Assembly: GCA_963748215.1 (NCBI GenBank)
Contig: CAVVHS010000008.1
Coordinates: 256,001 to 320,000 of the forward strand
Direction of reading: 5' to 3'
Length of the DNA stretch: 64,000 nt
Source of the DNA: an uncultured Gammaproteobacteria bacterium
GTDB taxonomy: Bacteria > Pseudomonadota > Gammaproteobacteria > UBA9214
Within the stretch, counting starts at the first letter, position 1; the number at the start of each line of letters is the position of its first letter. Under the pieces are notes generated by a model. The model had not been told where the DNA came from, did not search any database, and was given only the letters and a program-made list of their open reading frames with translations. Below, piece by piece: positions 1 through 64,000 of this stretch. The translations under genes were made by a program, and so were the position numbers.

Positions 1-267
1 GACCCTGCCGCCCCCTGCTATGCCTGCCTGTACCGGGACGGCGAGGAAACCGACCTGACCTGTTCAGAGAATGGCGTGCTGTCTCCGCTGGTGGGCGTGA
101 TCGGCGCGCTGCAGGCGCTGGAAGCCATCAAGGTCGTGCTGGACCTGGGTGAAAACCTGGCCGGCCGCCTGGTGCTGTTCGACGGCCTGACGCACGAATG
201 GCGCACCCTTACGCTACCGCGCGACCCGGACTGCCCGGTATGCGGCACGCGGCCATCGCCAGGCTGA
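1..267 (+). CDS. moeB: MoeB/ThiF-family adenylyltransferase, C-terminal part (5' end outside window)
   Basis: Frame 1 reads PCYACLY...TCSENGVLSPLVGVIGALQALEAIK...RDPDCPVC: two CxxC Zn motifs and the typical MoeB C-terminus. Confidence 0.85.
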   Translation, partial: DPAAPCYACLYRDGEETDLTCSENGVLSPLVGVIGALQALEAIKVVLDLGENLAGRLVLFDGLTHEWRTLTLPRDPDCPVCGTRPSPG

Positions 268-415
268 AGCAATAGACCATTTCGCGCCAGGCCGCAAAGT
301 AACACAACCGCTATTCACCACAGGGGTCACCGGGGACACAGAGAGTTCCTGTCTTTCTGTTCCTTCCGAAAATATGCAGGATGCGATGAGCCTGCGAAAC
401 GCATCATTCAGTTAA

Positions 416-526
416 GGAAGCTCTGATTTAATGCGTCATGCCGGCGAAGGCCGGCATCAAGGTCATTGAAAACACTGGATCCCGGCATACGCCGGGATGA
501 CGATAAGTGAATTAATCAGAGGTTCC
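416..526. mobile_element. MITE with IS5-like ends enclosing a REP-like palindrome
   Basis: Ends GGAAGCTCTGATT...AATCAGAGGTTCC, TTAA on both sides (412-415, 527-530); internal CGTCATGCCGGC-GAAG-GCCGGCAT and ATCCCGGC-ATAC-GCCGGGAT hairpins. Confidence 0.7.
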
Positions 527-617
527 TTAATATTATGCCCAGCGTCCTCTGCATGTCCTGTGGCATTTATGTTTTATTTTATCCTTGGGCCGTTGCATCC
601 TGGCGCGCGACATGGTT

Positions 618-1757
618 TTAAACCGCGAACCCCAGCCCGGCCAGCAACTGCCTATGCGCATCCGACAGCGGCGCATGGAGCAGCGGTGTCGCCGCAAACT
701 CGCGCCGCACCGGGTATTCCTTGCGCAACCGGTCGAAGTACGCAGGCTGCTGCTCCGGCTCGAGTTCGAGCAGCCTGCGCAAGCGCCGGTCATCAGTGCG
801 CACGTCATAGCAGCCCAGCACGGCGGCGCGCGCCAGCGACTCGTTATCATCGCCTGTTGCAGCACCGACATCGACCGGGGCAACCGGCGGCAGCTCGCTG
901 TGCACATCCCAGGAAAGCGGCTCACCGAGATAGTCACACGCCGCGCGGTAGATCATCTCGGTGCCGCGCAGCTTGCCATCGAGGCTGTAGCCGGCGATAT
1001 GCGGCGTACCCAGCGCCACCCTCTCGAGCAGTGGCAGGCTGATCGACGGCTCGCCTTCCCAGACGTCGAGCACCACGGCCAGGTCTGCGCGCGTCGGCAG
1101 CGTTGCCAGCAAGGCCGGATTGTCGGCTACCGCACCACGCGAGGTGTTGATGAAAACCGCGCCAGGCCGCAATCGCGCCAGAGCTGCCGCATCGATGAGA
1201 TGAAAAGTCGGGTGTTTACCGCCATGCTCGAGTGGTACATGCACGGTGACGATGTCACAGGCCAGCGCGTCATCCAAAGACACGAAATCATCCTTCGCGC
1301 CCGACGCCTGCAGTGGCGGGTCGTTCACCAGACATTCCATACCGAGCGCCCTGAGGCGCGCACGCACGCGGGAACCGACATTACCGCAACCGATGACACC
1401 GACGGTCCTGCCCGCCAGTGCAACACCCCGCTGTTGCGACAGCACCAGCAGCGCGCTGGCAACATACTCGGCGGCCGAGGTGGCATTGCTGCCCGGCGCC
1501 GTGGCAAAGCCGATGCCGCGAGCCGCGAGATAATCCATGTCCACATGATCGAAGCCGATAGTGGCCGAGCCGACGAAACGCACCCGGGAGCCGGCCAGCA
1601 GTTTTTCATCGACCCGCGTTACCGAACGCACCAGCAACACATCGGCGTCCGCAACCTGTTCCGGTTGCAGGCCACGGCCGCGCACCCGCGTCACCTCGCC
1701 CAGCGAACTGAACGCCTCCGTCACGCTGGGGATGTTTTCATCGGCAACGATTTTCAT
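618..1757 (-). CDS. pdxB: Erythronate-4-phosphate dehydrogenase
   Basis: MKIVADENIP start, LLVRSVT, GSATIGFDHVD, GxGNVG, DVWEGEP, TPHIAGYS motifs. Confidence 0.95.
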   Translation of the reverse strand: MKIVADENIPSVTEAFSSLGEVTRVRGRGLQPEQVADADVLLVRSVTRVDEKLLAGSRVRFVGSATIGFDHVDMDYLAARGIGFATAPGSNATSAAEYVASALLVLSQQRGVALAGRTVGVIGCGNVGSRVRARLRALGMECLVNDPPLQASGAKDDFVSLDDALACDIVTVHVPLEHGGKHPTFHLIDAAALARLRPGAVFINTSRGAVADNPALLATLPTRADLAVVLDVWEGEPSISLPLLERVALGTPHIAGYSLDGKLRGTEMIYRAACDYLGEPLSWDVHSELPPVAPVDVGAATGDDNESLARAAVLGCYDVRTDDRRLRRLLELEPEQQPAYFDRLRKEYPVRREFAATPLLHAPLSDAHRQLLAGLGFAV

Positions 1758-2047
1758 CACGCATCACGATCCAGAATCAGCCCCACGCTTGCGTCAGCGT
1801 GCAGACAGAACCCGGTTCAAACTGCTCACCGGAGCAGGCAGGAAAACCGGGTGCAGCGGTCCGTCTGGACACAACCTCGTTCGATCCAGAACACTCGATC
1901 AGTCTGCGAGCAAATATTGCATTCGGGACAACACGCATCATTCAGCGAATTCCAGTGGAAATCCGGGCGATACCGCTTGAGGAAACCGGACGAATACGCG
2001 ACCTGACCAGGACGCTGCAGGGCACCCGCCAGGCGCGTCCATATTGC

Positions 2048-2917
2048 CTATCCGAATACGACCGTCCTGTTTTCGTAGACCAGGATATTATGGTGCAGAT
2101 GGTGCCATACAGCGCGGGCCAACACCATCTTCTCGAGGTCGCGCCCCTTGCGGACCATATCCTCGACCGCGTCCTCGTGACTCACGCGCACAACATCCTG
2201 CTCGATAATCGGCCCGGCATCCAGCTCCGCTGTCGCGTAATGGCTGGTGGCGCCGATGATCTTCACACCCCGCTCGTGCGCGGAGTGATAGGGACGGGCG
2301 CCGGGAAATGCCGGCAGGAAGGAATGGTGGATATTGATAATGCGGTCGGGATAGTTGCCGACAAACCCGCCACTCAGTACCTGCATGTAGCGCGCCAGCA
2401 CGATGAAATCAATCCGGTACTGCTCCAGCAGTTCAAGCTGTTTTCGCTCCGTCTCTGCCCGGTTATTGCCGGTAACCGGCAGGTGTACATAATCAATACC
2501 CAGACGCCCCGCTGCGGCTTGCATGTCGCCATGGTTGCTGATTATCAGCGGAATCTCGACCTGCAACTCACCCGACTCGTACCGCGACAGGATATCGTAA
2601 AAGCAGTGTGGTTGTCTGGATACAAACAAGGCCATGCGCGGCACTTCATCAGAGAAATGCAGCCGCCAGATCATCGAGAAACGCCGCGCCACGAGTGTCT
2701 CGAAGTACTCGCCGATTTTCCCATGATCAATGACGAAGTCATGCAGGTCCCACTGGATGCGCATGAAAAAGACCTGGCGCTCCGCGTCTACGTGCTGATT
2801 CAAGTAAAGGATATTGCCACCGTTCTTGAAGATGAACTCGGTGACCGCTATCACAATTCCCTTCTGATCCGGGCAATGGATCAGAAGGATGGCGGACCTG
2901 GATCTCACATTGTTCAC
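2048..2917 (-). CDS. purU: Formyltetrahydrofolate deformylase
   Basis: N-terminal ACT domain (CPDQKGIV), LARYMQVLS, INIHHSFLPAF, GVKIIGATSHY motifs. Confidence 0.95.
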   Translation of the reverse strand: MNNVRSRSAILLIHCPDQKGIVIAVTEFIFKNGGNILYLNQHVDAERQVFFMRIQWDLHDFVIDHGKIGEYFETLVARRFSMIWRLHFSDEVPRMALFVSRQPHCFYDILSRYESGELQVEIPLIISNHGDMQAAAGRLGIDYVHLPVTGNNRAETERKQLELLEQYRIDFIVLARYMQVLSGGFVGNYPDRIINIHHSFLPAFPGARPYHSAHERGVKIIGATSHYATAELDAGPIIEQDVVRVSHEDAVEDMVRKGRDLEKMVLARAVWHHLHHNILVYENRTVVFG

Positions 2918-2951
2918 ATTGCCATCCCCTCTGTGGCGTTTTTTTGTTTAA

Positions 2952-3093
2952 GGAAGATCTGATCAATCCGTCATTCCGGGCGAACCCCGGACTTGATCCG
3001 GGGAGAGACCCGGAATCCAGGTGTTACAATTCAGGTCGCAACTGGATTCCGGCCTGCGCCGGAATAACGAGCATTGATTTAATCAGAGTTTCC
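2952..3093. mobile_element. Second MITE with IS5-like ends enclosing a REP-like palindrome
   Basis: Ends GGAAGATCTGAT...ATCAGAGTTTCC flanked by TTAA (2948-2951, 3094-3097); internal CGTCATTCCGG...CCGGAATCCAG...CTGGATTCCGG...CCGGAATAACG. Confidence 0.7.
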
Positions 3094-3150
3094 TTAACTT
3101 AGCGTCTTTACGTCTTGGTGCGAGTTGGTTTCTCTGCGCCTCCGCGTCTT

Positions 3151-3200
3151 TCGGCAATTGCTCCCGGCATTGCTCTACCTCCTACCTCCATGTAGTCGTG
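3151..3200 (-). repeat. Dispersed ~50-bp intergenic repeat
   Basis: Reverse complement CACGAC...GGAGGTAGAGCAATGCCGGGAGCAATTGCCGA nearly matches 25415-25464. Confidence 0.75.
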
Positions 3201-3211
3201 CGCGAGGTGAT

Positions 3212-4652
3212 TTATGACTGATCCAGTTTCTGCTTCAGCAGCTCGTTGACCTGCTGCGGGTTGGCCTTGCCCTGGGTCGCCTTCATCACCTGGCCGACGA
3301 AATAACCGAACAACTTTTCCTGGCCGCCGCGGTACTGTTCGATCTGTTTCGCGCTGCGCGCCAGCACCTCGTCGATGATGCCCTCAATGGCGGAGGAATC
3401 GGAGATCTGTTTCAGTCCTTTCCTTTCGATGACCTCGTCGGCACTGCCCTCGCCACTCCACATCGCCTCGAACACCTGCTTGGCGAGCTTGCCGGAGATC
3501 GTACCGTCGTCGATGCGCAGCAAGAGTTCACCCAGCGCCTGCGCACTCACCGGGCTGGCGGTGATATCGATAGCATCACGGTTCAGCGCCGCGGACAGGT
3601 CGCCCATCACCCAGTTGGCGGTCAGCTTGCCCGTTCCACCCGCGGCCGTGACGGCGGCCTCGTAGTAGTCGGCCAGCTCGCGCGCCGCGGTCAGCACGGC
3701 GGCGTCGTAATCGGACAGTTCGTATTGCGCAATGAAGCGCGCCTTCCTGGCATCGGGCAGTTCGGGCAATTCCGCACGCACCGCCTCGATGAAGGCGGCA
3801 TCGATCTCAACCGGCAGCAGGTCCGGGTCGGGGAAATAGCGGTAGTCGTTGGCCTCTTCCTTGGAGCGCATGGGGCGGGTTTCCATCTTCTGCGGGTCGA
3901 ACAGGCGCGTTTCCTGCACCACCTTGCCACCGCCCTCGAGGACCATCGATCTGGCGCTCGATCTCGTAGTTGATCGCCTGCTCGACGAAGCGGAACGAGT
4001 TGATGTTCTTCAGCTCGGTGCGCGTGCCGAATTCCGCCTGCCCTTTCGGCCGCATCGATACATTGGCGTCGCAGCGGAACGAACCCTCCTGCATGTTGCC
4101 GTCGCTGATGCCGAGGTAGCGCACCAGCGTGTGGATCTTCTTCATGTAGGCCACGGCCTCTTTCGCCGAACGCATGTCGGGTTCGGACACGATCTCCAGC
4201 AACGGCGTACCGGCACGGTTGAGGTCGATGCCGGTCATGCCGTGAAAATCCTCGTGCAGTGACTTGCCGGCATCCTCTTCGAGGTGCGCACGCGTGATCC
4301 CGATGCGCTTGCCGGTGCCGTCTTCCAGCTCGATATCCAGGTAGCCGTCATGCACGATCGGCAGCTCGTACTGGCTGATCTGGTAGCCTTTCGGCAGATC
4401 GGGATAGAAGTAGTTCTTGCGCGCGAACACCGAGCGTGGCGCCACGCTCGAGTGCGTGGCCAGCCCGAACTTCGCGGCCATGCGCACCACCTCGGCGTTC
4501 AGCACCGGCAGTACGCCGGGCAGCCCCAGGTCAACAGCGCAGGCCTGCGTGTTCGGGTCCGCGCCATAGCGGGTGGCGGCGCCGGAAAAGATCTTGCTCT
4601 TTGTGGCGAGCTGGGTGTGTATTTCCAGCCCGATGACGGTTTCCCATTCCAT
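3212..4652 (-). CDS. gatB: Asp/Glu-tRNA amidotransferase subunit B (one frameshift near 3945, probably a sequencing error)
   Basis: [34 protein letters not shown]; continues in another frame with [10 protein letters not shown] and [13 protein letters not shown]. Confidence 0.95.
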
Positions 4653-4669
4653 AAATTAAGACCTTTACC

Positions 4670-4955
4670 TCATCTCCCTCTCCCGGAGGGAGAGGGATGG
4701 GGAGAGGGGATCAGAACTGCAGGGTGCACGCAGCGCACACCGAATAAATTGCCTCAAAACCCCGGTGCACAAAGCGCACCCTACCGACTCGCTCTTCCCC
4801 TGCGGGGGGAGGGATGGGGAGAGGGGACTCATCGTTTACGCATCATATTGCTATTCATAACCTGCCGGTGCCCGCATGCGCCAGAACAGTAGGGTGCGCT
4901 ATGCGCACCGAATGAATTGCCTCAAATCGCCGGTGCGCACAGCGCACCCTGCCAC
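4670..4955. repeat. Cluster of REP-like palindromes between gatA and gatB
   Basis: Two CCCTCTCCC/GGGAGAGGG-type units alternating with two inverted pairs of (T)AGGGTGCRC...GCGCACC units. Confidence 0.75.
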
Positions 4956-4957
4956 CA

Positions 4958-6414
<1,457 letters not shown>

Positions 6415-6420
6415 GGCGCG

Positions 6421-6708
6421 CTACTCGATCACCTTCGGCACCAGGTACAGGCCTGCCTCGGTCTGCGGCGCCACGGCCTGGAAGGCCGTGCGCTCGTCCG
6501 TCTCGCTGACGATATCGGCGCGCAGCCGCTGGGTCGCCTCGAGCGGATGCGCGAGCGGCTGCACGCCGCTGGTATCCACCGCGTTCAACTGCTCGACGAA
6601 CGCCAGGATATCGGACAGGTTGCGGGAATACTCCGGGACATCCTGCGCCTCGATACCCAGCCGTGCGAGGTGGGCGATTTTTTCAACATCCGCGGCATCA
6701 AGCGCCAT
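6421..6708 (-). CDS. gatC: Asp/Glu-tRNA amidotransferase subunit C
   Basis: [17 protein letters not shown]...YLVPKVIE, directly upstream of gatA. Confidence 0.95.
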
Positions 6709-6874
6709 GCCGGCTCCCTTGCTGATAGTCAGAAAAACAGGGCCGCAAAGGTAGCACAATCGCTGCACGAGAACATCACCACAGGCCGGCGCGGCAGCTA
6801 CCTCGGCGGACGAATTTCCCGTTATTTTCTTGCCCCGGACGTTCCCCGTTGTTAGATTAGCCGCTTCCTTTTGA

Positions 6875-7951
<1,077 letters not shown>

Positions 7952-8022
7952 GATACCCGTGACCGGAATACCGGTGGTCATGCACCGCCGGCATGCCATG
8001 CCATTGCCAGACGGAGTGCACG

Positions 8023-9033
8023 ATCAAGCTCATTTTCACACAAGGCCCATCCATCACCACGCGGCTGATCCTGTTTGCGGTACTGTCCGTGGTACTGATG
8101 GTGATGGACCACAAGTACAAGAGCCTGGAATCCTTGCGCGCCGGCCTGTCCGTCCTGGTCTACCCCATCCAGTTCACCATGGACGCGCCCGGCACCCTGA
8201 CGGACTGGTTCAGCGAATCCCTGTCCTCGCGCCGCCGCCTGCAGGAGGATAACGAAAGTCTGCGCACACAGCAGATGATGCAGCAGGTGCAGCTGCAGAA
8301 GCTGGCGGCACTGGAGGCGGAAAACATCCGCTTGCGGGAACTGCTCGATTCCTCGTTCAAGGTCGGCGAAAAGGTACTGATCGCCGAACTGCTCTCGGTT
8401 AACCTCGACCCGTACAAACACCAGATCGTGATCAACAAGGGCGAAATACACGGCGTCTACGCCGGCCAGCCGCTGCTCGACGCCAAGGGCGTCATGGGTC
8501 AGATCGTGCACGCCGGTCCCTATACCTCCACGGCCATGCTGATCACCGACACCTCGCACGCCATCCCGGTGCAGGTCAATCGCAACGGGCTGCGCACCAT
8601 CGCCATCGGCACCGGCACCATCAACCGCCTGGAACTGCCCTACATACCGAACAACGCGGACATCACGCCCGGCGACCTGCTGATCACCTCCGGGCTGGGC
8701 GGCCACTTCCCGCCGGGCTACCCGGTGGCCGAGGTCACGGCCGTGCAACACGACCCCGGGCATACCTTCTCGCAGGTCGCTGCCACCCCGCTTGCCGAAC
8801 TCAATCGCAGCCGCGAGGTGTTGCTGGTATGGCCGGGCAAGACCACCGTGCTTGACACGACGGACAAACCGCCGGCGCCGACTGCGGGGGACGCGACTGC
8901 GACCGCGGATACACCGCCGGACGGGACTCCGCCAGCCGGGGCCGTCCCGAATGCAACGCCTGCGGCAGAGACCCCGGCGCCTGCAGCGGCGGCGACACCC
9001 GCCGTACCGTCCCGCGCAGAGGACACGGAATGA
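8023..9033 (+). CDS. mreC: Rod shape-determining protein MreC (possible ATC start at 8023; upstream ATG at 7993)
   Basis: IKLIFTQGPS N-terminus, coiled coil ENIRLRELL, TSGLGGHFPPGYPV, Ala/Pro-rich tail. Confidence 0.93.
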   Translation: MKLIFTQGPSITTRLILFAVLSVVLMVMDHKYKSLESLRAGLSVLVYPIQFTMDAPGTLTDWFSESLSSRRRLQEDNESLRTQQMMQQVQLQKLAALEAENIRLRELLDSSFKVGEKVLIAELLSVNLDPYKHQIVINKGEIHGVYAGQPLLDAKGVMGQIVHAGPYTSTAMLITDTSHAIPVQVNRNGLRTIAIGTGTINRLELPYIPNNADITPGDLLITSGLGGHFPPGYPVAEVTAVQHDPGHTFSQVAATPLAELNRSREVLLVWPGKTTVLDTTDKPPAPTAGDATATADTPPDGTPPAGAVPNATPAAETPAPAAAATPAVPSRAEDTE

Positions 9034-9518
9034 CGCTGGCACGGCATCACGGTGGTGGCGCCATCGTGTTCACGTTCATTGTCGCCCTGCTGCTGACCAT
9101 CATGCCGCTGCCCGAATGGGCTCGTCACCTGCGCCCGGACTGGGTCGGCCTGGTGTTGATCTACTGGTGCATGGCAGTGCCGGAGCGGGTCGGCGTCGGC
9201 AGCGGCTGGTTCGCCGGCCTGCTGGTCGACCTGCTGACCGGCGCGGTACTGGGACGGCATGCGCTGGCACTCGCCGTCGTCGCGTTCCTCACCATCAAGT
9301 TCCATCAGCGCGTGCGGCTGTTCCCGATCCTGCAGCAGGCCTTCACCGTGCTGGTGCTGCTGGTGCTGCACCAGCTGATCGCGCTGTGGATCAGCCGTTT
9401 CATCGGCCGCCCGGGCGTACCGTTGCATTTCTGGATGCCGTCGCTGGTCGGCATGCTGATCTGGCCACCTGTGTACGGCTTGATGCGCGGCATCAGACAC
9501 GGCTTCAGGGTAAATTAG
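9030..9518 (+). CDS. mreD: Rod shape-determining protein MreD
   Basis: Hydrophobic, RPDWVGLVLIYW motif, position after mreC. Confidence 0.95.
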   Translation: MTLARHHGGGAIVFTFIVALLLTIMPLPEWARHLRPDWVGLVLIYWCMAVPERVGVGSGWFAGLLVDLLTGAVLGRHALALAVVAFLTIKFHQRVRLFPILQQAFTVLVLLVLHQLIALWISRFIGRPGVPLHFWMPSLVGMLIWPPVYGLMRGIRHGFRVN

Positions 9519-9527
9519 GTAGCAAGA

Positions 9528-11393
9528 GTGCCGACGCGGCTGACGCTGAAAGACCACCTGTACGAATCCCGCCTGATCATGCAGCGGACGATCCTGCTGC
9601 TGGTGATCGGCGGCCTGCTGTGCCTGGTCGTGTTCAGTCGCCTGCTTTACCTGCAGGTCGTCGCGCACGAACACTACACCACGCTGTCCGAGGACAACCG
9701 TGTCAAGCTGCAACCGATACCGCCCAACCGCGGCCTGATCTACGACCGCAACGGCATCCTGCTGGCGGAGAACCTGCCGTCCTACCGGCTGGAGATCACG
9801 CCGGAACAGATCGACGACATGAGTGCCACGATCGATGCGCTGGCGGAGATTCTGGAGATCCGCCCCAGTGACCGCACACGCTTCGAACAGCTCGTGCTGC
9901 GCAAGCCGCGCTTCGAGGCCATCCCGCTGCTGTTCCACCTGAGTGACGAGGAAGTCGCGCGCTTTTCGGTCAACCGGCACCGTTTCCCCGGCGTCGACAT
10001 CACCGCCGGGCTGGCACGTCATTACCCGCAGGGCTCACTCGCCGTGCATGCGCTCGGCTACGTCGGCCGCATCGACGAGCAGGCACTCAAGGTACTGGAC
10101 ACCTCCAACTACCGTGGCACCACGTACGTCGGCAAGATCGGCATCGAAAAGACCTACGAGGCGCTGCTGCACGGCAAGGTAGGCCTGCAGCAGGTGGAGA
10201 CCACGGCCCAGGGCCGCGTGCTGCGCGTGCTAAACCGCATGGCGCCGGAATCCGGCCGCAACCTCTACCTCACCCTGGATTCACGCGTGCAGCGCGCCGC
10301 CGAGGCCGCGTTCGGCGATTTCAGCGGCTCGGCGATTGCCATTGATCCGGAGAACGGTCACGTGCTCGCCTTCGTCAGCCTGCCGACCTATGACCCGAAC
10401 CCGTTCGTCAATGGCATCGAGCGCAGCGCCTATGATGCGCTCAGGAACAGTGACTACCAGCCGCTGTTCAACCGCGCCCTGCGCGGACAGTATCCGCCCG
10501 GCTCCACCATCAAGCCGTTCATGGGCCTGGCCGGCCTGGAACAGGGCGTCACCAGCAGCCATTCCAGCACCTACTGCCCGGGCTTCTATACCCTGCCGGG
10601 TAACGAGCGCAAGTACCGCGACTGGAAGCGCACCGGGCACGGCACGGTCAACCTGGACATCGCCATCACCCAGTCCTGCGACGTCTACTTCTACGATCTC
10701 GCCCTGTCGCTCGGCATCGATAACATCCATGACTATCTCGCCCACTTCGGCTTCGGCCGTGCCACCGGCATCGACATCCTCGGCGAACTGTCCGGCCTGC
10801 TGCCCTCGCGGGAATGGAAACGACGCCGCCACGACCAGCCGTGGTTTCCCGGCGAAACCGTCATTACCGGCATCGGCCAGGGCTTCTTCCTGGTGACGCC
10901 GATCCAGCTGGCGACCGCCACGGCGGCACTCGCCAACGGCGGCCACATCCTGCAACCCAACATCGTCTACGCCGAACAGGCCGCGAACAGCAGTGCGCTG
11001 ATCCCGTATGCCCCGCGCCTGCTGGAGAACATCACCATCAGCGACCAGCACCACTGGGACGACATTATCAGCGCCATGATCAACGTGGTGCACGGCGCAC
11101 GCGGCACGGCGCGGGCCATCGGCACCGACAGTCCCTACCGGATTGCCGGCAAGACCGGCACCGCGCAGGTGTATGGCCTGAAGGAGGAAGAGAAATACAA
11201 TGCCGCGGAGATCGACGAAAAGCTGCGCGATCACGCCCTGTTCATCGCCTACGCGCCGGTCGAGAAGCCGAAGATCGCGGTCGCGGTGATCGTGGAAAAC
11301 GGTGGTGGCGGCGGCTCGGTCGCGGCCCCCATCGCACGCAAGATCCTGGACGCCTACCTGCTGGGTAACAAACCACCGGAAAAGACACCATGA
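9528..11393 (+). CDS. mrdA: Penicillin-binding protein 2
   Basis: RGLIYDRNG, YPPGSTIK (SxxK), SCD, KTGTAQ. Confidence 0.96.
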   Translation: MPTRLTLKDHLYESRLIMQRTILLLVIGGLLCLVVFSRLLYLQVVAHEHYTTLSEDNRVKLQPIPPNRGLIYDRNGILLAENLPSYRLEITPEQIDDMSATIDALAEILEIRPSDRTRFEQLVLRKPRFEAIPLLFHLSDEEVARFSVNRHRFPGVDITAGLARHYPQGSLAVHALGYVGRIDEQALKVLDTSNYRGTTYVGKIGIEKTYEALLHGKVGLQQVETTAQGRVLRVLNRMAPESGRNLYLTLDSRVQRAAEAAFGDFSGSAIAIDPENGHVLAFVSLPTYDPNPFVNGIERSAYDALRNSDYQPLFNRALRGQYPPGSTIKPFMGLAGLEQGVTSSHSSTYCPGFYTLPGNERKYRDWKRTGHGTVNLDIAITQSCDVYFYDLALSLGIDNIHDYLAHFGFGRATGIDILGELSGLLPSREWKRRRHDQPWFPGETVITGIGQGFFLVTPIQLATATAALANGGHILQPNIVYAEQAANSSALIPYAPRLLENITISDQHHWDDIISAMINVVHGARGTARAIGTDSPYRIAGKTGTAQVYGLKEEEKYNAAEIDEKLRDHALFIAYAPVEKPKIAVAVIVENGGGGGSVAAPIARKILDAYLLGNKPPEKTP

Positions 11394-12514
11394 ATATCGC
11401 CATCGGCCGTCACCATGCAGACGCCAGCAAGCGCGGCTGGCAGTACCGCCTGCACCTGGACGCACCGCTGCTGTTCGTCCTGATCGGCGTGTGTACGTAC
11501 GGGCTGATCGTGCTGTACAGCGCCGGTGGCGGCAGCATCGAAATCGTCGAACGCCAGCTGGTGCGGCTCGCCATTGCCTTCACCGGCATGTTCGTCGTCG
11601 CCCAGGTGCCGCCGCGCCTGCTGCAGCGCCTGACGCCGTGGGCCTTCGTGATCGGTGTGCTGTTCCTGCTCGCGGTGCTGGTCATCGGCGAAACCAGCGG
11701 CGGCGCGCAACGCTGGCTCGACCTGTACGTGGTGCGCTTCCAGCCGTCCGAGATCATGAAGCTGGCCGTGCCGATGATGGTGGCCAGGTACCTGGCGGAT
11801 TCGCGCCTGCCGCCCAACCGCTGGCAGCTGCTGACCGCGGCGGTACTGATCGCGGTACCGATGCTGATGATCGCCAAACAGCCGGACCTCGGCACTGCCC
11901 TGCTGATCGCCAGCTCGGGGTTCTTCGTGGTGTTCCTGGCCGGGCTGCAATGGCGGCTGCTGGCGTTCTTTTCGTTGCTGACCACCGCCGCAATGCCGGT
12001 AATCTGGCACTTCATGCATGATTACCAGCGCCAGCGTGTCATCACCCTGCTGAACCCGGAAAGCGACCCGCTCGGCTCCGGCTACCACATCATCCAGTCG
12101 AAGATCGCGATCGGCTCCGGCGGGCTGTTCGGCAAGGGCTGGCTGAACGGCACGCAGTCACAGCTCGATTTCCTGCCGGAACGTTCCACCGACTTCATCT
12201 TCGCCGTGCTCGGCGAGGAATTCGGTTTCCTCGGCATCCTGCTGCTGTTCACGTTCTACGCCATTATCGTGGTGCGCGGTATGATGATCGCCATCCAGGC
12301 ACAGGACACCTACACGCGCCTGCTGGCCGGCAGTATCGCGATGACCTTCTGCGTGTATTTCATCGTCAACACCGGCATGGTGACCGGCCTGCTGCCGGTG
12401 GTGGGACTGCCGCTGCCGATGATCAGCTACGGCGGCACCTCCATCGTGACCATGATGGCCGGCTTCGGTATCCTCATGTCGATCCAGACACACCGCAAGC
12501 TGCTGGCGACCTGA
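11390..12514 (+). CDS. rodA: SEDS peptidoglycan glycosyltransferase RodA
   Basis: GAQRW, FQPSEIMK, QPDLGT, TDFIFAV, SYGGTS. Confidence 0.96.
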   Translation: MNIAIGRHHADASKRGWQYRLHLDAPLLFVLIGVCTYGLIVLYSAGGGSIEIVERQLVRLAIAFTGMFVVAQVPPRLLQRLTPWAFVIGVLFLLAVLVIGETSGGAQRWLDLYVVRFQPSEIMKLAVPMMVARYLADSRLPPNRWQLLTAAVLIAVPMLMIAKQPDLGTALLIASSGFFVVFLAGLQWRLLAFFSLLTTAAMPVIWHFMHDYQRQRVITLLNPESDPLGSGYHIIQSKIAIGSGGLFGKGWLNGTQSQLDFLPERSTDFIFAVLGEEFGFLGILLLFTFYAIIVVRGMMIAIQAQDTYTRLLAGSIAMTFCVYFIVNTGMVTGLLPVVGLPLPMISYGGTSIVTMMAGFGILMSIQTHRKLLAT

Positions 12515-12578
12515 CCCGGACAGGTTTCCGGAATTCGGTGTAGAATAGGCAGCCGGTCGTTTACTACAGGTACGTTGC

Positions 12579-13656
12579 ATGGCGCTATCCATTCGCGGTA
12601 TACGGTTGATCATCCCCCTGCTGGCGACAACGGTCGGCTGCACACCGGCGCAGTCTGTCCAGCGCGACAGCTACGCTGCCAGTCCGCAGGCACGCACCTT
12701 CATCGAGGCCATGGTGGCGAAGCACGGCTTCAGCCAGGACGCGCTGCAGGACCTGTTCAGCCAGACCGAGCGCCGCGACGACATTCTCGAACTGATGAGC
12801 AAGCCGGCCGAGAAGCGGCTGCAGTGGTACGAGTACCGCAAGATCTTCCTGACCCAGGACCGCATCGATGGCGGCGTACGCTTCTGGAAGCAGCATGCGG
12901 GCGACCTCGCCGATGCCGCGGCCACCTTCGGTGTCGATCCCCAGGTCATCGTGGCCATCATCGGCGTAGAGACCCGTTATGGCGGCAATACCGGCCGTCA
13001 CCGGGTCATCGACGCCCTCGCCACGCTGGCCTTCGACTACCCGCCGCGCAGCGAATTCTTCACCAGCGAACTGGAGCAGTACCTGCTGCTGGCGCGCGAG
13101 GAGGAGATCGACCTGCTGAAAACCACCGGCTCCTATGCCGGCGCCATGGGCTACGGCCAGTTCATTCCCAGCAGCTACCGCCGCTACGCGGTCGATTTCG
13201 ACGCCAACGGCCGGCGCGACCTGTGGGACAGCCCGCGTGACATCATTGGCAGCGTCGCGAACTATTTCAAGGCACACGGCTGGGAACAGGGCCAGCCGGT
13301 CGCGGTACGCGCCACCGTCAGCGGCGATGCCTGGGAGGCGGTGCTGAAACTCGGCTACAAGCCGAACACGGTGCTCGATGCGCTGCGCCACGACGGCGTC
13401 ACCCCGGCGCGAACCCATGCCGGATACGCTGACCGCCGCGCTGATCCAGTTCGACCAGCAGGACGGCCCGGAATACTGGCTCGGGTTCAACAACTTTTAC
13501 GTGATTACGCGCTACAATCACAGTCCGCTCTACGCCATGGCGGTGTACCAGCTGAGCGAGGAGATTCGCGCCGCCCGGGACGTGGCGGAATCATCTGCGA
13601 GCAGGCCGGCCGGGGCGCTTGCCAAACACATTCCCGCGCGGGAAAATCCGGACTGA
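12579..13656 (+). CDS. mltB: Lytic murein transglycosylase B (frameshift near 13410, probably an error)
   Basis: [25 protein letters not shown]; C-terminus [18 protein letters not shown] in the ORF ending 13656. Confidence 0.92.
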
Positions 13657-13679
13657 ACGCACGTAGACGGGGACAGACA

Positions 13680-14525
13680 ATGACTATTGCGATGACTGCG
13701 AAACAGGTATTCCTGCCGGCGTGCGCGCTGGCCATCGCCGCCTGGCTCACCGGCTGCTCGACCTCGGGCATGCTGGAGCCGTCCGACGATGCACCGGCCA
13801 GCCCGCGCGATGTTTCCGGCATCCCGAATGCCGTGCCCAAACCGGAACCGCTGAGCCGCTACGGCAACCCGCAGTCCTACGTCGTCTACGGCGAACGCTA
13901 CTTCACCCTGCCAAGCAGCAAGGGCTACAGGGAGCGGGGCCTGGCCTCCTGGTATGGCACCAAGTTCCATGGCAAGCGCACCTCCAGCGGCGAGCCCTAC
14001 GACCTGTACGCCATGACCGCCGCGCACAAGACCCTGCCGCTGCCGACCTATGTCGAGGTTACCAACCTCGACAACAACCGCAGCGTGATCGTCAAGGTCA
14101 ACGACCGCGGGCCCTTCCACGACGGACGCATTATCGATCTGTCCTACTCCGCGGCCCACAAGCTCGGCATCCTCGGCACGGGGACCGGCCGCGTGGAAGT
14201 GCACGCCATCGACCCGGTGGCAGCGGACCGGGTGCCGTCCGATCAGCCGGTGCTGGTCGAAACCGATACCCCGGCCGCCCCCGAAGCGAACAGCCAGCTG
14301 TTCCTGCAGGTCGGCGCCTTCCAGAGCCACGACAACGCCAAACGCCTGCGCAGCAATATCGAGGGCCAGAATCTTGGCGCCGTACGCATTGTCGAAACCG
14401 CCACCACGGCGGGCACCTTCTATAAGGTGCAGGTCGGGCCACTGCCGGATACCGCCGCCGCCGACCGCATCGCGCGTGCGCTCAAGCCGCTCGGCATCAA
14501 CGAGGCGCGCACCTACGTGCAGTGA
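13680..14525 (+). CDS. rlpA: Septal ring lytic transglycosylase RlpA (lipoprotein, DPBB + SPOR)
   Basis: Lipobox LTGC, GLASWYG, TAAHKTLPLP, VNDRGPF, RIIDLS, LQVGAF. Confidence 0.93.
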   Translation: MTIAMTAKQVFLPACALAIAAWLTGCSTSGMLEPSDDAPASPRDVSGIPNAVPKPEPLSRYGNPQSYVVYGERYFTLPSSKGYRERGLASWYGTKFHGKRTSSGEPYDLYAMTAAHKTLPLPTYVEVTNLDNNRSVIVKVNDRGPFHDGRIIDLSYSAAHKLGILGTGTGRVEVHAIDPVAADRVPSDQPVLVETDTPAAPEANSQLFLQVGAFQSHDNAKRLRSNIEGQNLGAVRIVETATTAGTFYKVQVGPLPDTAAADRIARALKPLGINEARTYVQ

Positions 14526-14603
14526 GCCGGCCGCCGTTGCAAAACAACGGCGAGACGCGGACAATGCAGGCACTTCAGCGGCCTCAACAGCACCAGGGAT
14601 ATC

Positions 14604-15785
14604 ATGCATAACAGACTGATTTACATAATTATTTCAGCATTCCTCCTCCTTACCAGCAACCTCACCAACGCCGAATCCAAGGCCGCGCCGCAACCGATAC
14701 CCGCGACCGCTGCGTTGCCCATCCCGAAGGCACCCGCCAGCGGCGCCAAGGCCTTCGTCATCCGGGACTATGACAGCGGCCGGGTGATTGCCGAACAGAA
14801 CGCCGACGAACACTACGACCCGGCCAGCATCACCAAGCTCATGACGGCCTACGTGATCTTCAACGAGCTGAAATCCGGCCATATCCAGCTGACCGACCTG
14901 GTCACCATCAGCGAAAAGGCGTGGCGTACCCCGGGTTCGCGCATGTTCGTCGAGGTCGGCAAGCAGGTCGTGGTGGAGGACCTGCTGCAGGGCATGATCG
15001 TGCAATCGGGCAACGACGCCACTGTGGCGCTGGCCGAGTACCTCGCCGGCAGCGAGGAAACCTTTGCCGCGCTGATGAACCGCACGGCCGAGGAGATGGG
15101 CCTCAAGGGCAGTCACTTCATCAACTCGACCGGCCTGCCCGACGAGAACCACTACATGACCGCCCGCGATATCGCAGTGCTTGCCGCCCGCGTCATCCGC
15201 GAGCACCCCGAGTACTACAAGTGGTATTCACAGAAGGAGTACACCTTCAACGACATCACCCAGTACAACCGCAACAAGCTGCTGTGGCAGGACGAGACGG
15301 TGGACGGGGTGAAGACCGGCTTCACCGATGCGGCAGGCTACTGCCTGGTGACCTCGGCGAAGAAGGACGGCATGCGGCTGATCACCGTGGTGCTCGGCAC
15401 CGGCAGCGCCAGTGCACGCATCGACGCCAGCCAGGCCCTGCTCAATTACGGTTTCCGCTTCTTCGAAACGCACAAGCTGTACGACGCCGGTACCGCACTG
15501 ACCTCCTCGCGCGTCTGGAAGGGCGGCACCGATTCCGTTCCGCTCGGGCTGGACCGCATCCTGTACGTCACCATCCCGCGCGGCCAGTATGAGTCGCTGG
15601 ATGCCTCGATGAAGATCGACAACCGCATCATGGCGCCACTCCAGGCAGGCACCCCGCTGGGCAGCGTGCAGGTCAAGCTTGGAGAGGACGTTGTCGCCGA
15701 GCAACCGCTGGTTAGCCTGCAGCCCGTTGCCGAAGGCTCGTTCTGGCAACGCATCGTCGACGAAGCGCTGCTCTACGTCGAATAG
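14604..15785 (+). CDS. dacA: D-alanyl-D-alanine carboxypeptidase (PBP5/6)
   Basis: PASITKLMT, SGNDA, KTG motifs. Confidence 0.93.
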   Translation: MHNRLIYIIISAFLLLTSNLTNAESKAAPQPIPATAALPIPKAPASGAKAFVIRDYDSGRVIAEQNADEHYDPASITKLMTAYVIFNELKSGHIQLTDLVTISEKAWRTPGSRMFVEVGKQVVVEDLLQGMIVQSGNDATVALAEYLAGSEETFAALMNRTAEEMGLKGSHFINSTGLPDENHYMTARDIAVLAARVIREHPEYYKWYSQKEYTFNDITQYNRNKLLWQDETVDGVKTGFTDAAGYCLVTSAKKDGMRLITVVLGTGSASARIDASQALLNYGFRFFETHKLYDAGTALTSSRVWKGGTDSVPLGLDRILYVTIPRGQYESLDASMKIDNRIMAPLQAGTPLGSVQVKLGEDVVAEQPLVSLQPVAEGSFWQRIVDEALLYVE

Positions 15786-15805
15786 CCCGATAGCGCCCGA
15801 CTGAC

Positions 15806-16669
15806 ATGCCGGTTGCCTACCTGAATGGCGCCTTCCTGCCTGTGGAACAGGCGCAGGTCTCCGTGCTCGACCGCGGCTTCCTGTTCGGCGACGGCGTGTA
15901 CGAGGTCATCCCGGTGTACGGCGGCCGGCTGTTCAGGCTCGCGCATCACCTCAAGCGCCTGCGCAACAGCCTGGCCGGCGTACGCATCGACAACCCGCTC
16001 GACGACGGTGAATGGGCCAGGGTGCTGGACGAACTGGTCACCCGCAACGAGGGCAGCGACCAGGCCGTGTACCTGAAGGTCACGCGCGGTGCCGACGTGA
16101 AGCGCGATCATGCCTTCCCCACCGGCGTCAAACCCACCGTGTTCGCCATGAGTTCGCCGCTGCCGGGGCCGCGCGACCTCGCCAGGGAAGCGGGCATACG
16201 CGCCATCACGCTGACCGACATCCGCTGGCAGCTGTGCAACATCAAGGCCATCACCCTGCTGCCGAACGTGCTGCTGCGCCAGCAGGCCATCGACGCCGGC
16301 AGTGCCGAGGCCATCCTCATCAATGACGGACGGGCCATCGAGGGCGCGGCCAGCAACCTGTTCATCGTGAAAAACGGCATCGTGATCACACCGCCCAACA
16401 GCAACGCCCTGCTGCCCGGCATCACCCGCGACCTGGTGCTGGAACTGGCCGCCAACAACGCCATCCCGTTCCGCGAGGCCGACATCAGTGAGACCGAACT
16501 GCATGCCGCGGACGAAATCTGGCTGACCAGCTCGACACGTGAAATCTCCCCCGTCGTTATCCTCGACGAACAGCCGGTCGGCGTCGGCAAGCCCGGCCCG
16601 CTCTGGCAGCGCATGAGCCGTCTGTACCAGGACTACACCGCCGCCGTGCGCCGCGGCGAGGCCGGCTAG
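15806..16669 (+). CDS. dat: D-amino acid aminotransferase (class IV PLP)
   Basis: DRGFLFGDGVYE, IKAITLL, EGAASN, LLPGITR; usual position after dacA. Confidence 0.88.
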   Translation: MPVAYLNGAFLPVEQAQVSVLDRGFLFGDGVYEVIPVYGGRLFRLAHHLKRLRNSLAGVRIDNPLDDGEWARVLDELVTRNEGSDQAVYLKVTRGADVKRDHAFPTGVKPTVFAMSSPLPGPRDLAREAGIRAITLTDIRWQLCNIKAITLLPNVLLRQQAIDAGSAEAILINDGRAIEGAASNLFIVKNGIVITPPNSNALLPGITRDLVLELAANNAIPFREADISETELHAADEIWLTSSTREISPVVILDEQPVGVGKPGPLWQRMSRLYQDYTAAVRRGEAG

Positions 16670-16948
16670 CTTCGTTCTGCACCTGCAAGAGCAGACCGCG
16701 TCCGCGAACTGCATCAATCCAACCTCCAGCAATCCCGTTAGTCCTTTCGTCTTATTGAGCGGCAGGCGTTTTGTTGTATATTCGGTAACCGCGTAAAAAA
16801 CCAGATCGGCGTTTGCATCGGCCTATCCAGGATAGCCCGGAGATAAAGTGTTGAAATCTGGGGAGCAGAGCAGAACCATGTCGGACAGTCATGCATTATT
16901 TTGCACGAATATCGTGCCTACACACTGTTAGGGCTAATAGATATCTCG

Positions 16949-17296
16949 ATGGATAAAGCCGTGGAAGCGTATTTGGCATCGGTACCAAAAGATCGGAAGC
17001 CGATAGTGGACACACTCCATAAACTAATTGTCGGGTTATATCCCAAGGCCAGAATCGATATGAGATACAAAATGCCAACCTACCAAATTGGTGATGGATG
17101 GGTGGCCTTGGCAAATCAGAAAAACCACGTATCGCTTTATACGTGTGGATATCACCATATTGCTGCTTTCAAAGAAAAGCATCCGAAAATCAAAACAGGA
17201 AAAGGGTGCATTAATATTCGGCCTGGTGATCAATTACCTCTTCAAGACCTAAAGGCTGTTGTAAAACATGCGATTACTCAACCGAAAGGGCAATAG
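16949..17296 (+). CDS. DUF1801/YdhG-like protein on an integron-type cassette
   Basis: VEAYLA...MRYKMPTY...NQKNHVSLY...KTGKGCI; AT-richer than flanks; preceded by GTTAGGGC (16927) and followed by attC. Confidence 0.8.
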   Translation: MDKAVEAYLASVPKDRKPIVDTLHKLIVGLYPKARIDMRYKMPTYQIGDGWVALANQKNHVSLYTCGYHHIAAFKEKHPKIKTGKGCINIRPGDQLPLQDLKAVVKHAITQPKGQ

Positions 17297-17392
17297 CCCT
17301 GACAAGTCGTTCGAGCTGACCCTTGACCGCGTCCTCGCGTCGCTGTCGCTCTGCTCGTCGCCGTCAAGGCCAGCTCAACTCAAACGTTCAGC
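17297..17392 (+). mobile_element. attC-like integron recombination site
   Basis: Starts at the stop codon: CCCTGAC-AAGTC-GTTCGAGCTGACCCTTGAC ... GTCAAGGCCAGCTCAACT-CAAAC-GTTCAGC; imperfect dyad with extrahelical bases. Confidence 0.75.
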
Positions 17393-17415
17393 AATCCAGA
17401 TCGCGAGGGTGAACC

Positions 17416-17913
17416 ATGTTTAGCAAGTTACTGGCATTATCTATTGTTATCGGAAGTCTGGCCGCGGTTCCTGTATATACCTGCGCGGCAGAGCCTGATG
17501 CCCCGCATCAAGGCATCGCGTTATCGCCGGATTTGCTGAACCTGCTCAGGGCAGAAATGCGTGAAATCGCCGGGGGAGTAGAGGGCATCGCCTTGTCACT
17601 GGCGACTGCGGACTGGATGTCAATCCAGGAAACCAGCACGAAAATACGGGGCAGTTACATCATGGAGAAAAAGCTCACTGCGGCCCAGAAAAATGAACTG
17701 GAGCAGGCGCTGCCCGGGCATTTCAGGCAGCTTGATGCAGCATTCCACCAGCGAGCGGAACGGCTCGGAGAGGCCGCAGCAGCCCATGATCCTGAACTTG
17801 TCGCTTTCCATTATTCGCGTCTGATCGAAAGCTGCGCCCTTTGTCATTCAGCCTATGCCAAATCGCGGTTTCCTGGGTTCTCTCCCCCTGCACCGCAGGG
17901 CCATCATCACTGA
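17416..17913 (+). CDS. Secreted cytochrome c'-like (class II) monoheme protein
   Basis: Signal peptide, helical composition, C-terminal CALCH. Confidence 0.7.
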   Translation: MFSKLLALSIVIGSLAAVPVYTCAAEPDAPHQGIALSPDLLNLLRAEMREIAGGVEGIALSLATADWMSIQETSTKIRGSYIMEKKLTAAQKNELEQALPGHFRQLDAAFHQRAERLGEAAAAHDPELVAFHYSRLIESCALCHSAYAKSRFPGFSPPAPQGHHH

Positions 17914-18002
17914 GCGAAACATAACAAACCGTTGCAGTGTCAGACCTGGCGGTCCGCCACCTTTAACTCAATCGTTCCTGAACTCATCAACAGCGACATG
18001 CA

Positions 18003-18458
18003 ATGAATATCTGGGTAGATGCCGATGCCTGTCCCGCGGTGATCAAGGATATCCTGTTCCGCGCGGCGGAACGAACCGGAACACGGCTCACGCTGGTAGC
18101 AAACCAGCCCCTGCGCATACCGCCATCGAAACACATCAGGCTGCTGCAGGTGGCATCCGGTTTCGATGTCGCCGATAACGAGATCGTCAAACGGCTCGCG
18201 GCGGGTGACCTGGTCATCACCGGCGATATTCCGCTGGCGGCCGAGGTCATCGAAAAAGGCGGTCATGCCCTCAATCCCCGCGGCGAACTGTATACGACCG
18301 AGACCATCAGGGCCCGGTTGAACATGCGGGATTTCATGGATACCCTGCGGGCCAGCGGCATACACACGGGCGGCCCGCCGGCACTGAGCCAGGTCGACCG
18401 CAAGGCGTTCGCGGATCATCTGGACACGCTGCTGGCCCGAAATGCGCCCGGAACCTGA
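18003..18458 (+). CDS. yaiI: YaiI/YqxD (DUF188) family protein
   Basis: [32 protein letters not shown]. Confidence 0.9.
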
Positions 18459-18579
18459 GCGGTAAAAAACCACCGGCAATGCGGCGGCGGTGATAGATTC
18501 GACGGCAATAAAAAGACAGGCGGATCGGAATACTCCGACCCGCCTGCCCACTAGCTTACTGCAGGGTTATCCAGGGATA

Positions 18580-19491
<912 letters not shown>

Positions 19492-19543
19492 ATTTTTTAG
19501 CCTCCTAGAGCTAGTGACTTTTGTTGATTGTCAATGCAGTAGG

Positions 19544-19559
19544 AGCAAGAGTTGTGCCA
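19544..19559 (-). promoter_or_regulatory. Sigma-54 (-24/-12) promoter
   Basis: Minus strand TGGCAC-AACTC-TTGCT about 50 nt upstream of the 19491 ATG; AGGAGG RBS in between. Confidence 0.8.
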
Positions 19560-19817
19560 TACCCTATGTCTAGAGACGAAACCCCTGTAAATACAGTGCG
19601 ATGAAGATTTTCATCTGGCGCCGCTACTGATTGCGCTACACAGTTCCTGTCACCACTGGACAACAGAATAATTGCTTGTGCACATAACTCGCTGATTATG
19701 TCCTCGTTGCACTGTTTCCAATCGACAACACAGCAAGGTACACAATGGATCACAGTAAAAAGGAATTACTCGTGCAGGATGCGGCGCACTGGATGACAGA
19801 TGACGATGAAACACCGT

Positions 19818-19968
19818 TGGTCGAATGAATTCGACCCGACAGTAGTGCCGAATTGATTAATTCACCCACTCATTCAAGGGGATAGCAAAATGAATTCAAT
19901 GTAGGGTGCGTTTTACGCACCGGGAGCGGTGCCCGAAGTGTGACGGTGCGCGCAGCGCAACCTACAAC
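19818..19968. repeat. REP-like palindromes
   Basis: GGTCGAATGAATTCGACC hairpin and an inverted TGTAGGGTGCG...CGCAACCTACA pair like those at 4720-4950. Confidence 0.65.
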
Positions 19969-20354
19969 TCAATCGGGGGAAGAGCCAGTTTACTAAATGC
20001 TGCTATTGCGGTGATTAAAGTGTGTTGCGCGTCTGTAAGATATTGTGGTTATCAATGCAGCTTGCAGGATAGCCGGCCATGGCAACGATACTCGCCAAGG
20101 TGCCCATGCCATGATACACGCCACCGCGGCAGTTGCTGTCTGTCTCGGAACCGGAGGTCTTTGTTGACGGTGCACAAAATGAAAATGACGGCGGAGGCAT
20201 TGAATTGAGAGATAATCGCAAGCTTGTACACCGTGCGTCAGGCATTGAAAATGTAGTCAGACAGTGCTTGCAAATAGTTAAAATCCGGATAGTGTCTGCA
20301 ACGAAGCGATCGCTGCCGTGATACACCTCGGCACTCAATTCGGGAAAATGATCC

Positions 20355-20864
20355 ATGACACGTAAATCCATACACCACAGATTCCGGCGCTTTCTGGTCG
20401 ATGTCTCGGAACACACACCGTTTGCAAAACTGGTCATTCTGCTGATCGTGCTGTGGCTGGCATTCGCCGCCGGACTGTACACCGTCGAGCACGCGCTTGT
20501 GGGTGCCAGCATCACCAGCTACGGCTCAGCCCTGTACTGGGGTGTTGCCGCGTTCTCCACCGCCGGCATCGCCGACACACCTGTGTCGGCTCTGGGCCAG
20601 CTCATCGGGGGCGCGTGGATAGTGATCGGCTCAATGCTGTTCTTCGGCACGATCGTCGCGACAGTCACCGCCTACTTCATGCGACCGCTGCAGCGCCCGC
20701 ACAAGAAGATTATCGAAACCATCGAAGTCAATCTGGAACAGCTGAATGATCTGACAGTCGATGAACTGGACCTGTTAAAGGATACCGTCGATACCCTGAT
20801 CACGCATGTCGAGGAATTGAAGGAACGGCAGCAACAGGACAGGGACGCGCAGAAACCCGATTAG
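20355..20864 (+). CDS. Two-TM KcsA-like ion channel with non-canonical filter
   Basis: TM1, pore helix SYGSALYW, filter STAGIAD, TM2, C-terminal coiled coil. Confidence 0.75.
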   Translation: MTRKSIHHRFRRFLVDVSEHTPFAKLVILLIVLWLAFAAGLYTVEHALVGASITSYGSALYWGVAAFSTAGIADTPVSALGQLIGGAWIVIGSMLFFGTIVATVTAYFMRPLQRPHKKIIETIEVNLEQLNDLTVDELDLLKDTVDTLITHVEELKERQQQDRDAQKPD

Positions 20865-21081
20865 TCAGTTGCAGTACCTGACTGACAGATGCAGTTCGCA
20901 GTCTCGCCGCATGCTGCAATGCCATGTCAGTGGTGTATTTCCTGGCCGTTGTGAGAGTTGTTGTTCGCACCTGCCTGCGCTTGTGCATGTAATACTTTCA
21001 CGGGCAACCAGGCTTCTCACTGCACGCGCCGTGTTCTCTGCGGAAAAGTTTATTCATCACGCCGTGGCACGGGACTGACAT

Positions 21082-21109
21082 AAAAAAGGGGCGGCCTACC
21101 CGCCCCTTT
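21082..21109 (-). terminator. Intrinsic terminator of fusA
   Basis: AAAGGGGCGG/CCGCCCCTTT stem with a T-run on the minus strand. Confidence 0.75.
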
Positions 21110-21128
21110 CGATCACTATTGCGAAAGG

Positions 21129-23218
21129 TTACTTGGCCGCTTCGCGCTCCTTGGTTTCCTTGATCACGTCCTCGGCGACGTTCCTCGGACAAGGCATGTA
21201 GTGCAGGAACTCCATAGAGAACTGGCCACGGCCGGAGGTCATGGTGCGCAGGTCACCGATGTAGCCGAACATGGTGCTGAGCGGGCACTCGGCACTGATG
21301 TGCACATTGGTCGCACCCGCTTCCTGTGACTTGATCATGCCGCGCCGGCGGTTGAGGTCGCCGATCACGTCACCGACATGATCTTCCGGAATGTAGACGT
21401 CCACCTTCATGATCGGCTCCATGAGCTGCGGGCCGGCCTTCGGCATGGTCTGGCGGTAAGCTGCACCGGCGGCCAGCTCGTAGGCAATGGCCGAGGAATC
21501 CACCGGGTGGTAGGCACCGTCGAGCAGGATCACCTTGAAGTCGAGACACGGGAAACCGGCCAGCACGCCGCGTTCCTTGCTCTTCTGGAAGCCCTTGTCC
21601 ACGGCCGGCCAGAATTCGCGCGGCACGGTACCACCGGTGACCGCCGACTCGAACACGTAGCCGCTGCCCGGCTCGCCCGGCTCGATGGCGTATTCGATCT
21701 TTGCGAACTGGCCGGAACCACCGGTCTGCTTCTTGTGGGTGTAGCTGTCCTCGATACGCTGCGTGATGGTCTCGCGGTAGGCCACCTGCGGTTTGCCGAC
21801 GGTCACGTCGACACCGTGGGTACGCCGCAGAATGTCGATCTTGATGTCGAGGTGCAGTTCGCCCATGCCCTTGAGGATGGTCTCGCCGCTGTCCTCGTCG
21901 GTCTCCATGCGGAACGACGGATCCTCCTTGATCATCTTGCCCAGCGCGATACCCATCTTCTCGGCCGCGCCCTTGTCCTTCGGCGCCACGGCAATCGAGA
22001 TCACCGGATCCGGGAACACCATCGGTTCCAGCGTGGCCGGATTTTTCGGATCGCACAGGGTGTGACCGGTCTGCACGTTCTTCATGCCGATCACGGCGAC
22101 GATGTCACCGGCCTGCGCACTGTCCAGCTCCTGCGCGCGAGTCGGCGTGCATTTCGACGATACGGCCGATGCGCTCGGTCTTGCCGGTGAAGGTATTGAG
22201 CACGGTGGTAGCCCTTCTCCAGCTTGCCGGAATAGATGCGGATGAAGGTCAGCGCACCGAAGCGGTCGTCCATGATCTTGAACGCCAGCGCGCGCAGCGG
22301 CTTGTCGGCATCGACGATGGCGAACTTGCCGGTCTCGTTGCCTTCCAGGTCGACTTCCGGCTGCGGGGTCACCTCGGTCGGGTCCGGCAGGTAGTCGACC
22401 ACGGCGTTCAGCACCAGCTGGATGCCCTTGTTCTTGAACGCAGAGCCGCAGTAGGTCGGGAAGAAATGCAGCGCGATGGTGCCCTTGCGGATACAACGCT
22501 TGAGGTCCTCGACGGACGGCTCCTCGCCCTCCAGGTATTTCTCCATCAGCGTCGTCGTCTTCATCGAGCGCCGTCTCGATCAGTTTCTCGCGCCACTCCT
22601 CGACCAGCTCGGCCATGTCGGCCGGCGGGTCCTCGATGGTGTAAGGCAGCCGGATCGCCGGAGTCGTCCCACACGTAGGCCTTGCGGGTAAGCAGGTCGA
22701 CGACGCCCTTGAACTCGTCCTCGATACCGATCGGCAGCACCATCACCAGCGGCACGGCAGCCGAGCACATCCTTGACCTGCTTGACCACGCGGTAGAAGT
22801 CCGCGCCCATGCGGTCGAGCTTGTTGACGAAGATCACGCGCGCGACCTCGGACTCGTTGGCATAGCGCCAGTTGGTTTCGGACTGCGGCTCAACGCCGCC
22901 GGAACCGCAGAACACGCCGACGCCGCCGTCCAGCACCTTCAGCGAACGGTAAACCTCGATGGTGAAGTCGACGTGGCCGGGGGTGTCGATGATGTTCAGG
23001 CGGTGATCGTTCCAGTAACAGCTGGTGGCAGCGGACTGGATGGTGATGCCGCGCTCGCGCTCCTGGTCCATGAAATCGGTGGTCGTTTCGCCCTCATGCA
23101 CCTCGCCGATCTTGTGGATCTTGCCGGTCAGCTTCAGGATGCGTTCCGTGGTCGTGGTCTTGCCGGCATCCACGTGGGCGAAGATACCGATGTTTCTGTA
23201 CTTGGATAGATCAGTCAT
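21129..23218 (-). CDS. fusA: Elongation factor G, stand-alone paralog (several frameshifts 22140-22765, probably errors)
   Basis: [65 protein letters not shown]. Confidence 0.92.
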
Positions 23219-23459
23219 GTTCCTGCTACTCGTTGGTTAACTCGTTAAATCGACACACGTTATTGACCAGTGACCGGGTACCCGGCGCGGCTGTGACACA
23301 TGCCCGCGGTCGTGTGCATACCTGAAGATAAGGCGCGGGATTATAAACGATAGTGGCAACAAATCCATGAATCGGGCGCATTTCAGGCCGATTTCGCGGC
23401 AACGGGCGGGGGCCAACCTTGCGCACGCGGCGGCCGGCCCGCGCCGTTATAATGCCGCC

Positions 23460-23684
23460 ATGCACGATTTCCTGCGCCGCATTGCCGATGACCTGCTGGA
23501 GATCGAGGTCACCCTGCGCCGCCATGGCCGCCGGGGTCAGGTCCGGCCGCCGGCCAGGAGCGGGATCTTCGACACTGCCGGGCAGTGCCTGCGCAGGAAC
23601 GATCCGCCGAACGGTGCGCTGCTGGCGTGTATCCGGCGCTTCGATGAGCTGATCGCCATCCAGTCCTCGCCGCGCCGCCATTGA
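23460..23684 (+). CDS. Short YqcC (DUF446)-like protein, apparently internally deleted
   Basis: IADDLLEIEVTLRRHG start and LLACIRRFDELI end resemble YqcC; the central PF..DT...WLQW segment is absent. Confidence 0.4.
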   Translation: MHDFLRRIADDLLEIEVTLRRHGRRGQVRPPARSGIFDTAGQCLRRNDPPNGALLACIRRFDELIAIQSSPRRH

Positions 23685-24052
23685 ACGCCAGCCCGCCCGT
23701 GACGCTGGATAATTTCCTGCGGCAGCTGCGGGAACGCCCGGAGCTGGTCGAATTCGATGCCACCCTGGCACTGATCGACGCGCTCTATCGCTTCACACCC
23801 GTGGCATTCCGCAACGGCACGCTGCACAACGCGGCCGGCCAGAACACCGGTTCCTGCAAGCTGCTCGCCTTCACCCGGCTTCACGGCCTCACCGGGCAGG
23901 AGACGCTGGCCTGTTTCGGACACCACTACCGGGACGCCGTACGGCTGCAACCGGACGGCGACAATCACCCGAATATCCGCAATTTCATGGCCAGTGGCTG
24001 GGCCGGCGTCGTGTTCGAGGCCGATCCGCTGACGCCGCGCCAGCCACGCTGA
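23681..24052 (+). CDS. HopJ-family protein
   Basis: FDATLALID..Y.FTPVAFRNG..NAAGQNTGSCKL..F...FG.HYR...HPNIRNF. Confidence 0.85.
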   Translation: MNASPPVTLDNFLRQLRERPELVEFDATLALIDALYRFTPVAFRNGTLHNAAGQNTGSCKLLAFTRLHGLTGQETLACFGHHYRDAVRLQPDGDNHPNIRNFMASGWAGVVFEADPLTPRQPR

Positions 24053-24096
24053 CAGCCGTCATCTCAAGATCCCGACCCCGGGACCGATGCCCGGAC

Positions 24097-25338
24097 ATGG
24101 ACTCTGTCAATGTACTCGCGCGCCACGGCTTCAGCATCGGCACCGGGCTGTTCGAGGCCGTTCCCGGTCAGCGCTTCGTGCTGCCGTTCCGGCGTGCCAG
24201 GGTGGCCCTGCTGGTCATCGCGCTCATGGCACTCGTCATGACCGTGCCGGCCGTACATACGTTCCGCGACGCTGCCGGCAGCTGGGGCAATCTCGATGGC
24301 CTGTTCGACCTGACCTCGGCCCTGTTCCTGACCGGCTGGCTGCTGGGCTGGTCGATGGGCCTGTTCATCCTGTACGGCCTGTTCGCATTGCTGTGGCTCG
24401 GGCGGGAGACACTGGTGCTGCGTCCCGGTGCCGTGGAAATCCGGCTCGGCCTGCCGTTCCTGTTCCTCCGGGTGCGGCTCGATCCCTCTCGCATCAGCGA
24501 GTTGCACCATCACGTACCGCAGGCAGGCTACGGCACCGCCTGGCGCGGACCGCACCTGGCATTCGACTATGACGGTTCCCACATGGCGATCGGCTCCAAT
24601 CTCGACCCGGCCGCCGCCGACCGGCTGGCCGGACTGATCCGCGCCCTGCCGGCCAGTACCGGCACCAGCGCGCCCGGCTACTACATCACCACGCCGCAGC
24701 AGGCGCTGGCTGCCGGCGCGGACACCGACGACGCGACTGACCCGGCGCCCGTGATCACCCGGGCCGAATCCTTCCCGCTATCCATGCTGGTACTGGTTGC
24801 CGCCAACCTGGTGCCGGTCATCGGCGTGCTGCTCTACGGCTGGGACCTCGGCAAACTGATGGTCCTGTTCTGGGCGGAAAGCGGCATTATCGGTCTCTAC
24901 AACCTGCTCAAGATGGCCGTGGTGCAGCGCTGGGTGGTGTTGTTTACCGGCCCGTTGTTCGTCGGCCACTTCGGCGCCTTCATGGCCGTGCATTTCCTGT
25001 TCGTCTACGAGTTGTTCGTTTCACGCAATACCAGCGTGGACAGCTCGCTGGCGGAGGTGGGTCAGTACCTGTTCGCGCTGTGGCCGGCGCTGCTGGCCCT
25101 GCTGCTCAGTCACGGGCTGTCATTTTTCTACAACTTCATCGGGCGCGGCGAATACCGCAACAAGCGCATGCGCGAGCAGATGGGCGAGCCGTACGGCCGC
25201 GTCATGATCATGCATGTCACGGTGATCATCGGCGGCGGCCTGAGCCTGGTGCTGGGCAATCCTGCCGCGGCACTGCTGTTGCTCGTGGCGCTCAAGGTCG
25301 CGGCGGACATCACCGCGCATCGCAGGCAGCACCGCTAG
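24097..25338 (+). CDS. Membrane protein with C-terminal DUF6498-like domain
   Basis: LVAANLVPVIGVLLYGW...FWAES...HFGAF...PYGRVMIMHV. Confidence 0.7.
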   Translation: MDSVNVLARHGFSIGTGLFEAVPGQRFVLPFRRARVALLVIALMALVMTVPAVHTFRDAAGSWGNLDGLFDLTSALFLTGWLLGWSMGLFILYGLFALLWLGRETLVLRPGAVEIRLGLPFLFLRVRLDPSRISELHHHVPQAGYGTAWRGPHLAFDYDGSHMAIGSNLDPAAADRLAGLIRALPASTGTSAPGYYITTPQQALAAGADTDDATDPAPVITRAESFPLSMLVLVAANLVPVIGVLLYGWDLGKLMVLFWAESGIIGLYNLLKMAVVQRWVVLFTGPLFVGHFGAFMAVHFLFVYELFVSRNTSVDSSLAEVGQYLFALWPALLALLLSHGLSFFYNFIGRGEYRNKRMREQMGEPYGRVMIMHVTVIIGGGLSLVLGNPAAALLLLVALKVAADITAHRRQHR

Positions 25339-25352
25339 CCCGCATTTCTCAC

Positions 25353-25905
25353 CGGGATCCCGGAGAAGGTGAGACCGCGTAGCGGTCGAGAGGCTGGCCT
25401 GGGCCATGCTGGCGCACGACTGCAGGGATGCAGGAGGTAGAGCAATGCAGGGAGCAATTGCCGAGGGCTCGTGTGACCGGACGACGCTCTGGAACGAAAG
25501 ACCCGCTCGAGGCACAGAGCAGGGGCCCCGGCGTAGCCGGGGATGCGACAGCCAGTGGGCGGGATGTCGCTTCGAATACCACCGCGGGTCTTCGCTTCAC
25601 CGGGGGTCAGATCCCCACCGCTGCGCGGCGGGGCCCCTCTTCCGCCCCTCGAAGCGATGCAGCCGTAGCTACCACTTGTGTGATGAGGTCGCTCCCGACG
25701 GTCGCTACGGGCTTCCTGCCCTCTCGCGACACTTGTGCATCCCTGCACATCGTCCTGTCTCCCGGCGACGATGGACAGGAAGTCCGAGTGTCGCGAAGCA
25801 CAGGGATGTGCGAGAGCGACCACTTGTACATCCCTGTACATCGCAAGTACGGGTGCACGAGAACCAGCCAGGGCCGGGATAGGCAGCGGCCAATGACACG
25901 CTATT
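25353..25905 (+). ncRNA. Large structured ncRNA candidate; core 25521-25592 resembles proteobacterial sX9 sRNA (from memory)
   Basis: No credible ORF between convergent genes; long-range pairing 25383-25397 with 25864-25876 and 25709-25721 with 25773-25785; T-loop-like TTCGAAT. Confidence 0.55.
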
Positions 25906-25980
25906 TGCTACCGTATGAGTATTGGTTTCATGGTTTCAGCTCATTATGTCGGATAACCGTCGCCCGGTGAGAAATGCGGG

Positions 25981-27306
25981 CTAGCCGAACATATCGTAGG
26001 TAATGTTGCGATACCAGTCGACGGCGTAGATGGCCTCCAGCGGCCGCGCCGCCGGGTCATCGGCCGCACTGACACCGCCGGAACCCTCGACCGCGACAGC
26101 CTTGCCGTCCACCATCTTGTAGACGCCGGAGACGGAGATGCCATGCTCCGGCGTGATCAGGCTGTAGCAGGTGTTGATCCAGTACGGCGCGATCGGCGGC
26201 TCGCCCCTGAGCAGCTGCACCACGTTGGCGGCACACACCTTGGCCTCGGAATTCGCCGCATAACCGGACTTCGGCAACGGTGCCTGGATGGCCGCATCAC
26301 CGATCACGTGAATATCGGGTAACAGTCGGGATTCCCAGGTCAGGTAATCAACCGGACACCAGCCACTGGCATCGGCCAGCCCCGCCTGCACGGCGAGATC
26401 GCCGGCCCGCTGCGCGGGAATGATATTGATGACATCACCCGGGTGCGAACCGAACTCGGTCCGTACCGTCATGTTTGGAACATCGACGCCGACAACCCGG
26501 CCGTCCTGACCCGCCGGCACCCATTCGATCATGGCGTGATCGGTACCGTAGCCGAAGTGTTGTTCCCAACCGGCGATGAACAGCGACTGCTTGGAGAACT
26601 TGTCCTTGGCATCCAGGATCAGCACCCGGGAGCGGGGTTTAAACTTGCTCAGGTAGTACGCGATCATGCTGGCGCGCTCGGGCGGACCGGGTGGACAGCG
26701 AAACGGATCGGGCGGCGGCGCGATGATCACGGTGCCGCCATCCGGCATCGCCTCCAGTTGCCGCCGCAGCAGCGCGGTCTGTGCACCGCCGTGCCAGGCA
26801 TGCGGCATGGCCTGCATCGCTGCGGCATCGTAACCTTCCACGTTGTCCCGGAACCCGATGCCGGGCGACACGATCAGGCGGTCATAGCCGAGCGTGTCGC
26901 CACCCGCCAGCGTCACCCGGTGCCGGTCCGGGTCGATGGCCGTCACCGTGTCATGCACGACCTTCACACCGTGCCGGTCGCGCAGATTGTCGTAGCTGTG
27001 GGTAATGAAATCCATGCCATGCAGACCGCCCAGCACCCAGTTGCTTGCCGGGCAGGTAACGAAGACCGTCTTCGGTTCGATCAGCGTGACGTCGATGTCG
27101 CTGGCGAAATGACGCAGGTAGCGGGCGGCAGTCACGCCACCGAATCCACCCCCGACCACCACCACCCGGGCCGGGCCGGTCTTGCCTGCTGCAACCCCGG
27201 TTTCCGGCGCGACGTCCGCCCTGTTTCCCGCGCGCTCGTCACAGCCTGCCAGCAGCAGGCCGGCGCCGGACGCCTGGAGAAATCGTCTTCTGCTGAATCC
27301 GGGCAT
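25981..27306 (-). CDS. fccB: Flavocytochrome c sulfide dehydrogenase flavoprotein subunit
   Basis: Tat motif SRRRFL plus [39 protein letters not shown]. Confidence 0.9.
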
Positions 27307-27308
27307 GG

Positions 27309-27617
27309 TCAGTTCCTCGCAAGGCTCGCGACGTAGCTGGCCACGGCATCGATTTCCTCGTCCGTGTAACCCCTGGCGATACGTCCCATGATGGTAGAAC
27401 TGCGTGTGCCGTCCCGGAATTCCTGCAACGACTTGGCAATAAACTGTGCCGGCACACCGACGATGACCGGCGGGATGCTGGTCTCGTTGGCACCGGCGGC
27501 GCCGTGGCAGCCGAAACAGGCGGAACCGATGGTCCTGCCGGTCAAATTTTCAGCACTCACTGCCAGCACCGGTATGGCACTGGACAGCAGCAATGCTAGT
27601 AACCCTCTGTATTTCAT
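27309..27617 (-). CDS. fccA: Cytochrome c subunit of flavocytochrome c (monoheme)
   Basis: Signal peptide, [16 protein letters not shown]; 2 nt upstream of fccB. Confidence 0.85.
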
Positions 27618-27836
27618 CGCCCGCCCCCTGTCTCGATTTCGAACTCGGCGTGTGCCATTACAAACATAGCTGCAAATCGGGAAATTTTCACCGTCCCCGG
27701 CAAACTACGATACGTCACACCGGTCGACCCGGGCCTCGCTGTAGGCTGACAATACAGTCAGTCAGAACCCGGCATCTTGTTAAAAAAACGGGATTTTCTG
27801 CCGCTATGGAACTGAAAGTCGAACCGGAAACCAGCC

Positions 27837-28391
27837 ATGCACATCGTACTTGCCGTTTTATCCTCGGTCGCAGGCCTGATCTGGGCGCTCGTCGCGCTGC
27901 GACGCTCCGGATTCAGCCCCGACGCGATCAACCCGTTCCTGTGGCTGCGCCGCTTGCGCTGGCGCAAACAGTACAGCATTCCACCGCTGTACCGACTCGA
28001 CGAACCCATGGATGTCGCCGCCGTGCTGCTCCTGGGCACGGCCAAGTGCGAGGGGGAGATCAGCACCGAACAGAAGCGTGCCATCCGAGCGATATTCGAA
28101 CATGAATTCAAATTCGACAGCGACATGGCATCCGACCTGCTGCTGGCGAGTGCGTACCTGATTCGCGACGAGATCTACCTGGTCGACAAGCTGGACAGGA
28201 TCATCGATGCCAGCAGTACACGCTTCACACCCGAACAGGCAGCCTCGCTGCTGGCGCTGATGACGCGTGTCGGTACGCTGGAGCCACCGCTCAACGAGGA
28301 ACAGCGCAAGCTGATCACATCGACCGAAAAATACTTCGAAAGACTGTTCGCGAAACAGCAGGCGTGGAAACCGGATACCACGGGTGGTTAA
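27837..28391 (+). CDS. TerB-like protein with N-terminal membrane anchor
   Basis: N-terminal TM, AAVLL..AK.EG.IS.EQ pattern. Confidence 0.5.
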   Translation: MHIVLAVLSSVAGLIWALVALRRSGFSPDAINPFLWLRRLRWRKQYSIPPLYRLDEPMDVAAVLLLGTAKCEGEISTEQKRAIRAIFEHEFKFDSDMASDLLLASAYLIRDEIYLVDKLDRIIDASSTRFTPEQAASLLALMTRVGTLEPPLNEEQRKLITSTEKYFERLFAKQQAWKPDTTGG

Positions 28392-28704
28392 ACCGCAGCA
28401 TCAGTCTTGACCACGTCAATTCTCTACCACGAACGCCAACCACAGAATTCCGCAACGGAGCTCCGGCTACTGCGTGGCGGGATTGCAACAGGTACCTGAT
28501 CGCCATGCAAGCATTTCATGGCCACGGAACCACACGGAAATGCGGTTTACTGTTTCTGTGCCTTTCCGTGTAGTTCCGTTGCAATTTACAAACGATTACC
28601 CGTCTCGTGAACAATCATCCGGCCGACTGAATTGCCTCCATACTGCGCACTACACATAGACCAGCTCTCGCTGGCACTGGCGGTCCGCCATCCCGAGGAC
28701 GATT

Positions 28705-29304
28705 TTACAATGCGATACCAGACAGAATCTCGCCCCGGCTGTTAACGCGCTGCAGCACCTGGCCGGCCGCGCTGACATCCAGCCGCAGTCGCAATACCAC
28801 AGAGGAGCGACGCGTGGAAAGCCCTTCGTAGCGGAACAGGATACACAGGCTTCGGCCCTGTGCGGCGGCCTTCTGCAGGCGTTTGCCCATCAGCTCGGTA
28901 TCGCAGCCCGGCCATGCCAGCACTGCGGCGCAGGCCCCGGTCTCCAGCAGCGATTCCACCGTCCACAATGCACTGCGTCCGGGATGCGGATTGACCTGCA
29001 GCAGGTGGTTGGCGTTGATGTCGGGATCGGTGTACAGGCCGGCTCGCGCTTCAAACGGCGGTGTCACCATCGCAATCATGCGCCCCTGCTGACCGAGGCG
29101 TCGCAGGGCCGGCAACACCAGGTCCATGGCATCGGCCAGCATGTCCGGCACGATGATTTCCACCACGCCATCCCGCGGCCAGCCACCGTCCGGCAACAGC
29201 TCGTCCAGGCCGGCCACACCGCTGGGAAAGACGCGTGCGCGTCCCCTGGCAGCGTCGCGCTCCCAGGCATTGAGGTGATGCAGCTTCGTGACAGTATTCA
29301 TCAT
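28705..29304 (-). CDS. imuA: ImuA/SulA-like RecA-fold SOS protein
   Basis: [36 protein letters not shown]; overlaps the lexA stop. Confidence 0.75.
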
Positions 29305-29909
29305 GATATCTCCTTGCGCAGTACACCGACCGCCAGACCCTCGATCACCAGCGCCTGCTCGCGCAGGTCAACACGGATCGGTTCGTAGTCCGGATTTTCC
29401 GGCAGTAGCCGAACCACCGCCCCGCGCTGCCGGAAACGCTTGACGGTCACATCATCACCCACTCTTGCCACCACGACCTGACCGTTTTCCACGTGTGCGG
29501 TGCGGTGCACGGCCAGCAGGTCGCCGTCGAGAATGCCGATATCGCGCATGCTGTCGCCACGCACACGCAAGAGGTAATCCGCGCCGGGATGAAAGGTACG
29601 CGGCTCGACCTGGCAGTAATCCTCGATATTCTGTTCGGCCAGGATCGGCTCGCCGGCCGCCACACGTCCGACCACCGGCAGGCCGTAGTCCTCTTCCAGG
29701 AGGCGGATGCCGCGCGATGCGCCGGGCACCAGCTCGATATAGCCCTTGCGTTCCAGTGCGCGCAGGTGATCCTCCGCGGCGTTCGGCGAACGGAAGCCGA
29801 GGGTGTCGGCGATTTCGGCACGGGTGGGCGGGCAACCCTCTTCCGTGACATAGTCGCGGATGAGTTCGAGGATTTCGGCCTGGCGGGCGGTAAGCGTGTT
29901 CTGCGGCAT
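29301..29909 (-). CDS. lexA: SOS repressor LexA
   Basis: [37 protein letters not shown]. Confidence 0.96.
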
Positions 29910-29918
29910 ATTCAATTA

Positions 29919-29953
29919 CTGGTTATCTATACAGTTGCTGTGATTATATACAG
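29919..29953. promoter_or_regulatory. Two tandem LexA (SOS) boxes
   Basis: CTG-GTTATCTATA-CAG (29919-29934) and CTG-TGATTATATA-CAG (29938-29953). Confidence 0.9.
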
Positions 29954-30098
29954 TAGTTTCGCGCATGCAAGTATTTTTTATCTAACTGATTATGCTGATA
30001 TTGTCGCCCGCCACCCCGGTCTTGCCCCGTCCTGGGCCGGGACAGTACAGGCAGACCGGAATTCCATTATCATAGGCGCACCCAACCGGTAGACAGTC

Positions 30099-31332
30099 AT
30101 GCCCACGTCACAGCACCCCATCCATTCCCGCCACAGCGTGCCCGTCCGGGTCGGCACCGTCGTCATCGGCGGCGACGCTCCGGTGGTCGTCCAGTCGATG
30201 ACCAATACCGACACCGCCGACGTCGCGGCCACCGTGCACCAGGTGCGCGAACTGGCCCAGGCCGGTTCCGAGCTGGTGCGCATCACCGTGAATTCCGAGG
30301 CCGCCGCCGCAGCGGTGCCTGCCATCGCGGAGCAGCTGGCGCAGGACGATACAGCGGTGCCGCTGATCGGCGACTTCCATTTCAACGGCCACAAGCTGCT
30401 GGCGAAATACCCGGACTGCGCGCTGGCGCTGGCCAAGTACCGCATCAATCCCGGCAACGTCGGCCGCGGCAAGAAACGCGACGAGCAGTTCGCGCAAATG
30501 GTCGAGACCGCCTGCCGCCATGACAAGCCGGTGCGCATCGGCGTCAACTGGGGCAGCCTCGACCAGGCGCTGGTGGCGCGGCTGATGGACGCTAACTCGA
30601 AACGTGACGAACCGCTGGACGCACAGGACATCATGCACGAAATCATGGTCACCTCGGCGCTGGAGAGCGCCGCCCAGGCGGAGGCACTCGGCCTGCCGCG
30701 CGATCACATCACGCTGTCGGCGAAGCTGAGCGGCGTGCAGGACCTGATCGCGGTTTACCGCATGCTGTCGGCGCAGTCCGACTATGCCCTGCACCTCGGA
30801 CTTACCGAGGCCGGCATGGGCTCCAAGGGCATCGTGGCCTCGACCGCGGCGCTGGCGGTGCTGCTGCAGGAGGGTATCGGCGACACCATCCGCATCTCGC
30901 TGACGCCGGAGCCCGGTGGCGACCGCACACACGAGGTCATCGTCGCGCAGGAACTGCTGCAGTCGATGGGCCTGCGTCATTTCACACCGGCCGTGATCGC
31001 CTGCCCCGGCTGCGGGCGCACCACGAGTACCTATTTCCAGCAGCTCGCGCAGGACATCCAGTCGCACCTGCGCAGCGCAGATGCCCCGATGGCGCGCGCA
31101 CTACCCCGGCGTGGAGGAAATGAAGGTGGCCGTCATGGGTTGCGTGGTCAACGGTCCCGGCGAGAGCAAGCATGCCGACATCGGCATCAGCCTGCCGGGC
31201 ACCGGCGAGGTGCCGGTTGCGCCGGTGTATGTCGACGGCGAGAAGACCGTCACGCTGAAGGGCGACTCTATCGCCGCGGATTTCCAGCGCATCGTCGACG
31301 AGTACGTGCAGCGACGTTACGGCGGGCCGTAG
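30099..31332 (+). CDS. ispG: HMBPP synthase IspG (frameshift near 31085, probably an error)
   Basis: [38 protein letters not shown], then [13 protein letters not shown] in the next frame. Confidence 0.95.
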
Positions 31333-31599
31333 CTGTAATGCCGGCACACTGACGCCGTTTAAGTCAGCGATCCCGGATTGTCTGAAAGCGCCATGGTATC
31401 CATTGGCCGACTCGGCCGGATTGCAGGATACTGCAAGGGAAAACCGCGGCAGTCATGCCCGATGCGGTTCGTACCTCAGCATATCCTGCGCAGCCCTGCC
31501 CAACAGTATCCTGGCGATTTTGCGTTCTGGCGCAAGCCATTCCTGTCCGGCCATAGCTGCGTCACAGCGTACCCGTGATGACGCAGCCTCCTGCAGCCG

Positions 31600-34266
31600 C
31601 TAGATCAGCAAATCTACCCGGCCCTTGCCGGCCGGCGTACTGTCGATCGACGGTTGACACGCGGCCAGCCGACTGGCGCTAATCGAATGCTTGCTGACCA
31701 GGTAATCGATCACCGCCGCGGCGCGCCGGGTGGCGAGGTCGAGCAGCTGTTCATCGCTGATCCTGACCGGCTCGACCGGCACTTTCTCGCCCGGCTTGTC
31801 GGCCGGCCTGTCAACGACCGTCGCCGTCGCCTTTATTGCCAGCGTCGCCCGGTCGGATTCGTTCACCACGCCGCACACCTTGATATTCAGTTCCGGCCGA
31901 TTGGCGAGGATACCGGCCACCTTGTCCAGGTAGTCATGACTGCCCTGCTTCTCCACGTCACTGCCGGGTGTGAAATCGACCGGCGCCAGCTGGACCTTGG
32001 ACGCCGCCTCGCCGGCCAGCCTCGCAATCGAGATCAGGGCACCATAGGGTTGCAACGCCACTGTAAGGTAGGTCATCGAGGCCTTCTTCACGGCCTTGCT
32101 GACCGCCGTGTTTACCACGTCGGTGATATCGAAGTCCGGCTTGTCGATGTCGCCGCTCACCGGCAGATCCAGCACGATAGTATCGTTCTTGTCACGCAAC
32201 ATATCGAGCGCAGTCCCCAACGGCAGTGACAGCTGGCTTTCCAGCTCCTTGCGTGCCTCGTTGTCGACCGGTGTGACTTCCAGCGCGCGCAGGGTCAGCT
32301 TGTTCTTGCCATCCATCACGCCATTGTCGATGCGGAGGGTCGAGTCGGCATCAAGGCTGCCGCTCTTCAGTTCATAGCCGAGCATGTTGACGGTGTACGG
32401 TGACAGGTCGGTTAGCGCGATCCCCTCCAGGTGGTTAGCCAGCTTCAGGGTGGGGCGTTCGGCAAACGGCCTGAGTGTGCCCTTGACGCTGACCTTGCTG
32501 TGCTTGCCGGTGCTGCCCTGGATACTGACCTGGCTGTCCTGTGCAGGTCGTGCGCTGTCTATTGCGCCGACCAGTACCTCTGTCAGTGTCAGGCGCGTGC
32601 TGAACGCCGGGGTGACGGTCGCATCTTCCAGCTCGATGGCGCTGTCACCGGTGATGTGTATCTCCTCCAGGCGGAGCTGCGCGGCAGCGGCCTGGTTGGC
32701 CGCCCCCTCCACGGTTTGCGCCTTATCCCCGGCCGCCGTGGCGCTCGCAAATGGCAACGCCTGGATGATGCGCACGACCTGCCACTGCGCGTCGCTGTCA
32801 CGCCGCAACCGGGTGACGACGTCGCTACCCTGCAACTTGCCGGCCAGGGTATTTCCGCCTGCCAGATGCAGACTGTCCAGGGTCAGCGCACCTGCCGTCA
32901 GTACTGGATCCGCGCGTTTGTCTGCGGCTTGCGCGGGCTCCGCCAGCACGATGCCATTCACGGCAAGGTCACTGATACTTATGTCATCGACCGCCTGCAG
33001 ACTGATCTTGCCTGCCAGCAGTTCCGCTATGCGGGCCAGCCGGTAGTCACTGCCGGTGACATCGTAGGCCAGGTTGGCTGACTGCACCCGCCCGCTGGCC
33101 GTGACGGCCGGGGTATCGGCAGCTGTAAACTCCATCTCACCGTTCCACTGCAGGCTCTCGACCCCGACCCGGTGCTCCGCCTGGGTGAACTGCAGCGCCT
33201 CGGCACGCAGCAGGCCTGTCTGGGTCACGTGCAGCGGCTGGTCCGGCCCCTGCAAGACATCGAGTTGCGTGTCGGTCGTCAGGCGTCCGGCCAATTGATA
33301 GCCAGTGCCGGCACCCTCGTAGACCAGGCTGGCTGATTGCACCCGCCCGCTGGCCGTGACGGCCGGGGTATCGGCAGCTGTTAACTCCATCTCACCTTTC
33401 CATTGCAGGCTCTCGGCTGCAACACGATGTTCCGCCTGGGTGAACTGCAGCACCTCGACACGCAGCAGGCCTGACTGGGTCACATGCAGCGGACGCTCCG
33501 GTACCAGCAACACGTCAAGCTGCATATCGGTCGTCAGGCGACCGGCCAGTCCGCTGACCGCAGTCGCGGCGATTCGCGAAAACGCCCCCAGATCCAGGGC
33601 ATCGAGGGCCAGGCTGCCGCGATAGCCAAAGCCCTGCGCGAGTGACGGCAGCTGCCCGTCAAGGTGGATAGCCGCGCCATTGATCGCACCCTTGAGCACC
33701 AGCGGGGCCGGGTCGGTGCTCCAGGTCTTGATGCCGCTGAGGTCGAGTTCATCCAGCCGCGTCATGACTTCCAGGTCCGGCGCCCGGTAGTCGATGCTGG
33801 TATCGATGATCCGTAGCCGGTCGACCTCAAGCTGCCACTGCTGTCCCTGTGGCACATCCGTGCGTTCGCTGCCTTCCGGCAGGTTGATACCACCAACCCG
33901 CAAACGCCCGTCCTTGGTCTGCTCGATTGTCAGGCCGATCCCATCGATAGCAATCGAGCGCAGCACGACCTGTCGTGAAAACAGCGGCAACCACTCGACT
34001 TTCAATGCCAGGCTCGGGATGACAAGCAGGGAACGGCCCTGCGCAGAGAGACTGAGATCATGAATCGCTGCCGTGCCGCTGAAGAGATTGACGTCGATGT
34101 CTTCGATACGCACATCTTCACCACCGTTAGCGAGCAGCCACTTGTGCAGGCCATAGGACAGGCCCAGCGGTAACACCACGAGCAGCAACGCGATCAATAC
34201 GGCAATCGCGGCCAGCATGGCCACCCAGCGGCGGCGGTAGAAAGGCAAGTTTGGCGAATCCTGCAT
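31600..34266 (-). CDS. DUF748/AsmA-like protein with OmpA-like C-terminus and an internal 85-aa duplication
   Basis: N-terminal TM, beta-rich body, LPLGTALDMLRD..I.LDLPVSGD..PDF, LATRRA..V.YL. Confidence 0.8.
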   Translation of the reverse strand: MQDSPNLPFYRRRWVAMLAAIAVLIALLLVVLPLGLSYGLHKWLLANGGEDVRIEDIDVNLFSGTAAIHDLSLSAQGRSLLVIPSLALKVEWLPLFSRQVVLRSIAIDGIGLTIEQTKDGRLRVGGINLPEGSERTDVPQGQQWQLEVDRLRIIDTSIDYRAPDLEVMTRLDELDLSGIKTWSTDPAPLVLKGAINGAAIHLDGQLPSLAQGFGYRGSLALDALDLGAFSRIAATAVSGLAGRLTTDMQLDVLLVPERPLHVTQSGLLRVEVLQFTQAEHRVAAESLQWKGEMELTAADTPAVTASGRVQSASLVYEGAGTGYQLAGRLTTDTQLDVLQGPDQPLHVTQTGLLRAEALQFTQAEHRVGVESLQWNGEMEFTAADTPAVTASGRVQSANLAYDVTGSDYRLARIAELLAGKISLQAVDDISISDLAVNGIVLAEPAQAADKRADPVLTAGALTLDSLHLAGGNTLAGKLQGSDVVTRLRRDSDAQWQVVRIIQALPFASATAAGDKAQTVEGAANQAAAAQLRLEEIHITGDSAIELEDATVTPAFSTRLTLTEVLVGAIDSARPAQDSQVSIQGSTGKHSKVSVKGTLRPFAERPTLKLANHLEGIALTDLSPYTVNMLGYELKSGSLDADSTLRIDNGVMDGKNKLTLRALEVTPVDNEARKELESQLSLPLGTALDMLRDKNDTIVLDLPVSGDIDKPDFDITDVVNTAVSKAVKKASMTYLTVALQPYGALISIARLAGEAASKVQLAPVDFTPGSDVEKQGSHDYLDKVAGILANRPELNIKVCGVVNESDRATLAIKATATVVDRPADKPGEKVPVEPVRISDEQLLDLATRRAAAVIDYLVSKHSISASRLAACQPSIDSTPAGKGRVDLLI

Positions 34267-34882
34267 CGTTCGTCCGTGCAATTGTCCGGCAGGTCTTCCG
34301 GCATGATAACGCCGCAAGACCCTGCATGCACGGCGCTGCTACGCGACATGCCCTGAATGATCAAGTCATGGGATGGCCTGGCCGGCCTGCCCGACCAGCG
34401 AACCGGATAAGGACCCGGCAGGCTCCGCCTGCATAAGCCAGGACCACTGGGAAAGATAATCGGAGAGCGGCGGTGCCACTGGCGCCGGGGCGGAAAATAC
34501 GATGGATGTCAGAACAACGGCACAGAACACGACAAGACCGATGAACCCGATCGAGTTGAATACTTTTATCCTGCCTGCACGCAATGCGATTGCCCTCGTT
34601 CAACTGTTGCGGAAACGGCCGCTGCCGGGATAGCCAACCGTGTTCGTACCGGGGTATATCGGCAGGCGTCCGTCCTTATACAGTCACAGGCAACAATTCC
34701 CTGATCCGGGTCACATTCCTTCATCCCCCGCGGCGCCGGGCCAGCACTCCCTGCAGCCGACGTCGCCCCACGATGGACAGATATTCCTCTTATTAACAAA
34801 TAGTTATTTTACTCAAGTGTGGCAGCATCCCCGCCGCTAACCTGTAGCCGGCAAAGCGCCACAGGAACGCCAGGGGTGTGCC

Positions 34883-35071
34883 ATGAAACCACGCACGGAA
34901 AGACGCAAGGTCAATAGCGGGACTGAAGACCCGCACGAGAACAACGGACGCGGAGAATTCGCCCGGGAACGGCGCAAGCGGCGCGACCGGCGCATGGAAA
35001 ACCTGGACCTGGAAGAGCGCCAGTTGCTGCTCTCGGAAATGCCCTGGCTGACACTCGACAAGCGCCCCTGA
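34883..35071 (+). CDS. Small Arg-rich protein with ERR/DRR motifs
   Basis: 62 aa, ERRK and ERRKRRDRR; AGGGG RBS. Confidence 0.5.
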   Translation: MKPRTERRKVNSGTEDPHENNGRGEFARERRKRRDRRMENLDLEERQLLLSEMPWLTLDKRP

Positions 35072-35291
35072 TCCCGCGTTCCCACCGCAATAATTCGCGC
35101 AATTCCGCCACGCTTGGTGTACTATCAACCTCGTTGAGGTGAGGCTGCGGCAATCGTCCGTCTCCCGATCCCCGACAAGAGTCTCAGTTGCACGTTATAG
35201 GTTATATCGGAAGTTCCTCTTGACCCTCCTGCACATTTCCTTGCACGTCTTGCGATTGAAAATTTTTATTTTTGTATAGAGGTAAGTTTTA

Positions 35292-35495
35292 ATGGCTACA
35301 GGTACTGTTAAATGGTTCAACGAGTCCAAGGGTTTTGGTTTCATCGCTCCGAGCGATGGCGGTGAGGATGTATTCGTACATTACTCCGCTATTTCCGGCG
35401 ATGGTTTCAAGACACTGGCAGAAGGACAGAGCGTAAATTTCGATGTCGAGCAGGGTCCGAAGGGCCTGCAGGCGAGCAACGTCACGGCCGCCTGA
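35292..35495 (+). CDS. cspA: Cold-shock protein
   Basis: [21 protein letters not shown]. Confidence 0.95.
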
Positions 35496-35517
35496 CCTGC
35501 AATTCAGTCAGCAACAC

Positions 35518-35550
35518 GGGAACCCCGCTTTTCAGCGGGGTTCTTTATTT
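35518..35550 (+). terminator. Intrinsic terminator after cspA
   Basis: GAACCCCGCT/AGCGGGGTTC stem followed by a T-rich run. Confidence 0.8.
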
Positions 35551-35576
35551 CCGGCGGCTTGTAGTACCCCCCTTCG

Positions 35577-37508
35577 TCATGCACGCGCGGCACGCTGCAC
35601 CGTCCAGTCACTGGCCGCGAGAAATTCGAAAAATTCATCCGCCGGCAGCGGGCGGCTGATCAGATAGCCCTGCACCATGTCACAGCGCATGGCTTGCAGC
35701 ACGGCCAGCGTCTCCTCGGTTTCCACGCCTTCCGCGATGGTTTTCAGGCCCAGGTTGTGGGCCAGGTCGATCGTGGATCGGACGATTATCGCGTCATCGC
35801 TGTCACTCACCATATCCCTGACGAACGAGCGATCGATCTTCAGCTTCTGCACCGGCATCCGTTTCAGGTAACTGAGCGAGGAGTAGCCGGTACCGAAATC
35901 ATCAATGGACAACTGCACGCCCATAGCGTGCAATCGGTTCAGGATTTCCTGGCTTTGCTCGGGATCCGTCATCACGGCGCTCTCGGTAATCTCAAGCGTC
36001 AGCTGGTGCGCGTCGAGTTCGTGGTAGGCAAGAATTTCCGCCACCTGCTCCGGCAGCTTGTCGTCCCTGAGGTTATGGGCGGAAAGATTGACTGCGACAG
36101 TGAGCCGGTAACCGGCCCGCTCGCAGTGCATGCAAAACCTGACTGCGTGCTCGATCATCTGCAGCGTGAACTGCTTGATGAGTCCGGTCTGTTCGAGGAT
36201 GGGAATGAATTCGACCGGTGAGACCGGTCCGTGCCCGGGCTTCACCCAGCGTGCCAGCGCCTCCGCTCCGACGATCGTTCCGCTTTGCAGGTCGACCTTG
36301 GGCTGGAACGCTGCGCCTATATCCCACTGCTGAATGGCAACGTGCAGGTCACTGATCAGGTCGAGCCGCTGTGGATTATTGGTGTCCAGCCTGGCATCGT
36401 AGACGCAAATATCGTTGCGATTGCGCTTGGCGATGTACATCGCGACATCAGCGCATTTCAGCAGCGCGGAGGGTTGCTCGCCGTGCTCCGGATAGATGGC
36501 GATACCCATGCTGACCCCGACCGAGCAGGCCGTCTGCCCGATGAGTACCGGCGCCTTCAGGGTGGCACCGAGCTGCTCGGCCACGGCAAGCGCCTCGCGC
36601 TTGTCGGTCGCCGGTATCACCACGGCGAACTCGTCTCCACCCAGCCGGCCGATGGTATCTTCTTCCCGGAGAACACTCCTGAAGAGGCCGCCGATCCTGA
36701 TCAGCAACTGGTCGCCCATGACATGCCCCAGCGTGTCGTTCACCTCCTTGAAATGATCGAGGTCGATCATGATCAGCGCAACACCATGGCGGCCATGTCG
36801 TGCGGATATCATCGACTGCTGCAGGCGGTCAAGGATCAGCGTCCGGTTCGGCAGGCCGGTCAACGGATCGTGTACCGCGAGATGCTTGAGTTCGCGGTTG
36901 GCCGATACCAGCTTATGGTTGAGCCTTTCGAGCTTTTCCTTATAGGCCTCGGCGGCCAGCCTGGCTGACTGGAGTTCCTCGAATGACATGGCGTTCTCGA
37001 TCGCGATACTGACCTGACCGGCAAACAGCGAGAGCAATTCCATGTCTTCCTCGTTGAACTCACTGCCGTCCAGCTTGTTGATGCAGGCAATGCCACCGAG
37101 GAAGCGGTGTTTACCGACCAGTGGCACCAGAATCAGCGACCCGGCCTCTTTTTCCCACTGGTTGCGTTCGCTATCGTCCAGCATCTCTATCATCCCGCGC
37201 CACCAGGCACGGCGATGGCGCAACACCCAGCCGCACAGGCCAACCTCGATGGGCAGCTCGGCGCCGAGCAGTTCGTCGGCACTGACGCCGCACGCCGCAC
37301 GATAGATATAGCTGTTGCAGTCGTCGGACATGATCGGAATGGAGACGGTCTCGACCCGCAGCAGTTGCGAGGCACTGCAGGCGACGTGGTCGAACACCTT
37401 CTGCAGATTATGCTCGCCACCGATCATCTGCGTGATCTCGCTGAGCAGATGGATCTCCTGTTCTTTTTGCCTTAGCTGTGCCGCCAGGGATTGTTTGCTT
37501 GTTGCCAC
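35577..37508 (-). CDS. GAF-GGDEF-EAL diguanylate cyclase/phosphodiesterase
   Basis: GAF N-terminus, HDPLTGLPNR, RLGGDEF, EALARW, DDFGTGYSSL, AEGVE. Confidence 0.93.
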   Translation of the reverse strand: MATSKQSLAAQLRQKEQEIHLLSEITQMIGGEHNLQKVFDHVACSASQLLRVETVSIPIMSDDCNSYIYRAACGVSADELLGAELPIEVGLCGWVLRHRRAWWRGMIEMLDDSERNQWEKEAGSLILVPLVGKHRFLGGIACINKLDGSEFNEEDMELLSLFAGQVSIAIENAMSFEELQSARLAAEAYKEKLERLNHKLVSANRELKHLAVHDPLTGLPNRTLILDRLQQSMISARHGRHGVALIMIDLDHFKEVNDTLGHVMGDQLLIRIGGLFRSVLREEDTIGRLGGDEFAVVIPATDKREALAVAEQLGATLKAPVLIGQTACSVGVSMGIAIYPEHGEQPSALLKCADVAMYIAKRNRNDICVYDARLDTNNPQRLDLISDLHVAIQQWDIGAAFQPKVDLQSGTIVGAEALARWVKPGHGPVSPVEFIPILEQTGLIKQFTLQMIEHAVRFCMHCERAGYRLTVAVNLSAHNLRDDKLPEQVAEILAYHELDAHQLTLEITESAVMTDPEQSQEILNRLHAMGVQLSIDDFGTGYSSLSYLKRMPVQKLKIDRSFVRDMVSDSDDAIIVRSTIDLAHNLGLKTIAEGVETEETLAVLQAMRCDMVQGYLISRPLPADEFFEFLAASDWTVQRAARA

Positions 37509-37652
37509 TCTTTACATCCTTGTAAAGATCCGTCACAGGAAGAATTGATTCCGGCACCGGAATCCATGGCACCTCAGACCGTATCGGCTATGGGCGGGGG
37601 GTGCTTTAGATGGCGCCTCGCGCCAGCGAGGGCAGGATACAGGACGAATAAT

Positions 37653-37698
37653 TGGAGCCGGCGACAGGAGTCGAACCCGCGACATCTTCATTACAAGT
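37653..37698 (-). repeat. att site: 46-bp duplication of the tRNA-Thr 3' end
   Basis: Identical to 46254-46299. Confidence 0.92.
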
Positions 37699-38066
37699 CG
37701 GTATAAGCTAATGATTAGCAATAACTAGCGACAAATAACAACAGTATAATTAGCCAGATAGCCCACTCCATTGGTTGCTGTTTGTTGCTAATTTATGTCG
37801 TTATTTGGCAGCAAGTGCGCCACCAGCGCGCCATGGCAAATGCGGCAGCCACCCTCTATCGGAATTAAACTAGAGCCAGGTTGTCGTCTCTAATTTTACG
37901 GGGATATTTTTCTTCCCCCGTCACTCTTTTCTTTCGCCACAATCAGCCCTGTCTGGTAACGTCATAACTCACAGCCAGGTCCTGCTCGCCGCGCCCATTG
38001 GGAAGCTAGGACATGCGCTGCCACCCTTCGGGTTGGCTTCGCCTTCCTGAATGTCCGAAAGCGGAC

Positions 38067-39654
38067 GATAGTGTTGAAAAACACCTCATCAGGAAGAGCG
38101 CATGAGATAATGTCGCTGCGTTTAAACATATGAGGATTCTCGCCCATGATGGGTCAGTTACCCGCTGCGCAAAATGCCTTGTTTTACGATTTTTGTCTTG
38201 AACGCCGCATTCCCTCCGATCATCTTCTCCGTCAAATAGACCAGTTCCTCGACTTCGACCAGATTCGCCAGCACCTCCAGCCTTTCTATAGCACCACCGG
38301 CCGTCCTTCCATCGATCCGGAGCTCATGATCCGGATGCTGCTGGTGGGCTACTGCTACGGTATCCGCTCAGAGCGCAGGCTCTGCGAAGAAGTGAACTTC
38401 AACCTGGCCTACCGCTGGTTTTGTCGGCTAGGGTTGGAGGCCGATATGCCTGATCATTCGACCTTCTCCAAGAACCGTCATGGACGCTTCCGGGAAGCGG
38501 AGACATTCCGCTATGTCTTTGAACAGGTGCTTAAACGCTGCATGGTGGAAGGCCTGGTCGGGGGTGAGGGTTTTGCCGTGGATGCGAGCATCGTGAAGGC
38601 GGATGCCAGCCGCCAACGTCATCGGGATGACGATGATGATTGGGGTGGTGGCCGTGCGGTGCGTGAGTACCTCGATGCACTGGACGAGTCTGCTTCGCAG
38701 GCCGGTAAGTCAGCACGGAAGATCTCGCCGACGGACCCGGCGGCCAGTTACACAGCAGCACCGGGTGGTCCGGCATTCTATGCCTACTCAAACAATTACC
38801 TGGTTGATACCGGCCATGGGATCATCATGGATGTCGAGTCGACCACGGCCAATCGGACACAGGAGGCTGAATCGACCAAGACCATGGTCGATCGGGTCGT
38901 GAATCGATTCGGGATCAAACCAAAACGCCTGATCGGCGATACTGCTTACGGCACAGCGGCCATGCTCAACTGGATCGTCGAGATAAAGCAGATCGAGCCA
39001 CACACACCCGTGTGGCAGAAGTACGAAGGGGAAGCAGGAATGTTTGGGATGGCTGACTTCACTTGGGATGCCGAGACTGACCGTTACTTGTGTCCGGCAG
39101 GAAAGTTGTTGCAACGCTATCGACGCGACCTAAAAAAAATAAACGCACCGGCATCACAAAGGCCAATACCATTATATACCGTGCCACTGAACACGATTGT
39201 GGAGACTGTGAATACAAATCACGCTGTTGCCCTAAAGTACCTCGGCGCAAAATCACCCGGAGTATTTACGAGTCGTCGCGCGAAGTGGCCCGTGCAACCG
39301 CACAAACACCTGCTTACAAGAAGTCACGCCTTCAACGAAAGAAAGTGGAGATGCTGTTCGCGCACATGAAGCGCATATTAAAGCTGGACCGTCTACGATT
39401 GCGTGGTATGAGCGGTGCGCATGATGAGTTCCTGCTGACAGCAACAGTACAAAACTTACGCAGGATGGCGAAACTGCTCAGTCAACCACCACCAGACCGC
39501 AGGATAGGTGCGCTCGCATGACAGAAAATCAACCGCTTTAACCACCAAAGTCCATCATCTGAACCGGTGATGGCACTTCAAGAAGATCACCCCTTGGCTG
39601 ATGACTTGCCGCGGCTACCGCCATCATCCAAATAGCGACTTTTTCAACACTATC
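38067..39654 (+). mobile_element. IS1182-family insertion sequence
   Basis: Inverted ends GATAGTGTTGAAAAA / TTTTTCAACACTATC; GGAC target duplication (38063-38066, 39655-39658). Confidence 0.88.
38146..39521 (+). CDS. IS1182-family transposase (frameshift in an A-run near 39135)
   Basis: GRPSIDPELM, SERRLCEE, PDHSTFSKNR, VDAS..KADAS, RKKVEMLFAHMK. Confidence 0.9.
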
Positions 39655-40183
39655 GGACAACAGTTGCCATTCCCCTCGACACAGAAAACCCGCTGATGCG
39701 GGATTCCTAATTGGCGACTATCGATTCAAGCCGGATGTTTAGCCGCTTCTTATATCAACGATCACTTATCGGGAAAGAGCGACTACTTCCCGATGTTTTC
39801 AAACTGTCATTCGCTCGGCTTCAATAACATGTTCTCGTTCTGTTGCCAGCACCGCTTCGCCATTACCACGTAGCGTCTCTGCAAAAGTATTCTAATCGCC
39901 CTGTCGACACTGTTTCTCACCAATGCGTCTCACAAATAGTTCTGTCTATATTTGTGAACTGGATCATGCATGAATAATCTGGATTGGTCGATTTAATATA
40001 TGACGTTACGGAAGACGCCGTATTTATAAACCCCACATGTTGGGTGCTGTGTGCATGGCATCCGTCTCCATCGACTGATTAATCGCTAATGCGCTCAGCT
40101 TGGTGGCGGTCGCTACCGGCGGGGGCACGTAAACGGCACAGTCTCCCGGCCATGCCGATTTTATAGTCAACAGAGGAATTACG

Positions 40184-40891
40184 ATGAAAACTATCAGTCA
40201 ACTTCCCATCAGAGCCTTGGTTATAGTCACGATAGCCGCCATTGTTGGGTTGGGTGCCAGCAGTGCATATGCCGCCTCGGTCTACTTCTTGCAGATCGAC
40301 GATATCAAAGGCGAAGCCACTGAACGATCCCATAAGGACTGGATAACGATCAACAGTTTTTCATGGGGAATCAACAACCCCGGATCGGTTGGAACAGGCG
40401 GCGGAGCATCTTCCGGCAAGGCAATACTCTCTCCATTCTCCTGGACACAGTTCCTCGATATGAGTGTACCGCCGATGTTTGTGGGGGTTGCATCCGGGAA
40501 GCATTACTCGAAGGCGACACTGGATGTACAGAATGTAGCAGCGGGGACAGCAGGTGTGTATTTCCAAATGGTATTCGAGGATGTGCTTCTGACCTCACTA
40601 AACATTAGTGGTGCTGGTGATATTCCGGGCGTTTCCGGGGCGCTTGAATATTCGAAGGTCACCATGACCTATCGGCAGCAAAAAGCTGATGGCAGTTTTA
40701 ACACGCCGATCATTGGCGGTTGGGATTTGAAGAAAAACACTGCTGATGCGTTTTTTGGTTCACCGGCAGTACTACAAGGCCTGATCTTGGCAGGACCGAC
40801 GCCGGCCGCAGTACCGGTGCCTGCGGCGATATGGCTCTTCGGCTCCGGCCTGCTGGGACTAGTCGGCATTGCAAGACGCAAGAAAGCCTAA
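40184..40891 (+). CDS. Hcp1-like domain with signal peptide and VPLPA/PEP-CTERM sorting tail
   Basis: FLQIDDIKGE...HKDWITINSFSWG...Y.QQKADGS...GWDLKKN; tail VPVPAAIWLFGSGLLGLVGIARRKKA. Confidence 0.85.
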   Translation: MKTISQLPIRALVIVTIAAIVGLGASSAYAASVYFLQIDDIKGEATERSHKDWITINSFSWGINNPGSVGTGGGASSGKAILSPFSWTQFLDMSVPPMFVGVASGKHYSKATLDVQNVAAGTAGVYFQMVFEDVLLTSLNISGAGDIPGVSGALEYSKVTMTYRQQKADGSFNTPIIGGWDLKKNTADAFFGSPAVLQGLILAGPTPAAVPVPAAIWLFGSGLLGLVGIARRKKA

Positions 40892-40906
40892 CCAGTTACA
40901 AAACAG

Positions 40907-40929
40907 CGGCTCCTTCGGGAGCCGTTTTT
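40907..40929 (+). terminator. Intrinsic terminator
   Basis: CGGCTCC-TTCG-GGAGCCG-TTTTT. Confidence 0.85.
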
Positions 40930-41308
40930 CATTACGCGGTATGTCTGAGTTTGGCCGGCTCCAGTTCTGCGCCACTGCTTATTTGGGAAATCAGTAAGGC
41001 ACAGTAACTTACCCATTCCTGACGATCCATGTCTAAGACCAAACAGTACGCGTCATTAATGTGCTACAGATTCTGTTTTATTGGCCGAATATCATGCCGG
41101 TACTGATGGTATTACCTGACTATAAATAATAACTGCGAGTAACACGGAGCATGACAAGCAGATTATCCGAACCTGCATTAACAATGCCCGACAAGATGAA
41201 CGGCTACTGGAAACAGCAGGTGTCTTACAAAAGACATCCACGGAGCGTTGCAGTCGGCTCTGCGGTTCATAAACGCCAGGACGCCTTTATCAAACAAGGA
41301 GAATTAAC

Positions 41309-41965
41309 ATGAGATTTACCGTGAATAAATCACGACTTATTGGCACAGTATGCGCTACAGCGTTTAGTTTTATCGCTGCGCCAATGGCCGCGAACGCAGC
41401 CATTATTGACTTTGAAGATATCTCCATCCCTGCAAGCAGCATTAGCGGACCATCGCAAACATCCGGAGGTTACTCGTTCGTGAACACCACAACCACGAAT
41501 GACGACATATTAGCTGTGCGGCTATCATCGGCATGCGCAGGTGGATGCGTTGATAACGGCACGCAGTATCTCGCAGTCTTTAATTCAGATCAGACCGGAC
41601 CATTCGAAGTCGAAATGACACGCAATGGTGGTGGGTTATTTGATCTACTTAGCTTCGACTTTGCGTCGTTGTTCAAATTTGTTCCCGCTTCAGGTACCGA
41701 AGTGCTGGACGTTATCGCTACAGCGCCAGGGGGCGTAACCGTTTCGCAGCGTTTCAACTACGACAACATAGGCGACGAATTTCAAATTGCAATGCTTGGT
41801 AGTCAGTTCTCGGGCCTGCAATCCGTCTTGTTTAGCTCCCAGTTTATTTTTCCAGCTTATGACAACATTGAGGTCTCAGCAGTCCCTATCCCCGCAGCCG
41901 TCTGGCTTTTCGGCTCTGGCCTGCTGGGTCTAGTTGGTATAGCAAGGCGCAAGAAAGTAGCTTAG
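41309..41965 (+). CDS. VPLPA/PEP-CTERM surface protein
   Basis: Signal peptide ending ANA, IIDFED start, FDLLSFD, tail VPIPAAVWLFGSGLLGLVGIARRKKVA. Confidence 0.85.
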   Translation: MRFTVNKSRLIGTVCATAFSFIAAPMAANAAIIDFEDISIPASSISGPSQTSGGYSFVNTTTTNDDILAVRLSSACAGGCVDNGTQYLAVFNSDQTGPFEVEMTRNGGGLFDLLSFDFASLFKFVPASGTEVLDVIATAPGGVTVSQRFNYDNIGDEFQIAMLGSQFSGLQSVLFSSQFIFPAYDNIEVSAVPIPAAVWLFGSGLLGLVGIARRKKVA

Positions 41966-41987
41966 TCCTTTCGGCACTCATACTAAG

Positions 41988-42010
41988 CGGCTCCTTGGGG
42001 AGCCGTTTTT
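41988..42010 (+). terminator. Intrinsic terminator
   Basis: CGGCTCC-TTGG-GGAGCCG-TTTTT. Confidence 0.85.
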
Positions 42011-42170
42011 GATTGTGCTGAATGTCCATTTGTGGCTGCCGGTTCCTTTCCTACAGGATTGTCTTATATTAAGATTCCGTTCAACTGGGGTGACGTCGAC
42101 TTCAAGCCGACCCATCTAAGACATTTCGGCAAAATTATCTAAACGGCAGAAAGGCAAGCGGAAAGCGGAC

Positions 42171-42230
42171 ATTGAACGTCCAAGCTCAGCCTCGCCGTAA
42201 AACGGCGTCGGCTGAAACGTCGTGTTAGAT
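42171..42230 (-). mobile_element. attC site (~60 bp)
   Basis: Minus strand ATCTAAC-ACGAC-GTTTCAGCCGACGCCG-TTTTA-CGGCGAGGCTGAGCT-TGGAC-GTTCAAT, 10 nt after the stop of 42241-42750. Confidence 0.8.
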
Positions 42231-42240
42231 TTCATCAGCA

Positions 42241-42750
42241 TCATCTGGGCTTATACCTTTCCTCAATGATCGATTTGCTGGGAGCCTGGATTTTCTCAAG
42301 ATTCTCTAATTGCCTGATAGCATCATCAATCATGGCGTCTTGTTGCTGCAATGCAGCTTGATCGAAACCCCCATTATTTTCCATCTTAATGCGGAACAAT
42401 TGCATTTTAGTCAGAAAATTTCTCAAAATATGATTTGAGGCATCCAGCATGGTTTTGTATATGGCATACTTTTCAGCCTCCTGTGCTTTGACTTCGTTAG
42501 CATGATAATCAGCAAAAATACCAAAAGCCACGAGCAATATCAGAATGGTAGATCTCATCCATAATTCATTAAAAGCAGAAGGTATAACCTCAAATTCCAG
42601 CTCGCCGTACAGAAAATAATGAATTGTGGAATCGAAAAACCAATATGAGAGTGCCAACAAAATAGCAATCTTCAAGAAATAATGCTTCGATTTCACATCA
42701 TTTCCTATCGTGGATTTAGCATTAGAAGACCTAATGTCTTTTTTAAACAC
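42241..42750 (-). CDS. Hypothetical two-TM membrane protein (cassette gene)
   Basis: 169-aa ORF, two hydrophobic segments and a helical tail, followed by attC. Confidence 0.65.
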   Translation of the reverse strand: MFKKDIRSSNAKSTIGNDVKSKHYFLKIAILLALSYWFFDSTIHYFLYGELEFEVIPSAFNELWMRSTILILLVAFGIFADYHANEVKAQEAEKYAIYKTMLDASNHILRNFLTKMQLFRIKMENNGGFDQAALQQQDAMIDDAIRQLENLEKIQAPSKSIIEERYKPR

Positions 42751-42914
42751 GATACTTTGAGACCTATCCCCAAAGGTGCCTTTTAAATTTATCAGGCGAC
42801 TTGTTAATAATAATTATGTCAAAAACAGGTCACTATACATTCTAATCACGCACTCTATGACTATCAGCGGGTCGCGCATGTGCAATTGTGGTCCGGAAAC
42901 CTTTTTCTCTTCAT

Positions 42915-43520
42915 TCAAGCCGACGCAGAATAAGATTGAAAGTCCAGGGCGGTGGGAAGCAATCGTTGCAGTATAGTCGGATCATTCCGGGTTTTGGCGA
43001 TTAGCATGCAACCTTCAAAATAGGCCAGAAATGCTTCGGCCTTCAAATCGACGTCTGTGAGTGCCAGTTCCCCGGCATCGACTGCGTCTTGCAAGGTGCC
43101 ACGGATCAATTGTTTGAAGTCCATGAACAACCCGTTCAGTTTTATGCGAATGGTTTCATCCTGGGTGGAAAGCTCCGAAGCCAGGTTTCCAAAGGGACAA
43201 CCGAGCACGTGGCCGGTCTTTTCGTATATGCTAATCTGGTTGTCAATGATCATGTCAATGAATCTGGACAGACGGGTTAGCGGTGGCAGGCTAGGATCAA
43301 AGGCCTTATCCAAAACAGATTCCTTCATATCGGAATAAAAGGCATCGATAACTGAAAGAGTGAGCTCCTGTTTACTTTTAAAATAATGGTAGAAAGTGCC
43401 CTTTTGAACCTGTGCCTTTTCACAAATTGCAGCCACTCCAGAATCCGCACAGCCACTGGCGTACATCAGATCGCGGGCTGATTCCAGTATGCGCTGATAG
43501 GTGTCCGTTTCCTGCCTCAT
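42915..43520 (-). CDS. TetR-family regulator (NemR/ComR-like)
   Basis: KGTFYHYFKSKQEL HTH, GCPFGNLASELS. Confidence 0.9.
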   Translation of the reverse strand: MRQETDTYQRILESARDLMYASGCADSGVAAICEKAQVQKGTFYHYFKSKQELTLSVIDAFYSDMKESVLDKAFDPSLPPLTRLSRFIDMIIDNQISIYEKTGHVLGCPFGNLASELSTQDETIRIKLNGLFMDFKQLIRGTLQDAVDAGELALTDVDLKAEAFLAYFEGCMLIAKTRNDPTILQRLLPTALDFQSYSASA

Positions 43521-43554
43521 GCGGCAATAGTAGTTGACCGGTCGGTCAAGTCAA
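43521..43554 (-). promoter_or_regulatory. TetR promoter with palindromic operator, probably leaderless
   Basis: TTGACT-N16-TACTAT-N6-ATG; palindrome TTGACC-GGTC-GGTCAA at 43534-43549. Confidence 0.7.
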
Positions 43555-43705
43555 GCCCGTGCCAATTTTAGCTTCAAAAAATTATTGACAGGATGATTAT
43601 CAGGGCAATTGCCCTCGTGAGGCAGGCATTGAAACGAAGCGCTTATGGTCCGTTAAATGCTGTGCCCCGTTCGTAGTTGATTCGGAAATTTGGCCAGTCA
43701 TCACA

Positions 43706-43777
43706 ATCCCAAACCCCACTACAGTCTGGCTCTTCGGCTCCAGCCTGCTGGGATTGGCTGGTGTATCCCTGGCTTAA
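43706..43777 (+). pseudogene. Orphan, decayed VPLPA-CTERM tail
   Basis: IPNPTTVWLFGSSLLGLAGVSLA* with no upstream ORF, followed by a degenerate copy of the same terminator. Confidence 0.7.
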
Positions 43778-44205
43778 GAAAGCCGCTATATGTCTGAATA
43801 GCGGTCCTTAGGGGCCGTATTGAATTTGTGCTAATGGCAGGAGAGTGGCAGATCCCGGTCCTACACGAGGCGCTTATATAAGATTTCGCCAACCGGCAGG
43901 AGTCGACCCTAAGCGGAAGTACAGGAATTTTGCTTAAAGGTCAGTAACGTACTGAATCCTGACATCCAGTTCTGGTGGCCGACATCGTTCGAACGGCTGA
44001 ACTTATATGTTATGTTTGTTTTTCTTGGCGAGCCATTCAAAGGAATGCTAATAGTTATAAGAAGAAAATACTATTTTCCTTATTGACTGGATTGTTGAAA
44101 ATCTCACCTGTTGGGAGCGCCGCTATCAGGTCAGTAATGTTCTGAAAAGAATTACAGGCCGCTGCCAACCAGTGCATTACCACAATCCATTTAGGAGTTA
44201 GTCTT

Positions 44206-45399
44206 ATGCCTCTGGTTTATATGGCTGACATGTTGCATCACGCGTACGAGAACAACTATGCCGTAGGTGCTTTCGATGTAGTGAGCCTGGATTTTATTTC
44301 AGGGGTTATGGCAGCCGCCGAGGAAAAACACGCGCCGGTTATCATCAGCTTGGCTGAATCTCACTTTGAATACTTCGATTTTGAACTACTCATGGCGTCG
44401 GTGGTAAAGGCAGCGGAACGCTCAACTATACCTGTGGCGATTCATCTGGATCACGGCGAATCCCTTGAGTCAGCCGTGTGTGCGATTAACCTTGGCTGCA
44501 CCGGCATCATGGTCGATGCGTCAAATCTGCCTCTAGATAAAAATATCGCTCTAACACGGACCGTAGTTGACATGGCCCATGCCTGCGGCATCCCTGTTGA
44601 GGGGGAGCTGGGCTATGTACCTGGAGTGGAAGGCGAGGATGCTGAACGTCACCCCGGAGATGTTCAATATACGACTGTCGACGAGGCAAGACGCTATATC
44701 GATGAGACCGGCGCAGATTTCCTGGCTGTCTCCATAGGTACAGTTCACGGTCGAATGAAAGGTGAGCCGAAGCTTGATATCGAGCGTCTCGCGCAGATCA
44801 ACCAGGCCCTGAAACTGCCACTCGTGATCCATGGAGGAACCGGGTTGCGTGATGACCAGTACAGGAGTCTCGTCGATAACGGTGTTACCAAAATCAATTA
44901 CTACACGGCTCTGGCCGATGTGGCAGGACAATGTATAAAGGGCAACGTAGAAACAGAAACGAATTGCAACTATACAAGCTACATAGACGGCATAGCTGGG
45001 GCAGTACAGCAGGAAGCAGGACGTTGCATTGACATCTGGGGTTGCTCAGGACGTGCCAGCTCAATGCTCGCGAGCTGTCGCCCGTGGCTTCCTGTCGAGC
45101 ATGTGATATTTTTCAACACTGGAAAGCTTGATGCAGCTGCAACAGAAGATATGATGTCCGAGGGTAGACGGGTCCTTGGCAGTATACCGGGTGTACAACG
45201 GGTATTTACCGGTCACGCTGTCACCGAGGATAGCCCTTATAGGCATTGTTGGATGGTGCAATTCTCTGCCCGTCCTGTTATCGATAGCTATCGCGAGCAC
45301 CCAGCGCACCAACACTTTGCTGACAGTCGCTTTCGTCCCCACGCTGGTGATCGCCTGAGTATCGATTTCGAAGCGTGCAGCACGAAAGAAATAACATAA
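44206..45399 (+). CDS. Class II fructose/ketose-bisphosphate aldolase with C-terminal Dabb-like domain
   Basis: YAVGAF, IHLDHG, VEGELG, LAVSIGTVHG, LVIHGGTG, KINYYT; C-terminal YREHPAH..F. Confidence 0.88.
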   Translation: MPLVYMADMLHHAYENNYAVGAFDVVSLDFISGVMAAAEEKHAPVIISLAESHFEYFDFELLMASVVKAAERSTIPVAIHLDHGESLESAVCAINLGCTGIMVDASNLPLDKNIALTRTVVDMAHACGIPVEGELGYVPGVEGEDAERHPGDVQYTTVDEARRYIDETGADFLAVSIGTVHGRMKGEPKLDIERLAQINQALKLPLVIHGGTGLRDDQYRSLVDNGVTKINYYTALADVAGQCIKGNVETETNCNYTSYIDGIAGAVQQEAGRCIDIWGCSGRASSMLASCRPWLPVEHVIFFNTGKLDAAATEDMMSEGRRVLGSIPGVQRVFTGHAVTEDSPYRHCWMVQFSARPVIDSYREHPAHQHFADSRFRPHAGDRLSIDFEACSTKEIT

Positions 45400-45616
45400 C
45401 CAGAGTTCAAGTATTGAACACATATTTTTTGCTTTAACAATGAAGGATAATTATTTGTCTGTTAGACAAATGCAATGGCAGGCCGGGAATGGCAATTTTT
45501 GCTGCGTTCCAGTCGTTCGTCAGTTCACCGGGAACGGCAAGTTCTGGCCGATAGTCGCTGATTAGATCACCCGCATCAGCGGGTTTTGTGCGTTCAGGGA
45601 ACGGCAACTGTTGTCC

Positions 45617-45774
45617 GATAGTGTTGAAAAACTCTGCTACTAGAAATCGACCGCGCACGAGAGTGAGATGCTTTGTCATTTTGCAAAATATTTCGGATTT
45701 CAGGAAACCCTCATGCACGATTTCTACATGAACATTATGACCTCAGTAGATCATTAGAGTTTTTCAACACAATA
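45617..45774. mobile_element. IS1182-type MITE (158 bp)
   Basis: Ends GATAGTGTTGAAAAACTC / GAGTTTTTCAACACAATA; GTCC target duplication. Confidence 0.8.
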
Positions 45775-46253
45775 GTCCGCTTTCGGACATTCACCAACCC
45801 GAAGGGTTGTAGCGCATGTCCTTGCTTCCCAATGGACTTGCCACAGGACCTGGCTGTGAGTTTTTGAAGTTATCAGACGGGGCTGATTGTGGTGTAGGAA
45901 AAGGCTGGCAGAAATATCCCCGTAAAATTGAAGACGACCACTACCGCTATGACTAATCAGTAAAATAAAAGGTGGGCTCGACATTTCATGGCGTTGCGAC
46001 AATTAATCTTCGGGTAAATGGGAAGCGGTCTACTGCCATTGCCCTAAGCAGGAATCCCCCCTACCCCCTTCGTCAAGCAAGCGTGAGCGAGGGGAAAAAC
46101 CCTGCATACTAGACATCTGATGAAGGCGCCCCTCTTGGCATGGGACTTTTGTGAATATACGAGGGGAAATTACATCGAGACACAGAAATGCTAGCCCATA
46201 TGCTAGCCAGAATCGATTGCACAGTATGATTTCGTTATAACTATATGATTCAG

Positions 46254-46329
46254 TGGAGCCGGCGACAGGAGTCGAACCCGCGACATCTTCATTACAAGTG
46301 AAGCGCTCTACCAACTGAGCTACGCCGGC
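46254..46329 (-). tRNA. tRNA-Thr (TGT)
   Basis: GCCGGCGTAGCTCAGTTGGTAGAGCG...CTTGTAA...GGTTCGACTCC...CCA, 76-nt cloverleaf. Confidence 0.97.
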
Positions 46330-46389
46330 ATCTTGGCCATCAGGACAAGGCGCCCTATTCTATTGAATTGCCGGTTTACCTGCAATTAA

Positions 46390-47061
46390 TCAGCCTGTCA
46401 CAGGCAGGCAAGCGCGCAGCTGCAGATCCGGGTTCTCTTCGAGCACATCGTCCAGCACCGGCGCGGCCGCGGCCCGACCCTGGAATTCCAGCCAGTAGGC
46501 GTCCAGCGTGATATAGCGCGTCTCGAGGATTGCATTCAGCCCCAGCTGCCGCACCTGTGACAGGCGGATCTCGGCGCGCGAGATGTCCTTGAATGTGCCA
46601 AGGGACATGAAATTATCCTTGCCGATGTAATATTCGTGGTCATTCCGCTCATCCAGCATTTTCGCGATCTGCAGGGCCTCCCCGCGTTCCATCGCCGGCA
46701 GATAAATCCAGTAGCCACTCTCCTTCCTGTCCTCGGCGATGCGCTGTCTTGGCTCCAGACCGAGTTTGCCCGCCACTGCGTGCAGCGCCTCCTCCGCGTA
46801 GAACGGCCCCAGCACCTGGCATGCAGCCGGCATGCCCGCGCCCGGTGGCTGCGACAGGGTCAGTGTGTCGATGCCTGACATTTCCTGTTCCGGCGCCGTC
46901 GCGGACTGTTGTTTCAGTTCCTGCAGGGTCACGAGCGGCTTGGCGGTGGCCGGCAGCGGCGGCAATTCGCGCGCCGTTTCGCCCGCCGTCCCGCTACTGA
47001 ACAGGTTCCAGCCGAAGTAGGCCAGGTTGGCGACAAGCAAGAAGTAGACAAGGTGGCGCAT
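46390..47061 (-). CDS. SPOR-domain protein, copy A
   Basis: LLVANLAYFGW anchor, C..LGPF, YWIYLP, SLGTF; paralog of 59577-60242. Confidence 0.8.
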   Translation of the reverse strand: MRHLVYFLLVANLAYFGWNLFSSGTAGETARELPPLPATAKPLVTLQELKQQSATAPEQEMSGIDTLTLSQPPGAGMPAACQVLGPFYAEEALHAVAGKLGLEPRQRIAEDRKESGYWIYLPAMERGEALQIAKMLDERNDHEYYIGKDNFMSLGTFKDISRAEIRLSQVRQLGLNAILETRYITLDAYWLEFQGRAAAAPVLDDVLEENPDLQLRACLPVTG

Positions 47062-48995
47062 CAGTGTTCTCCGGCGAGTATGGCGATTCCTTTCAGGACC
47101 ATGTCTGCATCGTATCTGGCGACAAGCCCGAGCAGCGGCACCAGCCGCTGCGCATCGCCGCCGGTAATCACGACCGCGGGCTGCAAGCCCGTACTGGCGG
47201 CCATGTCAGTTGCGATGCGCTCGATTGCCGCTGCCGCTGCATACAGGCTGCCGCGGCTGATCGCCCCGGAAGTCGTGGTCGCCAGTGATACAGGCGCCGG
47301 CTCGTCGTGCGGAAGCGGCAGGTCTGCGGTATGTGCACATAACGCCTGCTGCATCATCGTCACGCCGGCGAGGATCAGGCCACCGCGGTGCACGCCGCCC
47401 GCATCGACCAGGTCCAGGGTGATGGCGGTACCGCAATCCACCACGCACACCACATCACCGGTAGCCTGCCAGGCTGCGATCATCGCCGCCCAGCGATCGG
47501 CGCCGAGCAGTGCGGGCTGCGCATAGGCATTGGTCACCCCGGCGGCCTGCCGGCCGGCACGGATGAAGTGCGGACGCACCTGCCAGGACCGCTCGACCCA
47601 GGCGCCCGGCCAGTGCGTCACCGGCAACATTGGACACCAGGACACGCCCGGGCGCCGCCAGCCTCCCCCAGGCCTGCTCCAGTTGCCTGACCAGGTCGCT
47701 GCCACGATGCACAAATTGTCCACGCCTTTCGAGTTGCTGTCCGCTGGCCAGTGCCCAGTTGACGGATGTGTTGCCAATACGACATCACCCCGTCTTGAGT
47801 AGCAGTCATGTTTAGAGTCCGGATGCTACTGTAGCCGATTTCCTGGCCATTGTCTGGTGTAGGCGGCAGATGTCAGTCCCCCCAACGCGTTCTTCGCGTC
47901 TCTCCTCGTTGTATTCACACCGCCAGGCTTCGATGATGATCTGGCCATGAGCCAGGTTCAGGAACCAGTGCTCATTCAGGCATTCGTCGCGCAGCCGCCC
48001 GTTGAATGACTCGATGTAGGCATTCTGGTTCGGCTTGCCCGGCTCGATCAGAGTGAGCTTCACCTGGCGGGTATGCGCCCAGGTCAGCATGGCGCGTCCG
48101 CAGAACTCCTTGCCATTGTCGGTGCGGATCACCCGCGGCAGGCTGCGGCTGACAGACAGTCCGTCGAGAATCCGCGTGAGCATCAGATCACCGATGGCCC
48201 GTTCCGGCACGACCGCGACCGATTCGTGCGTGGCATCATCGACGATCGTCAGGCACTTGATGAACCGCCCCTCGGCGCTGCGATCGAACGCGAAGTCCAT
48301 GGACCAGACCTCGTTGGCGGCGTCGGGACGCACCAGGGGCTGGCGCTCGCCACCGGCACCTTCTTGCGCTTGAGCCGTTGCACTTGCAGACGGGCTTCCG
48401 TGTAGAGCCGCTCGACACGCTTGTGGTTGACCACCAGGCCCCGCTGGCGCAGCTTGAGGTAAATCATGCCGTCTCCGTAGCGCCGGTGCCGGTGGGCGAG
48501 CGCCACGATCGTCTCCCGCAGGACTGCGTTGCGGTCCGGGGCCGGCTGGTAGCGCAAACTGCTCGCGCTCATGCCGCGCATGACGCTCTGAGAGGCCCCG
48601 AGCCATCATCCTCCGCACCACCTCGCGACGGGCCAGCGCGGTCACCACTTTTTTCGCAGCACCTCGCGGGTCGCCTCCTGTTCCAGTATCGCCTCGGCCA
48701 GCAGCTTCTTGAGACGGGCATTCTCCGCTTCCAGAGCCTTCAGCCGTTTGGCGTCCGACATGCCCATGCCACCGTACTTGCCGCGCCAGAGGTAGTAACT
48801 GCCCTCCGAGAACCCGTGCGACCGACACAGGTCCTTGACGGATACCCCGGTGTCCGCTTCGCGCAAAAACCCGATGATCTGCTCGTCTGAATACCGATTC
48901 TTCATGTCCAATCTCCTTCCGGTTATGGGATTGGACTCTAAATCATCATGCTACTCAAATAGGGGGTGACGTCGAATATCCACCAGCAGGTTCAT
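47061..48995 (-). pseudogene. coaX: Type III pantothenate kinase copy A, interrupted by IS3 and frameshifted
   Basis: MNLLVDI at 48995, IS insertion, then GNTSVNWA...LGADRW...VVDCGTAIT...TGGDA. Confidence 0.85.
47780..48974 (-). mobile_element. IS3-family (IS407-group-like) element, degenerate orfB
   Basis: ~40-bp inverted ends, AATA target duplication, orfA MKNRYSDEQII (48642-48905), A6G slippery site, orfB WSMDF/TDNGKEF/IESFNGRLRDE. Confidence 0.9.
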
Positions 48996-49107
48996 GTCGC
49001 CATTCGCACGCTGACCTCGCCGGATGTGAAACGCCTGCGCCCGCCATCCGTATCCACCAGCAGCGCACCGCCCGCATCGGTGCCGCGGGCGGTACCGCGC
49101 ACGACCG
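48992..49107 (-). pseudogene. birA: 3' fragment of birA (copy A)
   Basis: [33 protein letters not shown] matches the C-terminus of 60982-61962. Confidence 0.85.
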
Positions 49108-49239
49108 CACTCCGCTATTTCCGGAGACGGTTTCAAGACACTGGCAGAAGGACAGAGTGTAAAATTCGATGTCGAGCAGGGTCCGAAGGGCCTGCAGGCG
49201 AGCAACGTCACGGTCGCCTTACCCGTAATTCAGCAGTAA
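49108..49239 (+). pseudogene. cspA: 3' fragment of cspA (stop lost), with terminator copy at 49244-49275
   Basis: Near-identical to 35383-35495 plus the downstream hairpin. Confidence 0.88.
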
Positions 49240-49786
49240 CAGGGGAACCCCGCTTGACAGCGGGGTTCTTTTTTTGGGCAGTGCAGAACCCTGCAGGTCA
49301 GGCGGACAGACCCGGCGCAGTGTTCAGGCGGCAACCATGAAACGCAATCCCCGTGCCTGCCCCTGCATTACGGGCCGGTCAACTGAGTCAGGGCCCGCAT
49401 CGTTTGACAATAGAATTCTCTGCAGTCCCATACTCCCTTTTGCATCTTCTGCCACGCTGCCTGGCAACTCAGAGGTGACTCATGAAACTCACGCAGCGCA
49501 CAATCGGCGCGGCTGTCTATGCCGGTAACAATAATGCACTGCACGTCCTGTGGGATGACGTCAACTCGGGATTAGGCTGTAGGATACATCTGAGCAGGAA
49601 AAATTCCTTCGCATAACACCGTCAAGCCTTACATGCGGGGTGAGGCGGTCATGCTGCCGGCAGCACGGGACCTGAGCCACAGGCGACCGGGTAAAAGCAG
49701 CCGAGCTGGCCGAGGCGGCGGCCCGGGAAACACTAACCTGATAGCGATTGCCGGGGAATCGCCGGGCACAAAACCTGACTTAAAGT

Positions 49787-49936
49787 CCGTTGGAGTCGAT
49801 CGTCAGGGAGATCCGGTGCCGTGCCCGCGTTATTGATGCATTTACGGCCAGGCAATCGGCTGTGATGCTGTGGTCTGCATGGGTGCGAGACATGGCCTCG
49901 ACACACCGGCGGACGCGGTTTTTTCTGCACCTGTAA
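49787..49936 (+). pseudogene. Decayed IS256-family transposase C-terminal remnant
   Basis: PLESIVREIRCRARVIDAF...QSAVML..A.VR resembles the IS256 C-terminal motif; frameshifted. Confidence 0.5.
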
Positions 49937-50185
49937 CCGTTGTATAAACGGGCATTGGATCCAGCCATACAGACTCCCGCGTTCCGCGATGGTCCGGCGC
50001 ACTTCTGACCGATACACATATTGGCCTGCGCCTCTTGCTTCCGTATACTGAGCGCCATGGCAAGTGCCGTCGTGCGCGACGCTAAAGCCCTACAACCGGC
50101 AGAAAAGCAGTGACCGTATGCATACTGAATCAGGTCCTGTGCCGTGTGGCGCCGGCATGTGCCCGGTCCGATGCAGGTCGATAAT

Positions 50186-52456
50186 ATGCGAAGCGATGAG
50201 AAACCCAGAAACGGCCTAGCAGGACTCAAACACTGGCGCTATGATCTGGGCGCCGGACTGCAGGTCGCGCTGGTATCCATGCCGCTCTCGCTGGGTATCG
50301 CGGTGGCCTCAGGTGCGCCACCCATCACCGGCATCATCTCCGCCATCATTGCCGGCCTGATCTTTCCATTTCTCGGTGGTGCGTATGTCACCATTAGCGG
50401 CCCTGCGGCTGGCCTTGCGCCGGCACTCCTCGCCGGCATGCTGGTGCTGGGCAATGGCGACCTTGCCGCCGGCTATCCGCTGCTACTGGTCGCCATCTGC
50501 CTCACCGGCGCGGTGCAGATCGTTTTGAGCCTGATCAATGCGGGCCGTTTCGCCATCTTTCTGCCGGTGACCGTGGTGGAGGCGATGCTCGCCGCGATCG
50601 GCATCATGATCATCGTCAAGCAAATCCCGCCCCTGCTCGGTGATCTTGCACCACTGAGCAAGGATATGTTCACCGCCATTCTCAAGCTGCCTGAAAGCAT
50701 GGCACGAATCGAGTGGCCGGTGTTTCTAATTGGTGCCTTCTGCTTGTTCCTGATGTTCTATCTAAACCACACTCGCCTGGCCTGGGCGAAGCGGCTGCCA
50801 CCTGCGCTCGCCGTAGCCGTGATCGGCATCCTGCTCGGTTATGTCTTCAACCTGGACGCCAGGCATCTGATCAGCATGCCTGACGACATTCTCAAAGGCG
50901 GTATAACCCTGCCTGCCTTCGACGATATCTGGCAAAGCCCGGATCTCTGGGGCAGTGTCATCATCGTCGTTATCACGCTAACGCTTATTGACGGCATCGA
51001 ATCGCTGGCTACCATTGCTGCGGTCGACAAGATCGACCCTTTCCAGCGCAAATCGCAGGCCAACACCACTTTGCGCGCGATGGGTGTGTCGAATATGCTG
51101 TCCAGCATCTTCGGAGGCCTGACGATCATCCCCGGCGGTGTCAAGAGCCGCGTCAACATCGATGCCGGTGGCCGTACTCTGTGGGCAAATTTCTATAACG
51201 CTTTCTTTCTGGTCATCTTCCTGTTCCTGGCCAAAGACCTGATCAGCCGTATACCGCTGGCAGCCATCGGCGCCATTCTGGTATATGTCGGTTGGCGGCT
51301 GTGCGAATACCGTGTGTTCCAGAAGACTTACGCCATCGGCCGCGACCAGATCGTAATCTTTGTGATCACCGTTGCCGCGATTCTCGCGACTGATCTTCTA
51401 TTCGGCATCCTCATCGGAATCGCCGCCGAGATCACCATGCTCGCATATCTGCTGAGCCCCTCGTTCCGCACCGTGCTCACCGGGCGGCTCACATACAGTC
51501 AGGCCACTACCTTGGTGTTGCGTAATTTGATTAGTCTGTTCCGCAGCCCTGTCATCAAGGTGAAGCTTGAAGAGCTCAGCGGCCAGCCGCATTACAATAT
51601 TACCCTGGGATCGGTGGTGTGCTTCAACCTGCTGCCACTCGACAGGCTTCTGCAGTCGTTGCCACAGGGCGCGGCGATAACGCTCGCAGCCAGCGAATCC
51701 GGACATCTCATCGATCACACCGCCATGGAGTATCTGCACAACTTTCAGGAAGAGTGTTTGCTCGAAGGCCGGGAATTCCGTCTCACGGGCATGGAGAACT
51801 ATTACCAGTTTACCCTGCACACGTTGTCCGCACGCATGCACGACGCCAAACTGGTGCGGGAAAGGGCGCGCATGTCTGACCGCTCACGGATGCTGGAAGG
51901 AATCTCTGCCCACCACGGCCTTGATTTTCACGATGAGGTCGTCGGCACCTTGAACCTGCACGATTTTGTCTATCTGCGCCGTGGTGACATGCGTCAGGAA
52001 TGCAATGTCATGACCGGCCTGTATGCCAGCTGTCATGTGAAGCTGTTCGATTACAGCCATACCGCCGCGCCAGATTATTACGCCGAGCATCGGCATACGC
52101 TCATTATCGTAAGGCCGCAAGACGAACTGGTGGAGATGCCTGATCTGGTGGTCACGCCGGGTCATTATCTGCAGCGCTATCTGGTTGAGTTCGAAGAGAT
52201 CGACACACCAGCGCTCACCGCCGCCAGTCACGAACACCGCTGGTACCGGCGCCCGCAGGGTATCGACCCGGAAGGTTTGATCAAGAAGCTGCTGATACTG
52301 CTGGAGAACTATCCAGGCATCTACATCGAGATTCGCGACAATGCACTGCTTGCCTTTCATCCCGGCCGCGAACTGGAGAGCGAGGACGGCATCGCAAGCC
52401 TGCTTGGCATCGCCAAACTGCTATTTGCGACTCGCGACGGCGTTGTACCGACCTAG
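50186..52456 (+). CDS. SulP/SLC26 anion transporter with STAS-like region and extra C-terminal domain
   Basis: AG..VALV.MPLSLGIA.ASG, SGPAAGL, IESL, IPLAA. Confidence 0.88.
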   Translation: MRSDEKPRNGLAGLKHWRYDLGAGLQVALVSMPLSLGIAVASGAPPITGIISAIIAGLIFPFLGGAYVTISGPAAGLAPALLAGMLVLGNGDLAAGYPLLLVAICLTGAVQIVLSLINAGRFAIFLPVTVVEAMLAAIGIMIIVKQIPPLLGDLAPLSKDMFTAILKLPESMARIEWPVFLIGAFCLFLMFYLNHTRLAWAKRLPPALAVAVIGILLGYVFNLDARHLISMPDDILKGGITLPAFDDIWQSPDLWGSVIIVVITLTLIDGIESLATIAAVDKIDPFQRKSQANTTLRAMGVSNMLSSIFGGLTIIPGGVKSRVNIDAGGRTLWANFYNAFFLVIFLFLAKDLISRIPLAAIGAILVYVGWRLCEYRVFQKTYAIGRDQIVIFVITVAAILATDLLFGILIGIAAEITMLAYLLSPSFRTVLTGRLTYSQATTLVLRNLISLFRSPVIKVKLEELSGQPHYNITLGSVVCFNLLPLDRLLQSLPQGAAITLAASESGHLIDHTAMEYLHNFQEECLLEGREFRLTGMENYYQFTLHTLSARMHDAKLVRERARMSDRSRMLEGISAHHGLDFHDEVVGTLNLHDFVYLRRGDMRQECNVMTGLYASCHVKLFDYSHTAAPDYYAEHRHTLIIVRPQDELVEMPDLVVTPGHYLQRYLVEFEEIDTPALTAASHEHRWYRRPQGIDPEGLIKKLLILLENYPGIYIEIRDNALLAFHPGRELESEDGIASLLGIAKLLFATRDGVVPT

Positions 52457-53214
52457 GCGTATGCGAATCGACGGCAGTGCGAGCGAGGATATGCAGAGTT
52501 ACAGCGTCAAACCAGCGTATGACAGAGGAAACTGCTCGCGGAGACGCGCAACATTATCACTGACGACATGATTGCGTATGACGGAAATACGCGATGCGTG
52601 CTGACCGGCGCGCGTGCAGAGACCCGGGCAATCGTCAGGACACCGATTTTTCTTCGATTCTCGACCGAATGCATGGCGCCTGAACGTCCTTGCTTCGGAT
52701 CACGCCAGTCAATGTCGGGCGGCCTGCCACCGGCCAGCATCACTGTCACTTTACGCGCAAGCTCCGGATATTTGTTTCGATTCCGCGCAACGCTTCACTG
52801 ATGGGCTCATGCAGATCGATCAACATCGACAGCAAGAGATCACGCACCATGCACGCGCAGTAGATTCATAATAAGCGCCCGTTTCCGCCCTCACGAGGCG
52901 TGGATGGATTCCAGGCGGTACGCTGCAGCCGACCCATTGCACATCCTCATTTTTGCGCAAGACAGGCAGGCAGCAGATGAGCGTCACACATTCAGTACAC
53001 GGCCAATTGACGAATGCAGGCCCGAGAGGTCGTTGGCGAACGGATAGTCCGGATGATTCCGGCTGGTACTGGCTTTCAGACAGCGCAACCAAGCACGACA
53101 CATAGCGAGGAGGAAGTACTCGTGCATGGCCATGCCAGGAATCTTGAGACAATGTCATCCGCACCCGGGGACAGGTGTCGCCAAAGATGGAACCAACTGT
53201 TCTCTGTGCACGGT

Positions 53215-54587
<1,373 letters not shown>

Positions 54588-54591
<4 letters not shown>

Positions 54592-56066
54592 GCTTCCTCA
54601 TGTTCGCGTACCGGCACTTCCTGCAATGGAAGCCAGATCGTGAATCGGGCGCCACCTTCGGGCCGGTTGTCAACCGCGATACAGCCCTGGTGTTCATTGA
54701 TGATCTCTTCCACCAGATACAGGCCCAGTCCAGTGCCTTCGCCGCCGGACTGGGTGGTGAAGAATGGATCGAAAAGTTTCGGCAGGTTGTCCGGCGGGAT
54801 GCCGGGGCCGTCGTCGTCGACCTGCATCAGCAGGATATGCGTGAACTGGGCGATGCCTGTAGTGTCACCGGCAAGATGGTTGGTATTGACCGGCTTCGAT
54901 TCCTTCCAGGTGGTCTCCCTGCCGGTGATCCAGACATTTTTCGCGCCGGCATGCGCGGAATTCCTTATCAGGTTGATGATCACCTGCTGCATGCGGTCGC
55001 GGTCCACCATCAGCATACTCTCGGAGATATCCTCGATGTGCAGGAAGATGTCATGCGGCAGCAGGCGGTGAATCAGCAGCACCGCCGACCGCACCAGGCT
55101 CGCGGCCCCCAGCAGCTGCATGTCGTGCGTGGGCTGGCGCACGGTATCGAGCAGGCGCCGGACGATGCGGCGCGCGCGTTCCGTCTCGCCGTCAATGTGC
55201 GACAGCCACTGCTTGCACAGGTTCTCGCGCGCGCGGCCGTCTTCCTCCAGCAATAACTGCACCGATGTGGATATGTTCGACAGCGGGTTATTCAGCTCAT
55301 GGGCCACGCCGGACACCAGCACGCCAAGCGCGGCGGCCCGCTCGTGGCGACGCAGCAGGTTCTGCTGGTTGCGCAGCTGTTCGAGCATGCTATTGAAGTG
55401 AAACACGAAGGAGGCGATTTCCTTGTCGCTGGACGGCAGTGCCAGTGTCTGCACCCGGCCTTCGGCAAGCTGGTCGAGCTGGTTTTCGAGCTGGGCCAGC
55501 GGTCGCACGACACGCCGTACCATGAACATGGCACTGATCAGCCCGATCATGATCACGGTGACGGAGGCAACCATCAGCGTCCGCGCCGCCACTCGCGTGG
55601 TATCGGTGAGGATGTCGCGCTGGCGCTGATTGAGACCCTGGGTCAGCAGCGAGAGCTGGTGCCCTGTGGCGCGGATATTTTCCTGGCTGGCGGTACGCTC
55701 AGCCCTGGATAGCAAGTTATAGGCCTCAAGCTGATCGCTGTATTTCTGCAGCGCCGAGCCTATCCGGCGCAGTTCCTCCTGTCCGGCAATGACCGCGAAG
55801 GCGCGCTCGCCGGTGGCCAGGGCGTTCTTTGCGACATCCAGCTGCATCTTGAGCTGGTTCAGGTGGTGCGGGTCCTGGTAGAGAAACAGGTTCTTCTCGA
55901 CGCGGCGAATCTCCTGGGTGGCCAAGTACAGGTCGCTGACCGCCACGCCCTCTGTGATGTGAGTCTGCAGGTAGTGCAGGTCGGCAATGACCACGGCGAC
56001 GAAAATCACCAAGGCAGCCTTAGAGAGCCCGTAGGAGGCCAGGATTTTGCTGCGCAGGCTGGTCAT
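54588..56066 (-). CDS. Membrane sensor histidine kinase (HAMP, HisKA, HATPase)
   Basis: Two TMs, AHELNNPL, DDGPGI, FDPFFTT, GTGLGL. Confidence 0.93.
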
Positions 56067-56098
56067 GGCAGGGTGACCCTCCCCGGCTGGTTTCAAGG

Positions 56099-56237
56099 TG
56101 TTGCATATTACAACACCGTTGCAGTGATGCGATACGGCTTTTGGTGCTGGTGTTACATTCTGAAACAGCCGGCCGCAATGGTTAAAGTTTAACTACATGA
56201 ATTCATTATATTTATAAAGTTGGCACGCTACCTGCAT
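56099..56237 (+). promoter_or_regulatory. Sigma-54 promoter with upstream enhancer palindromes
   Basis: TGGCAC-GCTAC-CTGCA at 56221-56236; TGTTGCATATTACAACA (56099) and TGTTACATTCTGAAACA (56151); AT-rich tract in between. Confidence 0.75.
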
Positions 56238-56269
56238 TGTATCCAGCATTCTTGATTGAGGAGCCGACG

Positions 56270-56866
56270 ATGAAAAAACTGACCGAAAACCTGAAACAGA
56301 TGCTGGATGCCCTGGCCCATGCACACGCCGGTGAATACCTGACCCAGCGCGAGAAAACGCGGATCCTGGCACAGACGTCTGGCGAAATCGCACAAGTGCC
56401 GGCAGTAGCCGAACCGGTCGCGAAGCGCAAGGGCAGCACCGCGCGTCGCATTGCGCTCTACCTGGGCAACGAGCTGCCGCCGGAGGTCATGGACTATGTC
56501 ATCCAGACCTGCGCCCGCGTACAGCACGAACTGACGGTATTGACCTTCGAAACCGAGAACTGCGCGCGCGCCCTGCTCGAGCCGCACCGGAAAGCCCTCG
56601 AGGCCGCCGGCGTCGACATGAAGCTCGAGGTACTCAGCAGCGAACAGCCCATCGCCGGCCTGAAACGCTACCTGCGCAGCCATCCGGAAGTTGCCTTCCT
56701 GGCCTGCAAGGACACCGGCTACCTGGGTCGCAGCTACCTGAGTGGTACCAGGGATCAGAACTCGCTACCGGTTCCGGTCGTGGTGGTGACGACGCAGGCC
56801 CAGGCCAACCACGAGGCGGTTCACCCCGCCACCGATCAGAACCGTTCCAGCAGCGTCGTCGCCTGA
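56270..56866 (+). CDS. Conserved hypothetical protein (possibly USP-like)
   Basis: GAGGAG RBS, host-like codon usage, C-terminal LPVPVVVV; first gene after the sigma-54 promoter. Confidence 0.7.
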   Translation: MKKLTENLKQMLDALAHAHAGEYLTQREKTRILAQTSGEIAQVPAVAEPVAKRKGSTARRIALYLGNELPPEVMDYVIQTCARVQHELTVLTFETENCARALLEPHRKALEAAGVDMKLEVLSSEQPIAGLKRYLRSHPEVAFLACKDTGYLGRSYLSGTRDQNSLPVPVVVVTTQAQANHEAVHPATDQNRSSSVVA

Positions 56867-56975
56867 CCCCCCAGAACAGATCCCCGTACAGATCTGTTCG
56901 CAACGAGGCCGGCACAGCGGCAGTAAGCTGCTGCTTGCCGGCCTTTTCGGGTGTTAATTTGTTTATAATGCAGGT

Positions 56976-59042
56976 GTGTTAACAAAAGTCTTTCCTTTCC
57001 TCAGATGGTTCCCACCCAGCGCTGAAAACCTGCGCGCGGACCTCATCGCCGGCATCACGATTGCGATGATCCTCGTTCCGCAGAGTATGGCCTATGCATC
57101 GCTGGCGGGCCTGCCCGTGGTGTACGGTCTGTACGCCTCGTTTCTGCCGGTGATCGTGGCCTCCCTGTGGGGCGCCTCGCGCTTCCTGCACACAGGTCCG
57201 GTGGCGATGCTGTCGCTGATGTCTGCGGCGGCAATCGAGCCGCTGGCCAGCCGCGGCAGCGATGAGTTTATCCAGTTATCCCTGCTATTGGCGCTGCTGG
57301 TCGGTGTACTGCGCCTGGCTTTGGGCCTGTTCCGAATGGGCGTACTGATCAACCTGGCCTCGCACCCTGTCATTCTGGGTTTTACCAACGCCGCGGCGCT
57401 GATTATCGGCCTGTCGCTGCTGAACAGTTTCCTGGGTGTGCCGATGCCGCGTTCGGATATTTTTCTCGCTGACCTGTGGCAGGTGGTAGCTCAGTTCCCG
57501 CTGCTGCACGCCCCGACGCTGCTGTTCGGCCTGGGCACGTTGGCGGTATTGCATATGTTGCGGGCGCGCTTCCCCAAGCTGCCCGGGGTGTTGATCGTGG
57601 TGGTCGCCGCCACCCTGATCAGCTCTGCCCTGGACTTCGAGAAAGTCGTGACCATTGCACCGCAGCAGGTCACCGACGCATCGGTACGCGCCAAGTTTGA
57701 AAAACTGATGGGCGAGGAGGCGCGGCTGAAGGCGGTCAAAACCGAACAGAAAGCCATCAACGACCAGCTCGCACAGCTCGGCGCCACTGACCGCAAGGCC
57801 TACACCCTGCAGGCGAATATACTGCGCCTCAAGGGTGAGGAAAGCAGTCTCAAGCACAGCCTCTATCGTGAGCGGGTCGAGACCTTCAGCATCGCGCTGG
57901 TGCCGAAGTTACTGGGTAACGGACAGGCAAGTTATGTGGTGGCTGAAGACATCAGCCCCTTCACCACCGTGTGGCGCTGGTCTGGTTACACCGGCGACCA
58001 GTTTAAACTGTCAGGCGGCGGCGCCGTGGTCGGCACCATCCCCAGTGGTCTGCCCGGTTTCAGTGTGCCAATCCTGGATCTTGGTATCATCACCACCCTG
58101 TTACCGGTGGCGTTCATCATGGCCATGATCGGCTTCATGGAGGCGACGTCGATCTCCCGTGCGCTGGCGGCGAAGACCCGCGAAAAACTCGACCCCAATC
58201 AGGAACTGATCGGACAGGGTCTGGCCAATATCGTGGGCAGTTTCTTCCAGTCGTATGTCGTGAGCGGCTCCTTCTCGCGTTCGGCGGTAGCCGCGCGGGT
58301 CGGTGCGAGGACAGGTTTCTACGCGGTCGTGAGCGCTCTTGGCGTCCTGCTGGTGATATTGTTCTTCACAGATTACCTGTACCACCTGCCCAAGGCCGTG
58401 CTCGCTGCCATCGTCATGAGCGCGGTGTTCGGGCTGATCGATTTCAAGTCGATGGTACACGCCTGGAAAGTGCGCCGCGTGGACGGCATTGTTGGCGTAA
58501 CCACCTTTATCACAACCCTTATTCTGGCGCCCAAGCTGGCAGACGGGGTTTTGGTCGGCGTAGCGTTCACCATCCTGCTCTTCCTCGCCGGCACCATGAA
58601 GCCGCGCAGCGAGGTACTCGGACGCCGCGCCGACGGCTCGTTGGCCGGCGCGGCCACGCACGACCTGGCACCGATCAGCGAAAACTACGTGGTAATGCGC
58701 TTCGACGCCTCGCTGGTCTTCATCAATGCTGCGCATTTCGAGCAAGCGGTGCTGAAGTCGCTGAGCGAGTTCCCGCGCGCCCGCGCCATCCTGATCATCG
58801 GCCAGGGCATCAACCGGATCGATGCCACCGGCGAGGAGAAACTCCGTGCGCTCACGCGCGACCTGCAGGCTGCGGGTGTCACGCTCTTACTTTCAGGGCT
58901 GAAGAAGCCGGTCATCGAGGCGCTGGAGCGCGCCAATCTCGAAGCGGTGATAGGCAAGGAGAACATCATCAGCAACAAGGAGGCCGCACTGCGTGTGCTT
59001 GCGCAGCGCTACCCGGAAGACGAGGTCAAGCAGGTAGCCTGA
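56976..59042 (+). CDS. SulP/SLC26 transporter with STAS domain and a large coiled-coil insertion
   Basis: DLIAGIT..LVPQSMAYA, NQELIGQGLAN, GSFSRSA, FINA, RIDATG. Confidence 0.92.
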   Translation: MLTKVFPFLRWFPPSAENLRADLIAGITIAMILVPQSMAYASLAGLPVVYGLYASFLPVIVASLWGASRFLHTGPVAMLSLMSAAAIEPLASRGSDEFIQLSLLLALLVGVLRLALGLFRMGVLINLASHPVILGFTNAAALIIGLSLLNSFLGVPMPRSDIFLADLWQVVAQFPLLHAPTLLFGLGTLAVLHMLRARFPKLPGVLIVVVAATLISSALDFEKVVTIAPQQVTDASVRAKFEKLMGEEARLKAVKTEQKAINDQLAQLGATDRKAYTLQANILRLKGEESSLKHSLYRERVETFSIALVPKLLGNGQASYVVAEDISPFTTVWRWSGYTGDQFKLSGGGAVVGTIPSGLPGFSVPILDLGIITTLLPVAFIMAMIGFMEATSISRALAAKTREKLDPNQELIGQGLANIVGSFFQSYVVSGSFSRSAVAARVGARTGFYAVVSALGVLLVILFFTDYLYHLPKAVLAAIVMSAVFGLIDFKSMVHAWKVRRVDGIVGVTTFITTLILAPKLADGVLVGVAFTILLFLAGTMKPRSEVLGRRADGSLAGAATHDLAPISENYVVMRFDASLVFINAAHFEQAVLKSLSEFPRARAILIIGQGINRIDATGEEKLRALTRDLQAAGVTLLLSGLKKPVIEALERANLEAVIGKENIISNKEAALRVLAQRYPEDEVKQVA

Positions 59043-59448
59043 GGTAAGGGGCGGCACCCGCGTTCAGAAAACAGGCAAGACGATTGCTTCTTCATCATCC
59101 CGTGTCGTGGATGCCCGTTTCTGCTGTACCTCATGGTTTCCGGGAACGTCCGGAGCCGGCCGCCGGTTCAGGTGATCGACGCAATACAGGCGTGAAACAT
59201 TCCACCGGTATTTGTAGCCCCGTCAGCTGCGGGGCAACCGCGTCTTGCTCAGCCCCGAGGTGGTACCGACGTATCCTAGCGGTCGTGAAGGGACTGCCGT
59301 GTCAATCCAATCCCGTCCTGCGAACGTGAGTGTCAGGCAGAGGATCGGCGCCGGGAAGCGCAAAAGAGAGACGACCACCTGGCCAGTGCTACAGACCCAG
59401 CACGGGGGATGCCAACTTCGAGCGAAAATTATGTCTTATTGATTAACA

Positions 59449-59509
59449 TGGAGCCGGGGAGAGAAATCGAATATCCGACATCCCTTACGAGTGAAGCGCT
59501 CTGGCCCGC
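59449..59509 (-). pseudogene. Decayed tRNA-Thr copy
   Basis: TGGAGCCGG...TCGAA...CGACATC..TTAC.AGTGAAGCGCTCT, D-arm region deleted; same position next to the SPOR gene as the intact tRNA. Confidence 0.75.
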
Positions 59510-59576
59510 ATCCTGGCCAGTGGCCAAGGGTTGGTTTTCCATTGAAAGGCCGTGGAATCTGCAATTCGGGCGCCGG

Positions 59577-60242
59577 TCACAGGCAGGCGAGCGTAAGCAG
59601 CTGCTGGTCCGGGTTCGCGCCCAGCACGTCTTCCAGTACCGGTGTTGCCGTACCCCGATCCTGGAACTCCAGCCAGTAGGCATATTGCGTAACGTAACGC
59701 GGCTCGAGGATCGCATCAAGACCCAGCTCGCGCACCTGTCGCAACCGGATTTCGGCGCGCGATATTTCCTTGAATGTACCGAGCGAGATGAAATTGTCCC
59801 TGCCTATGTAGTACTCGCGATCCTTGCGCGCCTCCAGTTGCTGTGCGATCTCCAGGACCCTGGCACGCTCCATCGCCGGGAGATACACCCAGTAGCTGTT
59901 CATCTTCCGGTCCTCGGCGATAAGTTGTCGAGGTTCCAGCCCGAGTTCGTCCAGCCTGGTCGCAACCTTATGCAGTTGCTCCTCGAGGTAGAAAGGCCCC
60001 AGTGTCTGGCATGCCGGTATGCCGGCGCCCGGCGGCTGTGTCATGGTCAGCGCATCCAGGGCCCTGCCCGCCTCCCCTTCCGGCACCGTCGCAGATTGCT
60101 GCTGCATTTCCTGCAGCGTGACGAGGCGACTGGCGGATGGCGGCAATTCGCGTTGCGTCTCGATGGCCCGCCCGTCGCAGTAGAGGTTCCAGCCGAAATA
60201 GACCAGGTTGGCGATGAGCAGCAGGTAAACGAGGTGGCGCAT
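59577..60242 (-). CDS. SPOR-domain protein, copy B
   Basis: Paralog of 46390-47061; follows coaX. Confidence 0.8.
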   Translation of the reverse strand: MRHLVYLLLIANLVYFGWNLYCDGRAIETQRELPPSASRLVTLQEMQQQSATVPEGEAGRALDALTMTQPPGAGIPACQTLGPFYLEEQLHKVATRLDELGLEPRQLIAEDRKMNSYWVYLPAMERARVLEIAQQLEARKDREYYIGRDNFISLGTFKEISRAEIRLRQVRELGLDAILEPRYVTQYAYWLEFQDRGTATPVLEDVLGANPDQQLLTLACL

Positions 60243-60985
60243 CAGGCTTCTCCGGCGAGTATGGCGATCCCCTTGAGAACCAAGTCTGCATCATGCCTGA
60301 TATCAAGGCCAAGCAGTGGCAACAGCACCGGCGCATCACCGCCGGTGAGCACGACAACGGGCCGCAGCCCCGTATCCGCCGCCATGTCGGCCACGAGACG
60401 CTCGATGGCCGCAGCCGCAGCGAACAGGCTGCCGCTGTTGATGGCATCGGCCGTGGTGGTCGCCAGCAGCACGGGGGGCGAGGCCTCGCGCTGCAGCGGC
60501 AGGTCGGCGGTCTGTGCCGCCAGTGCCTGGCGCATCATAGCTACGCCGGCCAGGATCTGGCCACCGCGATGCCGGCCGTTCGCGTCGACCAGGTCCAGGG
60601 TGATCGCGGTGCCGCAATCGACCACGCAGACGGCGTCGGCAACGGAATGCCAGGCCGCAATCATCGCCGCCCAGCGGTCAGCGCCGAGCTGTACGGGACG
60701 TTCGTAGGCACAGGTCAAGCCGGCCGCCTGCCGGCTGGCACGGATGAACTGCGGACGTAGCCGCCAGGTTCGCACGGTCCAGTCGGCCAGGCGTTCCGCC
60801 TGCACGGTGCCGGCGACACTCGACACGAGGATGCGTTCCGGTGCGGCCATGTCGCCCCAGGCCTGCTCCAGCAACGGCACCAGATCATGACCACGATGCA
60901 CGAACCGGCCCGGCGATCCGGTTTCATGTCCACCGGCCAGTGCCCACTTGAGTGATGTGTTGCCGATATCCACCAGCAGGTTCAT
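60242..60985 (-). CDS. coaX: Type III pantothenate kinase
   Basis: LLVDIGNTSLKW, LGADRW, VVDCGTAIT, TGGDA. Confidence 0.93.
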   Translation of the reverse strand: MNLLVDIGNTSLKWALAGGHETGSPGRFVHRGHDLVPLLEQAWGDMAAPERILVSSVAGTVQAERLADWTVRTWRLRPQFIRASRQAAGLTCAYERPVQLGADRWAAMIAAWHSVADAVCVVDCGTAITLDLVDANGRHRGGQILAGVAMMRQALAAQTADLPLQREASPPVLLATTTADAINSGSLFAAAAAIERLVADMAADTGLRPVVVLTGGDAPVLLPLLGLDIRHDADLVLKGIAILAGEA

Positions 60986-61962
60986 GGTGTCATCCGCACG
61001 CTGACCTCGCCGGATGTGAATCGTCTGCAACCGGTATCCGTATCGACCAGCAGGGCACCCCCCGCATCGATTCCGCGGGCCGTTCCGCGCACGGTCGAAT
61101 CATGCAGGCGCAGGTCGACCTGGCGCCCGCTGACGAGGTCGTGCCGCTGCCAGTCCGTCATGAAAGGCTGCAGGCCGCCCGTCTCGAACGTCTGCAGCGC
61201 GGGCAGCAGGGTGTCGAGCAGGCCGGCGGCCAGCAGGTTGCGCGAGATGTCCAGCCGGCCCGTCAGGCTGTACAGGTCGGTCCAGGCCTGGTCGATCGTC
61301 TGCGCCGTGGCCTGGCGCATCGCGACATTGATACCGACCCCGATGACCACGGCACAGGGGCCCGCCGACTCGCCCACCACGTCGATGAGGATGCCGGCCA
61401 GCTTGGCGTCCCCGGCCAGTATGTCGTTGGGCCATTTCAGCCCGGCGTCGCTCACGCCAAACGCCTGCAGGCAGCGCAGTACGGCGATACCGGCCACCAG
61501 GCTCAGGCCGCCGAGTGCCGCGGCACCCTGCGGTGAACGCCACAGCAGCGACAGATAAAGATTGGCGGCGAACGGTGACACCCAGCGTTTCCCGCGGCGG
61601 CCGCGGCCGCGGTGCTGCAGCTCGGCGAGGCATACCGACCCCGAACGGGCACCGTCCAGGGCCTGCCCGCGCAGGCGCGTGTTGGTCGAATCGGTTTCCA
61701 GCAACACCTCGACGGGCCCGAGCAGGGCCCGCGACGCCGCGCTCGCATATGACAGAATCCTGTCACGGTCCAGCAGTTCACAGGACACTGGCAGGCGGTA
61801 ACCCCTGCCGCGCACGGCTTCGATTTCGATACCCGCGTCGCGCAGGGCCTTGAGATGTTTCCATACCGCCATGCGGCTGATACCGAGCGCAGTGCCCAGG
61901 GCTTCTCCCGAATGAGCCCGACCGTCCGCGAGACGGGCCAGTAACTTGCCGCGCAACTGCAT
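60982..61962 (-). CDS. birA: Bifunctional biotin ligase/repressor
   Basis: N-terminal HTH (SGEALG..ISRMAVWK), DSTN, GRGRRG, KWPND, KLAGIL. Confidence 0.96.
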   Translation of the reverse strand: MQLRGKLLARLADGRAHSGEALGTALGISRMAVWKHLKALRDAGIEIEAVRGRGYRLPVSCELLDRDRILSYASAASRALLGPVEVLLETDSTNTRLRGQALDGARSGSVCLAELQHRGRGRRGKRWVSPFAANLYLSLLWRSPQGAAALGGLSLVAGIAVLRCLQAFGVSDAGLKWPNDILAGDAKLAGILIDVVGESAGPCAVVIGVGINVAMRQATAQTIDQAWTDLYSLTGRLDISRNLLAAGLLDTLLPALQTFETGGLQPFMTDWQRHDLVSGRQVDLRLHDSTVRGTARGIDAGGALLVDTDTGCRRFTSGEVSVRMTP

Positions 61963-62440
61963 GGCGGAAGATTAGCATATTCATTGTACGCGGAATATTC
62001 GCCGCACCCTGCCCGCGAGGACACACCGGAGCGGGACGATCCGCGCATGCCGTCACGGCACCGGATGACGGCCCGACGCCGCACTGCCGGGCCGCGAATC
62101 CGGAGCGGCATGCTCGCAGCCGGCCGGCGTTGCATCCGGATCGGAATCCGTGCAGCCGTACTGATAACGGCTGGCGCCGACAGTGCTGCCGTCAGCCGAA
62201 ACCCCTTCCGTGTCGGCGGCCTAGGGAGACGCTCCCGGCGCCGACCCGGACATCGCGCAGCCGCACGCTGGTACGGGTACTAGGAAGAAAGTACTAATGA
62301 CATCGCCAACGGGAGCATTTATCTTGATATCTGCTGCGTTCGAGCCGGACAGTTCTTTTCAAAACTCCTGTCTACAACTCTCGGTGGCCTGCCTCGGCCA
62401 CCTTTTTTGCCCGCATCCGGGCCAGTGCGTATCCGGCCGT

Positions 62441-63064
62441 TCAGGCGCAGTTCACCCCCGTGCCCCCAAGGCCGCAATAACCGCGCGGATTTTTCGCCAG
62501 GTATTGCTGGTGATAATCCTCCGCGTAGTAGAACTCGGGAGCCTCGAGGATCTCGGTGGTGATCTGCCCGAAGCCACCGTCCGTCAGCCGCGCCTGATAG
62601 GATTCGCGTGACGCCAGCGCGGCGGTCGTCTGGTCGCCATCGTACACGTAGATGGCGGAACGGTACTGCGTGCCGATATCGTTGCCCTGGCGCATGCCCG
62701 TGGTGGGGTCGTGCGCTTCCCAGAAGACCTTGAGCAGGGCGTCGTACGTCACCTGCGTCGGGTCGAAGGCGACCAGCACCACCTCGGCGTGCCCTGTGAG
62801 GCCGGAACAGACCTCCTCGTAGGTGGGATTCACGGTATAGCCGCCGGCATAACCCACGGCCGTGCTGTATACGCCCGGAACCTGCCAGAATCCGCGCTCC
62901 GCGCCCCAGAAGCAGCCCAGACCGAACAGCGCCGTCTGCATGCCCTCCGGAAACGGAGGCTTGAGCGGGTGCCCGTTCACGGCGTGCCGTTCCGGCACCG
63001 TGATGGCGGATTCGCGCCCGGGCAGGGCCTCGTCGGGTGTCGGCATCCTCGTCATGCCTGCCAT
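62441..63064 (-). CDS. msrA: Peptide methionine sulfoxide reductase A
   Basis: [30 protein letters not shown]. Confidence 0.96.
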
Positions 63065-63201
63065 GTCTGCCCCCTTTCGATCGTGTCGTGGAAATGTCCT
63101 GATAATAGCATCGTCCCGGTACGGCGGAAGCCACCTGCAACCCGGGGTAATACCGCCTGCGGTGTATTCCCGTCCCGGTCCCGTCCCGATATACTGCAGT
63201 C

Positions 63202-63513
63202 ATGCGCCAGAACAAACTCATCCGCTACGGCGGTATCGACCAGGACAACAACGGTGGCATGACCGCGGCCGGCCGCATCATCCGCGATGCCTGGGCGTTC
63301 GGTATCATCCCCGAAACCGAGACCTGCGCCGGCTGGAACAAGCAGGCACTCGAGGATCTGTGGAACAGGACCCACGCGGAGTGGGAAAAATACGGCCACC
63401 AGGTAAACCAGCTGCCCGAGGAAATCCGCGAACGCTATTTGCGCATTCAGCGGTTGGCGTTCGAGCGGGCGCGCGCTGCCGGATGGGATGCCAGTCTGAA
63501 CGATAACGACTGA
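63202..63513 (+). CDS. Conserved hypothetical protein
   Basis: 103 aa, host-like codon usage, GGMT..GRIIRDAW.FG...GW pattern. Confidence 0.65.
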   Translation: MRQNKLIRYGGIDQDNNGGMTAAGRIIRDAWAFGIIPETETCAGWNKQALEDLWNRTHAEWEKYGHQVNQLPEEIRERYLRIQRLAFERARAAGWDASLNDND

Positions 63514-64000
63514 CCGGCAGCCGCCGCGACCGCGCACCATCGCAGCCCCCGTGTCCACACTGCAAACATGACCATACGCCCGGGACCCGGGCTGCCGCCG
63601 GCTTCATCAGGCGCATGACGGCCGGGTGCCGCTCGTAACAGGGCCGGCCAGAAAGGCCGTGACTGGCTAGCGGGTGTTTTGGATCGGCAGGATCGAGCCC
63701 GGCGAGGCGCCGCCCGATGCGCTCCACGAGACACTCGCCATCGACACCGGTACTGCGCAAATGTGGCTCATGCGTACCTGTCGATACCCGCACGCCGTGG
63801 CCCGCCTGCAGCTGCTCGCATCTGCGGTTAGAAGGACGAACCGCACAGGTGCTAACAGCAGCAGCCGTGCTGGCAGACCACCGGGTGGATCGATCTCGCA
63901 CCGCTGCTGCCGGCAAATCACGCCATCATGGATGCCCTGCGCCTGCCGCCGGGGTATACGAACACGCAGGCAGGCTCGGAGTAGATGTGGACACGGAACG

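Follow-up and report, generated by a model that had tools for sequence, protein, structure and literature searches.

A low-GC, integrase-less island at a tRNA-Thr gene carries inverted composite modules near both ends and an IS1182-family target site occupied twice

Within a window of 64,000 nucleotides from an uncultured gammaproteobacterium, two inverted repeats enclose a small set of genes, and each of them is interrupted by a different mobile element. A preliminary description took the repeats for the ends of an unnamed element and suggested that an IS1182-type insertion sequence targets its site specifically. The question raised by this locus is, therefore, what kind of unit has been acquired here, what the repeats are to it, and why both of them have been struck at one and the same position. 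The structure, puzzling at first sight, can be resolved into known processes, namely an island, presumably decayed, that sits at a tRNA hot spot, together with the target choice of an IS1182-family element; the observation is thus mostly ordinary, with one modest curiosity in the inverted modules at both island ends.

An inverted repeat pair within a tRNA-Thr island

The two repeats, previously estimated at about 270 bp, were confirmed at about 250 bp by colinear inverted pairs in the repeat finder (I1–I6 and I8), which cover 37880–38082 and 39637–39723 on the left side and 45549–45634 and 45759–45941 on the right side. After the insertions had been taken out, BLASTN aligned the left with the right repeat at 199 of 253 identities (79%; 24 gap columns; E 2e-39), and MAFFT gave 81.6% identity over 250 aligned columns; by the latter measure neither has a closer full-length relative than the other, as the copies in other genomes reach 66–73%. 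Contigs assembled from public runs of two studies span both junctions of the insertion sequence, both junctions of the miniature element (MITE) in the right repeat, and the right copy up to the tRNA gene; the source sample may be among these runs.

Since the repeats are inverted and lie 5.8 kb apart when the insertions are subtracted, they could in principle be a substrate for inversion of the cargo, either as a switch or through occasional RecA-mediated flipping. This is very improbable, given an identity of only about 80%, a longest common perfect stretch of 19 nt (pair I8) and the lack of an invertase gene in the island; moreover, the contigs of four runs contained no strand-changing joints, a test of little power, since rare forms such as an inversion or a circle are lost from contigs.

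The boundaries of the acquired DNA lie outside the repeats. Positions 37699–46253 constitute a horizontally acquired island of 8,555 bp within the 3′ part of a tRNA-Thr(UGU) gene, with a GC content of 42–53% against 58–67% in the flanks, and are bounded by 46-bp direct repeats. The intact tRNA-Thr(UGU) gene occupies 46254–46329 on the minus strand (ARAGORN; Rfam RF00005, 70.6 bits), and its 3′ 46 nt (46254–46299) serve as the proximal att-like repeat; the distal one, at 37653–37698 on the same strand, is a displaced 3′ part of the gene that runs from the CCA end to the anticodon loop and is identical in all 46 nt. The repeat finder reported a direct-repeat family here as D3 (53 nt at 94%). Between these boundaries and the inverted repeats lie a left arm (37699–37879) and a right arm (45942–46253), which place the repeat tips 181 bp and 312 bp, respectively, inside the island; both arms are absent from the empty site of a related genome, G044, and the right arm has short blocks in common with the tRNA-Thr flank of another, G021.

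The left flank as present in G044 (96% identity) continues straight into an intact tRNA-Thr gene, followed by the right flank (92%), which makes up the empty site, and one contig of run X5 likewise joins 37652 to 46254. In the genome G045, three contigs have a common 127-bp end, consisting of flank and part of the tRNA gene, and then diverge: one ends there, one enters the island, and one (C159) is the empty site; mismatch counts suggest that the three overlaps are the same sequence. The island-entering contig (C7 of G045) matches 37699–37835 at 99% identity and then continues with an IS21-family element before it terminates, and the inverted repeat was not found anywhere in the G045 assembly. 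Empty-site contigs may represent other strains rather than products of excision.

The cargo region (39724–45548; Pfam, NCBIfam) was searched for in G044 and G045 and found in neither. It encodes an Hcp-domain PEP-CTERM protein (40184–40891), a second PEP-CTERM protein (41309–41965), a 169-aa ORF with no family match (42241–42750, minus strand), a TetR regulator (42915–43520, minus strand), the remnant of a PEP-CTERM tail (about 43704–43765) and a class II aldolase fused to a Dabb domain (44206–45399). The layout is not explained by chance alone, as the two copies bracket all of this cargo and are mutual closest relatives. The island holds no integrase, and no recombinase or relaxase family was found by Pfam and NCBIfam among the submitted ORFs of at least 70 aa; PF00589 has five matches in the genome, all on contigs C2, C5 and C6 and none on the contig of the window. 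As neither an integrase, an excisionase nor a circular junction was seen, we infer site-specific recombination from the anatomy alone.

Composite modules and the origin of the pair

Each repeat of about 253 bp is a composite, non-coding module with sharp boundaries, in which a low-copy outer part of about 185 bp ends in a palindromic half-site and borders directly on a dispersed mini-element, a hairpin of about 66 bp. In the left repeat (plus strand), the outer module extends over 37880–38066, its 3′ end being the half-site (CTGAATGTC, 7 nt, GGAC), and the inner part over 39655–39723, which comprises the second GGAC and the mini-element. Similarly, in the right repeat (minus strand), the inner part (45549–45616; I1, I4, D8) consists of the mini-element and GTCC, and is followed by the outer module (45775–45941), the outer part of which is homologous to tRNA-Thr-adjacent sequence in G021. 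A truncated second copy of the end of the mini-element (45530–45548) stands just before the right inner part.

The two parts differ in their distribution. The mini-element is terminator-like on the minus strand at 39655–39723, has three copies in this genome, and has weak terminal repeats (7/10 by our own reading). The inner part of a copy in the genome G006 found matches in 25 of the 37 genus genomes; mini-element copies made up 13 of the 15 matches listed, with GGCC directly before 11 of the 13. For the outer part, the genus genomes gave matches in just G000 and G006 (two each), G021 and G043. An uninterrupted homologue is present in G006 (L005, 4800–5060), and in G021 the outer part is oriented like the right copy and situated 149 bp away from tRNA-Thr. 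In the other genus genomes the module was found unpaired, with a single copy on an 8.5-kb contig of G006 and on the G021 contig, and the same paired ends around a different cargo were not found on these contigs; the G006 copies, at least on the 8.5-kb contig, are away from any tRNA gene. Two scans of metagenome contigs for degenerate patterns of the central repeat sequence each returned no match. A scan of genome contigs with a 17-mer from the tip region returned at least 120 loci, and it is uninformative because the matches, all from unrelated taxa among the 80 listed, occur at about the chance rate for a 17-mer.

Several other candidates were set aside. The two 231-aa ORFs that adjoin the two G006 copies turned out to be unrelated, and weak matches of the left arm in G023 and G051, sited near other tRNA genes, were not confirmed by BLASTN. 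A structured RNA gene found no support: consensus folding of three copies on both strands produced only three local hairpins, and single-sequence z-scores ranged from −2.7 to 0. Rfam returned the tRNA and a cspA leader, and nothing more, over the window at the gathering score, and no match for three loci (the uninterrupted G006 copies and the G043 copy) at E values up to 1. A conserved small protein was rejected because the indels between copies are not multiples of three.

The recurrence of the outer tip motif beside a decayed tRNA gene, as first pointed out, was borne out. A relic of the tip lies at 59367–59384 on the plus strand, 66 bp from a decayed tRNA-Thr (about 59450–59540); it is flanked by GGCC and has been kept in contig C159 of G045 (79% over 59314–59421). 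By our own arithmetic, a tip match of 16/17 is expected about 4e-4 times per window by chance, and a shorter 13-mer of the tip with one mismatch has three other matches in the genome, roughly as many as chance would give.

These features bear on the proposal that the repeats are the ends of a non-autonomous transposon-like element, whose 8-kb segment from tip to tip would have been moved by a transposase acting in trans, with the tRNA repeats belonging to an older island that such an element had entered or fused with. The bracketing of all cargo stands, and both copies, the relic at 59367 and G006 have the tip motif in conserved form; by our own reading, the homology between the left copy and G006 stops sharply at the tip, and the inner boundary coincides with a terminus of the mini-element that starts like the terminal repeat of the insertion sequence. 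The repeats nevertheless do not behave as the ends of the unit. The presence/absence polymorphism ends at the tRNA repeats (37699 and 46253) rather than at the tips, and all copies of the module seen elsewhere are unpaired. The tip flanks at 37870–37879 and 45942–45951, read from the sequence, have no direct repeat in common and thus no target-site duplication, and inverted similarity past the outer tips is not significant (spacer alignment score of 20 versus 17 ± 2.2 for shuffles). Moreover, the homology between the right copy and G021 continues past the tip toward the tRNA gene, and no candidate transposase for such ends was identified. A transposon-like origin of the whole segment is rather unlikely.

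Alternatively, the repeats could be accessory arms of the attachment site. After excision as a circle, only about 540 bp with the 46-bp core would separate the two, which would then point toward each other and together form a palindromic attP region of about 1 kb to which an integrase or a directionality factor supplied in trans would bind. The tips are inverted and lie 181 and 312 bp from the core, and a tip or outer module is found 66–312 bp from the 3′ end of a tRNA-Thr in three cases, namely the right copy, the 59367 relic and G021; in addition, the copies diverged before the island was acquired, so that the pair would have travelled with the element. Against this, no cognate recombinase was found with PF00589, the G006 copies on the 8.5-kb contig stand apart from tRNA genes, and the module has no marked conservation beyond local hairpins; the G045 contig that enters the island carries the left arm (37699–37835) and then the IS21-family element before it ends, and no copy of the repeat was found in the G045 assembly as a whole. 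A role as attachment-site arms seems quite unlikely on this balance. The same holds for its boldest form, a long shot, in which the locus would be an undescribed, integrase-less mobilisable island specific for tRNA-Thr, with its attP at the center of an imperfect palindrome of about 1 kb, the modules with their conserved tip motif as recognition arms, and a recombinase or directionality factor provided by another element; if true, the relics at 59367 and in G021 would mark older tRNA-Thr integrations by the same system.

The reading that we favor, with a probability of roughly 0.6 for the whole, combines a tRNA-Thr island bearing composite modules, a motif-driven double insertion, and the integrase-type entry of a pair carried by the donor. 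The island would have entered tRNA-Thr by site-specific recombination of the tyrosine-integrase type, as its anatomy suggests, and would since have decayed into a state resembling a cis-mobilizable element. The inverted pair was probably already present in the donor element: its copies diverge by 18–21%, far more than the 4% by which the flanks differ from the island-free relative, which argues that the pair predates the acquisition. An insertion sequence and a MITE would have inserted independently at the GGAC half-site in either repeat.

One target site, occupied twice

The element in the left repeat is an insertion sequence of 1588 bp (38067–39654, plus strand) with 15-bp perfect terminal inverted repeats, flanked by a duplication of GGAC at 38063–38066 and 39655–39658, and it is the only copy in the genome. 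Its transposase frame at 38146–39369 scores 295.7 bits against NF033551, above the cut-off of 270, which places it in the IS1182 family, and the transposase contains the Pfam domains DUF772, DDE_Tnp_1 and DDE_Tnp_1_6. The element had been called a full IS1182; full-length it is, but its transposase is divided in this assembly between two overlapping frames (38146–39369 and 39090–39521), the second of which matches model positions 378–488 of NF033551, and no intact single frame is present in this assembly. An A-run at 39132–39139 has eight residues here and in run X2, and seven in runs X1 and X5.

The right repeat holds a 158-bp MITE (45617–45774) between copies of GTCC at 45613–45616 and 45775–45778; GTCC being GGAC on the other strand, the duplication of the same tetranucleotide at the same base in both repeats was correctly recognized. 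The element resembles other MITEs in being non-coding, in having the terminal repeats of the insertion sequence (I11), and in its 4-bp target duplication; its terminal arms measure 18 nt at 94%. It differs from the internal-deletion type, and it is not such a derivative of this insertion sequence because the two have only about 17 bp per end in common. Three copies exist in the genome, the other two on contigs C9 and C7 at 97% and 92–93% identity, and related elements of 166–219 bp occupy eight other loci. Presumably, these MITEs are mobilized by an IS1182-family transposase.

The targets were tabulated for 13 two-ended elements (11 plus the C9 and C7 MITEs), of which eight have a perfect 4-bp duplication. 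GGCC occurs on at least one side in 10/13, and the flank motif, by our own reading of the rows, in 11/13; in single-end matches, GGCC precedes 15 of 38, and several of the others resemble chance matches in coding sequence. The insertion sequence and the MITEs with its terminal repeats thus choose a GGCC-like tetranucleotide that is separated by 7 nt from an arm of the form CTG(A/T)A.(T/G)TC; this tetranucleotide is duplicated as the 4-bp target site; the choice would be driven by the transposase. Since both repeat copies keep the half-site with GGAC, two independent insertions at the same base are accounted for. The idea that IS1182 targets this element specifically did not hold, as the sites used include many unrelated GGCC-like sites with the palindromic motif, and the repeat merely holds one half-site. 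Palindromic units reportedly serve as targets for IS1397 as well. Intact palindromes of this type that carry no insertion show no enrichment in the genome (8, versus 18 for a reversed control pattern), so that the target does not qualify as a classical REP of high copy number.

Comparison with known systems

The target preference of an IS1182-family element is legible here straight from its natural insertions; a useful by-product is a target motif, rather well defined and accompanied by a 4-bp duplication, that applies to one lineage of the family and its MITEs. REP elements are described as hot spots for insertion sequences such as ISPsy8, ISPa11, ISPpu9 and ISPpu10 (PMC1525189). As far as that description goes, the present modules resemble REP and BIME sequences as extragenic palindromic units 3′ of genes, as hot spots for particular insertion sequences and in their mosaic arrangement, but differ in their low copy number (three for the mini-element), in a motif that is not enriched (the 8 versus 18 above), and in the insertion sequences named. 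The literature consulted held nothing relevant that links IS1182 with REP.

Within the IS1182 family, IS1272 and TnSha1 are reported to insert into hairpins, the same hairpin being struck repeatedly and independently; in the case of IS1272, part of the hairpin is deleted without a target duplication, and the choice is specific for structure rather than for sequence (PMC4923244, PMC5678879). The transposase family, the palindromic or hairpin targets and the repeated hits to one hairpin are common to both cases. In contrast to IS1272 as portrayed in those accounts, the insertions described here have clean 4-bp duplications, a GGCC-like center and a recognizable flanking sequence motif, so that motif and duplication depart from the published hairpin-deleting mode.

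The island as a whole is best compared with cis-mobilizable elements (CIMEs), defined as islands at tRNA genes that have lost their integrase (PMC5704250). The likeness extends to direct repeats that copy the 3′ portion of the tRNA gene and surround foreign DNA of atypical composition, to the lack of remaining integration and transfer genes, and to the precise presence or absence of the island between close relatives, as at the empty site of G044; descent from an ICE or IME is putative for this island. What sets it apart from the CIME description is the presence of an inverted module, about 250 bp long, near each end and thus near both att sites.

The tRNA-Thr island and its surroundings

A minus-strand tRNA-Thr(UGU) gene at 46254-46329 is the only tRNA gene of the window; its 3'-terminal 46 nt, which span the CCA end through the anticodon loop, are exactly repeated in direct orientation at 37653-37698. 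In a close relative, G044, the left flank (96% identity with the window) runs straight into an intact tRNA-Thr and then into the right flank (92%), with 8,555 bp of island missing between flank and tRNA-Thr. A second relative, G045, holds three contigs with one common 127-bp end (flank plus tRNA part) and divergent continuations: the first terminates at this end; another enters the island, its left end 99% identical over 137 bp and followed by an IS21-family element; and the third goes on into the remaining tRNA, which is the empty form. Judging from mismatch counts, the three 127-bp overlaps are probably identical to one another. In addition, 37652 is joined to 46254 in one contig of the public run X5, and GC content is 42-53% in the island vs 58-67% outside. 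No counterpart of the island genes was found in either G044 or G045, Pfam and NCBIfam family searches yielded no recombinase gene in the enclosed DNA, and the five PF00589 matches of the genome all lie on contigs other than the window's. The anatomy is that of a tRNA-integrated genomic island without its former integrase, for which we infer the mechanism of integration.

In the locus extracted from contig C7 of G045 (L051), an element at 478-2780, which by gene layout (istA, 512 aa; istB, 255 aa) we take to belong to the IS21 family, sits at the equivalent of window position 37835, just outside the expected start of the left repeat. Two copies of a segment comprising tRNA-Thr, a SPOR-like gene and coaX lie within 46254-63131. 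An IS3-family element (transposase 47812-48828) interrupts copy 1 (46254-47779; 92% identity to G044), another 133 bp of which follow at 48976-49108, while copy 2 consists of a decayed tRNA (~59450-59540), a gene of unknown family, coaX and birA, and is merely 78-80% identical to G044, yet colinear with both G044 and a further relative, G021. The copies are separated by two SulP transporters and a sigma-54 two-component pair, and the arrangement recurs in shorter form in G045:C159. The window's cspA-leader region (Rfam match at 35170-35548) has counterparts in relatives, with which about 160 bp in 49109-49275 share 90-94% identity; from this likeness, the latter stretch appears to be a partial second leader. 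Inside the island, the ORF at 40184-40891 shows an unusual combination, an Hcp domain of type VI secretion (PF05638, E 1.9e-27) together with a PEP-CTERM sorting motif at the C terminus. In the product of 44206-45399, a class II fructose-bisphosphate aldolase domain is fused to a Dabb (stress-responsive alpha/beta barrel) domain at the C terminus; this protein scores under the cut-off of every NCBIfam aldolase equivalog model.

Inverted repeats and their two modules

The repeat finder returned one colinear series of inverted pairs (I1-I6 and I8), spanning 37880-38082 and 39637-39723 on the left and 45549-45634 and 45759-45941 on the right. Once both insertions had been cut out by coordinates with a script, the left and right copies aligned with 199/253 identities and 24 gap columns (BLASTN, E 2e-39), or at 81.6% over 250 columns (MAFFT), which confirms the inverted repeats reported in the preliminary description. 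Contigs of public runs from two studies, one run of which may be the source sample, span all four insertion junctions; hence, this assembly is not alone in showing the structure. The repeat module matched no Rfam family, and neither a convincing consensus RNA structure nor coding potential was found for it.

The insertion-free state of the site is represented by a copy in the genome G006 (locus L005, 4800-5060), to which 25 of the 37 genus genomes match, nearly all over the inner 40-70 bp only. A ~66-bp unit with a terminator-like hairpin recurs in 13 of 15 rows among the matches listed; as read from these rows, 11/13 copies have GGCC upstream at a constant spacing, and a tetranucleotide matching GGCC at at least three positions follows downstream in 8/13. 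The unit may be read as a mini-element or mosaic module at the centre of a palindromic motif. It occurs at 39659-39723 and 45549-45612, with a truncated second copy in tandem at the right repeat (45530-45548), and outside the window at G000:C8:81999-82071 (the window's own contig); the matches listed include 13 copies in nine genomes, usually flanked by GGCC-like tetranucleotides. Its terminal inverted repeats are weak (7/10), and its first six bases are those with which the IS terminal repeat begins; possibly the unit is a very small MITE sharing the target of the IS.

By contrast with this common inner part, the outer ~185 bp are rare, being found in this genome (twice), G006 (twice, one truncated), G021 and G043. 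The G021 outer part is oriented as the right copy and separated by 149 bp from tRNA-Thr, and short similarity blocks go on from the tip toward the tRNA; the previously noted recurrence of the tip beside the window's decayed tRNA-Thr likewise holds, as a relic at 59367, 66 bp away. The window's two copies are mutually nearest over their full length (81.6% vs 66-73% to copies in other genomes), and they differ from each other far more than the flanks do from the island-free relative, so the inverted pair predates this integration.

The repeats had been proposed as ends of an unnamed element. Their tips, at which left-right similarity ends, lie inside the island boundaries by 181 bp (left) and 312 bp (right), and the present/absent unit is bounded by the tRNA-Thr direct repeats further out. 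That the inverted modules near both att sites are nonetheless functional transposon ends is improbable, and slightly more so that they are accessory arms of a palindromic attP used in trans; that they form an inversion substrate is very improbable. Against all three, inspection found no direct repeat flanking the tips as a target duplication, a search of genus genomes with the insertion-free repeat found copies unpaired outside the window, and no cognate enzyme was found. Moreover, the longest perfect stretch common to both copies is 19 nt, and strand-changing joints, expected from inversion of the inner segment, are absent from the run contigs, although this test is weak.

Target choice at a single base

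The left copy is split by an IS of 1588 bp (38067-39654), which is flanked by GGAC at either end and has perfect terminal inverted repeats of 15 bp. A 158-bp MITE (45617-45774) that shares these terminal repeats, flanked by GTCC at either end, splits the right copy. The flanking tetranucleotides are the same four bases at the same site on opposite strands, so the double hit at one base stands as described. The IS belongs to the IS1182 family (NF033551, 295.7 bits vs a cut-off of 270), and its transposase occupies two overlapping frames in this assembly. Within the overlap, a run at 39132-39139 is A8 here and in contigs of run X2, and A7 in those of X1 and X5; a second one-base difference is at 38171 (X1 and X2), and slippage, decay or homopolymer error may account for both.

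Thirteen elements with this terminal repeat and both ends visible were tabulated: the IS, the window's MITE, two further MITEs of the genome, and nine related elements of 166-219 bp, eight in other genus genomes and one elsewhere on the window's contig. A perfect 4-bp duplication flanks 8/13, GGCC stands on at least one side of 10/13, and the flank motif CTG(A/T)A.(T/G)TC, 7 nt and the tetranucleotide accompany 11/13. A terminal-repeat pattern search matched 21/37 genomes, vs three matches in total for the reversed control; GGCC precedes 15/38 single-end matches, several remaining rows resembling chance matches in coding sequence. A fourth MITE, of 219 bp with a GGCC duplication and the same terminal repeats, is located at G000:C8:75106-75324, 7 kb from the third mini-element copy. 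Both repeat copies contain the half-site, with GGAC for GGCC, directly adjoining the mini-element end; therefore, two independent insertions at one base follow from target choice, and no specificity for the 253-bp repeat is needed.

A module of PEP-CTERM tail, terminator hairpin and palindromic motif of the IS-target type occurs three times (40808-40945, 41879-42026 and 43704-43818, the last a remnant without gene body), and is also the target of a MITE copy on contig C9.

Relation to known systems

The earlier observation is confirmed and its interpretation supported in part: the repeats and the same-base double hit are real, while the repeats are neither the unit's ends nor the specific target of the IS. 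The locus combines known kinds, a decayed tRNA island and, within it, an IS of the IS1182 family and MITEs that choose hairpin-centred targets; modestly unusual are the inverted composite modules near both island ends and the clean duplication of 4 bp at a GGCC-like centre. The island resembles a cis-mobilizable element, as defined in the available part of PMC5704250. REPs act as IS hot spots, according to the portion available of PMC1525189; the unoccupied full palindrome is not enriched in this genome (8 vs 18 for the reversed control), so the target is not called a REP family. IS1272 and TnSha1 also belong to the IS1182 family, and for them the accessible text of PMC4923244 and PMC5678879 describes hairpin targeting with one hairpin hit repeatedly, partial deletion of the target and no duplication; the window's elements share the family, hairpin-type targets and repeated insertion in one place, but differ in their clean 4-bp duplication.

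Follow-up and report, generated by a model that had tools for sequence, protein, structure and literature searches.

Sites proposed as gene-cassette boundaries in a gammaproteobacterial tRNA-Thr island: a lineage-wide intergenic repeat family that may serve as a landing place for IS1182-family elements

In the window, the whole 64-kb stretch of DNA that was analysed from an uncultured Gammaproteobacteria bacterium, most of the ~30-bp sites listed in an original prediction as those of an integron-like cassette system are real, but as pieces of conserved repeats. The explanation we prefer, to which we give an even chance, is that they belong to a lineage-wide intergenic repeat family comparable to REP/BIME or ERIC, whose units are preferred landing places of IS1182-family elements and which here lie inside an island at a tRNA-Thr gene. 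The island, its boundaries and its genes are as follows.

37653..37698, no strand: the final 46 nt of tRNA-Thr in a second, distal copy, forming the left island boundary; 100% identical to 46254-46299
37699..46253, no strand: the island, 8.55 kb, about 45-50% G+C in a 60% G+C genome, no integrase
40184..40891, + strand: Hcp-like protein with a VPLPA/PEP-CTERM sorting tail (PF05638, PF07589, TIGR03370), followed by a terminator at 40905-40926 and an arm-type head at 40940; repeat D6
41309..41965, + strand: PEP-CTERM protein (TIGR03370, NF038120), followed by a terminator at 41985-42008
42241..42750, - strand: 169-aa ORF that matched 0 families in profile searches
42915..43520, - strand: TetR-family regulator (PF00440, PF16925)
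43704..43775, + strand: remnant of a PEP-CTERM gene tail (repeat D4), with a terminator at 43801-43818
44206..45399, + strand: class II fructose-bisphosphate aldolase fused to a Dabb domain (PF01116, PF07876), with 80 related loci
46254..46329, - strand: tRNA-Thr(TGT) (ARAGORN; Rfam tRNA 70.6 bits), whose 3' 46 nt (46254-46299) are the right-hand repeat

The proposed consensus, AAYGKC-N18-GHCRTT, matched strictly once in the window, at 45488, and with up to two mismatches it fitted 4 of the 11 listed sites (39710, 43937, 45488 and 45533). At that tolerance the whole window held 107 strand-matches versus 73.4 ± 11.2 in shuffles; they were scattered across coding DNA, with 12 inside 39655-45792, a region making up 9.6% of the window. 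Within the island locus (L019, window 36400-47900) there were 18 matches versus 14.6 ± 5.2 in shuffled DNA, a number reached by 56 of 200 shuffles. The 30-bp consensus in its first wording is not enriched, and the expectation that the motif would stand out from shuffled island DNA failed. Across the genome, intergenic DNA had the half-site GAAYGKC at 0.67/kb, no more than the 0.72/kb of rough ORF calls. When 13 site stretches were folded as single-stranded DNA, none was clearly better than its shuffles, the best being 38040-38070 (z -2.35, 5/200 shuffles) and 43932-43972 (z -1.78, 12/200 shuffles).

What the listed sites consist of became apparent from repeat searches. Two pairs, 42021 with 42084 and 43833 with 43892, are each the two ends of a single copy of a ~95-nt element, which we refer to as R1. 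The recurring spacers noticed earlier, CTTATAT(T)AAGATT, proved to be the best-conserved block within R1, so that this observation held. Sites 40940 and 42021 are part of a duplicated gene tail and terminator (repeat family D6), while 45488, 45533, 45600, 39650 and 39710 lie within two inverted copies of a ~270-bp repeat cluster, S. Sites 40997 and 42142 were unsupported by every search made. The description of ~30-bp sites stands for most of them, as parts of conserved repeats with inverted arms, and lacks support for these two and for the consensus as written. A further possible site, at 59145, comes from a reading of the sequence alone.

42022..42125, + strand: R1 copy, degenerate, with a 13-nt insertion (nhmmer E=1.1e-10; Infernal 45.3 bits); holds sites 42021 and 42084 and the spacer at 42063
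43837..43924, + strand: R1 copy (nhmmer E=1.6e-19; Infernal 77.1 bits); holds sites 43833 and 43892 and the spacer at 43873
43937..43966, + strand: dyad unit with a GTACTG core, 240 nt upstream of the aldolase gene, its place kept in relatives (alignment A4)

R1 is present in 21-22 copies in this genome, where nhmmer placed them between rough ORF calls or in short calls of at most 120 aa, with the exception of one partial copy inside the longest-start call of a Na/Pi transporter ORF. Of the 54 genomes from the taxonomic family that were scanned with Infernal, 49 contained it, covering 5 of 6 genera and 23 of the 26 good-quality genomes. Its copies share a mean column identity of only about 55%, and R1 as a whole is not a palindrome. 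RNAalifold returned 0 pairs and no hairpin, and its arms showed no covariation (arm pairing 61.1% versus 62.1% in shuffles). GTACTG dyads occur only twice in the genome, the second at C8:82900-82930. In the dyad alignment the centre is invariant and the arms are degenerate, with arm pairing of 65.4% versus 59.3 ± 2.3 in shuffles (6/500 shuffles) and weak covariation.

Since R1 is conserved block by block, without RNA structure, across five genera, it could be a cis-regulatory module: R1 and the dyad would then form a protein-binding platform upstream of single-gene units, many of them encoding PEP-CTERM surface proteins, and be kept by selection. We consider this unlikely. It agrees with the presence of R1 within 900 nt of 8 of the genome's 24 PEP-CTERM-type genes, with the distance of about 110 to 610 nt (mostly 110-480) that separates R1 from a co-oriented ORF in this genome, and with the fixed place of the dyad upstream of the aldolase gene. 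In a hand tally on rough ORF calls, R1 opposed both neighbouring genes in 1 of 20 copies in this genome and 4 of 37 in relatives; its block conservation and this orientation bias are as compatible with a selected function as with a selfish repeat. However, in the hand tally roughly one copy in every three to four lacks a co-oriented gene downstream, lying in a convergent gap; R1 occupies convergent and divergent gaps about equally. The downstream genes share no common function. No sigma-70-like promoter was found in the elements (6 in the region versus 8.7 expected), and sigma-54-like sites were not enriched: where the background is 0.30 per 500 nt, 8 of the 24 PEP-CTERM-type genes had a loose match, among them only 1 of the 8 that are linked to R1. 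Haft et al. 2006 (PMC1569441) describe a PEP-CTERM upstream box as a motif that ends in TTTACA and precedes a sigma-54 -24/-12 site. Like the box described there, R1 is non-coding, conserved and close to PEP-CTERM genes that form single-gene units with long intergenic regions, but the combination of a TTTACA-ended motif and -24/-12 site is absent here. Regulation would also leave unexplained the insertions and break points described below.

Cluster S, to which sites 39710, 45488 and 45533 belong, is interrupted by a mobile element in each of its copies.

37880..38062, + strand: left copy of S, outer part; inverted repeat with 45759-45941; ends in the 5' half of a split unit (GAATGTCCGAAAGC); uninterrupted in a relative (G006:C226)
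38063..39658, + strand: IS1182-family insertion sequence; transposase ORF 38146-39369; 20-bp ends GGACGATAGTGTTGAAAAAC
39659..39723, - strand: left copy of S, inner part; inverted repeat with 45549-45634 (I1, I3); holds the 3' half of the split unit (AACAGTTGCCATTCC) and site 39710; contiguous with the outer part in G006
45485..45612, + strand: three direct arm heads at 45485, 45530 and 45597 (repeats D11, I1, I3)
45549..45612, + strand: right copy of S, inner part; ends in the 5' half of a split unit
45613..45778, no strand: 166-bp miniature element with 20-bp ends identical to those of the IS
45779..45941, - strand: right copy of S, outer part; starts with the 3' half of the split unit (GCTTTCGGACATTC); placed by its inverted-repeat match and the comparison with G006

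The IS transposase scored 295.7 bits with NF033551, above the family cut-off of 270, and carries DUF772 and DDE_Tnp_1 domains. The 166-bp element, which has near-identical copies at C9:216068-216236 (96%) and C7:345236-345403 (92%), three in all, and 20-bp ends in common with the IS, fits a MITE. R1 was itself considered as a MITE and rejected on near-identity, given its column identity. The IS and all three copies of the miniature element are each flanked by a 5' arm and a 3' arm. That two of the sites are split by insertions was borne out: G006 carries the unsplit unit, GAATGTCC...GCCGTTCC, with its surrounding segment, and a few interior bases differ. No target duplication was visible at the IS or the miniature element, nor relative to the unsplit unit in G006. 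A second IS1182-like IS adjoins a truncated R1 at C8:81939.

The units that receive these insertions share the inverted arms GGAAYGKC…GMCRTTCC, the basic unit being 30-38 bp. Short units made of the R1 arms and the R1 left interior, without the R1 middle, were found at C1:29823, downstream of the aldolase gene in G018 and, in reverse, in G006. In the explanation we prefer, the basic unit would be a 5' arm GGAAYGKC with the inverted 3' arm GMCRTTCC, and R1 the same kind of unit, enlarged in its middle by about 60 nt of conserved sequence. Palindrome-seeking IS1182-family elements would favour these units, as suggested by the one IS, the three miniature-element copies and the second IS1182-like IS found in them. 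A precedent is IS1272, of the IS1182 family: according to PMC5678879 and PMC4923244, it targets hairpins, leaves no duplication and carries a metabolic gene. The likeness of our elements to IS1272/TnSha1 as presented there extends to the transposase family, insertion in the middle of an inverted repeat, the lack of a target duplication, the loss of a few target bases and metabolic genes adjoining the IS. They differ in that the same papers report IS1272 targets without a common sequence, whereas the targets here have common arms, and in that transposition here is read from sequence and carriage of genes by the IS is conjectural.

Comparisons with relatives, which are metagenome bins with short contigs and, as kin, not independent of each other, revealed that homology breaks repeatedly at the elements. 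Between this genome and one of its two closest relatives (G054) it is lost immediately past the R1 block CGACCC at two loci, the two positions agreeing to within about 4 nt, and in the other (G055) a block ends 6-7 nt outside an R1 arm. For the aldolase unit, homology at 7 loci begins in the R1 3' end or the dyad and stops 0-106 nt past the stop codon; its flanks are unrelated in all pairs but one same-species pair, even at 94% identity (55 pairs, 11 loci). The genes nearby have diverse functions (36 proteins matched 37 families, each seen in at most two of them), and three loci of relatives (L052, L053 and L047) are arrays of co-oriented single genes, each with an R1. Under our preferred explanation the break points may have been caused by IS1182-type insertion or by recombination between repeats: gene content would change at the units because new DNA keeps landing there and the units are dispersed repeats, and single-gene blocks would then come to resemble cassettes.

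The repeated breaks at elements keep alive, at low odds, a reading in which modules are exchanged. In its broad form, which we regard as improbable, R1 and the arm-bounded units are junctions at which single-gene modules with their own upstream regions are exchanged by a second, non-integron route beside the classical integron, with a fixed join after CGACCC or in the dyad centre made by IS1182-type transposases or an unrecognised enzyme. Quite improbable, in our estimate, is the specific form in which R1 and the dyads are recombination sites of such a system, with strand exchange right after CGACCC or in the GTACTG centre and an enzyme encoded elsewhere. For dedicated joining sites speak the two breaks at the R1 3' end, which agree to within about 4 nt and are more regular than random repeat recombination predicts, and the IS at the same place, along with the unrelated flanks of the aldolase unit, the relatives' single-gene arrays with their mixed neighbours, and the invariant dyad centre between degenerate arms. 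Against them, no candidate enzyme was found: the only full-length tyrosine recombinase frames in the genome are two Xer-like frames and intI, none of them near the sites, and PF00589 gave no hit on the island contig. The expected co-occurrence with a tyrosine recombinase was not seen in or near the island. The unenriched consensus, the R1 arms without covariation and the near-equal convergent and divergent placement of R1 also count against joining sites, as does the lack of joints between sites inside the island in contigs of the X5 metagenome beyond what a paralogue explains, although rare forms may escape assembly into contigs.

For the island as a whole, the tRNA repeat is where movement takes place. 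Both closest relatives have an empty island site and one X5 contig joins 37652 to 46254 directly, so that gain and loss in these comparisons map to the 46-bp tRNA repeat and not to the sites. The idea that breakpoints fall on sites has partial support from the repeated breaks in relatives and none from the presence or absence of the island. With a direct repeat made of 46 bp of the tRNA 3' end, a low G+C and a site that is empty in close relatives, the island resembles tRNA-gene genomic islands; unlike these, it lacks an integrase gene. In our preferred explanation, repeats and genes would ride in it, gained or lost as one piece.

The genome's sole integron integrase, intI (TIGR02249, 443.7 bits), with an in-frame TGA, lies at C2:97400-98338 on another contig, adjoining its own canonical attC array. 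This, and arms that carry AAY...RTT like the outer boxes of attC, would suit canonical attC sites in a cluster lacking its integrase, a reading we hold to be very improbable: a model built from 15 sites of that integron gave 16 hits across the genome, of which 14 were in the C2 array and none was in the window, and R1 has neither a hairpin nor covarying arms. Integron arrays resemble the region in having sites between single genes of mixed function, breaks near the site 3' end and AAY/RTT outer triplets. They differ in their attC sites with conserved AAC/GTT boxes and hairpins, in their adjacent integrase, and in holding co-oriented short ORFs with one site each, whereas in the window both strands carry genes, each gene has a long upstream region of its own and a gap holds 2-4 sites. 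Because the consensus is unenriched, no hairpins, R1 arm covariation, nearby recombinase or attC hits were found, genes on both strands have long upstream regions and the presence or absence of the island falls on the tRNA repeat, a recombinase-driven cassette system is not supported. What remains of the integron-like proposal is that the sites have inverted arms in common, are split by an IS and coincide with gene-content differences among relatives; recombinase core sites are not supported by consensus, folding, covariation or a nearby enzyme.

REP/BIME and ERIC repeats of Enterobacteria and Pseudomonas are short inverted-arm units between genes, clustered with conserved linkers, family-wide, oriented with transcription, and hot spots for IS insertion and rearrangement; the repeats here broadly share these features, with arms that are inverted in the consensus. 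REP/BIME-type repeats reach hundreds of copies per genome and have a GTAG head and a RAYT (Y1) transposase flanked by its repeats, whereas here there are tens of copies, weakly complementary arms and no GTAG head. Of the 5 Y1_Tnp frames in the genome, the ones at C9:70-73 kb and C2:110-113 kb have flanking repeats of the GTAG type that differ in sequence from those described here, so that the RAYT-like genes go with other repeats. This, together with the 21-22 copies, low for REP-type repeats, the ~55% column identity and the folding of the window's units no better than shuffles, weighs against the explanation we prefer, as does the result that R1 flanks show no visible target duplication and that no partner element with R1-like ends was found.

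A limited search on Thiogranum repeats and IS1182/REP targets returned no paper on such repeats in this group. If our reading holds, they would form a so far undescribed repeat family of uncultured sulfur-cycling sediment Gammaproteobacteria that marks gene-content change, and IS1182-type elements would be able to have a sequence-defined palindromic target; this would aid annotation of genomes of the group and explain assembly breaks. Were the improbable module exchange true, it would be a second way, besides integrons, to stack single genes. Among public records, those closest to the aldolase gene come from bins labelled Thiogranum or Ectothiorhodospiraceae.

The window corresponds to C8:256001-320000 of the source genome, G000 (3.52 Mb, 9 contigs, 60% G+C), and the predicted sites lie in a region of about 45-50% G+C. 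Based on rough ORF calls made in this analysis, the following genes were identified there:

38146-39369, IS transposase
40184-40891, Hcp-like protein with a VPLPA/PEP-CTERM sorting tail
41309-41965, second protein with a VPLPA/PEP-CTERM sorting tail
42241-42750, minus strand, ORF without a family match
42915-43520, minus strand, TetR regulator
43704-43775, PEP-CTERM tail remnant
44206-45399, class II aldolase with a fused Dabb domain

The stretch 39655-45792 had been proposed to hold an undescribed gene-cassette system on the basis of 30-bp sites of the form AAYGKC-N18-GHCRTT. This consensus has one strict match in the whole window, and with up to two mismatches it recovers 4 of the 11 listed sites. 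At that threshold the window contains 107 strand-matches versus 73.4 ± 11.2 in shuffles; these are dispersed over coding sequence, and the stretch, which makes up 9.6% of the window, contains 12 of them. At the locus of the tRNA-Thr island described below, 18 matches were found versus 14.6 ± 5.2 in shuffled DNA, a count reached by 56 of 200 shuffles. Genome-wide, half-site density between rough ORF calls was not above that inside them, and when 13 site stretches were folded as single-stranded DNA none clearly beat its own shuffles. The motif as written therefore fails the original prediction's own test, enrichment over shuffled island DNA. As to the regularity of the sites, the arms are real, but the 6-8 degenerate bases alone are indistinguishable from chance. 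A further possible site at 59145 (GGGAACGTCC..), between ORFs 56976-59042 and 59409-60707, was matched by no repeat model.

Using BLAST of intergenic pieces against the genome followed by iterated nhmmer, we found a longer repeat, R1, of ~95 nt (consensus TGAAnGnC...TTCTGGCCGATCCCGGTCCTACAnGAGACGCTTATATAAGATTTCGCTAAnCGGCGGGAGnCGACCCAnnTCGGACGTTTAG) in 22 copies. Its arms are ..AAYGKC on the 5' side and, inverted, GMCRTT.. on the 3' side. The predicted sites at 42021 and 42084 are the two ends of one window copy, and those at 43833 and 43892 are the ends of the other; the recurring "spacers" are likewise real, corresponding to the most conserved block of R1. Copies in the source genome lie between rough ORF calls or within short calls (<=120 aa), except for a partial copy inside the longest-start call of a Na/Pi transporter ORF. 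Of 54 genomes from the taxonomic family, source genome counted, 49 contained R1 according to a sequence-only model, the relatives being mostly fragmented bins and, as kin, not independent samples. Carriers come from 5 of 6 genera, include 23 of 26 genomes of good quality and have between 1 and 27 copies; G002, G010, G036, G042 and G047 had none. Copies often line up in series, with one for each gene. Of the 24 PEP-CTERM-type genes of the source genome, 8 have R1 within 900 nt, and other neighbours of R1 there include homologues of 6-phosphogluconate and glucose-6-phosphate dehydrogenase, ornithine carbamoyltransferase and the Na/Pi transporter. In relatives, the neighbours were 36 proteins from 37 Pfam families, each family in <=2 proteins.

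The elements do not appear to act as RNA, as no Rfam family was found there and RNAalifold predicted 0 pairs. The idea that the R1 block GGAGTCGACCC derives from a tRNA-like sequence was also rejected: no tRNA model matched it, and local alignment to 43 tRNAs gave scores of 9-11, with reversed controls at 10-11. Block-wise conservation without RNA structure suggests that R1 may bind a protein, and R1 could be a cis-regulatory element. A hand tally, based on rough ORF calls, has R1 co-oriented with its 3'-side gene in 14 of 20 copies in the source genome and 23 of 37 in relatives, and opposite to both neighbours in 1 of 20 and 4 of 37, respectively. However, R1 is about as frequent in convergent as in divergent gaps, and no promoter pattern was found at the elements; neither a sigma-54 PEP-CTERM box nor sigma-70 promoters within the elements were detected. 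For these reasons we rank cis-regulation second.

Shorter arm-bounded units of 30-38 bp, among them a dyad, bear the same arms as R1:

C1:29823, downstream of the aldolase gene in relative G018, and in relative G006 (reverse): unit with the R1 left interior, without the R1 middle 60 nt
45485 and C8:78480: unit with interior ..TTTTGCTGC..
43937: dyad with a GTACTG centre

By coordinate comparison, 6 of 11 dyad matches begin 17-18 nt past the end of a listed R1 copy.

Transposable elements have inserted into such units. A ~270-bp repeat cluster flanks the cargo on both sides, in inverted orientation. The equivalent position in its two copies is occupied by an IS (38063-39658), with a transposase assigned by score to the IS1182 family, and by a miniature element of 166 bp (45613-45778) that has the same 20-bp ends. 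The miniature element has two further genomic copies (96% and 92% identity), and all four insertions lie between a 5' arm and a 3' arm. On contig C226 of G006 the cluster is uninterrupted and the unit GAATGTCC..GCCGTTCC is whole, which confirms the predicted "IS-split sites" and shows that insertion into the unit occurred without target duplication. We had considered that a composite transposon comprising the IS, the cargo and the miniature element had entered a perfect 14+14 palindrome; this was dropped because G006 reveals that the flanks are a single segment present twice in inverted orientation, both times split at the same unit. IS1272, of the same family as the window IS, is likewise reported to insert without target duplication and to have carried a metabolic gene as TnSha1 (PMC5678879; PMC4923244). 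A second IS1182-like IS adjoins a truncated R1 at C8:81939.

The mechanism to which we commit, with belief and doubt in about equal measure, is that the arm-bounded units are REP/BIME-like repeats recognised by IS1182-type transposases. The R1 middle part and IS-carried genes would, we infer, also have been inserted, and such insertions, with recombination between dispersed copies, would change gene content at units. The tRNA-associated island would then move the whole set at the tRNA repeat.

The evidence for this island is as follows. The last 46 nt of tRNA-Thr (46254-46299) are repeated exactly at 37653-37698. In relative G054 (flanks 95% identical), a single contig carries both flanks, the left one running to 37698 and the right one starting at 46246, with an overlap of 54 nt; G055 has the same arrangement, and one contig of metagenome run X5 joins 37652 to 46254. 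The flank overlaps and the X5 joint thus identify 37699-46253 (8.55 kb) as a single unit of gain and loss. No integrase was found in it. Contig C7 of G055 carries the island's left end, followed only by an IS21 before the contig ends. Among other joints, in contigs that cannot reveal rare forms, 40954>45615 (runs X1, X4 and X5) matches a paralogous locus at C9:216019-216236; 40916>41998, 40887>43873 and 45505>42038 were set aside for short sides or a small-share run; and 37683>46305, which includes 20 intervening nt, resembles another tRNA.

We compared the aldolase unit in 19 of 80 loci. For the 7 nearest, the part homologous to the window begins in the R1 3' end or dyad and stops 0-106 nt past the stop codon. 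Across 11 loci (55 pairs), flanks were common to only one pair, from the same species; another pair has 94% identity within the aldolase unit with flanks not shared. At two separate loci, homology between the source genome and G054 is lost directly after CGACCC, a block of R1, and in G055 a core block stops 6-7 nt outside an R1 arm, with 11.1 kb of the source genome absent. The opposite side of one such gene served as a control: there, homology with G054 and G055 reaches the query edge. Gene-content breakpoints were predicted to fall on the sites; homology does end at the elements, but the island itself moves as one at the tRNA repeat. Three R1 copies, a PEP-CTERM gene and the second IS1182-like IS lie in the region C8:71965-83098, about 11.1 kb between two core genes that are about 485 nt apart in G055.

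These breaks favour a cassette-like reading, in which R1 and the units are dedicated joining sites of module exchange. Against it, only three full-length tyrosine recombinase frames exist genome-wide, and one is the integron integrase intI (C2:97400-98338; TIGR02249, 443.7 bits; one in-frame TGA), which adjoins its own classical attC array with small ORFs outside the window (C2:80000-98400). This chromosomal integron has 14 canonical attC sites (C2:85165-96765, minus strand); a model built from it finds 16 sites genome-wide, including lone matches at C8:37345-37422 and C4:100132-100196, and 0 in the window. R1 arms pair no more than shuffles (61.1% of cells versus 62.1%). Dyad arms pair at 65.4% versus 59.3 ± 2.3, with a covariation score reached by 9 of 500 shuffles, weak evidence at best. 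Window genes also lie on both strands. We consider dedicated sites unlikely, and retain them mainly because of the regular break after CGACCC, which lies outside what REP/BIME-like repeats and IS1182-type transposases explain.

Elsewhere in the genome, tandem GTAG-type palindromic repeats, a different family from the window repeats, adjoin Y1_Tnp (RAYT-like) genes at C9:70205-73525 and C2:110405-113623. Close to these repeats, three tandem 80-nt repeats lie at C2:106271-106510, the second and third 98% and 63% identical to the first. Within the window, a cspA thermoregulator family match (35170-35548; 87.9 bits, gathering score 78) lies between a GGDEF-EAL gene and the island. Just past the tRNA, an ORF (47812-48828, minus strand) that carries IS3/IS481-like rve integrase-core domains is bracketed by a 33-nt inverted repeat (47788-47820 / 48933-48965). 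Two paralogous blocks at 46416-47257 and 59597-60438 (76-77% identity) span a type III pantothenate kinase homologue as well as an ORF of 223 aa, and a further 128-nt repeat occurs at 48976-49103 and 60966-61093 (87% identity).
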